A stretch of 64,000 nucleotides of DNA from Ascidiella aspersa (taxonomy: Eukaryota). The translations under genes were made by a program, and so were the position numbers. Below are positions 1 to 64,000 of this stretch, in pieces; the stretch's first letter is position 1; each line of letters begins with the position of its first letter. The DNA lies in the NCBI GenBank assembly GCA_963924565.1, contig OZ004609.1, forward strand, positions 29,078,001 through 29,142,000. The letters run 5' to 3'. The notes beneath the pieces were generated by a model, which made no database searches, was not told the origin of the DNA, and saw nothing but the letters and a program-made list of their open reading frames with translations.

Positions 1-104
1 AGGAAATCGCTGTTTCGCAAACGTACACTCCTGTAGGTAAACACAATCCTTGTTATTTAAACGTGCGCAGTGGATTGTTTTAGAAAATTGCCGTTCCACT
101 TAAT

Positions 105-542
105 CAGGGGTGTCCAACAAGCGGCACGCGACCAAATAAAAAATGGCACGCAAGCCCCCCTAAATTACTTAATTTGCTGTTCAGCCAATTGTTAAAAAAA
201 TACCTAATTTTTTATACAGTAAATTGCCATTGTTTATTCACAATATAAAACAATCGCTGCAATCACGACAACTAATAATTACTTACAATACTATCACATT
301 ATATTGTAGTGGAGGCTAGAATTCACATAACTATAAAGTTTGGTGTGAAGAAACAAAAAGCAAAAGTCAGCTCACCGACGAACATTTAGATGCAGTAATG
401 CGCACTGCTAACTACACGTTTGTTATTATTCGTTAAAAAAACGCTTTTATTATTAGAAAGAATTATATTACTAAACTTTGGCACGGGAAGAAGTTATAGG
501 ATAAAAATTGGCACGCCGGCATGTTTGAGCTGGACACCCCTG
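105..542. mobile_element. Non-autonomous hAT (Charlie/Buster-like) element with a transposase remnant
   Basis: TIRs CAGGGGTGTCCA...TGGACACCCCTG; degenerate 8-bp TSD CACTTAAT/CACTAAGT. Internal SQLTDEHLDAVMR (~365-403) resembles the hAT C-terminal motif RSRLTDEHL. Confidence 0.75.
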
Positions 543-1651
543 CACTAAGTGGATGCCGTGTAAAGAATTTTTTTCTACAGAAAAAGCTGCTATGAATGCA
601 TCATGATAAAATATGGCAGCTTAAGTATAATGGTAGGTAACGGCTTCGACGGTTGTCCGATTTTGAATATTTTTATGGTCTGCAATAAATCTGTAAGGTA
701 CTTATTTTCGATCCTTAATAAAAATAACAATTAAATGAATACTTTCCGCACCCATAATACATTAATTTTCACATCCTGAAATAAAACATTTATCTTACTA
801 GCAACGAGAGTCGCAAGTTTACGTATATAATAAACCTTGGTAAATAAGGATTTAACGACATATCGCGAAAAGTAACACTAAATTCGGCTACAGGTTAAAA
901 TTTATTCGTTGAGCATCAGATATCTCTAAGCACAGATACCAGGAAAAACACAAATCTTACAGGATTTTTGGCAAAACGTTTATTGCAACTTTCAACAAAA
1001 GGCAACAAAGAAGGTTAATGCATCACAATGTTACATAATTCTGGTTAATTTTGGCAGCAACTTCACGACGTGATTAGGTAAAAGTAAATGAGGGTTATGC
1101 GCGTTTCTATACAATTATATATAAATGGGTATAGGTAAAACTATTCATATTTCTAAATATAAACTAAACACCACACTCTACAACGGGTTTATATACTGAC
1201 GCTGAACACTTAATGAAAAATAACACAAATAAAACCAATGAGGTAACTGGATAGGCGCCAACAGAATATTTGAAACGCGAACCGTTACCGAACCATTACA
1301 ACGATGAAGGTAGCCGAATTAGAGATATATGTAACATCGCTGAACTAACGAACAGCAACATAAAACAAACTTATATCGGGCCAGGACACTTTTTAGGTAG
1401 TGCTAAACGTAAGATTATACAGATAACGAAAAGCATAGATCACAAAAAACTTGTTAAAAGGGCGAGGATGTAACGTTATTACGAGCCTTGAAACATCAAG
1501 GCCCTGGCAAGAAGTTATATATTTATAGGGGCATTTTAGCACAAAGCAATATATATCACATTGATTAGTTTGTGCATAACAAAAAAAGAGAAACGCAATT
1601 CAAATTGCACGCGATTTCGAGCATGCTGTTGATTTTCGAAGGCACAACAGG

Positions 1652-4600
1652 TTAGGACTCTTTGGCGTGCGGCGCGGGATTCGAACCACGTACCATTAGA
1701 TCCCGGTCGCCGTCGAGGTCCCCAAATGAGTCGGGGGGCTTTTGGCCGAGGGTTTCCGTCAGTTTAAGCGCGAGAAGGCCCCCGATGAGGCTGGTGACGC
1801 CGAAAAGGAAATAGCCCTGACATGGATTGGTCGCCATCTGTGAGATGTAGTTAAAATGTTTCTGGGCTTCTGTTCCGAAAATAAATAAGGCGAAATGTGC
1901 AAAGCACCATTGTCAGGTTTAATTCTTAGAATATACTAAAATCCTTCGAAGATCTCTGATGCGCTATTGCGGGGGATGCAATTTACATAAATATGGCCGG
2001 CTTAACATATTTTAGGAAGACCGTAAAACCGTAGAATTAGAAGATAAAATGTGCAATACGTCAAATTTTCGGCGCCTTCAGTGCGTATAATCATTAATCG
2101 CTCCTTTTTATCTAGGCTGCCTATAGGATATTTGCTTATGATGATGTCTATTGTCGATCGTCAAATATTTCGTAGGTGTGCCGCAGAATTGTTTTGTTGG
2201 TGTACCGCCGAAAAAAGAGGCTGCGGCGCAGTGCAAGTGCAACAAATAAAAATTTATAAAAAACGCAAATAGGTGAAATACCAGCCACTCACCAGAGACT
2301 GCATCGAAGAGGCGAGAATCCCGCCGATCCTAGCGGCCATGGAGCACGACCCGAGAGCCACGTTCCTCACCGAGGTGGGAAAAAGCTCAGGGGTGTAGAC
2401 GTAGATGGCATTGGAGCTGGCGGCAATCGCCATCTTGCCTGTGAGACCAAGCGCCAGGGCCAGGTTCGGGTCTGAAGGCCAAAAGGTTGCTTTGAGCATT
2501 TCGTTAATAGTAGGGAGTGCAGTTAATTAGATCTTAGATCAATCTGCGCTGAAACAAGTTGATATCATTGATTGATTGATGCAAAAAGCAGTATAGAAGA
2601 TGCGTAACAAACTGAATTGTGATGTCACATAAAGATAAAATAAGAATTTATGATACATAATTAACGGCTGAGAAGACATGGTTATGCGAGTTGTGAAAGG
2701 AATTAAAGGCAAAACTATGGGACAGGTTGAGCGGTTATTACAGAAAGCCTTGTATAACCGAATAAGATTGTGTAAGTGATTCTTAAACTGTCATTGAACA
2801 AATTTAGAGAGAACACATTGAGGATTACAAAGTCAAACACAAAAAATCCATATTTCGGTAATTACAAAAAACAAAAAAGGTTAAATCATAAACCACAGAC
2901 AGTAGTAGGCCCGGTGCCTCAGGTCAACCAACTGGGTACCACCCTGGAACTGCATGCGCTCCGTTTTGACGACGCTCAGCTGCGTCACGTGTCACATTTG
3001 AAAACCCAATGAATAAATCCAATAAACGAATTTTTTTCGCGCTTCGCGCGATTAGACTTTACTTCAGATCTATATTTTTGAACGAGATCGTTAGACAACA
3101 ACAAGCATGTTTAAGAATAATCGTTCTATGACGTCACGTTATGACTCTTTCTGACGTCATCTCTAAAAAAATTGTACTGTTGGCGGTGAGATAAATAAAG
3201 ACTGTCAATTCGGCCGTCAAGAGCTAAAAGGTTAGGCACCCCTGCATTAAGGTAATGACTTTACATAAGTGCGTTGATTGAAGTCACTTCTTAATGACTT
3301 GACTTGGACTGAACTTACTTTTTTTGGTAAAATTGTGTTATCTACCTCAGTTTTTCTTGTAGAACAGTTTACTTGTTATTTGCCTTCGTTCTTCGCTAAT
3401 AGGATATTTCGAGCGAGCCAATTAGTAAAATACACATTGTGGTAGTTACGTTAAGTTAATGACTTTACTTCAGTGCACTGATGTCACTGCTTTTAAAATG
3501 GCTTGACTTGACTTGGACAAACATTTTTTGTAAAATTGTGTTATTTACCTCAGTTTTTCTTGCAGAACAGTTTACTTGTTATATGTTTTCGCTTTCGCTA
3601 ATAGGATATTTCGAGCGAGCCAATTAGTAAAATACACATTGTGGTAGTTACGTTAAGTTAATGACTTTACTTCAGTGCACTGATGTCAGTGCTTTGAAAT
3701 GGCTTGACTAGGACTTAACTTAACTTTTTTTTGGTAAATTTGTGTTATTTACCTCAGTTTGTACCTGCAGAACAGTTTACTTGTTATATGTTTTCGTTTT
3801 TCGCTAATAGTCAACGACTTGGGACTTTTGACTTTCAGACCTGTCTGGGTCGTTTTAAACTTTCGCCAGGAACAGTAAAAAATAAAGGAGTCCGCAGGGA
3901 TATAATCATTTAGTTCAGTGTTTTTCCACCTTTTTTTGCGGTGACCAAAATACTAAGCGTGAAAAGCGAACTTTTGGCGACCCAATTCCCTTCACTGAAC
4001 TTTTTGTAAGCGAACATAACATAACATAAAAAGGTTCTAATTCAATTAACATGGGTCATGTTTCGTACTGCTTCTCCAATTAAAAAATTCTTTTTTTGAA
4101 ATCTTGCTCAGAGCCAACCTCAAAAAACAAAATCTTGTGAACGACTGCAGTAGTCGACCCAACCAAATCAAGCAGCGACCGTATTTTGGGTCGCGACCCA
4201 TAGGTGGATTAATGGAAACATGGAATTGAGTGAGTGTACAATACGATCATTTACACATACTTGAAACTCGCATAGTAGCGAAGCAAGCAGCGGCGCTGAT
4301 CAGCATAAACAGGCTAACCGTTCTCTTCCGGCCGAACCTGAAAGGCAAAATAAATAAAAAATGAAAAAAATACGGTCGCGGCAACTTGGTATCTTCGCCT
4401 GGCCGTGCACTTTAACCAGGCGTCACCCAACTGTTTAATAAAGGGCCGAATGACTGTCGATCGCGGGCCGGACTTTTGTGTTGAACCTTATCAACTTGAT
4501 TATTATCGTTCAACGAAGGAAATATAAATGAATATGCAACATAAACTGTACTAAGCTTTGATAAATGGTCGTTCAGTTTAAATTTTCATTAAAACTAAGT

Positions 4601-7600
4601 TCAGGACTGTATCCCAAAACAGTTCAACTCGACTTTATCTCAATTAATAAAATATGCCGCGGGCCGGTAAAACTACCTCTTATGGCCGGATTTGGCCTGC
4701 GGGCCTTAGTATGGTGAACCCTGACTTAGGCCAACAAAATTAACCATATGTTACGCCAAATTTCAGGACTCTGTACTTCACGGCCTGTCGGATGCCTTAG
4801 TATACACGAGATGTATCAGTGTTGTAAATAATAAAGGGCGATACAGGCGAATTACATATAAACATAAGACAATAAAAGGCCGTGAAGTAGAGAGTCCTGA
4901 CACTTTGACGTAACACATATTCGGCAAATCTGTATCTGGAAAAAGACATAATCAAGCAGATCTCTCACCCTCGGCGTTCGAGCAATGCTGTGCAGAGAAA
5001 GGTGGAAGGAATCTCGATGAGTCCGGAAAGGCTGGTGCTGACGTAAGGGTTGGACCCGATGCTGCAGGCCGCCAGGGTCATCGCAAAGTACACGAAGCTG
5101 TTTACGCTCCTGCGGCAGAAGGACAACGGTTGGCGGTTCAATAACGATAAAACAAATCAGTATTTTTGGTGTATGTGCTGCATTTGATGCCTAACTGTGG
5201 TGCAGCTACCAGGTAACTGGATTATTAACTAGCCTTTCAAATAGTTTTTCAGTGCTTAAAGTTTAGGCTTTAGGCAGTGGTTCTCAACCGGGGTGCCGCG
5301 GCGCCCGTGTGTTAATTCTAAAGCTCAAGGGTGCCGATAGCTATTTGAGAATTTTAAGGATCAGATTTTTGCTCAATTGGTAAGCAGCTCGATACAACTG
5401 TTTGTCTACGATTAGAGTCCATTATACCAGATGACATTTTCCTATATGTTTTAAATTGATTCCCGTTCAATTTAGAGTGACATTTCGGTAAAATAGGCCT
5501 TCTCTGAAAAAAACGAAAATTCCAGTCGGCGTACCGAAAATGTATTTATTATTTTTGAAGGGTGCCGTAAGCCATAAAAGGTTGAGATTCACTGGTTAAG
5601 ACCCTTTGCCTAAACCAGGGGTCGGCCCTACCGGCCCGCGGGCCGGATCCGATGCAATTCATCCGGCCCGCCGCCTCTTTGACAAATTAGACACGAGTAT
5701 GTTTCACATACTTTTTGACCATTTAAACTACGTAATTGCAAACAATTTTCGCGCTTCGCGCGAATGTCCACTATATGTCCGGTTTGTTTACGTTTTGATG
5801 TTGCCTTTTTACCTAGATCAGCGATTCTTCACCCGTTGTGCGTATCGCAAAATGGGAAAAAGTATTAAAAAATATTGGATATATATTTTTTAACATTTTT
5901 TATTTTCAGCAATGTAAAAAAAACTTGCCAAAATTTAAAAGAAATACCGGTATACCAAAAAAATCACGCTCGCTTTGATCGCCAGGTGAGCCTCGACTTG
6001 AAACAGTTAACAAACACTGAGCTAGATTAACTTTAAATATTATCGCGTTTCCTCAAACTAGTTTTATTACACTTTTCATTCGCTTCGCGGCAACACTTTG
6101 CTGCCTCTGTAAATGTAATTAAACACGTTTTTAGGTGCAAAAATATCCAAGGCCTGCCTGATTCACAGAACTTGTTCTAACATTTTAATAACACAATTCT
6201 TAGTAATCATTTTGTGCGGCCCGCAGAGACCTTTTTAAGTTTGGTTTTGGCCCGCGACTAGAAAAAGGTTGCCGACCCCTGGCCTAAACCATAAATATGC
6301 TAGCAGAAAGCCAAAACAAATTCCCTCTTATTGATTTTAACATACTGTTAACAGTTGGCTTGTCTAAATCTGTTCTTCAAAGCGCGTGCCTTTATTAAAT
6401 TTCAGAGTAAAACGCCATGCTGGTTAAACACCGGGTGATTTTAACGCAGGACGTAACTATTTGAGAGTTTAACTTCAATCTTAAGTTGGGATTTCGTTTA
6501 GTCAAGTACCATTTGTGCAAAACGAACGAATACGACGTAACCGAGTGTTACGTATGCAACATGTGGTAATGCCGTATAAATACCCACCAAATGCAAAGCA
6601 TGACTAGCGTCCGGCTGGCGGTCACGTGGTGTCGGAGAAGGTCTAATACACTGTAGTTTCGAGTGGTCTGCTGAGTAGGAATGTTTGAACTTGCGGCCAG
6701 GCATATCTCTGCATAAAAAAACTCTCTGTATAGCTGCCTATGGCTGTTAAATAAAAATAAATGTTTTGTGAGTGTTAACCTTAGTGTTTTAGTTTATTTA
6801 AACACTGCTCCTAGTGGCGCGCTTTGCCTAGAGCATGTACGTGTCTTGTTTGTCCTTCATTTGAGACGCGCCTGTGTTAGTGGTAACATCTACTCTGTTG
6901 CGGTGTAAATTAAGTTTTATATTTATTCTGTGTTTATTGCTATTAGTGTTGATAACTTTGTGTGATTCTATTTGAATAAGGAACTAAGGTTTTGTAACCA
7001 TCGTCGTGTTTATTGTTTGTAAACTGATAAAGACTTCAGTGGACATTAACTTTCAATGGTAGCAGAGGATGGTTGTATCTTTTAAATGATGCAGCAAATC
7101 GTTCAATAAAGTCTCCCCCTAAGTTTAGGGAAGATACGCCATATTCATCTTGGAAAAACAAAGTTAAAATGTGGCAACTTGTAACGCCTGTTGTAAAAAA
7201 AGAACAGGCAATTGTTGTCCTTTTGGAAAGCCTAGAGGGCTATGTAAAGGCTGAAAAGGCCGTTGCACAACTTACGCATGGAGATCTGCACTCTGAAACC
7301 GGAATGGAACGACTAATACATTACCTTGACATCGCATTTCAAACGGAGACAGTTGACGAAGCCTACTCAACGTACGCAAATTTCACGAGGTTTGCTAAAA
7401 CTAAAGATATGAGTATGGCAGACTATATTATAGAATTTGAACATTTGTCGTACAAAATGTCCTTTCATAAGATGGAACTTCCGGACGCCATCTTAACCTT
7501 TAAAATATTAGATGGCGCAAATGTAAGCCCTAAAGAACGGCAATTAGCTTTAACTATGGCAAGTGACCTTAAGTTTAGCACAATGAAATCGGGTCTAAAA

Positions 7601-10600
7601 CGAATATTTACAAATCCGCTTAATGCTTGTACCTTGCAATCCCACGCAAAAGATATCAAAGAAGAATCCTATGTGACAAGTAATCAGCATAAATTTAACA
7701 AATCTACCAGTTTTACAAATAATAAAAAATTGAACCCCCAAGACAAATTTGGTAAAATATCCAGATGTGTTATATGTGACTCCAAGATGCATTGGGCAAA
7801 TCAATGTCCACATAAGAGTGGAAATGCTTCGGTAAATGTTACGGAATACACACAGGAAGTGCAAATTAATTTAGTGCTGTTTTCGAGTTATAAAGAAATT
7901 TTTTTAGCAGAAACATTTCAATCTGCAATTATTGACACAGCGTGCTCAAAAACAGTTTGTGGCCAACATTGGCTTCAAAATTATGTGGATAACTTAGATG
8001 TTGATTTTAAGAAAAAAGTAAAGTTTACCCCATCTCACACTGTTTTTCGTTTTGGTGATGGGAGAAAAGTAGTCTCTGAAAAGAAAGTATTAATTCCAGC
8101 ATTAATCGCAGGAAAATCTTGCCATATTGATGCTGCGGTTATAAAAGACGATTTACCTTTATTGTTGAGTAAATCCTCATTAAAACGGGCAAGCACTACG
8201 CTTGACCTTGCACATGATTGTGCAACAATGTTTAACAAAGATGTTGAACTATTTCTTTCAAGCAGTGGTCACTACTGTGTCAACATTTCACCTAGCAGAG
8301 AAGGGGAATCTTCTGAGAATGTTCTGCTTCTACAGAACATGACCGATGCAGATAAACGTAAGAGTATTGGTAAACTACATTTACAGTTTGGGCATGCTTC
8401 AATCGAAAATCTGCAGAGGCTGCTGAAAAATGCCAACTGTCAAAGTTCCAAACTTTCCTGTCTGATCAAGGAGGTTGTTCAATCGTGCGATATCTGCAGG
8501 CGATATAAGAAGCCTGCTGCGAGACCAATAGTCGGACTTTCGTGGGCTGAGGACGTCAATGATGTGGTAGCCATGGACCTTCACGAACTGCAACCTAATT
8601 TATGGTATTTTCATATGATAGATATGTTTTCGAGATTTAGCGTTGCAGTAATTATAAAATGTAAAACGTCGACTACTATAGTAAAACACTTTTAAGTATT
8701 GGATTAGTATCTTTGGTGCTCCTAAACGCGTTTTCAGTGACAATGGGCGCGAATTTAATACCAATAAGTTTCATGAGATGTGCAGTCGTTTTAATATTAA
8801 GATAACAACTACAGCCGCCTACTCACCTTGGAGCAATGGTCTATGTGAACGCCACAACCTAATTCTGACTGAAACCCTACACAAAGTAAGAGCAGAAGGT
8901 GCTTGTGATTGGGACACGGCCTTGGCTTGGGCGTTAAGTGCGAAGAACGCACTTATTAACCAAAATGGGTTTAGCCCGTCTCAAATTGTGTTTGGCCGTA
9001 ACGCAAATTTACCTTCTGTGTTTACAGATAATTTTCCAGCACTCAGTATGTCAGACCCACACAGTTCAACAGTGGGAGACCACATTTCAGCACTTCAAAC
9101 AGCTCGAAAGGCTTTGATTGCCGCGGAGTGCTCTGAAAAGATTCGCAGAGCTTTGAGAAAACAGACACGACAAACCCGTGACACGTATATTCAAGGTGAT
9201 CGTGTTTATTATAAACGTCAGGATCAAAGAGAATGGAAGGGGCCCGCAACAGTGCTCGGTCAAGATGGGCCTGTTGTTTTTATACGTCACGGTGGTCAGT
9301 TTATCAAAGCACATAATTGTAGAGTACAATTAGTTGAACCTGCGTCTGTCAATAGTCAACCGTTAACCAGTAATTCCGCAGATAGCATTCCTGCAAAGCA
9401 AACCTCACGTTTGTCGTCATCAGGGCAGGAAGATGATAGCATTTCTAATTCTGACGACTCTTCTATTGATCAATATGATACTGTTAATGATTTTACTGTA
9501 GGGAATAGAGCCTCTTTTTTAGATCGCGTTTCTGTTGACACTTCTGCTGATGCCGGCATCCCTGTTGCTTCGGGTGATACTTCGGTTGCACACGAAACGG
9601 GTCCTGTGGCTGAACCTCGTATGGCTATCCAGCCAGTTCTTGGTGGAAAGTCGCTTGTAAATAAGTGTGTAAAGTTTAATAACAGAGATGGCGTTTTATG
9701 TTCAGCTACAGTTCTAAGTCGAGCTGGAAAGGCAACCGGTAAGCACAGAAACGCCTACAATATCAAGTACAACCATCCAAAGGAGCTCGATGGCATTAAA
9801 GGTTGGATAAATTTTGACGACGTTTCAGATTTATCATACCTAACGCAACAGGAGAATGTGAGTACGGATGAGGTGTTTATTAACAGCCCGGTATGTTATG
9901 ATATTGCTAAGCTTGCGAAGTTGAAAAGCTGGAAAGATAATGCTGTGTATGAGGTTGTGCCTCAGCATAATCAGAAAGCCGTTTCGGTTCGCTGGGTTTG
10001 TTCCATGAAACAAACAGATAAGGGTTTGTTACCAAAGGCACGTTTGGTTGCTAGAGGTTTTGAAGAGCGCAACCTCACTAGTTTGGAAAAGGAATCCCCG
10101 ACGGGTTCTAAAGATTCTTTAAGAGTAATGTCTACTATTATACAATGTCAACACTGGGCATTAAATAGTATCGATATAAAGACAGCGTTTCTCCAGGGTA
10201 ACCTTGTTCAGCGGGATATTTTTCTTAAACCACCTTTAGAAGCTAAACAACCTCAGGTGTACTATGGAAGCTCAAGAAGTGCGTGTACGGCCTTGTTGAT
10301 GCATCCCGATTGTGGTATGAACGGGTTAAAGGTTTTATGTTATCAGTTGGGTGTAAATTATCTCGTCTTGATCATGCTTTATTTTACATGCACGATGGAA
10401 AAGAATTGCAGGGAATACTGTTGGTGTACGTTGATGACTTTTTATGGGCTGGATCACAATATTTTGAAGACAGCGTCATCCAACCACTTCGAAGTACCTT
10501 TCAAGTAGGAAAGGAAAGTTCAGAAAGTTTCCGCTATATCGGGTTGGATGTTATGCATGATCAAAAAGGTATTGCTTTTAATCAAGATAAGTACATTGAC

Positions 10601-13600
10601 AGCTTGCGGCCTCTAAATATCGATGCAAAGCAACGACAAAACCCAAATCAAAAACTAACTTGTGAGGAAGCCGAGGCTTTACGTTCAAAGATTGGTCAGC
10701 TCCTGTGGGTTAGTGGCCAGACAAGACCTGATGTTAGCTTTAATGTTTGTATTATTGCAACAAACTTCAAGAGGGCTACTGTGAGGGATTTATTGGACTG
10801 GAACAAAATTATTAGAAGACTGAAGACGGAAAAGGTAACACTGTCCTACCAATAGCAAATTGGTGGTGTACTCTGATGCAGCGTTTGGTAACCTTATGGA
10901 CGGAGGAAGCCAAGGTGCTTACTTAGTATTTTTGGTTGGGCCTAACAAGCAATGTAACTTGTTAAGTTGGCAATCAAAACGAATTAAGCGTGTTGTTCGC
11001 AGCACACTAGCTGCAGAAACTCTTGCCATGTCCGATCGGGTTGAAACGGCGGTATTTTTAAAATCGCTTTTAAATGAATTGTATTTCGATGATTTAAATT
11101 TAACAAATATTCCTATCGAAGTTATTACCGACAATCGCTCTTTATGTGATGCTATTTATTCTTCCAAATGTGTTACTGATAAACGATTACGTATCGACAT
11201 TGCCGTACTTCAAGAATTGGTTGACATTGGCCAAATATCTAATATTTCATGGTCACCTAAAGATAAGCAACTGGCCGATATCTTAACCAAAGATGGTGTT
11301 TCGCCTGTGTCCCTCTATTTGGTTTTAGCTAACGGGCATCTTTAAAAAAAAAAAAAAATTATAATGAGTTTGTTAACCTTAATGTTTTAGTTTATTTAAA
11401 CACTGCTCCTAGTGGCGCGCTTTGCCTAGAGCATGTACGTGTCTCGTTTGTCCTTCATTTGAGACGCGCCTGTGTTAGTGGTAACATCTACTCTGTTGCG
11501 GTGTAAATTAAGTTTTATATTTATTCTGTGTTTATTGCTATTAGTGTTGATAACTTTGTGTGATTCTATTTGAATAAGGAACTAAGGTTTTGTAACCATC
11601 GTCGTGTTTATTGTTTGTAAACTGATAAAGACTTCAGTGGACATTAACTTTCAGTGAGTACAGTAAAATGCTATAAAAATAGTTTTAGGGTTGTCCGATG
11701 CTTAACATTTTATTTCGATACTGACTCCCGAAATTTTGGAAAAAAACTATCGCAATCTAATCCGTTACAAAATTAAGTGATTAGTAAGTTTAAACAAGCA
11801 ACATGGATAACATTGAACGTTCAATAGTACGCTTTTTTAGGTTTTTAGGGCTTTAAGAATTAGTTACCTCTAGTTTTTTTTTTAATATTTCATCTTTCAA
11901 AGAATCGCCGCGTTGGAAAATCGTGACTAAAATTCTTATGTTAATTTGGTATCAGACCGGCACCTGTACGACACTAAGCAAAACTAGTCTCTGTCTGTAG
12001 AGGAAAAAGTCAAAAAAAATAAATCATTATTTCAAAACTGAACAAACGACAAGTGATGATCAGTTCATTTGTAATAATAACAAAGGTTTCGAATCAAGGC
12101 CTTCTTTTCTGCAACTTTTTATTTACTTATTTTATCTATAGTTAACAGGGAAAATGTGTTGCATTGTAACAAACATAACAATATACCTTGCGAAAAAAAA
12201 TCCTAGTACTAATTGGTGCTGCTAAAGAAAAATACAGATTTTCTTGCAAACAGGTCGAACCAGTTATAAACTCACTAGGATTGGCGACTCCATTTTTAAC
12301 GGCAATAAAGGCGAGGGTCTGTTCGGCTTCTTTGAGGCGTCCCTTCGAGTAAAGCCACCTCGGTGACTCAGGAATGGACCTAAATGTAAAAAAAGACCCC
12401 CCAAAAAACAATATTCCTGTAACAATAGCAACACTCAACTATACATTTGCTTAGAAAAAATACTAAAAAATGAAAAAAATTAAATTCGTGGTAAAACTTG
12501 GTTAGGCCAAAGAACACTAGAAGTTGCAAAATAACGTTTTTTTTTATCAATTTAAAATTTCGCGCATGGCAACCTATTTTTTCTCTTTTAATATTATTAA
12601 CAGATGTACCGATAAACGCAAACCGTACTTCTTCTAACGTTACTGTTTAAGTGGGTGTATATGATTAAACTACAGTACAGATTATTTGTGAAAGCGATAG
12701 CCTATGGTGCATTGATTCTGATTTCTGTTTCTGTATCGTTAGTAATATGGTCTTATTTGCGTTAGTCACACGCCGTTTCCTTTTCCGTTTAACCACGTAT
12801 GTAAATGAGATTACTAATGAATGGGAATTTCGAGTCATGGTGGACGTTGAATGCGAAAGGAAAAAGTTTATGGTCCTAAGAACGTTTTAACATAAACGGC
12901 CCAAATAATAATACTTGCATTTCGCAATGACGATGATGTTGAATTGCCCTAAGGCGGTATAAGTGCTGAGCCAACACATAAGATCACTCAAACCCAATAG
13001 GTTCAATCCTCTGTTGTGACAGACGGCAAAGAAATAAACTGTTTTGGTAAACTTTACCTTATGTTGTGGTTCCACAAAAACAATACAGTTATTTCCTTGT
13101 GATTGTTGCTTCACTATAGAGGGCTATATTTCGCAGTGAGATTGCTTTACAATCAAACGTCCTCAGATTTCAACAAATCAAGGCACGCATTCATTCTCAT
13201 ATATTTAACAGTTATAATATTATTTTGTTTTACTGAGATAATTTCCTTTGCAAAATAGTAGAATATTACCACAGGAAATAACAACGTGATGAATTGGCTT
13301 CGGTGGGTTTAAGTGAAACGTTTTTGAAATTATTTGTAATCTGTTAGTGACAGGTCAGTCATAACAACAACATTTCAATAGTGCATAGCTTAAAAAACCA
13401 ACGTCGCACTGAACTGCACTCACCACATATATATGAAAGGGATTGCTTGCGGCAAGGTAACAAATAACGTGAGGTCTCTCCAACCAGGTACGTAAAAAGC
13501 GCATATGGCAAGGATGCATATTCCAACGGCAAAAAGAATATTGCTGACCGCCCCTAGAAAAATATATGGTGATGGCTATTCAGAGTTGTTGCCACACAGT

Positions 13601-16186
13601 TTTATAAAACAAACTCAAAGACATTTCATAGAAAAAATTATTTTTAACGACCTATTTGATTGCCATGGTAAACAAAATTTGTTTTATTACAGCACTTTAT
13701 GAACACATAACTTAAGCTGGACATGAAATAACTACAAACACTATTTAAAGAAAAACAAAGGGTTTTTCAAAGACTTTTTAGCAACACTGGTAATTTTCGT
13801 ATTAATTCATTAACATTGGGAAAAAGACACCCGGCTAACCAGCTTCATAGAAACGCATATCGAAGGCAAAATTCATATCCCAGTGAAACTTGCAAAAAAT
13901 CGACTTAGGGCCACGTCTAAAATCAAAGAGCACACCTGTGACTGCCCACCAGGACCTTCCAACCATCTCTTGTAGGTAGACATAGAGCACCAGGGTCGCT
14001 CCTCCCTGTAGCGTACCGGTGAAGAAGCGGGCAGCGGCGAAGTGTTGCCAGGTCGGCGCCAGGGCAGTGCAGATAGACGATGGCAGTAGAAGGGTGAAAC
14101 CTGCGGCAAAACGACCACGGTTTTCCGACAGAAGACTAGTTTGGCGCTGATACTCGACCCGGCTGTTGAGTTACTCAACCTGTTGCGTTATATCTTCATA
14201 ACAAATGCTTTTTGTATAGTAAAAAATCAGAAGTAGGTATCGTTTGAACGTTTCGAATATCTCTTATTTTCAACATCATGTGGTTTGTAACTTAACCCAT
14301 AAAATTCTTGATTAAAAAAAAACACAGATTAATTTAAAAACGCGCGATCGGTCTCCTTTGAATTTGCCAGATTTTACCGTAGCAGGTAGTGGTGTATAAC
14401 TATAAGGGAAGGACCTTGCTCTATTGATGGATGGGGAACCAAATGTTGGGCAAACTTTCTCACTTACCGACAAGCATCAGGGGCCTTCGTCCGAATCGAT
14501 CGGAAAGCTGGCCGAACGCGACCACGCCGACCAAGTTGCCGAAAAAGTAAAAGGACTGAATACGATCGCTCACCCACTGGCGATCCATTAAGCCCCACTG
14601 TGAACAAGTATAGCTAGGTAAAGGTAAAAATATTTCAATTAGGGCAAAGGACGGTAGCAGGGCCACTGGCGGTCAATTAAGCCCCACTTGGAAAAAGTAT
14701 AGGTTATGGTTAGAAATAGAAATATTTTATCTAGGGCAAAGGACAGTATTAGAGGACGATGGAAGCCTAACACTTTCAAGGTGAATCTTAAACTGTTTAT
14801 AAAAACAGTTAAAACATAAAATAATTTCTTAAATTTTAACAGAAATATATATTTCGCCTATAAGACATCATCAGTTACTTAATTCCAATGAATCTTTTAA
14901 GGTGTGAATTAAAAACGCCGTCATGACATTGGGTCATTCCATGCCGTTGAAAGTAATACCTGGACCAAGAAGTGACTTCGTGGAGACTACATACTTGGAA
15001 AAATAAGTTGGAGCAATCGTCGCCTCACCCGTAGGTGCGTGGGGGGCGTAGATCTGCTACCGCCCGGCTCTAACGCAGGATGGAAGATATGGCGTTGTTT
15101 GAACCTACTGCGAACTGGAGTATAGCACGCACAAAATGGAGGCTGGAAAAGTGGGGTTTCAAGCACCTTGTGTGAATGCGGCACAGCAGAGGGCACAGTC
15201 GCTCACGGCTTAAAATGCCCTTTGATTGATGAGCCATGCTCCACCACTGATCTTGCCGAATTTAACGATCGGGCGAGACAGTGTGTCGAAAAATGGAAAC
15301 TCTCCGTTTAAAAATACCAACTTTAAAGACTCGAATATATATATATATATGTAAGCTAGTTTCCAGAACCACTGACATTCTGGGTATTTTTTTGTAGGTC
15401 AGATTACGGTGTGAATTTTTTTCTTTTTTAAACGTCAAAGCTTTGTCCAACCTTGAGCATGGCTAACTTTTTCGAACAGCAGTTTAACAAACACTCTTTC
15501 AGAGTAAAGATTTAACGAAAACAACGAGGTTGGCGTGAAATTTCACACTGAACTGCTTACCTCTTTTAAAATGGAGCTATCATCTGAAACTTGCGGGTTG
15601 ACCTTCTGCAGATCCGCCGGTTTGGCACCAACAAACACAACCAGCATTGTGTGGCATGTCAAGAAGAGCTGAAATATAAGGTCAACTCTAATTTACATAG
15701 AAGTAGTGATCTAGTTAGGTTGATCAAGCGTGAAGAATAAACGTTAAATATTTTGTAATACTTTACACGCGCCACAAATGTGCCGCACCTATCCATGGAA
15801 TGCTACAATACAGGTCGTGAGTTCGAACCTTACTGTAGGCTATAGTTGTTTTTCTAGCCTGCTTTGCTTGCAACATTTACCGACAGATTTGTTTAGTATG
15901 CGTTGGTGTACTATAATTTGTGTGCCGCTATCGTTGGTCATAACGCGACTTCAGTACGGCTAGATCACGGTTGTTGAACATTATGTGTGTGTACCTTTTA
16001 TGGAATGCCATACATATAAAATAAAAATTAGTTCTTTAGGGCACTTTTTTTATGTATTAAAGATAGGCAACATAGAAAAACCCTTATTACCTGGTAGATT
16101 GACATCACGCCGTAGGTAAGCTGCTGGTATCGGCCAAAAGTGCCGACCACTTTTGTGTAGCAATCGTCAACATCCAGCTTTTCCAT
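1652..16186 (-). CDS. SLC22A15: SLC22-family (SLC22A15-like) organic cation/solute transporter, 11 coding exons, ~478 aa
   Basis: GT-AG exons 16091-16186, 15561-15668, 14468-14597, 13936-14100, 13424-13553, 12276-12379, 6588-6708, 4969-5109, 4261-4337, 2293-2471, 1652-1837 join into one 1437-nt frame. Motifs: [40 protein letters not shown]. The short first extracellular loop resembles SLC22A15; exact orthology is not certain. Confidence 0.88.
3254..3810. repeat. Tandem array of ~2.7 copies of a ~203-bp unit
   Basis: Units begin AATGACTTTAC at ~3254, 3458 and 3660 and share GCAGAACAGTTTACTTGTTAT-like and TTCGCTAATAG blocks. Confidence 0.9.
4418..4723. mobile_element. hAT-type MITE, degenerate
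   Basis: CAGGCGTCACC...GGTGAACCCTG with GCGGGCCGG subterminal repeats. Another degenerate element lies at ~3916-4222. Confidence 0.6.
4747..4919. mobile_element. Short foldback MITE with ~40-bp imperfect TIRs
   Basis: TGTTACGCCAAATTTCAGGACTCTGTACTTCACGGCCT pairs with AGGCCGTGAAGTAGAGAGTCCTGACACTTTGACGTAACA; TA-rich flanks. Confidence 0.7.
5275..5594. mobile_element. hAT-type MITE, degenerate
   Basis: CAGTGGTTCTCAACC...GGTTGAGATTCACTG with internal GGGTGCCG repeats; no clean TSD. A similar remnant lies at ~60410-60708. Confidence 0.7.
5616..6281. mobile_element. hAT-type MITE
   Basis: TIRs CAGGGGTCGGC...GCCGACCCCTG, perfect 8-bp TSD GCCTAAAC, subterminal GGCCCGC repeats. Confidence 0.9.
6773..7055 (+). 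repeat. 5' LTR (283 bp)
   Basis: Direct repeat of 11371-11653 with two visible mismatches (6784 G / 11382 A; 6847 T / 11445 C). Confidence 0.97.
6965..6980 (+). other. Ascidian (Ciona-type) spliced-leader exon sequence in the 5' LTR
   Basis: ATTCTATTTGAATAAG matches the 16-nt Ciona SL exon. It is followed by GA rather than a GT donor, so it is not an intact SL RNA gene. Confidence 0.85.
7057..7074 (+). promoter_or_regulatory. Primer-binding site complementary to the 3' end of initiator tRNA-Met
   Basis: TGGTAGCAGAGGATGGTT, 1 nt after the 5' LTR; reverse complement of the animal tRNAiMet 3' end (AACCAUCCUCUGCUACCA). Confidence 0.93.
7073..11345 (+). pseudogene. Disrupted gag-pol polyprotein of the Copia element
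   Basis: Zinc knuckle [14 protein letters not shown], protease IIDTACS, integrase HLQFGH..CDIC with [31 protein letters not shown] and YVDD, RNase [21 protein letters not shown]. Frame breaks at ~8693, ~10257 and ~10855. Confidence 0.92.
11371..11653 (+). repeat. 3' LTR (283 bp)
   Basis: Direct repeat of 6773-7055, followed by TSD GTGAG. Confidence 0.97.
11563..11578 (+). other. Spliced-leader exon sequence in the 3' LTR
   Basis: Same ATTCTATTTGAATAAG at LTR positions 193-208. Confidence 0.85.
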
Positions 16187-17536
16187 GTTGGAGATATGCG
16201 TCCGTTAGAACACAGCAACTTTATTACCAATGAGGGATTAAGCCCCTACACGCTACACCAACATATTTGCCTACACTACTGCAGAAGGCCTGGATTAAAA
16301 ATCGTCATTACATGCTGAACACCCTACTTTTAATAAAGAATTACAGTATCGCTTTATTTAATAAACGCACGATGATTGTCAATATCTGAAGTGCAAAAAT
16401 TGAGAAACGGTGCAGAAATCAAGGAAAAGAAAAATTATTATCTCTGAAAATAAAATACAAAAATAGGTTTACATCCTAGATTAAACTCTGTTTAATAAAG
16501 AAAATGCATTTTTTTTTAATTTAGAAGTAGTTTAATGTGTAAAAAAACACAAAATGTGTAACTCAATCCTTGAGGGTCAATTTTTAGCATTAAAACTACT
16601 TCATGTGTGTTGCTACATGACATGGATAACGTTGGCAATACAGCAAGTAAAATAAACATCCATTCAAATATTGCATACAATGTTTTATCCAATTTCAAAA
16701 AAGCAAAAAGTCACAAAACATGATTTTAAATATTTACACACATTTGTTTTCGTTTTAAAAACGTTTTGGTGTAACAATCAACAATACTGTGCAAACACCA
16801 AGGCAATACTATTGCTATTTCGTACACACAACAATAAAATAGAAGTGTAAAATGTTGCAGGATAAAAACTGGCATATGCACAAGAATAGTAATTAATACC
16901 AAGTCAGGCTGATTGCAAAGGCCACAGTTAGCACACTACAAAAACAATACAAGGTAAAATAAATTGTCAATTTATTTTTTTTAATTGTTTTAATTGTCAA
17001 TAAAACAAAGGTAAAGCTAAGAATACAAGTTTATACCCTTTGCAAGGGTTTAACAATATATTGTTTAAACATTGCAGACATAGGTTAAAGCAGTCCACCA
17101 TTAAACTTAAAATATTGACCGGCTAATTAAAAAAAGAAAGAAAACATAAGCCAAAAGACAAATTTACATTAATTATAAAATGAATTATCAAGAAATTGTC
17201 TGGTAAAACTAAAGATTGGTAGAAAGTTTAAGAAATAAAATTAGGTTTACAACATCCCCGAAAAATTGTTTAAACATGTCAAATTAGTTTGCAGTGTAGA
17301 TACAAAGTTTAATCTACAACTATGAATTCAATTGTCTAGCGCAATGCACAAAGCAGGACAATACATAAGCTAGGAATGTTAAAAGGCAAAAACAGTTTGT
17401 AACAAACTTGAATTTTAGGTGACGTGCTTAGCATGGTCAAGAATTTCTAAAATGTACAATAAGGCTGAGACTGACGCTTAACTGTTCCGATAAGACTTTA
17501 GTCCCCACACAGTTGAATAGAGTGGTGGATGAAATC

Positions 17537-19407
17537 CTAAACTACATGCTCATCTTCTTTGTTTTCATTCAGCAAAGGATTCTGTAAAAAATACACTTTA
17601 GAACTATGCATAAGTTATGTTACAGTTCAAAGCAAATAAGGGCTCTGTTTCAAACATTACATTTCAAAAAGAGGAATGGACAGGTGCTTAATGAATAATA
17701 ATAATTTCTATGAATTCAACCATGATGTTTAGAGTCAGTTTTTAGGCTTGGTGTCCTTTTATCATTATATCATGTTTACAAGCACAATAATGTAAATCTA
17801 TAACAACTGACAAAGGGGGGTTAATAGATTTCAAAACATTTGTAGGTACCATTTCTTAAAGGCATTATTCAAAGCATTTTTTTCGATTATTGCATGGACA
17901 ACATATGAACTCATGATTATGCAAGTAATTAGATTTTTATGATCTCAATATTTACATAACATATGATGTTTAATTACACTACAAAATCCATTAATGACTG
18001 CGAAAAACAAAACATTCAAAAAAGCGGAATTCAGCCATTACACTATTCAAAAAAATTACCGCTTCTTGTTCTTGTCTATTTCTTCCATGGCGTACATTGA
18101 GTACATTGGAAAGAGTAGTAACTGGTTCAGCAGTGGTTTTGACTTGAATATTTAAATCTTCAAATGAGTCCGGCGGTTTCCTTCCCAAAGTCTCTGGAAG
18201 AAGCATGGTCAGAAAACCTGCAGTCACCCCAAATGTTCCAAAAGCAGCATATGAAGCAGCTGCATTGGATGATATCTGCAACAGAATAAAATATCTTAAT
18301 GTTCACACAAGGATTAAAGAAAAAATAAATGTACAAAAAATAAAATTACAGAAAAAAGAACAGCAATATAAGTTCACCTGCCAAAAGATTCTCAACTAAA
18401 GTCAAAGAATGTGTTGAACCTATAATGATGTTGATGATTGTATAATAAGTTGACAATATAAAACAATTGGCCTGACGTTGTAGCCCATCTTTTTAGGTCA
18501 ACAATTTAAGTCAAATGTGAACATATATAGCGTGTCTGACTTAACATTGATGGGGCAAAACATGAAAGTATCCTGCCAACCCTCGCACAAATTGCTGCTG
18601 ACCCAAGTGCAACATTTCTCACCGTGGTTGGAAAGAGTTCGGGTGAGTAAATGTAAAGTGTGTTGAAACTGGAAGAAACCATCATTTTTCCAACAAGTCC
18701 TGAAAGTATTAACTTAATTATTTATGGAGTATTTAAAAAAATAAAACTGATACACATGTGCACTGTGGCAATATTTAAACTATGTTCTGATTTTAGGCGC
18801 TAAACTAATAGCACGTCCAATTGTATATCATGTTTTAACAGTTTGTTGTACCATAGGCTGGAAAGTGACTGATAAACATATGGTGCTACGGTTTTGTGAC
18901 TAAATCAATAGTCGTTACAGGGTGCACCAAAAGTAAACAATAGCCCTCTCTTGTTTGTCGAACATAAAAATTAGGTACACATATGGAGAATCATGATTTA
19001 TATTTTTAGGCATGCCATGCATGTGTTTGGTAAATTTTAAATATATATATGCCAAAGCACAGTTTTCTAAACTTTACTTTCTGGGTTATACCTAAGATCA
19101 CACATGACCACCAAAAACAGTACTGAACATACCTCATATCAAAATAGTACTGTCATTTCCTGCTCGCGGGTTAACCTTTAAGTCTTCAGGCTTCGTAGCA
19201 ACAAACACCGGCAGCAAATTGAGAGCTAGAATTACAATCTGTGTAATAAAATCATACAATATACGGGTAATTCATTGTCGAAGCAAGATTTTAAAATTAG
19301 AAAATTTAGCGGTTGCTTACACTAAATATGTTAATGATGATAAACAGTTGGAGCTGGTACCTCCCAAATTCATCAACAACTTTGGTATAGGCATCATCTA
19401 CGTCCAT
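17537..19407 (-). pseudogene. Tandem SLC22 paralog, internally deleted pseudogene
   Basis: Exons 19321-19407 (MDVDDAYTKVVDEFGRYQ), 19133-19238 (106 nt, ending ATA TGA G), ~18545-18730 (GLVGKMM..YSPELFPTTVRN; in-frame TAA, degraded acceptor, donor reads TTAAGT), 18060-18275 (LLPETLGRKPPDSF) and 17537-17581. Homologs of exons 3-9 of the intact paralog are absent. Confidence 0.85.
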
Positions 19408-20410
19408 CACAAGCAGAACTGAAGTCAACGAAAAAAAACACAGAAATACAGTTTGAGGTAACTAAACGATAGGATACTAAACATTAATACTCCATTGCTG
19501 AAACAAATACATCTGCACATAACAACAAATTAATTGAATAAACAAAACTGTTAGTTTAAAATATTATATGGCTATCATAGTTACTTTGGGAAAGGGTACG
19601 TCAACCTTTTTCAAGTCACAGACATGACTGATATTTTTCTCAAACACCAGAGATCTCGGCGTGAAGAGCCATGAAATGCAGACTGACCCCCTGCTTTAAC
19701 ACCAACATTATTCGGTATTTTAAATGCTTTTTAACGGTATTTTAAAAATAGTTTTCAGTTTTTTTAAGTTCAATAGCATTACCATTTTGTAAAAAATGTG
19801 TTTTCTTATAAATATAAACAAAAATAAACCAATTTAACTTTGCAACGTTGTCATCTTCTGTTTACATTTAGTCAGATAAGAGTCGATGAACACGGTCACG
19901 CACGATTAATTTTAGTCGTAGAGGTGTTTTATGAAGAACCTTATTTGTTACCCTTATATAATAGGCCTACCATATGTCCTTTTTTAGGAGGATTTGTCCT
20001 CTTTTCTAATAAAAAAACAAATGGTCCTCCGAGGACGCTCAAAAATGTCCATGTCCTCTTTTTTCGCATTTCCAGTTAATTGCTTATACTTGTATAAGGC
20101 GAGACGTTGTATGTATTTCCAAAAATATACTATAGCCATGAAACATGCTGAATTGCTGGTTTAAAACAGTTAATAGCCTATTTAATTTTTTTGCAATGAT
20201 TCCAATGGTTTCGCTGGGTTGTACACCACTCCTACATTCATCCAGCGTTCGAACTATTTTTTATCCATGTTTTATTTAATTGGATAAAAGGCTAAAATGT
20301 TTTTGCAATATTGCCGTTGTATTGTGTGTCATCACATCTTTTGAAACACGATAACGCAAAATTTAATTTTTGCGCTTACATTTTTATTTGCGCTGACATT
20401 ACAACTGTGG

Positions 20411-21015
20411 AGTGTTGTCATTTTTATCACAGTTTGACGTCATTATTTTGTTAAATAGGTAACATTGAGTTTAAATCGCCAATTATACCTATGCCAACCT
20501 AGAGGAAGAATTAAGCAAGTAATATATCGGCTCTGTACCGTGACGATTTTCGATCAAATGTGTCTAGGGGGACACGGCCGAAAAATCTTAAGAACCCCTA
20601 ATATAGATAGTCATGCAGGCCGCAGGCTCCGACCCCTAACCCGGCCAATTTCCTCCCAGGAAGCGACGGGGTGCGATCAACAGCAAGCAACTGCAATACC
20701 TCGAGAAGTACCGGCCTCGCTACTGCTTGAAAGCGAGGGACAACAACACGGGCTGCTGCGTTCAGTAGCAGCTTCCTGTTTACTCAAGGACGCTCGCCCA
20801 AGTTGACATTTACGTTGTTGTTGTTGCTGCTGCTGCTATTTTGGGCGTTTGACGACAACAACGCGCTGTTTTTTCTTCTTCTGTCTGCAGTCTTGCGATT
20901 GTAGTTTAGGTTGGTCGCTATACTCTTGGCTTTTGTTTGGGTTGCGGCGCATAAATTTCGGGCGACGTTGGTTGGCGAGATCGGAGTAAAGTAACTGGCT
21001 GGCGATCGATTTGTT
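20411..21015 (+). repeat. Inverted duplicate of the PTP4A last-intron end, terminal exon (20660-20768) and proximal 3' UTR
   Basis: Reverse complement of ~24545-25318. The exon's coding part is identical and retains its acceptor TTTCCTCCCAG; the flanks carry substitutions and indels. Confidence 0.95.
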
Positions 21016-23527
21016 TTGCTTTTGAAGCAGCTAATAATATCCTCATCGATTGTTTTTTACAGCATATTCTAATGTGTCTGTGCAATTTAAGGTTCTGGTG
21101 TAGGCCTATTGCCATTGTAAACTGTTTTGCCGTGTTCCGAAATCTAAGCCGATTTCGAAAAAATTTAATATTTGCCGTGCCTTTCTGCCCTAAGTATTGT
21201 ACGTTTTTTCTTTCGTCTTTCATAAAACAATTTCATCATTGCAATTTGATGTTTATCGCCCCGCCTTTATATGCATTTGTATCGACGTTTGAAGCAAATT
21301 TCAAAACAGTAGGCTGAACATAGACAGCGCAAAACTGACCATCAATGTTAATATTTTACAGCAAACTTAATGTTTTAGTCTATTTTTCATGACTCATTAG
21401 CAGTATTGTAAGCAAAACAAGTTAAATATCCATTTGAAGCAACCGTATTCCATTTACCTACCTCAGCGCTTTTATTATGCAGAACAGTTTTATTTATGTC
21501 CTAATTAAAGAAGACCAATTCAATATTCTTGGCAATTTGTATAATGCTATAGCACTAATGTAACTCTATCCTACCACTATTGTTTATGTGTTATTGCGTG
21601 TTTTACTCGCCCTTTGGCCCTTTTGGCAAATATAAAATATAGCAACTAAATCTGGTAGAACGCAACTGCTTTAAAGTCATGTTAGCCTAATTTTCTTACG
21701 GCAAAAACCATTAATTCTTATATAACCCACCTTGCCTTATAACAAAATCCTACCCCTTTGCATTTCTGGCCAAGGAAAACTGTAATTCTACTGTTAGCAC
21801 CTTGCGGTTTTGTAGCATCATTCTCGTTTTTTTAGCAATTTCTTTATATCGTGTGACAAAATACGAAGGATTATCTTTATTTTACTGTTTTTGTGCTTCG
21901 TAAGGAATTTCAATTTGCTTGTTTTTGCACATTTGGACCTTCTTCTAGCAGAGTCACCACTTCCTGGTTTTTGATCATTTTTCTGAATTTGCATACTTTT
22001 AGCATAAACCTTACGTACAAAATTGTTTGTGACCGAGAGAGTCTTACAATTATAATATCGATTATTCCGCCAGTGTCTTATCTCTATTATCCAACGCTCA
22101 ACTGACCATTAGCCCATGGGCAAAAATATATTAAATATGGAAACATGGGATTCGTTCGGCTGCAGTATAGTACTATTTTTGGAGTACTGCACTAGAACAG
22201 TTGTTTTTGCCTACTATTGTAGTTTGAATTACAAACCACAGGATAGAAGGCCTAGCCTAATAAACTTTCGACTTTACATTTTGCTGTATACACAGATCTT
22301 CATCTAACGTTGGAAAATATAAATTTTTATTGAAATCTTTACGTCTATAAATCTTTCATTGCTTTGAGCTTCGGCTCACTGGTGGTGGCTTGCCTCGTTG
22401 TACACCACGGAATAACGGTCGAAGCAGTGGAGAGTGGTCATTTTCGTGTGAGCAACTTTATTTCCAAGCAACGGCGCGACGAAAAACGGTAATAGAAATA
22501 TAGTAAGGGGCCAAATAAAAGCGCCTCGGCCAACCAAAGCGTGAAACGAAAGGTAGCAGCCAAATAGGCGGACCGCCAAATCGCTTGTTATTATTACTAT
22601 ATTAATACTAGATGACTTCTACTGAACAACCCTTGCGCCACGCAAAAAAAATTAAACCCTACTGAATTTCATTCGAGCTGCAGTTCATAGCATTCCATTC
22701 GCCAGCTGCTTAAGGTGAATTTAACACAACGCCAAAACGCAAGCAACGCCAACCCTTTGCAAACAAACCACACAAAAAAACACCTTTCGTCCGGTGTCTG
22801 CAGCTCGAGGGCGCCAGGCAGTGGACAGGTAAATGGAAGCGTAACGTCCTTCGCAGCCCTTCGCCCAAAACATCTTCCCGAAGAGTTCCGGTGCGCGCGC
22901 GAAAACGAGGATGCAAAAAATCGCCAACAGTCACTGAGGCGAACAAAAGACAAAGAGAGCGAACAACGCAAACATGGGCAATCATCGAAACAATAAAAAA
23001 AAAAAACGATCGAAAATACTTCTTCGTGCAAGGATAAAAAAGGAAACTCGTCGTCGGTGAGACTGATGACGTATGCGGCGCAAAATGATGACGTCATATT
23101 ATTTTGATTGAATATCTTTTGCCTGCACGGCCCAAATTGCAACAATACACTTGCAATTTTTCTTGTTTTTGTTCGTATGTGCTTTTAGCTGTGCTTGTTT
23201 CATTGCCTTCAGTGAATTCGGTGCAAACACATATTTTTTAAAGTTTGTTTATATTTGTCGGCGGGTAGGTCGAGGTGTTTAAAGTTCATCGCAAAGAAAA
23301 ATCGGGCATTTTTCACAGGACAAAACCGCAGGCCTGTAACTATTATATAACATGCTTTATCCGGAAGTAAAGCTTATTTTATAAACAACTGCACAAATAA
23401 AGATGTGTCGATAAAATAAAGCGTTATGGCGGATAGTAAATGAGTGCCGACTCATTCGAGTCTCGAATAGTGTTCTACGGTTAGTTCAAGGCATACCTTT
23501 GCGAGTGAAATACAAAAGCCTGGCTTC

Positions 23528-23623
23528 AGGAAATCGCTTTTTCGCAAACGTACACTCCTGTAGGTAAACACAATCCTTGTTATTTAAACGTGCGCAGTGG
23601 ATTGTTTTAGAACATTGTCGTTC
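23528..23623 (+). repeat. Direct repeat of window positions 1-96
   Basis: AGGAAATCGCT(G/T)TTTCGCAAACGTACACTCCTGTAGGTAAACACAATCC... is near-identical at both sites. Confidence 0.92.
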
Positions 23624-24799
23624 TTTACACAGCATCCACATTTAATACTGCAAACGCCACGTCGATTTCGGCAGCCCTTAGAGTTGAGTTAGGTTGAACT
23701 GAGTGAAAACACGTACAGGCCGGAGAGAGGGAAAAGTTGGGCTCCGCTATCGGCAGTAGAGAAATTAAGGTCCAGAAATACATTTCTCGAAGAGAATTTC
23801 ATTTACGCAAAAAAAGCCTTTTCTTGAACGCGGAACAGTTTCCACCGGCCTGATTTTTTTTACTAAAAATAGTTTTAGTAGGTCCTCTTTTTTTTCCTTT
23901 TAAGTAAGCTGTGCCTTGTCACGCTTTAGGGTAGCACAAGGGCAACAGAAGTACATTTCGAACCTAGGCGTCGTTCGTGGCTTGACCAGTTGACGTGAAA
24001 AAATTTTACAGCGCAACATATCACAGATGATAGGGCCGTGCAAAAATATCGGGGCGAAGTCAGTTCGCGGTTGAGAAAAGATTACGTTATATTTTTTTTC
24101 GTACAGATATAGCGCCAAACAGCGGGTTATAAACTTATTGACAGCCCCTACCCCACCCTGTAAAGGTTTACTGTCCAGAAAAGCCGTACTAACTACGGAA
24201 CTGCAATGGCAGAAATTACATTTTTTGTAAGGAAATACGATAACAGGGACTAAAAAATTTTAAACCAATAATATGCAAACTTTTCCACCTAACGGACATT
24301 TTTTGCCCTTTAAACAAATTAAGGGCCACAATATGTTTAACAAGGTAAATTAAAAATTACCAAAAAATTGTTACTGTAAGGTTCAAGTTAACAAAACGGA
24401 TGATTTCAAGTTAATAATTAAGAAAACGAGTTTTAAAGATGTTGAGCGAAAATCCAAAACTTTCTGACGGGCCCCTCTTTGAGAACCACATGCCAAAACT
24501 CAGTGGGTAATACGTCCAACTGAGCGAATCGCGCTTTCAACCCAAACAAATCGATCGCCAGCCAGTTCCTTAACCCCGACTTCGCGAACCAACGCCGCCC
24601 GAAATTTACGCCGCAAACCAAACAAAAGCCATGAGTATAGCGACCAAAACAAACTACGATCGTTAGGCGCGCGCGGCAGAAGACTGCAGACAGAAGAAGA
24701 AAAAACAGCGCGTTGTTGTCGTCAAACGCCCAAAATAGCAGCAGCAACAACAACGTAAACGTCAACTTGGGCGAGCGTCCTTGAGTAAACAGGGAGCTG

Positions 24800-27700
24800 C
24801 TACTGAACGCAGCAGCCCGTGTTGTTGTCCCTCGCTTTCAAGCAGTAGCGAGGCCGGTACTTCTCGAGGTATTGCAGTTGCTTGCTGTTGATCGCACCCC
24901 GTCGCTTCCTGGGAGGAAATTGGTCGGGTTAGGGATCGGAGCCTGCGGCCTGCATGACTATTTGCAATTCAGGGGTTGTTAAAATTTTCGGCCGCGTCAC
25001 CCTATAGACACATTTTATCGAAACTCGTTTTTATCTAAAACAGATTTTTTAGTGATTGGAATAAAATTATGTGTGTTATTACCGACGAAAATGTACTTTA
25101 AAAGAGAAATTTGTGTGACAAACCTTAAACAAAGTTGTTTTTTAAGCGCCCCCCTTGCAACCCCGTTCACCCAGTTTAAGAACCCATGATTTATCGGGTC
25201 CGCGTCATATTACATGCTTAATTCTTCCTCTAAGTTGGCATCGGTATAATTGGCGATTACATTCAATGTTACCTATTTAACAAAATAATGACGCCAACTC
25301 TGTTAAAATGACAACACTTGCTATGACGTGGCAGATTTATGCGGCCCACCTGTTGAACATCGTAACCCAGTACTAAACTTGGTATGGTAGTCGCATCTCC
25401 AGTAATGACAACTCAGACACGATAAAACTTCAACGAAAGGCCATTAATGTTGAGCAGCTATAAATAAACATCGATCGACCGATTTAGGACATGCGATACT
25501 AACAATAGCTTTCCGCGAAATTTAGTGCCTTTTAACACTGATGAACAACACACGATGAATCAAAGCTGCGGGAAAGAATCGCATTCTTTCCAATTAGGAA
25601 ATGTTTCTGTTTTTTTACAAGTTTTTCCTTTATAATACTTTTTAAAAAAAAGTTCAATGATTTATGGGAAAAACAGACTAATGACATCATACGTTTCAGG
25701 AAGACCTTATTTCAGCTAACAAGTGTTGTGTTTTCTTCACAAATGCTTCCTATGCTTGGAGCCAACCACACCGAAATAAAAAACAAGACAAAAAAAATGA
25801 AAACTTACTCTCGAATCAGTTCGACGGCGTCTTCATACTTCATGCCGCTTTCCATGAGCGCTAGGGCAACGAGGACGGGCGCCCTGTGGAAGAAAAATAA
25901 AACATACAATCTTGCAATTGGCAAAATACGTGTGTAAATTAAATTAAGGGGCCCGGACCCAGGAAGAGAAAAAAGCATAAAAACAACGATTCAATCGTCA
26001 ATACTTGCTGCGAACGTTTATTTGAAAAGCGCCGGACTCAATTGGGCATTCAGGTGTCCCTTAACCTAAAGTTAGACACACAGAATGCACTACCTAGGTT
26101 GTTTACTATAGTCTTTTGTGGTGTTTAGTTGTCACAACCTTCTAAATGGTAATAGAATGCCGAATGACCAACTCCGCAATCCTTGCTATGGGTGGTTATG
26201 GAAAGCCTGTCGGTTTAAAAATAGGCCATGTAAGGCTGGTTTGGCAGTTTCCCTAAAATCTGAATTGAGTCATGCGTAAAGAGCAACTAAATATAGTAAG
26301 TTGGCACAAAAAGGGAGTTAAAACAGGGTTGTGACTGTTTGAAATGGTCAACTATAAGGATTTTAAAAACTAGGCAATAGCAGAACACAGTAAGAGAAAC
26401 ACACACTATTTTTAAACAGTTTACGCCGAAAAGTTGATCGCGGTAATCGGGCGAACGCGTTCGTGTAATTTCTGGGAGCACTTTGTGATGACGCTAAACA
26501 TAGGTCAAAGTCGAATTTATATTTCCCACACATGAAAGAGCGTATCTTTATGGAATCTAAAACCATTGGCAGCTGGTTTCTCCTTGTCGTTCACTGTTCC
26601 GCTGACGCGTATATAAACAAATAAATAGTTTAAAAACCTGAGTAAACACAGGATCAGACATTTTAATGCCAGTGTAGGCGAAATATATATCCGGGCTTAC
26701 TGAAGTTTTTACACTGAGTTTTGTATGTTATATTTCACACAGTTATGGCGCACTTTACAGTTGGGTTTTTCATAACGAAGCCAAACATTGACAACTCTAT
26801 AACGAACCTTAAACCAAAAAGCGGAACAGGAAAAAACGCTATTTTTTCAATCCAATCACGAGCAACTAATAGAGTTGTGACAGTAAGCGAAGAGAAAGTT
26901 GTGACGATTGCTAAGCCCAACTTTGAAGATAACGCGTGTATGAACAAAACGAAAGCTGTGCTTTAAGTCCGTCTACTTTTTATTACCATTTAAACGCAGT
27001 ATTCGGGAACAGTGCAAAAATTACAGCCTGTATTATTACCACCTGCCAAGACTCACGTCACAAAAGCAAACACGAGTGGGAACCACTCATTGGCTGGCGA
27101 ACTATTTTGCAAACGGATTAAACAGATAATGCCTAAATTAGTTGCTCGGTGACGATGCGCATGAGTCATAGAAGGAAGCCTCGGATCAACACAGAACGAG
27201 GCAAGGTCGTCCTGTGTTGGCCTGAAGTGACCCGATTTTCCAACGCGATGACACATGTAAGGCAGAAATAGCTGAAGACACGTAATAGCAGTTTGTCGTA
27301 CGACATATGAGCCTGTTGTTGTTGAACACTGAACAGCCTAGTCGTATTGTCCCATGCTGGTGCAATGACATGAAATAAAAACGATAAAACCGAAATGACC
27401 TCGGCAGTGACATGGGACTGTGTGCCATGGCATTTCAGTCACGGAAAGCGGCTAAGCTCAAGATTAGGGCGGCGCAAATCAATGGCGCGCAATAATTATT
27501 CGCCACGGAATACATAACTGTGTAGTGTGCACCCATACAGCGAATATAGGTTCAATGCGTAAAGGCATTAGTTTTGACGATTACGAGCCCAGAAAAGTGG
27601 GCAATCGAGCATTGATCCGAACAGCACCGATCGATTATTGCCGCGCGACACTCGTTTTTCTGTTTAATTTTAGTGTCGCCTTAGTGTGGCTGTGCTTGGT

Positions 27701-30700
27701 GTGCTATGATCGAACAATTATATTATTTCAATAGGAAAATGACGGCGAGCAATAGGTGGACGAAAAACGTGGCCGCAAAATCGAGCAAGACACTCTGTGT
27801 AATATACAGTGGCGCGCGAAGTGGCCACATTTTTAGCAATTCAAGGCGGGGGGGAATATGGCGAATTTTGTTAAAATGTTTAAAATAAAGAGATTTTGTT
27901 GGAGTGTGGCAAGCAAACGGACCAAGAGAACTTGCCAGGTGGTTATTTCGCACAGCATTGCGTACGTGATGGCAAGTGCGTCTTGATATGCGGGAGTAAC
28001 GACGACAGTTCTGCGAACTTTAGAAAGCGATTTTTTACGACTTGGCGTTCGACAGGATATTGTAACCGCGCGACAAGGTCAGATCTTTTATAATGCGTCA
28101 ACGAACTTGTCGTCCGAGCGGTACGTAAGTTTTTATGGCGCAATTCGCGTTGTTTTGTGCAAAGAACACTTGGGTTTGCGCTTCGATTTGTAACGTTGCC
28201 ACATACCGTACGTGAAATAACACTATATTGGTACGCAAACTTTGGAAGAGGCCACATTAACGCCATAAGTGAAAGTTATACCAGTAACAACACATCGACT
28301 GTCACCCGGTTTTGTTTCGATTTTTTTGAGGTAAACTGCAACGGTCATAATATGTATTATATTGCCTAAAAGTGATGCTTAACCTTTCCCAGCCACCTAT
28401 TAATTTTCTATCACTTGCGTAACTTAAAAATACTCAGTTCGTAGAAAACAAAATTCCGACACCCTAGCGGGCGATCTCAACCTGCTTCCGTGCCGTTTCC
28501 TTTACGTAAAAAGTACATACCAGTGTTCGCGTAATTTTTATCGAAAAAAATAAATAAAACAGGGACCTACCTTCCGAGCCCGGCGACGCAATGCACAGCG
28601 ATGCAGCTCTCCGGGTTCTGCTTGTGATGCGCCTTGAGCAGCTTCAGCCAGTCGTCAACCACGTCTTTGGGCGGCGCCGCTCCGTCATCGAACGCCCAGT
28701 CCTGCGCGATGACGTCACACATTTTAAAGTGACGTATGAGGGACGATGACTCATAACTATGCGTCCCGTACACGACGGGCTTCAACTATAGTCTTAAGAT
28801 GTCCTAGATTAGTTGCTCAGAAAATCTATGACCGAGGACGCAGGACATTTCGATTATTTCGATCTGGTTAAACATTCCAAAAAGTGTAGTAGTGTTAAGA
28901 CTGGTAAACCAGGTTGAAATGCACGACTGTTCTGCGGGACTCAAAATAGGGGCGGGACATTTGAGCACAGCAACTGACAACGCAAGCGCAGCATATGACT
29001 AACCCTTAACGGGAGAATGTCACAGAGAACATATAACGCTTGCCATACCATTACTGTGTTAAACTCCGATGCGAAAAAAATAATTTGTGCAAAGGGCCGA
29101 CCGATCCGTAACCAACATGCGTCAGTACAAAGGTCAACTAATAGGTCTCAAGATTAAAATTACAAAGGTGGTGTCGGTAAAAACCATGCCTGAAAACCTA
29201 GATCAATTTAGTAGTGGGCCGGTTACGAGACAGTTACCGATATTACTACTAGCTATCGGGTATCGACTCACCGGACATCTCTAAATGGTGGCAATCCTAA
29301 CATTTATATCGGTTTGAGAAAAAGGAAATTGGTTTATTGAGCGATAACTTCCAGGCAGCCATGAATTCTGGACTCGGCCCAAGACGTGACTTGAAAGCTG
29401 TCATATCCCCGCTCGTAAAACCGATTTCCTGATATTCGACGTTTGGACGAAATCAGCACCGAACCTCAACAGTTGAGCGAATTGAAAAAAGGCCAACCGC
29501 GCTTAAGTTTAACGGCACACGCGGAACATGCGTAAATACGGGATAATCGCGAGAAAGCCGCGCCTGCAAAAGACGACTTGACGTGAACGTGACGAACGTG
29601 GCCGAAGCAAGTGACAGGCGAGGAAGGATTAACGGGCGTTTTATTGCGACCTAAAGCTGCCAAAAACAGGGGGTCGTTGTGCAATAAAGAAAGCCCGTCT
29701 CAAAACAACGGTGGCGAGTTACCCAGAAAGTGCTTCCTTAACTACCTACGGGTAATTATCTACAAAGGCACTTTTTAGGGGGAGCTGGGGAAACTTTTTT
29801 TTTTATTCTGCACTTTTTAGGGGGTGGGGTAACTTTCTACAATGTTGTTATATGCTATTTTAACGCTAAAAAACATAAAACATTCCGGTAATTTGGCATA
29901 CAATTGCAGACAAGATAGTTAAAAAATGTAATTAAAAATTATGCTTTAGTTTAACAACACTAAAAAGCCAGGAACCACCACAGGTAATTATAACGTTGTT
30001 TATGTTTTACAATATCGGGTTATACCTTTATAATTTTAGAAAGGGGTAATTAAAATCCCGAAGTTCTTCTCAGGGTTAAGGAGAGTAAAAAGGTCGAGAA
30101 CCACGGAGGTAAACAATCGATACGTTTCGCGACTGATCAACGTTAACGACAATCTTGGCTGTTTAATGGCGGCTAATCAGCTCGACTACAAGAGTAGTGG
30201 TGGCGAGCCATTAGCGGGAGGCCGCAAATCAAGCGAAAACGCGTCAAGGGTGCAATTAAAGGCCATTTTAGTCCACTATGGACCGGAGCGGTAGCGAACT
30301 TTTTGCCGTCTACAAAGTTAAACCCAGTTACCTCCAGTTACCTCAGTAAGAAACAAATGCAGCAGTAGCAAAAGTGTATCCCATCTCCCATGCAAACCTT
30401 TTCGCAAAAAAGGTCATGATTAACCGTCTACATCGAACGATTTTCATCTGAGGACCGAATATGCCTTTCTTCAGATCAGGCAAAGGATACGCAGATCTTA
30501 ACGATTATTGGTGAATTTCTAATTCTACATTTGACAAGTAATTATGTTTACAATGACGGATCGAATGTTCGGGTGTACTGCTCAGCTGCATATTTTATGA
30601 AAACACGTTTCGGTGCTTTTTGTGTCAAAATAATGTGGACCCTTGTATTACAAATTAAAAGATTGTTCACAAAACACGCCACTTAAACACCTTGCCGCCT

Positions 30701-33700
30701 CGGCTATTCATAGTAGGTGCTAGAAATTAATGCCAGATGTGGCAAAATTCATGTACACCTTTGCAAAAATGAGAAATGAGAATCAATGCAGTTGGCAATT
30801 TAATAGCAACAAAATGTCCTACGTTTAAAGTTACGTTCGCAATAGTGAGATTACGGTCATTTTCTAACAGAAATGAAACGTCAGATGCGGATTTTAGTTA
30901 AACCAAAGTAGCTCGAATTATTAGGGTAATTTATTTTCTAAAGTTCGAGATTAAAGGCTAATATAAAATTGGCAATTCAATAGCATCAGAATGTCACCTA
31001 CGTCGAAATTTACTTTCGCAAAGATGAGATTACGTTGATTTCTTGACAGAAACGAAACGTCAGATGCGGATTTTAGTTAAACCAAAGTTGCTCGCATTAT
31101 TGGGGTAATGTATTTCTGAAGTAGGAGATTAAAGGCTAATATACAATTGGCAACTTAATAGCATCAAAATGTCACCTAATTTAAAAGTTACGTTCGCAAA
31201 GATTACGTCGATTTCTTAATAAAAACCGAAATGAAAACGTTAGATGCGGATTTTAGTTAAACCAAAGTTGCTCGCATTATTAGGGTAATATATTTTCTGA
31301 AGTTCGAGATTAAGGCTACGTGCGCTACGACTCTTTGGACAGATCCAAAAGTAGCGTCTCGATCGGCCGCAAAATGCTATTTTCGTCAGCAAAGCAACAA
31401 CAGAGTGGCAGAGAAGCAGCGGAGACAACAGAGCTCGCAAAACAGCGGATCGGCCCGCGAGATAAGAAAGAAAAGGGGCCGTTGAGAACCATCGGAACGA
31501 AATGGATTCGTGCAGAAGCATCACCATCAACATCAGGCTCTACACCACACCACGTTACGGCATCGTCGGTAAACAAGCTAATCGTCCCTAATGCACCGAG
31601 CGCCCGGGTCGCTATCAGACAAGTCGAAACGAGCCCGAGACACCCCCGAGGGACCGTCGGCGTCGTTTGTGACGTCACTCAAAGGGAGAGAACGTGACGC
31701 GGCGTCCGTCGCGTTTGCAGCGGCATTGCGATTCGGCTTTTTTATTTATAGCCGTGTTTTATTTAGTTTTCACGCCGTCGGTGAATTTAAGCGTTTTTTT
31801 GTGTCGCGCTGGTGGAGGGTGAAGGAAAAGTAAAATTGTCGGTCTAAAAGGATTCGACTACCAAACGAGGAAAGAGTGACTTTAAATATTGATAGGTGAG
31901 ATTGTAAGGTTGAAAATAACAAAAAAAACACTGGAGCGATCTTATCACTTTTTTGCGTTAGCTTTAAATCCGGACCTGCCTCGTCTTTTTCGGTTTAGGT
32001 CTTATCGCTCCAAGTGACTGGTTGACGAAAAACAGCGGTTTTGCACTAATCGTTTTAAACGACAAGTCTATCGTGTTAAATTCAAAGCGCTGGGTTTTGA
32101 CAAACAGGTCATCATACGAATGCCAACAGCATATTGCATCTTACTAGCACAAACATTATAAGGAAGTTCCATTTAACTAGAAGTTTTGTTTCGATAAGGT
32201 TTACTGATTGACAGCCCCATCGTGATCTGAGTGTAAAACAATAGCAAAAGACGAGAAGGGGCGAAACTGTAGCACACGACGTCGGGGTCACCAGCAACAC
32301 AGGGTCGCTAGTTTGGGATAACAACACCCGGAAACTCCCGATTGTTAAAAGTAACCCAATTACTATAGACTGCAAGTCCGCCATTTAAAGCGAAGTTTGA
32401 GCAATTTAAAACGCCATTTCAGAAGCTATCGTTGGTTGGCGTTTTTTAAAGGAAAATGCACCGCCAAAAACCGCATCCATAACTTAAGACATCTTAAAAT
32501 TATAGTAAATATAATTCTTGCGATCTACTTTACATCTATAATTCATCCAGTTATATGCGAGAAAGGCCATATTTTATAGTGAAATCACAGTGCTAGCGGT
32601 AATACTCAACAAACTCACTGGCGGGGCTGTAAAGGTATGCTAAACAAGGGCCACATCGTCGGTAGATGATCTAGGCCTGAACGAAAGAGCGCTATTAAAA
32701 CCGACCTACTGGGCGCTACCAATAACGCGCTGTGTTGACGCTAATTATTTCCCGGGCAGCGTTGGCGGAAGAATATGTTTACCCTCACTAGCGGACGAGC
32801 CGCCGCCGGCTGTGCATCGATTCGGGTCTGTCACGACGAGCCTCGAAATTTTGCGATGCGCGAGCGGCGAGTTATTGTCTGGTGGGCGATTTCGTAGAAG
32901 CAGCGGCGGAGATGAGCAAAAGCGTCGCAATTTGGCGGGTGTATCGATTGCTGCCCACAGGGTAAGGGGTTTTTCGTTAAACAGGGCACTTTTTGAGGCG
33001 CAAAACAATTTTTTCGTAACTGTCAGTAAACATTTGGTTAGTTGGGCTGGGTTGCCCGCTGATGGCGTTTGAGTGGTATTACCTTTTAGTTTATGGAAAG
33101 TTTTAAGTGAACTCCCTCCTGTTTGTACAAGTGGTTAGAGGCATCGAAACGCGACCCCTATCATTTTCCATTTATATACACACACGAGATCAATAGTTTA
33201 TGGTAACTTACTTTAAACTTATTGTTGTCACTTTGAGTTTGAGGACTTTACTGATAGCATTAGGTTTAAAAGTTTGTAAATTGGTTGAACGAAATAATAT
33301 TGTATTTGAAGAGTCGTGAATTAATTATAAGTCTTATTGAAAGAAGAGCTCTATTGTTTATCTTACTCTATTTAACCTAAATTTTGCCATTTTCACTTTT
33401 ATTATAGAAACGCGTTTCTGCATGATTGATCCTCAGTCAACCTTCATCGCCATTTGGTGAAACCGTAACAGAGTCGAAATACACGCGATTTGTTTAGTAA
33501 ATAGCTTTGTTTTTCAAACACTCTTAACAACTGAAAACAGCTAATTTGCATATAAGGGAGCCTCAGCAGACAACAAAATCTAAGTAGTGGGCATCATGTT
33601 AAATTTAACCTACACAACGAGTTATTACTTAGGACGTTGATGCTTCGCAAACTGAATAGGACGGAATATCGTTCGTGGAAAAACTACATGCCATTTTTTA

Positions 33701-36700
33701 GTGATTTTTTAGTAATAACACAAACCTTGACATTCTCAAAAAGCCTGACCGCCGCGCAAATTTTCTCCTATCTGCCACCTGCTTTACACCCAAGCGACCA
33801 ACGCAAACTCGCTTGAAATTTGAATGTCAACACTGGTTGTCCCTGGTTACGAGCAGCGGGCGTAAAGCAGGTGGCGGAAGCTTACTATTGGCGCAAACAG
33901 GACTGCTGCAAAAGGTTCTAGTTTTCGAGACTTACGCAAATAGCTGTAACATAAGCAAAAATGGAGGGAAATCGTACTCACAATGACTTGGATTCCCTTC
34001 TCGGCTAGTGGCGCCTTGTCGTAGGTGGACTCGCAAACCCTCACCACCGTATCGGCGCCGTACTGAATCAGGATCTGCGCAGAATAAAGACGGTTAGTGA
34101 GACTGCCCGGACACTGGGGTGTGTGCTAAAGGATTTGTTATACTTGCCCCAAGCTGTATAGAAAAAACGCCAAAAATAATGTCTTGTTAACCGTGCTTTC
34201 GACATTGCGGGCTTTTCAGCTGTTTGTAAAAGCGCCAGTTTTCGGTTGTGATTTTAGATTTTGCGCTGTGTGAAGTTCCTAGTCGCACAATGGGCCAGTA
34301 GTATAGAAAATCAACCTTCTCTGAAAACTAGCAAGAGTTTGTCTGATTACAAAAAATAACCCACAATATGTCAAACCCTATAGAAAAACAACAAGGAGGA
34401 ATGAAATAAAGTATGAAATAAAGCTCCATACAACGGGAAAGAAGTACAGAACAAAACCGGTTTTTCAAAATACCCAACGTGGGTAAGCCTCAATATAAAA
34501 AATATGGTCAACAACAGGATAACCTCTCAAAAATATGGAAAGAGGGGCCTGGTTGTTTACTCAGGGTCGACGCGCCAGTTTCTCAAAGAACTGATGGTGC
34601 TTAATTGCGCGCAATTACAACGACGTTTATTCGACGATCGAGGACCAAGAAATTTATATTGACAGGTTGCTCCCACTTAAAGCGGTTCAGGTTACCTAAT
34701 TCTAAGGAACTCCGCCATTAGTTTTCAGTTGGGTGGCAGGCCTGTGTATGGCAGCTCTATGAAAAGCGCCGTTAAAACATTTTGCTTAACGTTTCGGGAC
34801 AACAATGCCAAGCGGTGGCGTAGCGTGGGGGTAAGCAAACAATAACTAGAAATAAACTTGCGTTGCGCGGGTTTAGTGGCACGCATTCCTACAATGCGAG
34901 GTCTTTGCCTATACAAGGCAACTCCAGCCAAGGGTGGAATAGCAACAAACTAAAGTCAGTAAAACAGAGATGGGGCAATGTTCGGTAGTACAGCAGGGCA
35001 CTGTACTTCACGTTAAGTCAACAAAACCATACTCAAAGCTTCTGTTTGCGGTGCAGGCCACTTCACATCTGAAGGACAACAGACCGTCGTACACTCGAGT
35101 CATAAGCGCACCAGCGATGACCCGTCACTGGTAAACACAACGTCAGTCCAGCGAACAACTTGACAAAAACACCCTGCTTTGGTGCCACCGCAATGTGCGC
35201 CTATTTTATGACAGCGAACAACCGACAGGGGATTCCCCGGGTATTGCGCAACTTTGGATGAAGGTCGTGGCAGCTTTCCACGGAGTGAAAAACAACGCAG
35301 GGGAGAATCCCGTTGAAAGTCCAACTTAGAAAAAACAAGCTCGCTCAATGGGAAAACTAATTTGATGGTGCAATTTAAAAACCAAATACGTAACGCTTTA
35401 GCATCCCGTAATAGTATAAAGCAAGTAACCCGTCGAGTTGTTCCTAATACGGAGCGCTGCATATAGTCCTTATTTCGAAAATTGGTCCTTTTTTCAACGT
35501 TTGCTCAAGAGTTCTTATTTAGTTCTTATTTCGAAGCACCTTTTTGTTTGATTTTTAACAAAGCAGCAATCAAAATTTTAAGCTTGTCCAATTTCAGGGA
35601 TTGTTTGCTTTCAAAATCATCTTTTTTTCTGCTGATCAGTTTGAGAATCATGTTGTTCAGCTAGGGCAGGTCTTTTTAGGTGTTGTACGTCCTTATCTAA
35701 TAATTCTAAAGCGTTGTCTGTGGACCCATTGGGGTACGAGAAATGTAAGTTCTTGGTCTTAAGCCTAATTTAACTGGTTAAATTGCAAAAGCACCTCGTT
35801 GTGCTTTATACAAAGCGAAAGTATTCCTTCGTACGTGGTGTTTATGCAGAGCGTACAGGCACGGGTGACATAAAAACGGAAACCGCACTTCTGCTAACTC
35901 GTTGCAGGTTCGCGAAAGGACGATCAACCTCTAACCTGCGACTGGGCGCGAAGTCTGCTCGAATTCCCACGCGCTCAACCGGTTAAGACTGGTCGCAAAA
36001 CCGGCGGTAACCGGATCGCCACAAGACTGGCGCATTGCACCAAAGTCCGTTAGCACTACACCAAGGCTACGCGATCGGAGAATTTCCTTGTAAACATAGA
36101 ATCGCACCGACCTGTACTACACGTCTGCCAGGTACAGGTTCCGGTCTGCCTTGCGTCACTTGCTGCTGTCAATGATTTACAGGACACGTGGTTCTGAGTG
36201 GGTCGCAGCCGCAGACGCAAACAATCCGCCCGACGAACTGAATACGGGGTTCGGCGACAGGTAAGGGGGGTATACATCGCGTTTGCCTACGGTCATGGCG
36301 CGAATTCCGGGCATTCTTTCACAGGCCGGCTGCAAAGGCGCGGAGTCGCAAGAAATTCGACACGGGGCATAAGGGCGCGCGTGATCGCCAAACCAGCATT
36401 TACAGGGGCGTTTATGGGATTTAAAAAGGGCAAGGATGCACGGCACTTTGATGCGGAGCAATCTGGCTTGTGCATATCTTTGTTGCGTCGCGGAAGTACG
36501 ACTTATAGTATGTGGTAGTATGTGCGTAGTCATCGGTGACCAGTGACCAGTCCCACATCACGCGGGTTAGTCACGATAGACATATACAAAAACTGTATAC
36601 ATTAGCTATGGGTAAAATGGCAATAATTAAAGAAAATTTGTATTTGAATTTGACTATTATCTCTATTAATCATGTATAAAGATTGTCCAGGCCCCCTATT

Positions 36701-39222
36701 GTCAACTACTCTATTTTTCTGCCAAAAGGATATTGATGTACGCGTCGTTATTTTAGCCTGTATGATTTTAATGGCAGTACCACGCATTACTCACTCATTA
36801 CATCCACCGCGAGGCCACCAAAAAGCAAACCATTGTTTAGTTGGCCTTAATTTAACAAAGCAATCAATTCGAATCAAAATGACACACAAACAAACATGTA
36901 CATGATATTGTGGAGTCTTGTTTGACAAACTAGTTATAAAAACTCTACTTCCAACAACGGTTACCATCATTTTATAGGGAACAACCTTTCGTATTTCGTC
37001 AGCTCTATCAACACGCGTGCCAGCAAGCTGGCTAAATAAAGAGATCACACTTAAGCGGAATCGAAATGCCGCACATAACAGTTGCTTTACAGCCGCCCAC
37101 CAATGGACTTTGTAAGCGGACTTGAATGCCAAGTACGCGACTGCAGCGCAAAGGCAACTTGGACTAGCCTAGCGTACGCCCACTTGTTCAACAACGTGCG
37201 GTCTTCGCAATGTTAAGAGCTCTCCAGTAAGGCGCAACGCCATAACAGGGGAGGCGGGGCCTGGCAACGGCTCGGGCTAAGGCCTCGGTACAAAGAGGCG
37301 AGTACCTTTGCATCTCCAGGGCGAAGTAGCGTCAGGCACACATCATCAAAGAGCCAGCGGCCAGCATCGCACACGCGCCGATTAGTCATTCACAAAAATA
37401 GCATCACACGACGCAACCGACTCGGGTTTTGTTTACAAGTTGTGCGCGCCTGGGGAACGACGCCGAACTGGATTGCGGTGGCTTGCGCAACCCTGGCTTG
37501 TCAGCTAGCAGTTGCGACAAACACTGCTATTTCGGACTGCGATCGAACTTTGTCTGTCTGTCGGTGTGTTGCAAAACGCGTTTTCAACCTGTTTTCGGTA
37601 TGACTGACGGCTCGGTTTACATTAAACTTCTAAAGCGCCCGGTAGACGTTTGATAGCGATTTCGGGGCTCCTGGATTTAGGCATTGGCTGATGTACAAGG
37701 TAATTTGAAAAACGTTCTTTTTGTTGATTTTAAAAATGGGTTTTAACCAACCGGAAAATTTCCTTACCAAGTTAAATGGGAGAACCACCTCATGATGAGT
37801 GGAAGTCGCTTTTAAAGTGGCTACAAAAGTTCCATTTTGTCCCATATAATGCAAAACATCCGTTGTCGACAGCTTATTAAATACGCGAGGTCACGTATTC
37901 TTAACGTTGACTGAAATCGCAAATTTAAAATACGGACAGCATAAATCCAAACAAAAAAAAAAAAAAAAAGTAAATGGCAACAAATAGATCAAAATTGGTG
38001 GCTAAAAACTCTTCTACGTTGATAATTAATTTGTCATCGTATTATGTTCCTTAAAACACAAGTTTGAAAGTAGAAATACGATAGGTTTTCGAAATTGAAC
38101 AATGTAAATATGAAGAATTAACATCAAGAGATAGCCAGACCAAAAACTTACACAATGTTGACAAACCGCAATTAAAACCCATCAGTCTGGAATTTATTCC
38201 TATTTCAAACAGCGTGAATAGCATTTTCACCGTTCAACGCCAAACATAGGTTCGTCAAAAACAGCAGCAGCAGCCTTTTATGTGCACAAAACGTAGTCGG
38301 GCCAAAAGTACGTATGTATTGTTTGAGTGTCGTCGATAACAAGCGCAAAAGAGGGTAAGATGACAACAGCAGCGCGTTCAAAACGTGAATCAGCTCACCA
38401 AAGTAACAAAAAATCAAGCACCCACGCCCGTCGCCCGCGCGCAAACTATTGCTGATGTTCTGTTCTGGGATGTTGGTGGCGCGTGTCAAAAGGCTGGTTT
38501 TTGATCAGGAAGTCAACGCGTCTTTCAATATAACAAGCAAGGGCCCCGCATCACATTACAACACGGGCCGGACTGCCAACGTCGTCAGCTATTTGTATGA
38601 TGTCACTCTTACGTCAACGAAAACCCCGGAAACTGGCTTGGCTGTCCGAGGCAGTTGAGCAGTGGTGAGGTTTTGTGTTATTTGTAACGATAACCTGGCC
38701 CGCTTAGGCCGTGTATTGAGAACAACATATAACAGCCATAAGTAAGCATAGTGGGGAACATACATATAAGTCTTGCATCGCACTACCCACATGTTCAATA
38801 GCACACCAATCAGTATAACCAGCCTAATTATAAACGGAAAAACTTGCAAAGCTATTGAAATGATGGCTGTTGGAAGAAATTAACTAAAAACCTTTAAATG
38901 GCATAACAGCTTCTAAGGAAAAAGCAAACTATTTTTTAAATACAGGTGGTGTGACAGTTTTATATCTATAAGAATTTTCCTAGCTAATGTTTTAAAAAAT
39001 TTGCCTACTAGGCACAGGTAACATCATTAACATTAAATAAAAAAAGTCTGTGTTTCAAAACTAACACAATATTTCATCTGGGGCCAACCTGAAACAACCA
39101 ACTTTTAACACACTTACTTCAACGAACTTCTCCATGGTGGAGTTGGTTGGGTTGTGGGTGATAAGGAATCTCATCCCCTTGTACCGCAGCTCGACGGGGG
39201 CTGGACGATTCATTCGTGCCAT
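24800..39222 (-). CDS. PTP4A1: PRL-family protein tyrosine phosphatase type IVA, 5 coding exons, 170 aa
   Basis: Exons 39118-39222 ([11 protein letters not shown]), 33982-34074 (VRVCESTYD), 28571-28701 ([18 protein letters not shown]), 25809-25883 and 24800-24908 ([11 protein letters not shown]...CCVQ CaaX) total 513 nt in frame. Probably co-orthologous to vertebrate PTP4A1/2/3. Confidence 0.95.
30790..31318. repeat. Tandem array of 3 copies of a ~180-bp unit
   Basis: Recurring TTGGCAA..AATAGCA, AGATGCGGATTTTAGTTAAACCAAAG and GAGATTAA(A)GGCTA. Confidence 0.9.
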
Positions 39223-39538
39223 AAATAAGCAGCAGGGCTAAACGCCAACTTTGTCTTTGAAGACTTTCGGATAAAATCAACAGCTGAATCTTTATAAAAC
39301 AAACTGCAGTTTGTTGGTTGCATTTGAGGAAGTGTCACATAAAAATATATATTATCAGAATTAACTAGGTATTTTTATGGTTGAAGTAGAATAATTTAGA
39401 CTAAAGTATACTTTAAAGAAATTAACCGTGCTAACGTGAACAATGTACAAACTCTAATTTATTGCAACTTACACAGAGCATGCTAAAGCATATATTACCC
39501 AGTAAAAACTGTTTAAATTGTGATAAGAAAGTGCCTAC

Positions 39539-41940
39539 CTGCTGATGACGACGTAAATGCTTTCAGTTGAGGTAGTAACCACAAAGGGGCGAGTTGTACC
39601 GTTGCTGCTTGCTTCTGAACTATTGTACAACTCTTTAACGCTCAGCATAAGCCAGCCTCACCCCATCGGAAAGCTAAGGAATTGGAAAATGTACCAGATT
39701 TAATTTTGTGTCTTGGCACCAAAGCAACATTTAGGAGAACAAACACATTTTTTACACCTGGGGAAACAATGAAAGCAAATTATAGGTTTTATACAATTAT
39801 TCAATACAACTTAAATTCATCATCAGAGATCAATCAGGTAAAACAATATTGTTATCTTTAGGATTAGTCATAACTACCTCAAGCTTCCCTTCTACAAAAA
39901 ATAAATTTATAAAACTGAAGCAGGCCAAACAAAATCCCTTGAACATCCAAAATTTAAACAATCACCTGTAAGCTTGTTGTATCAATCAACAAACAAAAAA
40001 ACTAATAAACAAGAATAAGTTGCAGCATCAATCGGTCGATATCACAGCAAAGTATGTTGTGCAAGATAATAAAAACTTTAAAAGCCAGATCAAAATATTT
40101 TTATAAGACTAAGGAGTTTTACCCTTGAAGTACAAGGTTCAATTATATTGAGATTATTGTCTTGCAATTGAACAACAAATATAAAGCATTAATTTAAATA
40201 TAAATTAAGACTTTTACTGTGTAACTAAGTCCTGCAACACGCTGGTAAATAAATCATTTGCAAGTTTCAAAAATGAAAACAACCCTTTCTTTGAACAAGG
40301 AAGTAAAAAACATTGCATAGGCAGTCATAAAGTTTAAAAATACAGTAAGGAATACAACAATTAAGTGCCTTATTAACTGCCTATTTTCAACTAAACAAAA
40401 TTAAAACTCCTTTGTTTTCTTGCCTGTGATACTAGAAATTATCCATAAAACACTGCTACGTTACAATCTAACAGCGCATTTTTATTTTCTCTAATGAGCC
40501 TGCACCCACATCATCTGCCTATACGGCATGCACCACTGAACATTTTAGCTGAAATCGTGTGTTGCATTGATGTCAAATGAGAAATCTGACACCTTGACAT
40601 TACACAGCCGTTTGACATTGCTCCTACTTAACAAATTCTAATCCTGTTTTGGTAGCGTGTCATTCAGGTTTACATGCGAGGTGTGATTGTAGTAGCACAT
40701 ATAGAAAACATTGTATTGTATGAGTGAAACTTATCAACAACCTATTTATAACTGCCTTAACATAACATAATCACAGGTACTTATAAAAGCGAGCACTTCT
40801 GACAATTCAAAAACATAATTTTGGACCATTAATTATTGTTTAACTTGGCAGTTCTAACAAAATTAAAAAAAGTACTCAGTTACAGTAAGATAGCAAGAAA
40901 GCATTTCAAGTGTTTTCCGAAATAAACACGGGATATCTAACCATAGACAACTTACGTGTGGTTGTGTGTGAAGAAACGGGTCCAGTTTATGGCGAATTGT
41001 GCTGTGCGTTACAACGCGAGCAGTAGTGAACAGTCAAGCACTTTAGGTATCCAGGTAGCTGTTGCACCGAAACACGAGATGCCTTGAACTGAAAATGGCA
41101 AAACATTTAGGTGCGTGTGGTGTCTTGTGAAATAGCTCGTCCGTCAGTCACCTGTTTATAAAGTTCATAAAGGGTAGCACAACAATGAAATAGAGTTATA
41201 GTAACAAAATTATAATGCCAAAACATTTTCAACACAAGTACTTTTTAATTTATGAACGAATTGTTCGTTTAACTTTAAAATGACACTGCCATTCAAATTT
41301 AATACTTAAAGGCCCTAATTTGAAACTTGACATAGTCTGTGACCGAGTCTGCATTTAATGGCACTTTACACCAAGAACTCTGGTGTGCAGAACCAAATTT
41401 TGAGATGCAATTATGTTTTTTTGCACACTTTTTTTTTAAATCCTATTATAATTTAGTGTTATTTTGCAAAATTTATCAATTAAGGTGTGCACACAAAGTT
41501 CTTAATAAATGTGGGGTGTGCACATGCCACAAAATGTAGACTGGTCTGTGCTATCTCCGATTTTGTAACAGAAAAATAAACTTTTTATTAGGATTTTGTA
41601 AAAATAGGACGTCTTTGCAAAAATTTCTAAAAACACATTTACCTACAACTTTTGCTACAATCTGAGAACAAAACTGAGCTGATTCTGTTGTATTCTCTGG
41701 GTTATATATTATATACATATAACGTCATCTCAGATTACAGGTGTTTCGTAAGCACTTACATATGATTGCGTAATTTAGAACAACAAATTTAAGCTTACGG
41801 GATTGATTTGTACAACGTGCTGCACTTTTACGAACTAATTCAAAGAAAACGATGATAAAACAAACGGCCGATTAGATACTCACCAACAATCGAAAGACGA
41901 ACATCTGTGGAAGATATTAATCCAAGTCGGGTGCAGGACC
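39539..41940 (-). other. Putative PTP4A 5'-UTR exons (39539-39756, 40956-41088, 41884-~41940)
   Basis: Donors GTAGGC, GTAAGT and GTGAGT with pyrimidine-AG acceptors upstream of the coding ATG; no long ORF. Confidence 0.6.
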
Positions 41941-44605
41941 TTACAGAAAGAAAGAAATATAACGAATTGCACTAAAATCCTGGTGTTTAAAACAAACATT
42001 AAGCGTTTTTAATGTATTACTACATGCACAGTTGCATTATCTAAACTTAGACCACGCCTAGGACACAAAAGCGAAGAGAAAAACATTTTCGTTCTTGACA
42101 ACCTACATAGGAACAAGAAATCCTGACGTAGGCTAGGTCACAAAAGAGAAAATTGAATTAGGTTTACGAATGCACAAGAACGTCGTACTTCGTAAGGTTT
42201 CCAAAATCATTCGTCCGTGAAATCGATTTTAACCAATTTTTTGTACATATTTCGCAACGACTCTTTTTGATTTCATCGTTATAATACAATTACTAAGTTG
42301 TATACTCAGCATCTAATAAATAAATAAATTGTAAAATATGAAAAAGGCCCTATTGTCGGTAAACTTAAAATGTGTTAACTCTCTGGGTGTATGACGTTTT
42401 ATCGGCTATTCCAATTTAGGTCCGTGTGCGCCTCGAAGTGGATTAAATTGCGATGCAGTCTTATTGCTCGATAAAAGTTGACCCAGGCTAGGTTATATTA
42501 AAACAGTAGTCACTATTTTTTTGCCATGGCCGAAAATACCTTTACGAGTTAAAAAAGCAATACACCCCACTTCAAACCCTTTCTCCCCAAGCCCTAATAA
42601 CACTTTTTAATAGATCCATCAGAACCCGTAATGCCATAAAAAACACAATGAGAAACCTACAATACACCCTACTAACCAAGAAGTAATAAGCATCATCTAA
42701 TTACGCCCACACCAAACTTTTTACCTGTTTTCAAGTCTTTAAAGCTTAAATTTAATCTAGCAAACCACAGGCCGAAAAAGCGTTCTTTTCGTTACACTTA
42801 TTAGTTCATATTTTTGTTATGTTGTTTGCTCCTGTTAAGATAATTGTTACGCTCTTATTTTTGCGTGCGCAATCCCTTTTTGACGTAACCCTGTTTTGTT
42901 TTAACGTAGGCCATATGCGACACAAAATAATAGTTTAATAATAGGGCAATGATGCTCCTCCAACCCGGCGGGTGTATCATTGGCACCACACAACCCCAAG
43001 GGCTTGAGCCCTCAAAAAAATACTGCAATATAGGCCTACCGCTCTATGGGCTGAATAGATTTAATTAAAACGGCTAGAACTTCGCGCGGAAAAAGGGGTT
43101 CGGACCAACCTGATATAGGTATCGGTCTACAGTTTTTCACCCACTGTATTAAAACACATAGGCAAGCCCTTTAAAAACTATTTTTGCAAGTTTAAACAAG
43201 ATTAATCAAAAAAATCTAACGCTTCAGTCGGATGTTCAACATCTTTCTAGTGATAGCTTGACTAAAATTCGTTTAGATAACCCTTAACTTTTTCAACATA
43301 TGTAGAGTATGCTGTGCCATTTCATTTTTTAATCACAGTTGGTTATATCGAATATTTTTTTCAATTTTCTTTAATCTTAAAAATCTTAAAAAAATTTAAT
43401 TATTTCAAGGAAGCAAAAGGGATCACCCAGGTAAAAAAACACATTTAAAACAACTACTCTAGTATGACTAAATTCAAGTCCTGGAATATTAACAAAATAT
43501 CCCGCAGCAGTCCACAAGTCCAAACCTTGGTCTACAAAGTTCAGTATAAATGTTATTCGCACAAAAATGTCAAATACAGTATAAAACAATGGCTTTACAT
43601 TTAAAGATTGTGCTGTATAAACCAATTTTAACAAAGTTACCAAATTGAAGTCATTTGCCTAATTGAGTCATCAAACCTTGTTTGAGAAATATGATCGCAC
43701 CACAAAAAGTTTGAACCAGATAGAAATTGTTGTAAAGCGTAAAAAATAACCAAGAGCGATACGAACAATTTAAGTGAATGACTAAGATGACTTGGACTCG
43801 TAATGCGAATGAACACAAATCGTATCCTGAAAATTGCACATTATAAAGATGAACTTCACCTGGCAAACGAAAATTTGAAATACCTAATATGATTAGGCGA
43901 CAAACAATGCTTTTCATAATTGCGGAGTCGAACTCGGCACTGAAAACGACTACGTAAGACCACCCGATTTTCGAGTCGGGCGCGTGCATGCGCAGTATTT
44001 AATTCAAAATAGATATTCCACAAACTGTAAATAGATGTAGATTAACATATACTGCATTGTGGAATATTTTTCAACCAGGTTTGGCGCTAGTTAACTATTT
44101 TACAACGCAACTATGCACTTACAAGCGCTTCAACTGATTAGACTCTAAAGAGGTATATTTCATAAGAATTTGAAGTATGTTTTATAAAATTATAACATAG
44201 TTAAATTTATTGGTACAACAAGATAAAAGACCAGAAGCATGTCGAGACATGTTTTAATTATAAAAACAATTTGAGGTTTGTTTTCTCATGTAAAGCGATT
44301 TTTTAACAAGGCACACAAATTAGCAAGTTAGAAATGTCGAGGATTAACCAACTTTCATCAATAAATCCGCGAGCCATTAGGATTAAATACACCTAATGAG
44401 TTACTTTGTTTGAACGCTGCAGGACAATAATGAACCACGTTAAAACCTTTTGTAGGAAAAATATACAAACTTACGGGGCCATGCCTTCTAAACTGTATTT
44501 CTTTCCATACGTAAAAAAATAATTTTACGTGGTTCGTGCGAAAGGGCATTATGCGTCTTATCGCACCTACGAAAATGAAAGTTTTGGCAACTCAAACCTT
44601 ATAAG

Positions 44606-45407
44606 TAGGGCGAATATTTTTGGATTAAAAAAATTGGAAATTTTAACCCGAAAAATTGAAATTTTGACCTTGAAATTTATTTTTTTGACAAAATTTTGAC
44701 CTATTAGAAATACATTGATTTAAACATCATATTGTTGTATGAAGTACTGCATTAGTGTCTTGGCGTCGTCAACCACATAATTTTGATGTTTGTCGAACAC
44801 TAATCAGTTATTTTTTCAGGTTTACGCGAAATTCATAAAAATGCTTAATTGATGTTTTTGTCATTTCAAAAAGACAAACAGCTATAAAATTGCCAAAGAA
44901 AAACATGACGCTGGTTATTTTAGAAAAATGATGTGTAAACAATTGAAAAACAAGGTAAAAATAATTGCAGAAAATTTCCAATTATGACCGAGTATGTTAT
45001 CCAAATAAGAAATAGGCTAATTGCAAATCACAAGTGAACAAAAAATGAAATACTGTTCAAAACCATTGGACAAATCAGGACTACACAACTATATAAAGCA
45101 TAACCTAATGCGATAAACTAGACCTGGGTGGTTAATTCTGTCGGCTCGCGTGCACCGTAATATTGCTCTAATGAAGATTTAATACGGTTAACATGTCGTT
45201 AGACGTATTTAAAAACTAAATTGTTATGATAAAATGTTAACTGAACGACAATTTCAAAAAGCTGACTATACGTTTTTGAATTTGTAAACGATTTATGTTC
45301 ATTTTTAGTAGATATTGACTTGAAAAATTTTTGACAAATGTTGACCTAAAGTGTAAATTTTAACAAAATTTTGACTTTTTTTGACATGTCAAAAAATATT
45401 CGCTCTA
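44606..45407. mobile_element. hAT-type MITE (TAG-ended)
   Basis: TIRs TAGGGCGAATATTTT / AAAATATTCGCTCTA, TSD CTTATAAG/TTTATAAG, subterminal TTTTGAC repeats. Confidence 0.85.
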
Positions 45408-45588
45408 TTTATAAGGCGTTTTGTCGTCTTGCGCGAATCAATAACAAGTTTGTAATATAGCTTTGTATAAAACGAAGCCTAACAACTATCTAAACTACAA
45501 CTTAATAAACGCACTGTTGCGTGACGTTCTTAAAGTTACTTCTTTTTGACGTCATGGTTAGATAAAATTTGTGACGTCACGTTATGCC

Positions 45589-45822
45589 CATGCGCGCCCC
45601 ACGGGGAGCAAGGGGGTGGGAGGGGCACTTGTCCCATCTGGAATATCAAAATGCGATTATTATTTTTTTTAAGTGTAATATCGTTTACGTATAAAGGTTT
45701 TGATTCGCATTTCAATTTCTACTGATATTAAATCGTATGTATTAATATCATAGGTACTGAAGCTATATTAAGTGAAAATATTAATATTGCCCAATCTGGA
45801 AAATTTTCTTCGGGCGCCTCTG
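45589..45822. mobile_element. Short hAT-type MITE
   Basis: CATGCGCGCCC...GGGCGCCTCTG, TSD GTTATGCC/GTTATGGC. Confidence 0.7.
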
Positions 45823-47171
45823 GTTATGGCGTAGCTGTGTAATGACATCCCTGAAATTTCTTTCACGTCACTATTTTTTGTACCAGTATAGTTTAAATTG
45901 CCGATGGGGCACTTCCTCGTGCACAATTTTAAAAAGCAGCGTGGCCTTTGGGTTGCTGACCCCCTACTTTAGATTTATCGATGTTTGGGGGAGAAAATTC
46001 CCAGACAAGTGGTCACGAATATTTACGCATTTTATCCCCAAAATACACAACAAACATCGTAAAACGGTACCGTTGTAATCAAAGGACCCTTGTTATTTTT
46101 ATTTTTCAAATAATGTTTTTTAAGACTCGTTTTAATGAACTTTTGGTGCGGACTCGACAAACGTTACCCAAGTTTAGAAGCGAAGAAAATGGGGTATTAA
46201 GTCATTGAACATTTCAACTGATTATGGATAGTTGACCAACATTTTAGTTGCGAATACTACCAGAAACAAATGTAGTAAACTTTTTTTCGTGTAACTTGCT
46301 TAGAAATTTGGATTATTTTGTAAATCAGTATAGGACAGTGTTAACGTTTATAGCCAACATGCAAAAGGCTTGAGCAAACAATTTTCACCAACAGTTGATT
46401 AATGTAAGAATTTCTCTTGGACGTCATTACTTATCAGTTTACAATTTATAAACGGGGTTTTTGACCTTAAAAACTACCGGACGGATTTACGCGAAGAATA
46501 ATTGAACTCGGCACAATTGACTCAAAATCGGGCGAAAAGTTCACGCTGAACGCATACAACAGCGTATCGGAATGTGTTAAAATCGCTTTGCAGTAAGGCC
46601 CCGGGCGAGGGAAAGCTTTCTCGTGGCGCATTGTTGACCGCAGGTGGGCATCTAAAAGCTGCCAGCGCAAAGCAGCACAATTGAAAGTCTTCGCAATCGG
46701 CCTGGACGAGGTAAATACTGGAACGAGCAAACGCCCAGGGGCCATGGCAGCTCTTTTACCCGACGTGCGAGATACCGTTGTAGCTGCTATAGTGTTTCGG
46801 TAAAGCGCGCGGCAATCAAAAACCGGTTTTCCGCCACGTTTGGTGACGTAAACGTCGAAAGAAACTGGGCTCTTTTTCCGGGTCACGCCTCACAACTTTT
46901 CGCTGGGCGGTTAGCCTCGCTTGGGCGAAACGCCGGATCCGTTCCGGCAGGAAATTCCGCAGCATTCTGCTACTTACTGCGGCGGTAAGGCAAGCCCGTT
47001 TCAAGTTGGCCGGTTATCGACAGCTTTTTAAATTTGGCTTGCGAACGGTAACCTGGGTTGTCCAGCGGTATTTTGGCACAGTCGAAAAATAACCATTTAT
47101 TGCATTACGATCGAATTACAATGACAAAACTTGACAGGACGACGTACAGACAGACATACATATTCATTCGG

Positions 47172-47172
<1 letters not shown>

Positions 47173-47209
<37 letters not shown>
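47173..47209. repeat. (CA)n(TA)n compound microsatellite
   Basis: Directly visible downstream of the AK2 stop codon. Confidence 0.9.
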
Positions 47210-47651
47210 GCACCGCACACCGTGTAACGTATGCAACTTCTTAAAGGGAATATACGCGAGTTTGAGACAATGTTAAATCGGCTTCGGCGGACAACCTCGT
47301 TGAAACAACAATGTCTTGAAGTAGCAGCGACCACGAACGACAATAGATGTTGCACCATCACACTAAAAATATAAACTTTAAATAAAAAATCATGTGAAAC
47401 ATGGAGAAACAATATCTACTAAAATTTGTAACGGAATTCGTCAAAGAAAAGCCTACGCAGCAGTAAAATTAGTACTGCTATGGAATCAAAAGGTGTTTCC
47501 TTGTAGAAAACACTGGGACTGATAGAACCTCCTAGTAAGGCGCGTGGTATTTTTTACGAAGTACTGTAGCTGAAAAAGGTTACAGCTAAAACTAAAAGGC
47601 TGGCCAGCTCTTACAGAAAATCGGGCTAAGATAGTGGCAAAGTTATACGTT

Positions 47652-51233
<3,582 letters not shown>

Positions 51234-54200
51234 TGTGATAACAGGTAAAAAAGTAGACTAATAAATAGTTAAAAAAATAACAGTATAACCTGGTATAACC
51301 TAATAATAGAAAAAGCATTAATGGACATAGAATAATTAAAACATAATTTCAATAATTAAATTTTATTTGAATTGACGACACTTTACTGTAAAAATTGAAG
51401 TACCATTAACAGGTTGTTAATAAAAAAAATTGATTTCTGTACAACCTGTATTTTGTAGAAAACTGAACGATCGCTGAACACCAATATGCATTTAATATTA
51501 AGCCATCAAATGATACAAATAATACTAACAACCATCAGTAACCCTAACAGTGGCGCTATTAATCTTGTGTATACCAATCAGGGCAAGTTATCATACAATC
51601 TTATGAAAAATTAATACAGCTTTGTATGAGTTTCAAAGAGCCAGGTCGACGCAAACACCGAAAAAATCTGCACAGGGCTGCTCTTAATCTATGGTCACTA
51701 AACAATTGTTATCTTTATAGTTCAACGTAGTAAATAAGGCGTCTTACTCCATTCATACTTTTACTTACACGTTTTGCTGCTTCTTGGTGACGCTGTACAG
51801 CTTTGCACGTGGCAAGATAATGTGGTTAGCGAAGCGTTGCAGGAGCACAACGATTCGCCGCCGATTCGAGCTCGGGCTTTCATTATTCGGCGAAAATCAT
51901 CCGAAAGATCCTGATTCACTTGTTTCCGCCCTTATTTTTTTACTGGAGCATGTTTTCACTTTTTTTTATTTTTTTTTATCTGTTTAATACTTATCTTGTT
52001 TTAAAGATCACCTTTTATAAATCCTAAATTTGTGAAACGTGAAAAAACAAAAATAAAGTTGCTAAGGGGATGTAGTACATTTTTCCTTTTTGAAAACAGG
52101 TTAAAAAATTGCAATTTTAAAACTTTGCCTTTAGGCTGTTACCTTAAATTTTCAGGGGTGGATTGTTGAATATTCAACTTCTTTTAGTTACATAAATCGG
52201 TAAAATACTGGCTGAAGCTTCGAAGGCGGACTGTGGACTCCACGAAATCGCACATTTTACTCGAGTTTAATTTTTGTCTGGAGTCCACAGTCCTCCACTA
52301 GGGCAGCGAGCGTTGATTTTTGAAACTCTTTCTATGTTAGGCCAATCCCAATATTAGACATAAAGATTCGAGACGATTTTGCCCTCTGGATTTTTTAATG
52401 CGAAGTTAATAGAAAGTCTAGGTGGGCCACTTTTGCGGAAACACGTCCATTACTGCCATCTTTGACGGACTTATGTGTCCAAATTCGAGTGATGACCCAG
52501 TAGTACCTAAACACTGTTTAAAGCCACTCTGGTCTTGCACATGGCCAAACAAATTATATAATACCCAAAAGGAAACTTACAGGTCCTAACCAACATACTA
52601 TTTAAATAAAAACTGACATCGCTTTATTCTGCCGGTAACAGCAGGTTATGGTTTTAATATTTAAATCTGCTGTATTCAATCAAAAAAACATAATGACAGC
52701 AAACGACATGCTGAACTGTCGGTTTAAATTTACATCTATAACAAGAACAGGGATTTTCTCAAATCGTAGAAAGTTTTAACGTTATCTTGTTGTGTATTTG
52801 GCGTTTTCAGGGGCCGCAGCGAAGCACACTCGGAACCACACCAGGCAACAGAAACGAAAAGTATATTGCACTCCTGTAGGGCAACGGATAGGGAAAGAGC
52901 AACGAACGAACGAACGAACAAACGGCGAACAACCGGTGCACAAGTAAATATACTATGTCGAAATGCAAGTCCACTATCTAGTGACTGCGTCGCCGATGAC
53001 ATTATAACTATAACACGTTATTGTCTCACAACGACATTTCAAACAGGCGTAAAATTCAAGCTGGTCCCATTATGGACTGTGTCTTTAAAGCAACTGATAA
53101 CACGTTATTTCAGTCAACAACACGTTCATGTAACGAAGTATCCACCAGCGTTTCGATAGCAAGTTTTACAATCTTCTTATGGTGCATGAAATAAGCTGGA
53201 AGCAACACCGGAAGGTTTTACGGCGCCCAAACGGGCCACTTGCGCTACAGAAAAGGAAGCAAGCAAACTGAAAAAAGGTAAAGCGCCTTGGTACGCATTG
53301 CTATTTTGAATTCAAGCGAAATGTGAGGCGTTTTGCTATTGAAAGGGACATGGAACTAAAGGCGATAGAAAGCAAAACGAAATTACCACTAAAATATTTT
53401 TTTTTAATTTTTTTTCGGAAGAAGAGGAAGCCAAACACACGAAGGGCGCTTGCGGGATTGTTTTTAGGTTTAACGAACGGTGGTTTCTTTGTAAGAGCCT
53501 TTTATCCAAACAAGAAACCCTGCAGGACCATATTCGCGATGTTGGGTTTCCCCCCTTTATATACAAGAGTGTTTTTAAATCGGAAACAAATACAATCGAA
53601 AAACAGCCAATCGCGTATTAGTTTCTCCCCCAAAAAACGACATCCAAATTCTCAGGACGATGCAGGTAATTATTTTGGGGCCATATTTGCGAGGCGAAGG
53701 ACCATGACGCAGCATTCTAGTTTTACAATAAGACGTCAATGCAGGGTGACGCAGCACTAGGAAAACAAAAGCAACGCAAAAACAGGAACGCTTTGGAAAA
53801 AGCAAAGTGAAGCAATTTGGGTATAGTTGTTGAAGAGCGGGCAGATTGCGCACAATGCGGAAATTCAGTTAAAGTATAGTACGTATACAACAACACGGTA
53901 AATTACCAGTTTCAACTTGGCACCGTTTAGTTATTTGCCGTTGCTACGAAGGGGGCGCAAAGCAGTACGCACAAAACAAATAATTATTTTGATGAGTTAT
54001 AGTTGTCGCGACATGAAAACTGCTTAAATTTTTACGGTTAGATGTTCACGGAGACGAGTATACGACGAATAACTTGGTTTGCAGTACTAATCACAGTAAT
54101 TGAAAACGGATTGTCAAGATGTGCGAAACGAAAAATTAGAAATAATTGTTATGGAGTACGTCTTACACAAAGTTACTGTGTTCACTAACTTGGTTTTGAG

Positions 54201-55269
54201 GTTCATTTAATATTTTCATTTGGCCGATTTCTTTCTGATTTTGAGATAAAAACTACATACTACCATAATATCGTTAATGTGTGTAATTCGCAAACACAGT
54301 GAAAAAAGCAGAAAGGGGTGAAACAGAACAGCGTGAATTTTGACTTCGCGTGTAAAAGCAAGAGCGAAAAATTAACCTTCAGCGGCAAGAAAAATAAATG
54401 CACCCTACGCACAAAAAAGGACTATAAATCGTAAAATAACAAAAAATTTGAACCGGACTCATAAGGTTTTCGCCAATTGGCAACCGGATTTATGGGCCTT
54501 TAGAAGGCGCTCAATTGGAATTACGACAAGTTAGAAAAGCACGCGCATATTTTGTGCAGTTTTTCCTGTTTTATTTTTGAAACGTTGCGGATTAGATGAA
54601 ATCTTGAGGGCCACCCGATTTTCGATCACGTCAAAACCTTAGCAGCCTCGGGTCCAACTATTAGCACGCGGGTGTAAAAAAGGAAACAAAGAGTGTTCAT
54701 ACAGTACCGGCGACATATTCTCGGACAGCGAATTGATTGTTGATAGGTAATATTAGCAAACTTTCCAAAAATGTAAGCGTTTTTGCCAATAGGGATGTTC
54801 GATACCTTTCAAGATATTTTGGACAGAAAACGTAAATTACAAATCTTTAAAAAGGGACAAATTAACATAATAAAAAAGTAAAACTAGGATGAAAAGTTCA
54901 TAGGATGACGTCTTAATTTTAATGGACTCACCAATCGGTTTCGATAGCTGCTCTACCTTTTCAGGTAGCTATCACAGCGTTGCACATCTTGCAATGCTGT
55001 AATGTGAAGCTTAACAGAACATTCGTTCGACGATCTAGTATCGCACGTCTACTGATAAACAGACGTGTTATCTATAATCCAATATAGTTCGAAAGTATTA
55101 GACATACCTACTGGCAACCGCTCGCGTTCAGCGAACGAAGCTTGGCCTAACACACAGCAAAAAAACACAGCCACAAAAAAAGGGAAAAAGGAAACGAACT
55201 TTTCGCGGAGGAGCAGAATAAGAAGGAAAAAGCGAGCGACGCGTGAAAACAAATAGGGGTGAGGGGTGG

Positions 55270-58200
55270 TCAAATGGATCGGACCTGGGGAATACCCAGG
55301 ACGGCCTGGCCGACGCCGAGAAAGTAGACGGACTGGGCGATGCCGAAGAGGGGCGCTATGGCGAGCACTCGAGGCTGGACTCCGCGGAAGAAGGAGCGAA
55401 TGCCCTCTTCTTTGTAGATGCGCCTGCAAACAGAAATACACGTTAGATTAGAGGGGTTTATATCAGGTTTGCCAGCAACTTAAACAAATTTAAAAGACGT
55501 TTAACGATTTTAAATACGTTTTTAATACTTAAATTAGATTAGCCAACTCGACGTGTTTTGAATATAATTCGAAAATAAAACAGTTAAAATCTGTAGAATG
55601 GTCAACAAAATAAACTAAATGTCTAGAAGTTTGTTTTTCCACAACAAAACACTCAAATTAATCTGCACATCTGATCAAAGACTTTTAAAGATCCAAAGAC
55701 TCGTGACAACCCTGTACACGAAGAAGGTTAATGGACTTCGGTTCAGGTGTGCTATGGAAGAATGTGTTTGAGCGAAAAGCACTGCGAATGCAGTGGATAA
55801 ATGGGTGGGTTAATCGTTGGATTGCAGAAATAAAGTGTAGGTCGGTGACGAAAATTTGAATTAAGGACACACGTAAGGACAAAACGGTGGTTAAGGTAAA
55901 GTCAGAAACACGCTTGTCGGTATAAAAGCGTATTCAGATCTACAGAGTAAATTATCACGCTGAAGAACTATACTTAATTATCTTGTTTTTGTTGGTAAGT
56001 TGTTAGACTTATTATCGGAAGCATTTGAATCACGCTCGCTTCACATAAACAGTAAACTTTCGAAAACTTACACATTATCTAGGTCTTACTGTAGAGCAGG
56101 GGTTCCCAACCTTTTTTGCTGCTCGTACCCCTTTGTCAGGTCAGAGCATTCTTCGTACCCCCAAAAAATTATTATGGAATCTTTCAGATATATATTGCTA
56201 AATTACATTGCTTTTGTACCTCCATTAAACGTTAACCTGGTATTTCGCACACAAATCGCAAAAATAAATTAAACGTCAATTATTTTGTTTGTCACTTCTT
56301 AGTGGGATATGTGTTGCGACTTCATTGATAAAATTCGCTTAAACGATGGTCGATTTTATTCAAGGAAAATTAAGATTTCACATTTGAGATTGTTTTGTAT
56401 TCTAGACCCATGTCTATATTTGTTTCGTAAATTGTTCGGCCAATACCTCCGGAGGCACAACCGATTTCTGTGCCCCAAATACTGTATTTTACACTCTAGT
56501 TCCAGAGATGAATAATAGTGGCTGTTTGTAGCAGATTTACAGAAACAGTATATTGAATGCATTTATCTGAGCATTTTGTTTCTAACTTTGTGATTGGTTG
56601 TTGATTGCTGACAGCAAGTAAATTTATATTCATTTCTCAATCTCTTGACGACAGACGGTGCAGTTAAAATAGCGGATTGTTACAAGACAATGAGGTTTCT
56701 TACTAAATAATAACAAATGTAGATATTTGATTTTTTTTTTCAATGCAAAGACCGTAATGGCATAATGTAATTTACAATTCCAAAATAAAACTGTACTGTT
56801 AAATCTGTCCCAGGGGTACGAGAACCCCCGGTTGGGAAGCCCTGCTGTAGAGTAAAGTAGGTCGACTTTCCAAAATGTTGCATGATTTTTACACAGCACG
56901 CATTTCTAATTTTTTGGCAAACATTAAATATCCGATGTGGTTGAACGAAAAGTGACAAACACACACCTGAAACAGTCGACGACGCCAGTGTAGTTGTCGG
57001 TTGCACGGTGAACAGACTGGAGTCTGGTCTTTACCACTGAAATATACACAATTCAAATTTGAAGCGATTAATTAACAAACACTTAACAGAATCCGGTAGA
57101 GCTTGTAAAACTTCAATCACAGATTTAAATCACCAAAATAGTCAAGCATCTCTTTGCAGCCGAAATCCAACTTAAGTGGTGAAACTCGGCTTTAAATGTA
57201 TACACATACAGATATCGCATGGCGGTAAGTGTGAAACATAAAAAATAACGAAAATACAAGTCGTAGATCATTGTTTTTATTTCCCGAAATTTATTTTACA
57301 AAAAACAATTTCAAATATGCAAAAAAACATTATATCTTGCGGAGTAAATACCGGAAGAGGTCTCAAAATGTTTTCAAAAATAAATATTGGAAGCAGATTT
57401 TTCAACTGGACAACGTGAACTAACGGAGAGTCAAAATGCGACCCACAAGGCCATACAATGCGGTCTGTGATTCGTTTTTTTTGTTTATTAAAAATGACCT
57501 CTTACATTTTTTACAACCATGCGCCCCATATTTGCCCACCTCTGATCTAAAGCATATTAGATCGCATGAATAGAAAAAGAACGTTAGGATAAATCTCCCT
57601 GATCCTTGCAATTCATCCTAGCTATTTGATTTTAGTAATCTCTGTTATTACTCCGTCGGAAGTTGTATAAGCAATTAAGCATATATTTTAGATGCACCCT
57701 CGCTCTGCGCATGAGGATATACACTACAGCACATCAGAAGGTGGCAGCTACATAACACGACGCCCACTCACCGTCCACGGGATTGACGGCGGCAGCGGCG
57801 ACAGCACCGGCCGTGGCGGCCGACAGGAGCGACACGATGAAGGGAGATCGGGTTGAGTCGGAGTCCTTCATGCCGAACCGGTTCAACTTGGCGAAGAGAG
57901 GAAAGTAGATCATCGAGAAGGGGACGTCCCTATTTTGAGGTAAGAATGGCGTAAAATATTTTTCAGTAGAGGCTGGGATCGCGGAACTGTAGGTTTGGCT
58001 CTGATTTTTCGTGAAAGTTTAACCTTTAATCTCCATAAAAGTGATTTTAGACAGTTGTGTAGTAAATGATATGCCCACTTCGAAACACCTTATTGGACAA
58101 AAGACCGATCTTCTAGGTATAACGCATTAATTCTATACTATACTTTTGCTTTTACCCTGAAAAGGTCATTGGTCTAGGTTTAACTGAATCGCTATGTTGT

Positions 58201-60118
58201 GTAAATATATAAGGTATTGTATAACAAACCCATGGTTCAACATAAATTCTTACATAGGTTATTTTCGCATTGAAATAGAGTAACAGGGACTTCACCACTG
58301 ACCTGAGTAGGGTTGCGAAGACTCCACGGTAGAATCCCGAAATACCATAGCGTTCGTAAACCACGAGGAAGGAATTTTTGCGATGGCCGCCACTTGCTGC
58401 AATCGAAAGTAGTTTGCATTAGAAGTGTTCTATTGTGGCCAGAAAGGTAAAATACAGAATCTATTTAGACGTCTGAGCCTGTGTAGCTCAGCTAGTAGAG
58501 CGATGGTCCCGATAATGGCCGCAGTTCGTGAGTTCGAACCTCACTGCACGACTGCAGGCTAGGTATTTTTTAGTCTGTCCTGCTTGCATCAGTCGACCGA
58601 TTTTTTCGAGGGCTTCCGGTGTACTGTGATGCGTAAGCGGTAATAGTTGGCCAAAAATCAACTTTAGAAGGGCTAGATCACAGTTGTTGATGTATGTGTA
58701 TCTTTTTATTTAGATAAATATGTGTAGAAAAAATAATCATGCTTAGAAAATCAACCCAACAGCACAATAAAATATATTTCTTTTTACACCAACTTACTGC
58801 AGTTAAATGCTGAATATTTAAAATCATGACAGGAAACAGCTTCACAAATAATGATATGCTATTATCGTAACATTGCACTGATCAAATATTAAGTACCGGT
58901 ACGCTCGGTACGCTCGTTCAGTATTTGAAATTTTAATATCGTTAGTAGTAGAGATGTCCGATACCTGACAATTGATTCCGATGCCGATATTTTAAACAAA
59001 TAATATCGCGATCATGTCCGATTATAATGACTTTAGTATTTTAAACAAACAAAATAGACTAAAATAGAACCTTCAAAGATAAGTTTCGCAGGTTTTTAGG
59101 CCAACATTTGCTTTGGTATTAAGAAGTTTACTTAGCATCAATTGTTAACCTATGCTATGTTTTGATGAATTTACTTAGAAATTGCCTTGGTTCGGAAAAC
59201 TTATGTTGGAGCTAAGCTTATCCTATCAAAGTACTTATACGTGATGCAGTTTTTAACCTCTCACACCAGTAACAGTTTCACTAGAGATTCCATCTTATTA
59301 AAAATGCTTTTCGCCTAAATGGATTTTGTTATTATCAGAACGTCCCTTTATCGTGGAACTGCACGTAAACCGATTTGCGGTTGATTGGAATGCGTCGTGG
59401 CGAAATGTAATTACCCATTAGCTTGCCGCAGTTCGATAAAATCGATAACACAACGTCAACGATTGGTAATGTTTCGCTTTCGACATGCTTATCGGGACAT
59501 TATATTAACATTAACCGGTTTACGAACCACCGAAAAACTTTCATTAGGATAATGGGCAAAAGCCAAACGAGCTATATTGGGGGCCAATTCGAAATCGTAC
59601 AAGCTGGAAAAATGAAAAGAAATCGCGAGTAAGTTTATGCGAAAACCTCAAACGCCTAACACTTACTATACATGTGGCAAAAAACATAGAACGCTACATA
59701 AAATGTTATTAAAGAAAGGCGTTTGAACACGTAATTTCAGGTCATATGTCAGGTGGGTTTAAAAGAAAAAAATAACGTATGGTAATGGATCACTAAATTT
59801 ACAGAAGAGCACCGCTTTAAAAATTCTTGTTTAATGGGAGTTTTTGCGTCTTTTTAACAAAAAATACCGATTACTTTTAGAATTGTCATAGATTTTAGAT
59901 ACAGCGGGTAAAAAGAAATTCTAAGCTATAGACTTTTTTATATGAATGGACACCAAAATGGACACCAAAACTCCCAAGTGTTTACAGTGATACGAAACAA
60001 ATCATGTGTTTATTCAAACTGCGTTACAAGTGAAGGAAGACTTACAGTGAAGTGCATTAATCCTTCCCGCATCTTGCCCGTAGATTTTCATCACTTCCAT
60101 CGGAGCGGTGACCACCAC
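55270..60118 (-). CDS. SLC25A22: Mitochondrial glutamate carrier (SLC25A22/SLC25A18-like), 3' five exons; 5' exons not identified, probably beyond the window
   Basis: Exons 60046-60118 (VVVTAPMEVMKIYGQDAGR), 58303-58396 (GFYRGVFATLLR), 57772-57929 (DVPFSMIYFPLFAKLN..NPVD), 56967-57036 (VVKTRLQ) and 55270-55423 (IAPLFGIAQSVYFLG). Confidence 0.9.
56097..56844. mobile_element. hAT-type MITE
   Basis: TIRs CAGGGGTTCCCAACC / GGTTGGGAAGCCCTG, perfect TSD CTGTAGAG, CGTACCCC subterminal motifs. Confidence 0.9.
58476..58640 (+). mobile_element. tRNA-derived SINE
   Basis: A box TAGCTCAGCTAG and B box GTTCGAACC, followed by a non-tRNA body. A related truncated copy lies at ~15811-15900 (GTGAGTTCGAACC...TGCTTGCA..CCGA). 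Confidence 0.7.
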
Positions 60119-61455
60119 CTAACGTAAAGCAAGAAATGTTTAGGACGGGACGGCAAGGCAGTACAAAATTATAAAAAAACGAGGTATTTATAGCATGTAC
60201 CAAGGTATGTGGGCGAATAAACTGCGGCAAGTCATAGACCAAAGTTCCAAGGAAACAAAATTGAGTCTATTTTCTTATCGTACCACATTTACAAAACGAG
60301 CAATCTTGTGACAAAAATATTGTCACCAATTAAGTCGAACCGTTAGCTTTTTGATATGATAAGAAAGTTGACCAAAGAACACTCATTTTACGTAAAGCCT
60401 TGTTTACAAAAGTGGTTACCGACCACCTTGGGGTGCCAATTCTATCGCTCAAGGGTGCCGCGAGGTATTTTGGACTTTTTAGGATTATATATTTTGCTCT
60501 ATTGGCAAGTTGTTTGTGTGCAATTCAAGTGCGATATAAATGGTCTCCTGATATAAACCAATTTTTAAGCGCAAATTTGACACTGACATTTAGATAAATG
60601 TAATTGTATGCCTGTTATTTTTATTTTGTTTATTGTGACATTATGGCAAATCACTAGCAAAATCACTAGTAAGGGTGGCGCAAGCTGAAAAAGGTTGGGG
60701 ATCTGTGGTTTAGAACATAATTATGTGCCACCTTGTCCCAAGTCTCGCCTGGAAACTGTAATGAATAGAAGACCACTCTGTGTGCATAAGAACTTGGGGA
60801 TATCAACATTGCCTCTGTACAGATCAAATTGGCCAAAATGACAGGAAATCATCGGGATGCAACAAAGAAAGATTTCCCACCGAAAGCGCGCGCCAAAGCC
60901 ATGTCGGAAACGACGCATTATCGAGCTCCGCGAAACCGCACGTCGCTCCTTATCATCTGCCCTTTTTAGCCGATCATCAATAATGCAGCGCTGCTCTAAC
61001 AAGGAAGGTCGTACCGAGCGGCGCACAAAGTTCGTTTTTTTTTCGCCAGTTGTAACATTTTCCCCGACACGATTATAATTTGCCTCTCGAAAGGTAAGAT
61101 TAATTATAGAAAAGGCTTCGCGCACACGCTGTAGGGTATTCTTTTTTGTGGACGTGGCACGACCTTTCCGTTGTACATTGAACATGACAGTGAGTGGTGA
61201 TCGCGGCGTAAAAAAGGCGGTTGCTGTAACTTTCAAACTAGTTGGGTTGCTCTTATTTTTTCATGTAAAGCGTGTGGTTACGTGCCGTGTACATTAAGAC
61301 AGTTTAACAGTACATTGGACTTATTTTCGATGAAAGACTTTCCCAAATGTTTAAAATTCTTAATGAGCAATGTCTGCCTCATAAAAACAAAACTTGGGGA
61401 GATTTTTTTTTACTTTTTTACGCGGGTTACGCAAATAACTATCATTGCTCCCGAT

Positions 61456-62195
61456 TAGGGATGTTCAAAGTAGAATATCGAATCCTTGCATTCGAATCCA
61501 GATGGGCGACTAATTACTTCGCGTTTCGCGATAACGTTCGTCTAATAATTATTGACACAATCAAGCATTATTGGGCGAGCGACTAACGTGTAATTTCAGG
61601 TGGGGGAGTTCCCAATTTCCCTAAATGCGTGAAGTTGCAAACGTAACATTACGCTGTAAGAGGTGCTGGATGTCGACCAAATGCGCTATAGGGTTACTTA
61701 AGGTCAACTTTAGGCCAATATTCAGCGAGGTTATACAGTAATGCACAGCGTAATTGTCAAGTATTCGTTATGTCAATAGTCACTTTGTATTCTTTGCAGT
61801 ACATTATTTGACTGCATAACAGATCATTTTATTCAAAAAAGAAGCACAAAAATCCAACAATGCTTTAAAAAACAGGACGGAATTGCTAAAGGGTTCTGTG
61901 TGCAGTGTTGCATTGTACTCACTATAGACAAAAATATAAGTTTTACAACAACTTGGACAGTTGACATATTACAGTTTACACAACTGCTTCAAATGACAGT
62001 TGTTAAGAATGTTAAACATATGGAAGATTTTTTCATTATGATGTACACATGTTAGCAAAAAATCCCTTCCCCAAACAAAATCGAGGTTAAATAATTTAAT
62101 AAAATTATACTAGGATTCCATATTTTGGATTCGTTATTCTAGATTCAAAACCTATTATTCTAGAATACCTTGGTATTCTACTTTGAACATCCCTA
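61456..62195. mobile_element. hAT (Ac-like TAGGGATG-ended) MITE
   Basis: 22-bp TIRs TAGGGATGTTCAAAGTAGAATA / TATTCTACTTTGAACATCCCTA, perfect TSD CTCCCGAT. Confidence 0.92.
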
Positions 62196-64000
62196 CTCCC
62201 GATATTCACATTTTATGTCAATTTAGAACACCTTGCGTTAGAATTTCATAAATTAGGTTGTTTTAGCACGGTAATGACGTTAATTGTTATGGGGTCGGAC
62301 TGCCATACTTTTCGCCAAGTTATCGTACATCGGAATCGGAATAAAATACCACGTATTGAACATCCCTTTATTTTATTTCAACAGAAAACGCATACACGCA
62401 ACACATGGCCGTTGTATAGAGAGCCTCATTGAAATATGTTACAAAAAAGTGCGAAACTTTACGTGTCAAAAAGCCTCACAGTTATCACGTCCGAATCACT
62501 GCCTAGCCACGGATCAGACCAGATGGTAGGCTCGAAAAGTTGGGTGTCTGCGGGCCGCATTGCAAACCGCAAACACGGATACGCGTAAAAGTTCGATCTG
62601 CGGAAAAGTTTGTAAACTTTAACAGGCTCTCCAAGGCAATGTTTTATGGTCAGGGTTACACTGGAAGTTTCCAACAGCGCAAACAGTACGGAACGCTGTC
62701 TGGTCGAAGACTTAACTCTATTTGTCCTAGATTTAAACATCGTCTATCGAGCGGCCCCCTGTGACGCACTTGCATAATTTATGTTCAACGTCTTAACGCA
62801 CGTCTTTAACAGAAAACAGTTCAAGAAGTAATTCTTTTGGCGAATCTAAACAACAGATAAAACAGCGATTGGGTTCCATTCCGAATTGTAAGGGCCAAAT
62901 TCAAAGCATCAGGTTACATCCAAATGTAATGCCAGAGATTTAAAGCAGTGCTTGCATATACTGACGTCATGTATTTCGATGCTAAAATTACGACTCGTCT
63001 CCCTGTTTTTGTGAAACACAATTTTATGCCGCGTAAAATGCCTACGAATGATAAAACACTGTGGAACAAAATGTGCTTGTATTAACTGTATGTATCAGAA
63101 AATATTCCAATAGACTAGAGACAAGCTACATACATTAAGATAGAGGTCACATTGGTCGACGTGAAGTAATTAATTAAGGTTATACGCGATGTTTGAATCA
63201 AGCAGGCCAATCGCCTTGGGACCAGCTGTACACGCCAGTAGAGGCACACAGTCACTTATAAAAGTTATTGTAATATGATTATCAAATTGGATCTTGTGCG
63301 ACCAGAAACAGAGAGTTTAATACTTTTTTTAATTCAATATCAATTTGTCTTGTCTGTAAATAGCCTATAGCCTTCTAATAATCAGGCGTAGACTGTCTTG
63401 TCAACGGTTAATTTTAATACAAATATGTTTTGCTGTCTACTATATTTTACTGTACATAAATGCATTTATTCTCTCTGTTTATGTTTTTTTAACGAAAGTA
63501 AACAATTTATCCATTTTTTTACTTATCCTGAACTCAAGGAGTATACTTCTAACAAATGGCGAGTATTAGTTGCCCATATGTGTGTATCGTATATATTTCA
63601 ACCGACATCAAACCATTTGCGCAACCCTGGCCAATTATGATTAATTTGCAAACAGTTCGTTAACATCTAACATGAGATCAACAGATGCGGAAAGTACACG
63701 ACCCTCATAATCAGACAGTATAGGTCGAAGGGTGTACAATCACTTCCCGCAACATGCTTTAAATCATATCCGGAAATATAATGGTGTACACTGTACAGAG
63801 TGGACTAATCATAATTATTGTCACAGTTAATGACCGATTGTCACAAATAAAACACCAAAATACCGACAGTTTTGTCGTGTTTTATCGGCTTGCGTTTTAA
63901 AGAAACCTAACTCAACACGACTTTGCAAAGGCGTAAAACGATGTGGCAAAACGTAAAGCGGTGTGCAGAACGACGCTTTGCAGAAAACGCAAGGTTAAGA

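What the first reader, a model, noticed from the sequence alone, without database searches (positions are those of the whole stretch)
6965..11578. LTR retrotransposon carrying the host spliced leader in both LTRs (possible SL-hijacking replication strategy)
Seen: ATTCTATTTGAATAAG at LTR nt 193-208 in both LTRs (6965-6980, 11563-11578), 75 nt before the LTR end, followed by GA rather than GT. Known: this is the 16-nt SL exon trans-spliced onto Ciona mRNAs, and LTR reverse transcription needs the RNA 5' end (R) repeated at the 3' end. A rough chance expectation for this 16-mer in a 64-kb AT-rich window is of order 1e-4. Inference: the SL copy marks the start of R. In one model the RNA is trans-spliced at the AG ending the genomic SL, so the real capped SL replaces an identical copy. 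The 3' LTR still offers SL homology for first-strand transfer, making trans-splicing lossless for the element and keeping the SL in the LTR. In the other model transcription starts at the SL and mimics a trans-spliced mRNA. Either could give host-like translation or escape from silencing. I know of no description of this in a chordate Copia/GalEa element, but I cannot search.
Basis: partly seen in the sequence, partly recalled or inferred. Interest (0 to 1): 0.93.

Follow-up and report, generated by a model that had tools for sequence, protein, structure and literature searches.

The report
Retrotransposon LTRs that carry the host spliced leader
A jumping gene in a sea-squirt genome carries the host's 16-letter spliced leader in both terminal repeats, and sister copies carry either of two host leaders at the same spot, so its RNA is evidently trans-spliced by the host before being copied back into DNA, which the papers I could search do not describe.

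Summary
Observation confirmed. The 16-mer ATTCTATTTGAATAAG sits at 6965-6980 and 11563-11578, nt 193-208 of two 283-bp LTRs of a 4,881-bp Copia (GalEa-like) element. The element has a GTGAG target duplication and a tRNA-iMet-type primer site.

- **Host leaders.** The host has 354 tandem SL RNA genes with this leader (SL-A). It has about 2,300 genes for a second leader, ATTCATTCGAATTAAG (SL-B), which appears in none of the papers searched.
- **Swapping.** At the same LTR position, family copies carry SL-A (15), SL-B (13), single-base variants (6) or A/B chimeras (2). Leader type shows no clustering on the LTR tree. Sibling elements 100% identical in the rest of the LTR and 99.9% internally differ in their leader.
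- **Within one element.** Both LTRs nearly always share the same leader and the same variable 0-2 nt just before it.
- **Other families.** A 66%-diverged gag-only relative behaves the same way (76 LTRs). In a BEL/Pao-like family, four LTRs have SL-A in place of a native 17-mer that ends in AG.

RNA-seq was too thin to show 5' ends. The scan had noted SL-tagged Penelope-type elements elsewhere in this genome.

The parts
6768..6772 (+). 5' target-site duplication GTGAG
   Evidence: Same 5 bp at 11654-11658
6773..7055 (+). 5' LTR (283 bp, TGTTA...TTTCA)
   Evidence: Direct repeat of 11371-11653 with 2 mismatches
6773..6964 (+). Inferred U3 of the 5' LTR, including the outron if transcripts start inside it
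   Evidence: Inference. Homology to the 66%-diverged sister family stops 2 nt before the SL. A TATA-like TATATTTAT lies at 6918-6926 (sequence).
6950..6980 (+). Candidate 3' splice region: TGATAAC branch-like motif, a T-rich stretch, and the AG that ends the genomic SL copy
   Evidence: Sequence. Its use as an acceptor is inferred from the SL-A/SL-B swaps at this exact boundary.
6965..6980 (+). Host spliced leader SL-A copy in the 5' LTR; inferred first 16 nt of R
   Evidence: The 0-2 nt just upstream vary between elements.
6981..7055 (+). Rest of R plus U5 (the boundary between them was not mapped)
   Evidence: Most conserved part of the LTR across copies. Alignable to the sister family.
7057..7074 (+). 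Primer binding site TGGTAGCAGAGGATGGTT (tRNA-iMet type)
   Evidence: Sequence. 11 of 12 nt match the GalEa PBS TGGTAGCAGAGC quoted in PMC3587641.
7073..11345 (+). gag-pol region in four ORF pieces (7073-8695, 8778-10508, 10283-10855, 10860-11345), so this copy is defective
   Evidence: RVT_2 scores 2.8e-12 and 5.6e-09. Weak Copia gag, CCHC, pre-integrase/H2C2 and rve hits lie upstream of RT.
11344..11370 (+). A15 run plus TTATAATGAGTT just before the 3' LTR (plus-strand primer region; no classical purine tract)
   Evidence: Sequence. Conserved in six other elements.
11371..11653 (+). 3' LTR
11563..11578 (+). Host spliced leader SL-A copy in the 3' LTR; inferred landing homology for first-strand transfer
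11654..11658 (+). 3' target-site duplication GTGAG

Best explanation
This is a young but defective copy of a Copia (GalEa-like) LTR retrotransposon. In this family the host spliced leader forms the first 16 nt of R.

Proposed cycle:
1. The primary transcript starts upstream of the SL copy in the 5' LTR.
2. The host trans-splicing machinery uses the AG that ends the genomic SL copy (...AATAAG|GAACTAAGG) as acceptor and puts a fresh SL, either SL-A or SL-B, in its place.
3. Minus-strand strong-stop DNA (92 nt beyond the primer) therefore ends in the complement of the fresh SL.
4. It lands on the SL copy plus R' in the 3' LTR and is extended into U3.
5. Plus-strand synthesis then copies the fresh SL into both LTRs of the new insertion.

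Shown here: the host has two SL gene families; LTRs carry either SL at one fixed site; leader type is unlinked to LTR phylogeny; the two LTRs of an element agree; the junction just upstream varies; A/B chimeras exist; and an unrelated family shows a before-and-after capture. Inferred: the steps of the cycle, the position of the transcription start, and any benefit. One possible benefit is that trans-splicing costs the element no R homology. Another is that the element may not need a precise promoter of its own.
For: 1. **Host SL genes.** SL-A followed by GT occurs 354 times, mostly in 584-bp arrays. SL-B followed by GT occurs 2,301 times, in 429-bp arrays. Both gene types share one layout: a 16-nt exon, a GTAAG donor, a short hairpin and a U-rich Sm-like stretch.
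2. **Family 1 census.** Between ...ACTTTGTGTG and GAACTAAGG..., 36 LTRs hold 15 exact SL-A, 13 exact SL-B, 6 one-base variants and 2 chimeric 17-mers.
3. **No phylogenetic clustering.** With the SL and junction masked, the LTR tree needs 8 A/B changes on 30 rows, against a shuffled mean of about 9. Eight LTRs that are identical outside the block split 3 SL-A to 5 SL-B.
4. **Siblings differ.** Three sibling elements that are 99.9% identical over 1,400 internal nt carry SL-A, SL-B and an SL-B variant.
5. **Where the LTR varies.** Per-column variability peaks inside the SL block (0.41-0.56) and at position -1 (0.22).
6. **LTR pairs agree.** The two LTRs of an element share leader type and junction letters in 7 family-1 pairs and 15 of 17 family-2 pairs. 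Perfect 5-bp target duplications flank 5 of 6 family-1 and 8 of 9 family-2 elements.
7. **Untidy junction.** The 0-2 nt immediately 5' of SL nt 1 differ between elements (none, G, A, GA, GG, C, CG). [quoted passage not shown]
8. **Chimeras.** ATTCTATTCGAATTAAG occurs only 3 times in the genome, always in these LTRs and never as an SL gene. Other A5'/B3' and B5'/A3' chimeras are seen.
9. **Family 2.** This gag-only relative is 66% identical from 2 nt before the SL onward and has an unrelated U3. Its 76 LTRs hold 39 exact SL-A and 24 exact SL-B.
10. **Family 3.** In this BEL/Pao-like family, 17 LTRs have the native ATTCTTTAAATGTTTAG and 4 have SL-A in exactly its place. The downstream flank is 98% identical and the 40 nt upstream are identical. 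The native 17-mer is never followed by GT.
Against: - **No direct RNA evidence.** The one RNA run gave only 203 reads. No pile of 5' ends appears at 6965, and sense coverage of the LTR does not continue into gag. Most LTR reads therefore come from solo LTRs or read-through transcripts.
- **SL-B use is inferred.** It rests on gene anatomy and on its presence at the 5' edge of unrelated retro-copies, not on mRNA 5' ends.
- **Recombination.** Exchange between co-packaged RNAs of different copies could spread a few original swaps and inflate the apparent number of events.
- **Discordant structures.** Two family-2 pairs and one rearranged family-1 structure (L066) have discordant LTRs.
- **Short outron.** The TATA-like box lies 47 nt upstream of the SL, which would leave only a very short outron.
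- **R end unmapped.** The polyadenylation site was not located.
Confidence: 0.8

Rival explanations
1. Native initiation that mimics an SL. The LTR promoter starts transcription exactly at nt 1 of the genomic SL copy. The RNA looks trans-spliced but is not, and the SL is simply inherited.
For: The junction variability just 5' of SL nt 1 fits an RNA 5' end at that nucleotide however the end was made. A TATA-like motif lies upstream.
Against: - It cannot explain repeated exchange between two different host SLs on identical LTR and internal backgrounds.
- It cannot explain A/B chimeras.
- It cannot explain replacement of a native 17-mer by SL-A in family 3.
- The TATA-like motif is 47 nt from SL nt 1, further than the usual 25-35 nt (my knowledge).
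Confidence: 0.08
2. One or two ancient SL captures, followed only by recombination or gene conversion among element copies. Trans-splicing of element RNA would then be rare and not part of the normal cycle, and the SL block would be a passenger.
For: LTR retroelements recombine often between co-packaged RNAs (my knowledge). Two discordant LTR pairs in family 2 and one element without a target duplication suggest inter-element recombination.
Against: - It still needs at least two captures at the same nucleotide in family 1, the same in family 2, and one more in family 3.
- Leader type is as scattered on the tree as random labels.
- The junction nucleotides vary together with each event.
- The exact SL is kept across 34% divergence between families 1 and 2 while the flanking sequence changed.
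Confidence: 0.1
3. DNA-level conversion from SL RNA genes, or chance resemblance. The 16-mer would then have nothing to do with RNA processing.
For: None beyond the formal possibility.
Against: - The swapped tract ends exactly at the SL exon boundaries, and SL genes share no flanking homology with the LTR.
- The SL occurs hundreds of times as an exact 16-nt unit with unrelated flanks.
- Chance expectation is far below one per genome (reversed-pattern controls of 0-1).
Confidence: 0.02

Closest known systems
GalEa-clade Ty1/Copia retrotransposons (GalEa1, CoRex, Zeco1, Cico1 of Ciona intestinalis)
   Same: About 4.9 kb long, short LTRs that begin TGTTA and end CA, a PBS of the TGGTAGCAGAG.. (tRNA-Met) type, IN before RT, and an RVT_2 reverse transcriptase.
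   Different: The papers I could read (PMC3587641) describe no host spliced leader in the LTR. Here the leader sits at the U3/R boundary and is exchanged between two host leaders.
Relic spliced leaders of dinoflagellate retrogenes ('recycled' cDNAs; Slamovits and Keeling 2008, reviewed in PMC6050394)
   Same: A DNA-encoded SL at the 5' edge of a retro-copied sequence proves that the template RNA was trans-spliced. The retro-copied gene is trans-spliced again, which leaves relic leaders downstream of the new one.
   Different: Those are host genes copied in trans, and their relics decay. Here the SL is a built-in, continually renewed part of an autonomous LTR element's terminal repeat, and it is duplicated into both LTRs by the element's own replication.
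Cer1 (Ty3/Gypsy) of C. elegans
   Same: An LTR retrotransposon in a host that uses SL trans-splicing. An SL1 acceptor lies in its 5' region (PMC3315495).
   Different: In Cer1 only the spliced 2.4-kb subgenomic mRNA carries SL1. The 8-kb full-length RNA is not trans-spliced at that site, and the SL is not in the LTR.
Non-LTR elements that insert into SL RNA genes (SLACS/CZAR/CRE in trypanosomatids, NeSL-1 in nematodes; from my own knowledge). A first-reader note of this scan suggests APE-type elements in this genome's SL arrays (s1-801561).
   Same: Mobile elements tied to the host SL system.
   Different: Those elements target the SL gene as an insertion site. They do not carry the SL as part of their own replication signal.
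Retroviral and Ty1 first-strand transfer through R, with non-templated additions at the template 5' end (Ty1 'untidy ends'; from my own knowledge)
   Same: R comes from the RNA 5' end, is copied into both LTRs, and the U3/R junction is error-prone. This matches the LTR-pair concordance and the variable junction seen here.
   Different: In those systems R is wholly element-encoded. Here its first 16 nt are supplied by a host small RNA in each cycle.

Membership tests
Ty1/Copia LTR retrotransposon | Two LTRs ending TG..CA, flanked by a 4-6 bp target duplication | tested here: met
   283-bp LTRs with 2 mismatches; GTGAG on both sides
Ty1/Copia LTR retrotransposon | RVT_2-type reverse transcriptase, with integrase upstream of RT | tested here: met
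   RVT_2 at 2.8e-12 and 5.6e-09. Weak H2C2, gag_pre-integrase and rve_3 hits lie upstream of it. The integrase core itself is only weakly detected.
Ty1/Copia LTR retrotransposon | Primer binding site next to the 5' LTR, complementary to a tRNA 3' end | tested here: met
   TGGTAGCAGAGGATGGTT starts 1 nt after the LTR. It matches the GalEa tRNA-Met PBS at 11 of 12 nt. The host tRNA gene itself was not fetched.
Ty1/Copia LTR retrotransposon | Polypurine tract abutting the 3' LTR | tested here: inconclusive
   Only an A15 run followed by TTATAATGAGTT. It is conserved in seven elements.
GalEa clade of Copia | Placement within GalEa in an RT/RNase H phylogeny | not tested
   Only the shared traits were checked: size, TGTTA LTR terminus and PBS.
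SL RNA gene | SL exon followed by a GT donor, a short hairpin and an Sm-like site, usually in tandem arrays | tested here: not met
   The LTR copy is followed by GAACTAAGG and lies inside a retrotransposon. The real SL genes look different.
SL-tagged retro-copy (copied from a trans-spliced RNA) | Exact SL exon, with no SL intron sequence, at the 5' boundary of the reverse-transcribed unit | tested here: met
   The 16-nt unit has exact boundaries at the U3/R junction and is interchangeable between the two host SLs.
SL trans-spliced transcript | RNA molecules whose 5' end is an SL joined at the proposed acceptor | tested here: inconclusive
   203 reads, with no pile of 5' ends. Reads with both SL versions span the site but also include U3.

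The most novel reading that the evidence does not exclude
These elements may have handed the definition of their genomic RNA 5' end to the host. Any transcript that runs into a 5' LTR, including host read-through or intronic pre-mRNA, would be cut and capped by SL trans-splicing at the LTR's own SL-AG. That would yield a replication-competent RNA whose R begins with the leader. The element would then need no precise promoter, and every retrotransposition would record which host SL was used. If true, this is a promoter-independent replication strategy, and a natural barcode of trans-splicing and strand-transfer events in a chordate.
Probability: 0.3. Interest if true: 0.92.

Novelty: new variant of a known kind. 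Interest (0 to 1): 0.85.

Why it matters
In the one LTR element whose trans-splicing I could read about (Cer1), the full-length RNA avoids trans-splicing, presumably because it would remove part of R. Here at least three LTR families in one chordate genome tolerate or exploit it by making the leader itself the start of R.

- **A genomic record of single events.** The two host leaders act as natural tags. Swaps, chimeras and untidy junctions record individual trans-splicing and first-strand-transfer events. R boundaries and transfer fidelity can therefore be read from genome sequence alone.
- **A second host leader.** An ascidian is shown to have a second SL gene family, which is absent from the literature I could search.
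- **A route for spreading SL copies.** This is one way SL copies, each ending in a usable AG acceptor, spread through a genome. It bears on how new trans-spliced genes and outrons arise.
- **Practical points.** Retrocopy and TE annotation in SL-using animals should look for the leader at the U3/R boundary. A reference-encoded SL copy can hide or mimic trans-splicing in RNA-seq analyses.

Tried and rejected
- **RNA support.** One RNA-seq run of the same species label was laid on 6600-11370. It gave 203 reads, no 5'-end pile at 6965 and no polyadenylation site, so it neither supports nor refutes the model.
- **Rfam.** No hit on either SL array, so SL gene status rests on anatomy.
- **Misread SL variant.** My first reading of the non-SL-A copies as a 15-nt, two-edit mutant was an alignment artefact. 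That string is nearly absent from the genome. The raw sequences showed a distinct 16-mer.
- **Third SL gene family.** I tested whether the chimeric 17-mer or the family-3 native 17-mer is a third SL gene family. Neither is ever followed by GT or arrayed.
- **Apparent discordant pair.** C5:967329 / C5:973031 turned out to be a solo LTR plus a 5'-truncated element with the same downstream flank repeated, not one element. It remains unresolved.
- **Literature.** Searches for a precedent found none; one query was rejected for short terms.
- **Chance.** Considered and rejected on the counts.


Full report
**1. The observation**

The 16-mer ATTCTATTTGAATAAG occurs exactly twice in the window, at 6965-6980 and 11563-11578 on the + strand. 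Nothing else matches even with two mismatches allowed. Shuffled windows give a mean of 0.17 matches at that looser threshold.

Both copies lie at nt 193-208 of a direct repeat, 6773-7055 and 11371-11653. The repeat is 283 bp, begins TGTTA, ends TTTCA, and the two copies differ at two positions. Other hallmarks of a real insertion are present:
- The repeats are flanked by the same five bases, GTGAG (6768-6772 and 11654-11658).
- One base after the 5' repeat comes TGGTAGCAGAGGATGGTT (7057-7074). This matches the tRNA-Met primer site quoted for GalEa-type Copia elements at 11 of 12 positions (PMC3587641).
- The interior holds four ORF pieces: 7073-8695, 8778-10508, 10283-10855 and 10860-11345.
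- Pfam gives significant RVT_2 (Copia-type RT) hits. Weak Copia gag, zinc-knuckle, pre-integrase/H2C2 and integrase-core hits lie upstream of RT.

The feature is therefore a 4,881-bp Ty1/Copia element with GalEa-like traits. It is young (0.7% LTR divergence), but its reading frame is interrupted at several places. RNA reads spliced at 6708 show that it lies antisense in an intron of a host gene.

**2. Is the 16-mer the host's spliced leader?**

It is the published Ciona leader (PMC1488885, Table 1). The window comes from a 308.6-Mb assembly with nine large scaffolds.

In that genome the 16-mer followed by GT occurs 354 times, mostly as 584-bp tandem repeats on scaffold C3 at 5.22-5.45 Mb. The repeat units share a conserved upstream region. 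Downstream of the exon come a GTAAG donor, a short hairpin and a U-rich Sm-like stretch. These are SL RNA genes, so the host uses this leader. I call it SL-A.

**3. A second host leader occupies the same LTR position**

The LTR has at least 40 relatives in the genome at 85-100% identity. Many of them do not have SL-A. Read directly, they carry a different 16-mer, ATTCATTCGAATTAAG, between the same flanks...ACTTTGTGTG and GAACTAAGG....

That second 16-mer occurs 2,688 times in the genome. In 2,301 cases it is followed by GT, mostly in 429-bp tandem arrays on scaffold C7. Its anatomy matches SL-A genes: a 16-nt exon, a GTAAGC donor, a six-pair hairpin and a U-rich stretch. It also sits, with exact boundaries, at the 5' edge of several unrelated dispersed repeats.

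I conclude that the host has a second SL gene family, SL-B. The string appears in none of the papers searched. Rfam has no model that hits either array.

**4. Census and phylogeny in the window's family (family 1)**

With exact anchors on both sides, 36 LTRs were found:

| Content at the SL site | LTRs |
|---|---|
| Exact SL-A | 15 |
| Exact SL-B | 13 |
| SL-A or SL-B with one substitution | 6 |
| 17-nt chimera ATTCTATTCGAATTAAG (5' part SL-A, 3' part SL-B) | 2 |

I built a maximum-likelihood tree of 32 LTRs with the leader and the three bases before it masked. The findings:
- The A/B label needs 8 changes on 30 rows, no fewer than shuffled labels (mean about 9).
- Eight LTRs are identical over all 277 retained columns, yet three carry SL-A and five carry SL-B or a variant of it.
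- Three full-length members of that identical set are also 99.9% identical over the 1,400 nt next to the 5' LTR.
- Per-column variability across the family peaks inside the leader block (minor-state fraction 0.41-0.56) and at position -1 (0.22). R'-U5 downstream is the most conserved part (at most 0.09).
- Within an element, the two LTRs always agree in leader type (seven pairs). In one pair both LTRs share the variant TTTC....
- Five of six full-length elements have perfect 5-bp target duplications.

**5. A diverged sister lineage behaves the same way (family 2)**

Many SL-A copies followed by GGA lie in pairs about 2.2 kb apart. They belong to 2.1-2.6-kb elements with about 370-bp LTRs, the same type of PBS, and a gag-like interior only.

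These elements are 66% identical to family 1 from two bases before the leader through R-U5-PBS-gag. Their U3 is not alignable to family 1.

Of 76 LTRs:
- 39 have exact SL-A and 24 have exact SL-B.
- The remaining 13 are single-substitution variants or chimeras.
- The chimeras run in both directions: SL-A 5' with SL-B 3', including the same 17-mer as in family 1, and SL-B 5' with SL-A 3'.

That 17-mer occurs only three times in the genome, always in these LTRs and never next to GT. It is therefore not a third SL gene.

Pair and insertion data:
- Fifteen LTR pairs agree in leader type and two disagree.
- Eight of nine elements examined have perfect target duplications.
- Four elements have 100% identical LTRs.

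The 0-2 nt immediately before leader nt 1 differ between elements (none, G, A, GA, GG, C, CG). They are the same in both LTRs of one element.

**6. A before-and-after capture in an unrelated family (family 3)**

A BEL/Pao-like element (Pfam DUF1759 and DUF5641) has SL-A between ...GTTTGTTGTT and ACGATTAAACC... in four LTRs. In 17 other LTRs with the same anchors, that place is occupied by a native 17-mer, ATTCTTTAAATGTTTAG.

The native 17-mer ends in AG and shares its first five bases with SL-A. It occurs 35 times in the genome and is never followed by GT. The downstream 300 nt are 98% identical and the 40 nt upstream are identical between the two forms.

This is what one expects if an RNA trans-spliced at the native AG was reverse transcribed and its strong-stop DNA primed on the shared ATTCT.

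**7. Mechanism**

1. Element RNA is trans-spliced at the AG that ends the LTR's own leader copy. In family 3 the acceptor is the native AG.
2. Minus-strand strong-stop DNA is copied to the capped 5' end. It therefore ends with the complement of the newly added leader.
3. It anneals to R' plus the resident leader in the 3' LTR. Both host leaders are 16 nt, start ATTC and end AAG, so the 3' end pairs even when the two leaders differ.
4. Extension continues into U3.
5. Plus-strand synthesis copies the new leader into both LTRs.

This account explains each observation:
- The swaps between siblings of one burst.
- The agreement between the two LTRs of an element.
- The variable bases at -1 and -2, as untidy additions at the 5' end of the template. 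This behaviour is known for retroviral and Ty1 reverse transcription (from my own knowledge).
- The chimeras, as early transfer in which the 3' part comes from the new leader and the 5' part from the resident one.

Two further oddities fit the model:
- One LTR has SL-B joined directly to GTTTTG, skipping GAACTAAG. This would follow from use of the next AG.
- One family-2 element has both LTRs lacking 186 nt of U3, between an upstream ATTCTAT and the leader. This would follow from mis-annealing of the strong-stop end.

Both oddities could also be slippage deletions, so I give them little weight.

The following remain inferred rather than shown: the transcription start, the 3' end of R, the actual use of the AG as an acceptor, and any advantage to the element.

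**8. What the RNA data say**

One RNA run with the same species label yielded only 203 reads on 6600-11370 at 90% likeness or better.
- Sense coverage is about 10x over the LTR and near zero just beyond it.
- Many reads run off the LTR ends into other flanks, so most come from solo LTRs or read-through transcripts.
- Six or seven of 11 reads across the leader show the SL-B version, which is expected from other copies.
- No pile of 5' ends is seen at 6965.

This run neither supports nor refutes the model. Contigs from two runs under other organism codes also hold the family, and one of them has the SL-B form.

**9. Rivals**

- **Native initiation at leader nt 1.** It would explain the junction but not the swaps, the chimeras or the family-3 replacement.
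- **A few old captures spread by recombination.** This cannot be excluded as a contributor. It still needs repeated captures at one nucleotide in three families. It also does not explain why leader type is as scattered as random labels, or why the exact leader survives 34% divergence between families 1 and 2.
- **DNA-level conversion from SL genes.** There is no flanking homology to support it.

**10. Comparison with what is known**

- In C. elegans Cer1, the subgenomic mRNA is SL1 trans-spliced but the full-length RNA is not (PMC3315495).
- Dinoflagellate retrogenes carry relic leaders (PMC6050394).
- Some non-LTR elements insert into SL genes (my knowledge; a first-reader note of this scan suggests such elements in this genome's SL arrays).
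- Earlier notes of this scan report Penelope-type mini-elements with leaders at their 5' ends in this genome. I saw examples of these.

I found no description of a host leader built into an LTR as part of R. The library covers open-access papers only.

**11. Verdict**

I classify this as a new variant of a known kind: LTR retrotransposon replication with a host-supplied first segment of R. Confidence is about 0.8 that trans-spliced element RNA is the template for new copies. Confidence is lower for the detailed steps and for any benefit to the element.

Noticed in passing
G000 C7:14.76 Mb onward (L053) and C3:5.22-5.45 Mb (L035-L042): The host has two SL RNA gene families. SL-A (the Ciona-type leader) has 354 genes in 584-bp arrays. 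SL-B (ATTCATTCGAATTAAG) has about 2,300 genes in 429-bp arrays. SL-B appears in none of the papers searched. The SL-A arrays are interrupted every few units by inserts of about 7.8-8.4 kb.
   Followed up: partly
window 14878-14893, minus strand: An SL-B copy with one mismatch is fused directly to a hammerhead-like core (CTGATGA...GAAA). This is a Penelope-type mini-retroelement copied from a trans-spliced RNA, as noted elsewhere in this scan.
   Followed up: partly
L043-L052 (dispersed SL-B sites); L047 = C2:7020819-7023836: Several unrelated repeat families begin exactly with SL-B. One copy (L047) has two leaders in tandem, a relic plus a new one, like the relic leaders of dinoflagellate retrogenes. 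Genome-wide, about 270 SL-A and 390 SL-B copies lie outside SL genes.
   Followed up: partly
C8:19897857-19902797 (L012/L013) and L047: A leader variant with T instead of A at nt 1 (TTTCATTCGAATTAAG) recurs in independent retro-copies, including both LTRs of one element. It may come from a variant SL gene or from an RT error next to the cap.
   Followed up: no
window 6498-6708, minus strand: A host exon: 13 RNA reads are spliced at 6708, with an AG acceptor at 6709-6710 on the minus strand. The retrotransposon lies antisense in the adjoining intron, 65 bp away. Pfam finds nothing in the 68-aa ORF.
   Followed up: partly
C1:3282284-3335616 (L072): Six copies of SL-A followed by A lie about 10.7 kb apart. 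In the one copy fetched (L072) an A-rich tail precedes the leader. This may be a tandemly duplicated SL-tagged retrocopy.
   Followed up: no
C4:20845000-20856600 (L071): The SL-A-bearing BEL/Pao-like element forms a head-to-tail LTR-interior-LTR-interior-LTR array with a 4,894-bp period and 99.7% identity between units.
   Followed up: partly
C5:966000-974600 (L068): A solo LTR with a near-SL-B leader is followed, 1 kb on, by a 5'-truncated element ending in an SL-A LTR. The same flank (CTAACCATTAATTT...) is repeated after both LTRs. This is a local duplication or an assembly of two alleles, and it remains unresolved.
   Followed up: partly

Follow-up and report, generated by a model that had tools for sequence, protein, structure and literature searches.

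An inverted copy of the PTP4A terminal exon at the tail of a rearranged duplication in Ascidiella aspersa

Why should the last exon of a gene occur twice, in opposite orientations and with an identical coding part, on either side of a few kilobases of DNA? This is the arrangement of PTP4A in the 64,000-nt stretch of the Ascidiella aspersa genome analyzed here (the window), and the first-pass annotation saw in it a possible 3' UTR flip-flop or hairpin locus. In the reading that we prefer, with a probability of roughly 60%, the plus-strand arm was left stranded at the end of a rearranged ~23.5-kb duplication, the mRNA in RNA run X8 uses the minus-strand arm, and occasional conversion keeps the exon identical. 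The features around the exon are:

20411..21016, plus strand: orphan arm A, with the end of PTP4A intron 4, the coding part of exon 5 (20661-20769) and ~250 nt of 3' UTR
20645..20773, plus strand: perfect core, alike in both arms, 129 nt of acceptor tract, coding exon and 4 nt of UTR
24544..25318, minus strand: working arm (A^), with the end of intron 4, the exon 5 coding part and the proximal PTP4A/PRL 3' UTR
25809..39222, minus strand: PTP4A coding exons 1-4, at ~39222-39118 (limits inferred), 34074-33982, 28701-28571 and 25883-25809

The arms align over these coordinates, as first described, across a spacer measured at 3527 nt (~3.5 kb), and are 94% alike at aligned sites (541/577). The coding part of the working arm (24908-24800) reads KRRG...CCVQ* and matches PTP4A2 chains among PDB sequences (E 6.6e-11); gene names used here, both PTP4A and SLC22-like, are based on such PDB matches. 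Its identity to the orphan exon holds at every position (0/109 differences), and the acceptor is intact in both arms. Similarity decays outward, from 2/54 substitutions in the acceptor-proximal intron and 2/119 in the proximal UTR to 18/175 in the distal intron and 14/120 in the distal UTR. A 16-nt UTR indel and a microsatellite-length change (6 nt) are likewise present, and the reported intron indel exists, its size of ~185 bp being approximate (178 nt in the minus arm against 17 nt in the plus arm). As in the first-pass annotation, no upstream PTP4A exons were found for the plus copy: the exon core has two matches in the genome and exon 3 a single one, with no second copy found.

A stand-alone inverted exon pair was ruled out, because a search with the spacer and self-alignment revealed that the plus arm ends a ~23.5-kb extra unit in which two SLC22-like genes are duplicated in inverted orientation and most of the spacer in direct orientation; the partner copies are found just upstream of the window. 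The order of segments is X' S' X A S T A^ PTP4A, in which X and A are inverted, S is direct and T is single:

1..96, plus strand: right end of S', a direct copy of 23528-23623
105..542, strand unassigned: small, putatively hAT-like element at the S'-X junction, bounded by terminal inverted repeats and by 8-nt flanks that agree at 6/8 positions
549..567, minus strand: S'-X junction insert, a short piece matching the start of T in inverted orientation, 15/16 letters alike, extending by 3
567..19961, minus strand: segment X, inverted copy of X' (window-relative -18743..-2785), with two SLC22-like genes
1652..16186, minus strand: SLC22-like gene B, 11 exons with limits read by eye, 478-codon frame open in both copies
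6747..11656, plus strand: LTR retrotransposon in a gene B intron, in X only, LTRs differing at 9/315 columns plus 2 gaps
17990..19407, minus strand: SLC22-like gene A remnant, with a 1-nt frameshift in exon 2 and a ~1.85-kb loss of middle exons relative to the upstream copy
19962..20413, plus strand: truncated copy of a high-copy repeat, filling the junction between X and arm A
21019..23623, plus strand: segment S (spacer), direct copy S' at G000:C3:29075405-29078096, 84% alike overall
23624..24543, minus strand: segment T, a single genome match, mid PTP4A 3' UTR, RNA depth 13-29

With X, S and A duplicated and parted by single-copy T, the locus is a known kind of complex duplication, of the interspersed type. 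Its junctions change direction at the T-derived insert, the truncated repeat and a flush A-S join. The insert is likely templated; its score lies barely above chance alignments, and the argument for it is its position. The repeat drew 1545 candidates, of which 40 were scored, and all four copies examined extend further; the filler beyond 19961 has no homology to either flank. Tandem duplication plus inversion, or integration of a circle, yields the same segment order as one replication event.

The unit has diverged from its partner copies by about 10-12% at neutral positions, and neutral divergence is of the same order in all three duplicated segments (gene B introns, 561/4733; gene B pS, 0.096; distal intron of the arm, 18/175; mid-S, 143/903). 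The two genes have fared differently. Gene B differs by about 20 replacement and 34 silent changes (pN 0.019), and 2 of its 11 exons are identical between copies (108 and 77 nt). The remaining exons of gene A carry 16 replacement and 9 silent changes (18/9 by script, two replacement changes in non-homologous bases at the deletion junction having been removed by hand), which differs from gene B at Fisher P 0.03-0.05; the 16 replacements fall between the 21-26 expected of an orphan and the 8 expected of a functional gene. Such decay suggests that selection has long been relaxed in the extra unit. Gene B exon 11 was compared with longer proteins in a protein search, and none of 51 candidates reached E<=0.001; in Pfam searches with single exons, the hits (MFS_1, Sugar_tr) stayed below curated cut-offs, and 3 of 8 queries as well as exon 5 gave none.

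Could the second arm be a product of assembly, through serial placement of two divergent haplotypes, or could collapse have made the exon copies identical? We see little chance of this. The A-S joint occurs as DNA in two public runs from different studies, in X7 (two reads with one start) and in an X5 contig at depth 7.3, and the intron letters of the plus-arm type recur with variants, one letter being changed in X7 and a ~75-nt shorter form being present in X5. A plus-arm junction with variant letters in two runs is evidence against an artefact. Moreover, X7 holds two T alleles at about half each in addition to the joint, with an S-to-flank depth ratio of 1.5-1.6; if X7 comes from one diploid animal, these approximate ratios point to three copies. 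The window contains no N, and the assembly path requires an X-A join that would be absent from any allele pair. On the other hand, divergence shaped by constraint looks allele-like, X1 and X7 could be kin of the assembled sample, and the X-repeat-A and S'-X junctions, two of the three, have no read support here.

Given a genuine unit, the identity of the exon needs an explanation. If the orphan drifted freely, its exon should have accumulated about 5-6.5 differences (P of none, 0.001-0.005), and orphan-only drift is also rejected for 20607-20894 (4/282, P 0.0002-0.002), both blocks having been picked after inspection of the data. The 129-nt run likewise exceeds what uniform divergence would give, being longer than any run obtained when the arm differences were shuffled 2000 times (mean of the longest, 52 nt). 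An orphan under drift would hardly have remained this alike, and gene conversion is the likely reason. The recurrent conversion or crossover proposed at first is partly borne out, in that conversion is the likeliest cause, but the identity of synonymous sites that had been pointed out is by itself weak evidence for it (22.7 such sites; with the pS of 0.096 seen across the duplication, P is about 0.10). Nor is the exon singled out, since other perfect runs within the duplication measure 189, 187, 133 and 117 nt; the two longest are stretches where S and S' match letter for letter, 189 nt from 21234 and 187 nt from 22424.

Weighing against conversion, the conserved blocks fall on functional sequence (exon, acceptor and polyA region), a pattern that past selection on both copies would also yield, and two other blocks, seemingly orphaned in one copy, are conserved to a like degree (21019-21422, 9/398; 22380-22800, 5/421). 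Past selection is the core of a rival reading, which derives the unit by fairly recent capture from a sister lineage or diverged haplotype with S inverted; there, PTP4A and the SLC22 gene would each have had the 3' tail of the other and remained functional. A circle [S X A] would have integrated through homology at S, the exon identity would reflect past selection, and no conversion would be needed. We consider this unlikely, though it has several points in its favor: under constraint on both copies the absence of synonymous differences is the P of about 0.10 given above, the two identical gene B exons accord with it, and a circular intermediate repatriated by homologous recombination has been described in cattle, according to review PMC3420103. 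In addition, the letters in X7 are distributed as if the other chromosome were S'-like on the left and S-like on the right, with S' letters in 16/22 reads in left S and in 8/33 at S'-only sites in right S (12/42 if site 22646, not S'-specific by alignment, is counted). However, an S'-S deletion, or recombination of the flanks with normal alleles, gives an equal left/right pattern. The decay of gene A is also long-standing, two runs show variants private to the plus arm, and capture needs a very diverged donor; none was seen, and nearby allelic differences are about 1% (X1 contigs, 8/1309 and 18/2193), far below 10%.

Expression was assessed in one RNA run, X8, from one animal. The feature it defines is:

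22435..24799, minus strand: expressed PTP4A 3' UTR, comprising arm, T and the right half of S

Minus-strand depth was 5.5-28.9 in 9/9 bins over 22432-24978 and zero in 5/5 bins over 21017-22431 (about 6% of the run). With an AATAAA at 22462-22457 and a 3' end located within a 283-nt bin, the PTP4A mRNA in X8 takes the minus arm and stops near 22,440, 1.4 kb before the plus arm. The expressed allele shows the plus-arm letter at 24632 (25/25 reads), for which a private change in the assembled minus arm accounts equally well. None of 68 read-letters at four sites was S'-specific, among the 40 of 250 differences listed, and the X8 animal may lack the duplicated unit; the negative results from this run are therefore not a refutation of the two readings considered next.

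The structure would allow a crossover in the exon to turn the 3.5-kb spacer around in certain animals or cells and so leave PTP4A with an unchanged protein but a different 3' UTR; the idea is unsupported, and as a functional flip-flop we hold it to be quite improbable. Inverted repeats flank the spacer in a geometry that permits inversion, both arms have an acceptor and share the perfect core, and left S contains its conserved block (9/398) with ATTAAA/AATAAA hexamers on the plus strand, along with low plus-strand RNA (depth 0.2-1.9 over 21017-22148). That RNA carries S' letters at 3/3 well-covered listed sites (2/2, 4/4 and 4/4), pointing to the upstream copy S' as its source. Furthermore, no X8 read joined the exon's UTR to sequence from 21017 onward: the joint 21017/24544 had zero reads at a nearby depth of about 13-25, among the 15 of 35 rows listed, for an upper 95% bound of about 11% if 25 reads are independent. 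The arm is also accounted for as a remnant of the duplication. A flipped 3' UTR would consist of the distal UTR of the plus arm and the left half of S.

About as improbable is co-option of the remnant, whereby crossover in the exon would swap the entire distal 3' UTR of PTP4A for that of its tail-to-tail neighbor, with the protein unchanged, as a heritable or somatic switch; on this view the exon and 21019-21422 are conserved because they are used. A hairpin locus, in which the arms, transcribed by read-through or in antisense, would pair as ~600 bp of dsRNA, is hardly credible. A transcript over arms this alike would pair, but no single transcript in X8 covered both, the PTP4A transcript showing no read-through past its end and opposite-strand depth over the arm being zero in 3/3 bins (about 6% of the run).

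Returning to the stranded-tail reading, we envisage X' S T A^ PTP4A as the ancestral order, in which the SLC22 gene and PTP4A stood tail to tail. Template switches, or a tandem duplication followed by an inversion, would have produced the extra unit [S X A] some 10% of neutral divergence ago. Selection holding the working exon and UTR blocks still would make these the most alike stretches, and conversion from the neighboring arm or the homologous chromosome could reset the orphan there. An S'-S crossover would delete the unit and a crossover within the exon would flip the spacer, both as by-products and not as a switch.

The locus exemplifies a complex duplication that strands a terminal exon and UTR pieces bearing the conservation pattern of the working copy, and it offers a compact test case for conversion versus past selection. 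The unit is possibly an old presence/absence polymorphism carrying a second intact SLC22-like transporter gene. If flips exist and are expressed, the 3' UTR of an animal gene would be switched by DNA inversion, for which no precedent was found in open-access literature text. Salmonella Hin and yeast 2-micron Flp are recombinational inversion switches. Like these systems and the inverted-repeat isomers of plastids, the PTP4A locus has inverted repeats bracketing an invertible segment; as a switch it would also need a second orientation, an alternative product and a dedicated recombinase, none of which was seen.

Interlocus gene conversion homogenizes close duplicates in patches, as review PMC3420103 describes. 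Our locus would resemble those cases in its patchily homogenized close duplicates, and a circle reinserted at S would give [S X A]; it would differ in that the homogenized partner is an orphan exon. At human PLP1, the DUP-NML-DUP and DUP-NML-INV/DUP structures are, according to PMC6902434, recent disease alleles with near-identical copies. Duplicated segments around single-copy DNA, an inversion, a short templated insert and a repeat at a junction are common to both, whereas the copies at the PTP4A locus differ by about 10%, have since taken up insertions and undergone gene decay, and may have arisen in more than one event. A further counterpart is agrp2 of African cichlids, where, according to PMC6916709, an old duplicate of terminal exon and UTR, normally untranscribed and present in some individuals only, forms a 1.6-kb direct tandem that was resurrected by deletion without conversion. 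Both are old terminal-exon duplicates in principle able to substitute for the working exon, but agrp2 has a direct copy downstream, while the PTP4A copy is inverted, lies within a 23.5-kb unit, is identical in its coding part and would be usable only via inversion.

The PTP4A gene lies on the minus strand with five coding exons, and its terminal exon is present twice, in inverted arms at 20411-21016 (+) and 24544-25318 (-; the working exon 5) separated by 3527 nt. This bears out the inverted arms and ~3.5-kb spacer of the first-pass annotation, as well as its 100% identical 109-nt coding part: in the assembled sequence, that part shows no difference between the arms and sits inside a 129-nt perfect run. 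The exon codes for the C-terminal end of a PTP4A/PRL phosphatase, matching PTP4A2 chains at E 6.6e-11, and an exon 3 match (E 7e-17) supports the gene name. Since the exon core matches the assembled genome twice and exon 3 once, the + arm appears, as far as searches show, to be an orphan without upstream PTP4A exons, as had been annotated. Intron 3 of PTP4A carries a short, very high-copy repeat (26535-26690; depth ~390 per strand in the DNA run X7, with many strand-changing joints). Further upstream of PTP4A, exons at ~47650-51260 (-) belong to a putative adenylate kinase-like gene, named from motifs in their translations.

The + arm is not separate but a piece of a larger duplication. A direct copy of the spacer lies immediately upstream of the window, and alignment of 20 kb of upstream DNA to the window revealed an inverted copy of an upstream segment, X'. 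The segments run X', S', X, A (the + arm), S, T, A-inverted, and PTP4A exons 4-1. Each of X, S, and A is present twice, and the extra unit measures ~23.5 kb:

567-19961, X, inverted copy of X'
6747-11656 (+), LTR retrotransposon in a gene B intron, with frameshifted ORFs, not in the upstream copy
21019-23623, S, direct copy of S'
23624-24543, T, one match
S'-X join, small element with inverted repeats, plus the start of T as a short inverted copy
X-A join, truncated high-copy repeat as filler
A-S join, flush

In the likely ancestral order, X' S T A-inverted PTP4A, the tails of PTP4A and an SLC22-like gene faced each other; we prefer it to one with inverted S because the RNA uses T and because no other source was found for T and the 190-nt X'-S' gap. 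The X and X' arms (567-19961 versus ~29059257-29075215 of the contig; ~16-19 kb, ~90% alike) surround S', and a crossover between them would invert it.

Reads of four of the 12 listed public runs were aligned to 21017-29500 at 85% likeness, and among the extra unit's three joins, the A-S join is the one with read support in this region. Two raw X7 DNA reads, sharing 1 start, contain it, as does an X5 contig at depth 7.3, and both runs contain + arm-type intron letters. Because these introns carry their own variants (X7 differs by one letter, and the X5 form is ~75 nt shorter), they suggest independent copies. X7 also shows two T alleles, S depth at 1.5-1.6x the single-copy flank, S'-only letters in 8/33 reads, and S' letters in left S in 16/22 reads, small counts from 40 of 250 listed differences whose neighboring sites share reads. 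Provided that X7 is one diploid animal, this fits three copies in a carrier heterozygote.

In the RNA run X8 (546 reads aligned, ~6% of the run read), PTP4A-oriented depth was 5.5-28.9 over 22432-24978 (9/9 bins) and zero over 21017-22431 (5/5 bins empty); therefore, the mRNA passes T and right S and ends ~1.4 kb short of the + arm. An AATAAA lies at 22462-22457. A low opposite-strand signal with S' letters at 21017-22148 likely comes from the upstream SLC22 side. S and S' match perfectly over 189 nt at 21234-21422, a stretch where + strand RNA occurs at a low level; it may represent a conserved element of a distal UTR, or else a non-coding exon that follows the SLC22-like gene. A spacer flip by crossover in the exon, keeping the protein, is geometrically possible; the data analyzed here give no sign of it, and no X8 read crosses the A-S join. 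Neither the flipped 3' UTR nor the read-through or antisense transcription proposed earlier as a source of dsRNA was seen in X8, which also has no opposite-strand reads on the arm. S'-only letters were found in 0/68 at four X8 sites, and this animal may lack the extra unit, so its negatives weigh more on non-carriers than on carriers.

At neutral sites, the copies differ by 561/4733 in the introns of gene B (SLC22-like), by 18/175 in the distal part of the arm intron, and by 143/903 in mid-S; gene B synonymous-site divergence is 0.096 (pN 0.019). Its frame is open in both copies; the unit's copy is an additional open SLC22-like gene that differs by 19 amino acids and may vary in copy number as a polymorphism. 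Exon 3 of gene B has a partial tandem duplicate of its acceptor and beginning (14574-14748), and intronic three-copy tandem arrays occur at 3247-3810 (units ~203 nt) and 30786-31318 (~179 nt). The retrotransposon, found only in X, has integrase before RT, a copia-like order, and LTRs ~3% apart; nearby allelic differences are ~1%. In X, the SLC22-like gene A is frameshifted and missing its middle exons, and its remaining exons show 16 replacement and 9 silent changes (hand-corrected), a higher ratio than in gene B (Fisher P 0.03-0.05). The internal deletion in this gene A remnant (17990-19407) fuses two similar exon stretches, the start of exon 3 and a later exon, which suggests microhomology-guided loss.

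Gene conversion, one of the two inferences first made for the arms, is likely. Synonymous identity of the exon is unremarkable by itself (P about 0.10), complete identity is also seen in 2 of the 11 exons of gene B, and the ~13.7 kb of aligned duplicate holds five perfect runs of at least 109 nt. In contrast, a drifting orphan exon would be expected to carry 5-6.5 differences over all sites (P 0.001-0.005 for none). The block 20607-20894 has 4/282 differences (P 0.0002-0.002 under orphan drift), and 21019-21422 and 22380-22800 show a similar conservation excess, all blocks having been chosen after the data were seen. Conversion would reset orphan copies where the working copy is constrained. 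We favor an old duplication with inferred conversion (probability roughly 0.6). It is unlikely that the copies diverged while both were functional and were joined afterwards, because gene A has decayed and the + arm has private variants, both of which favor the old duplication instead.

The segment pattern resembles DUP-NML-DUP rearrangements (PMC6902434). The order would result equally from template switching, from tandem duplication with an inversion, or from a circle that integrated at S (PMC3420103). No UTR-swapping inversion in animals was found in open-access text. The closest case found is the cichlid agrp2 last-exon duplicate, which PMC6916709 presents as old, silent, and polymorphic; that duplicate is described there as direct and without conversion, whereas the PTP4A copy is inverted.
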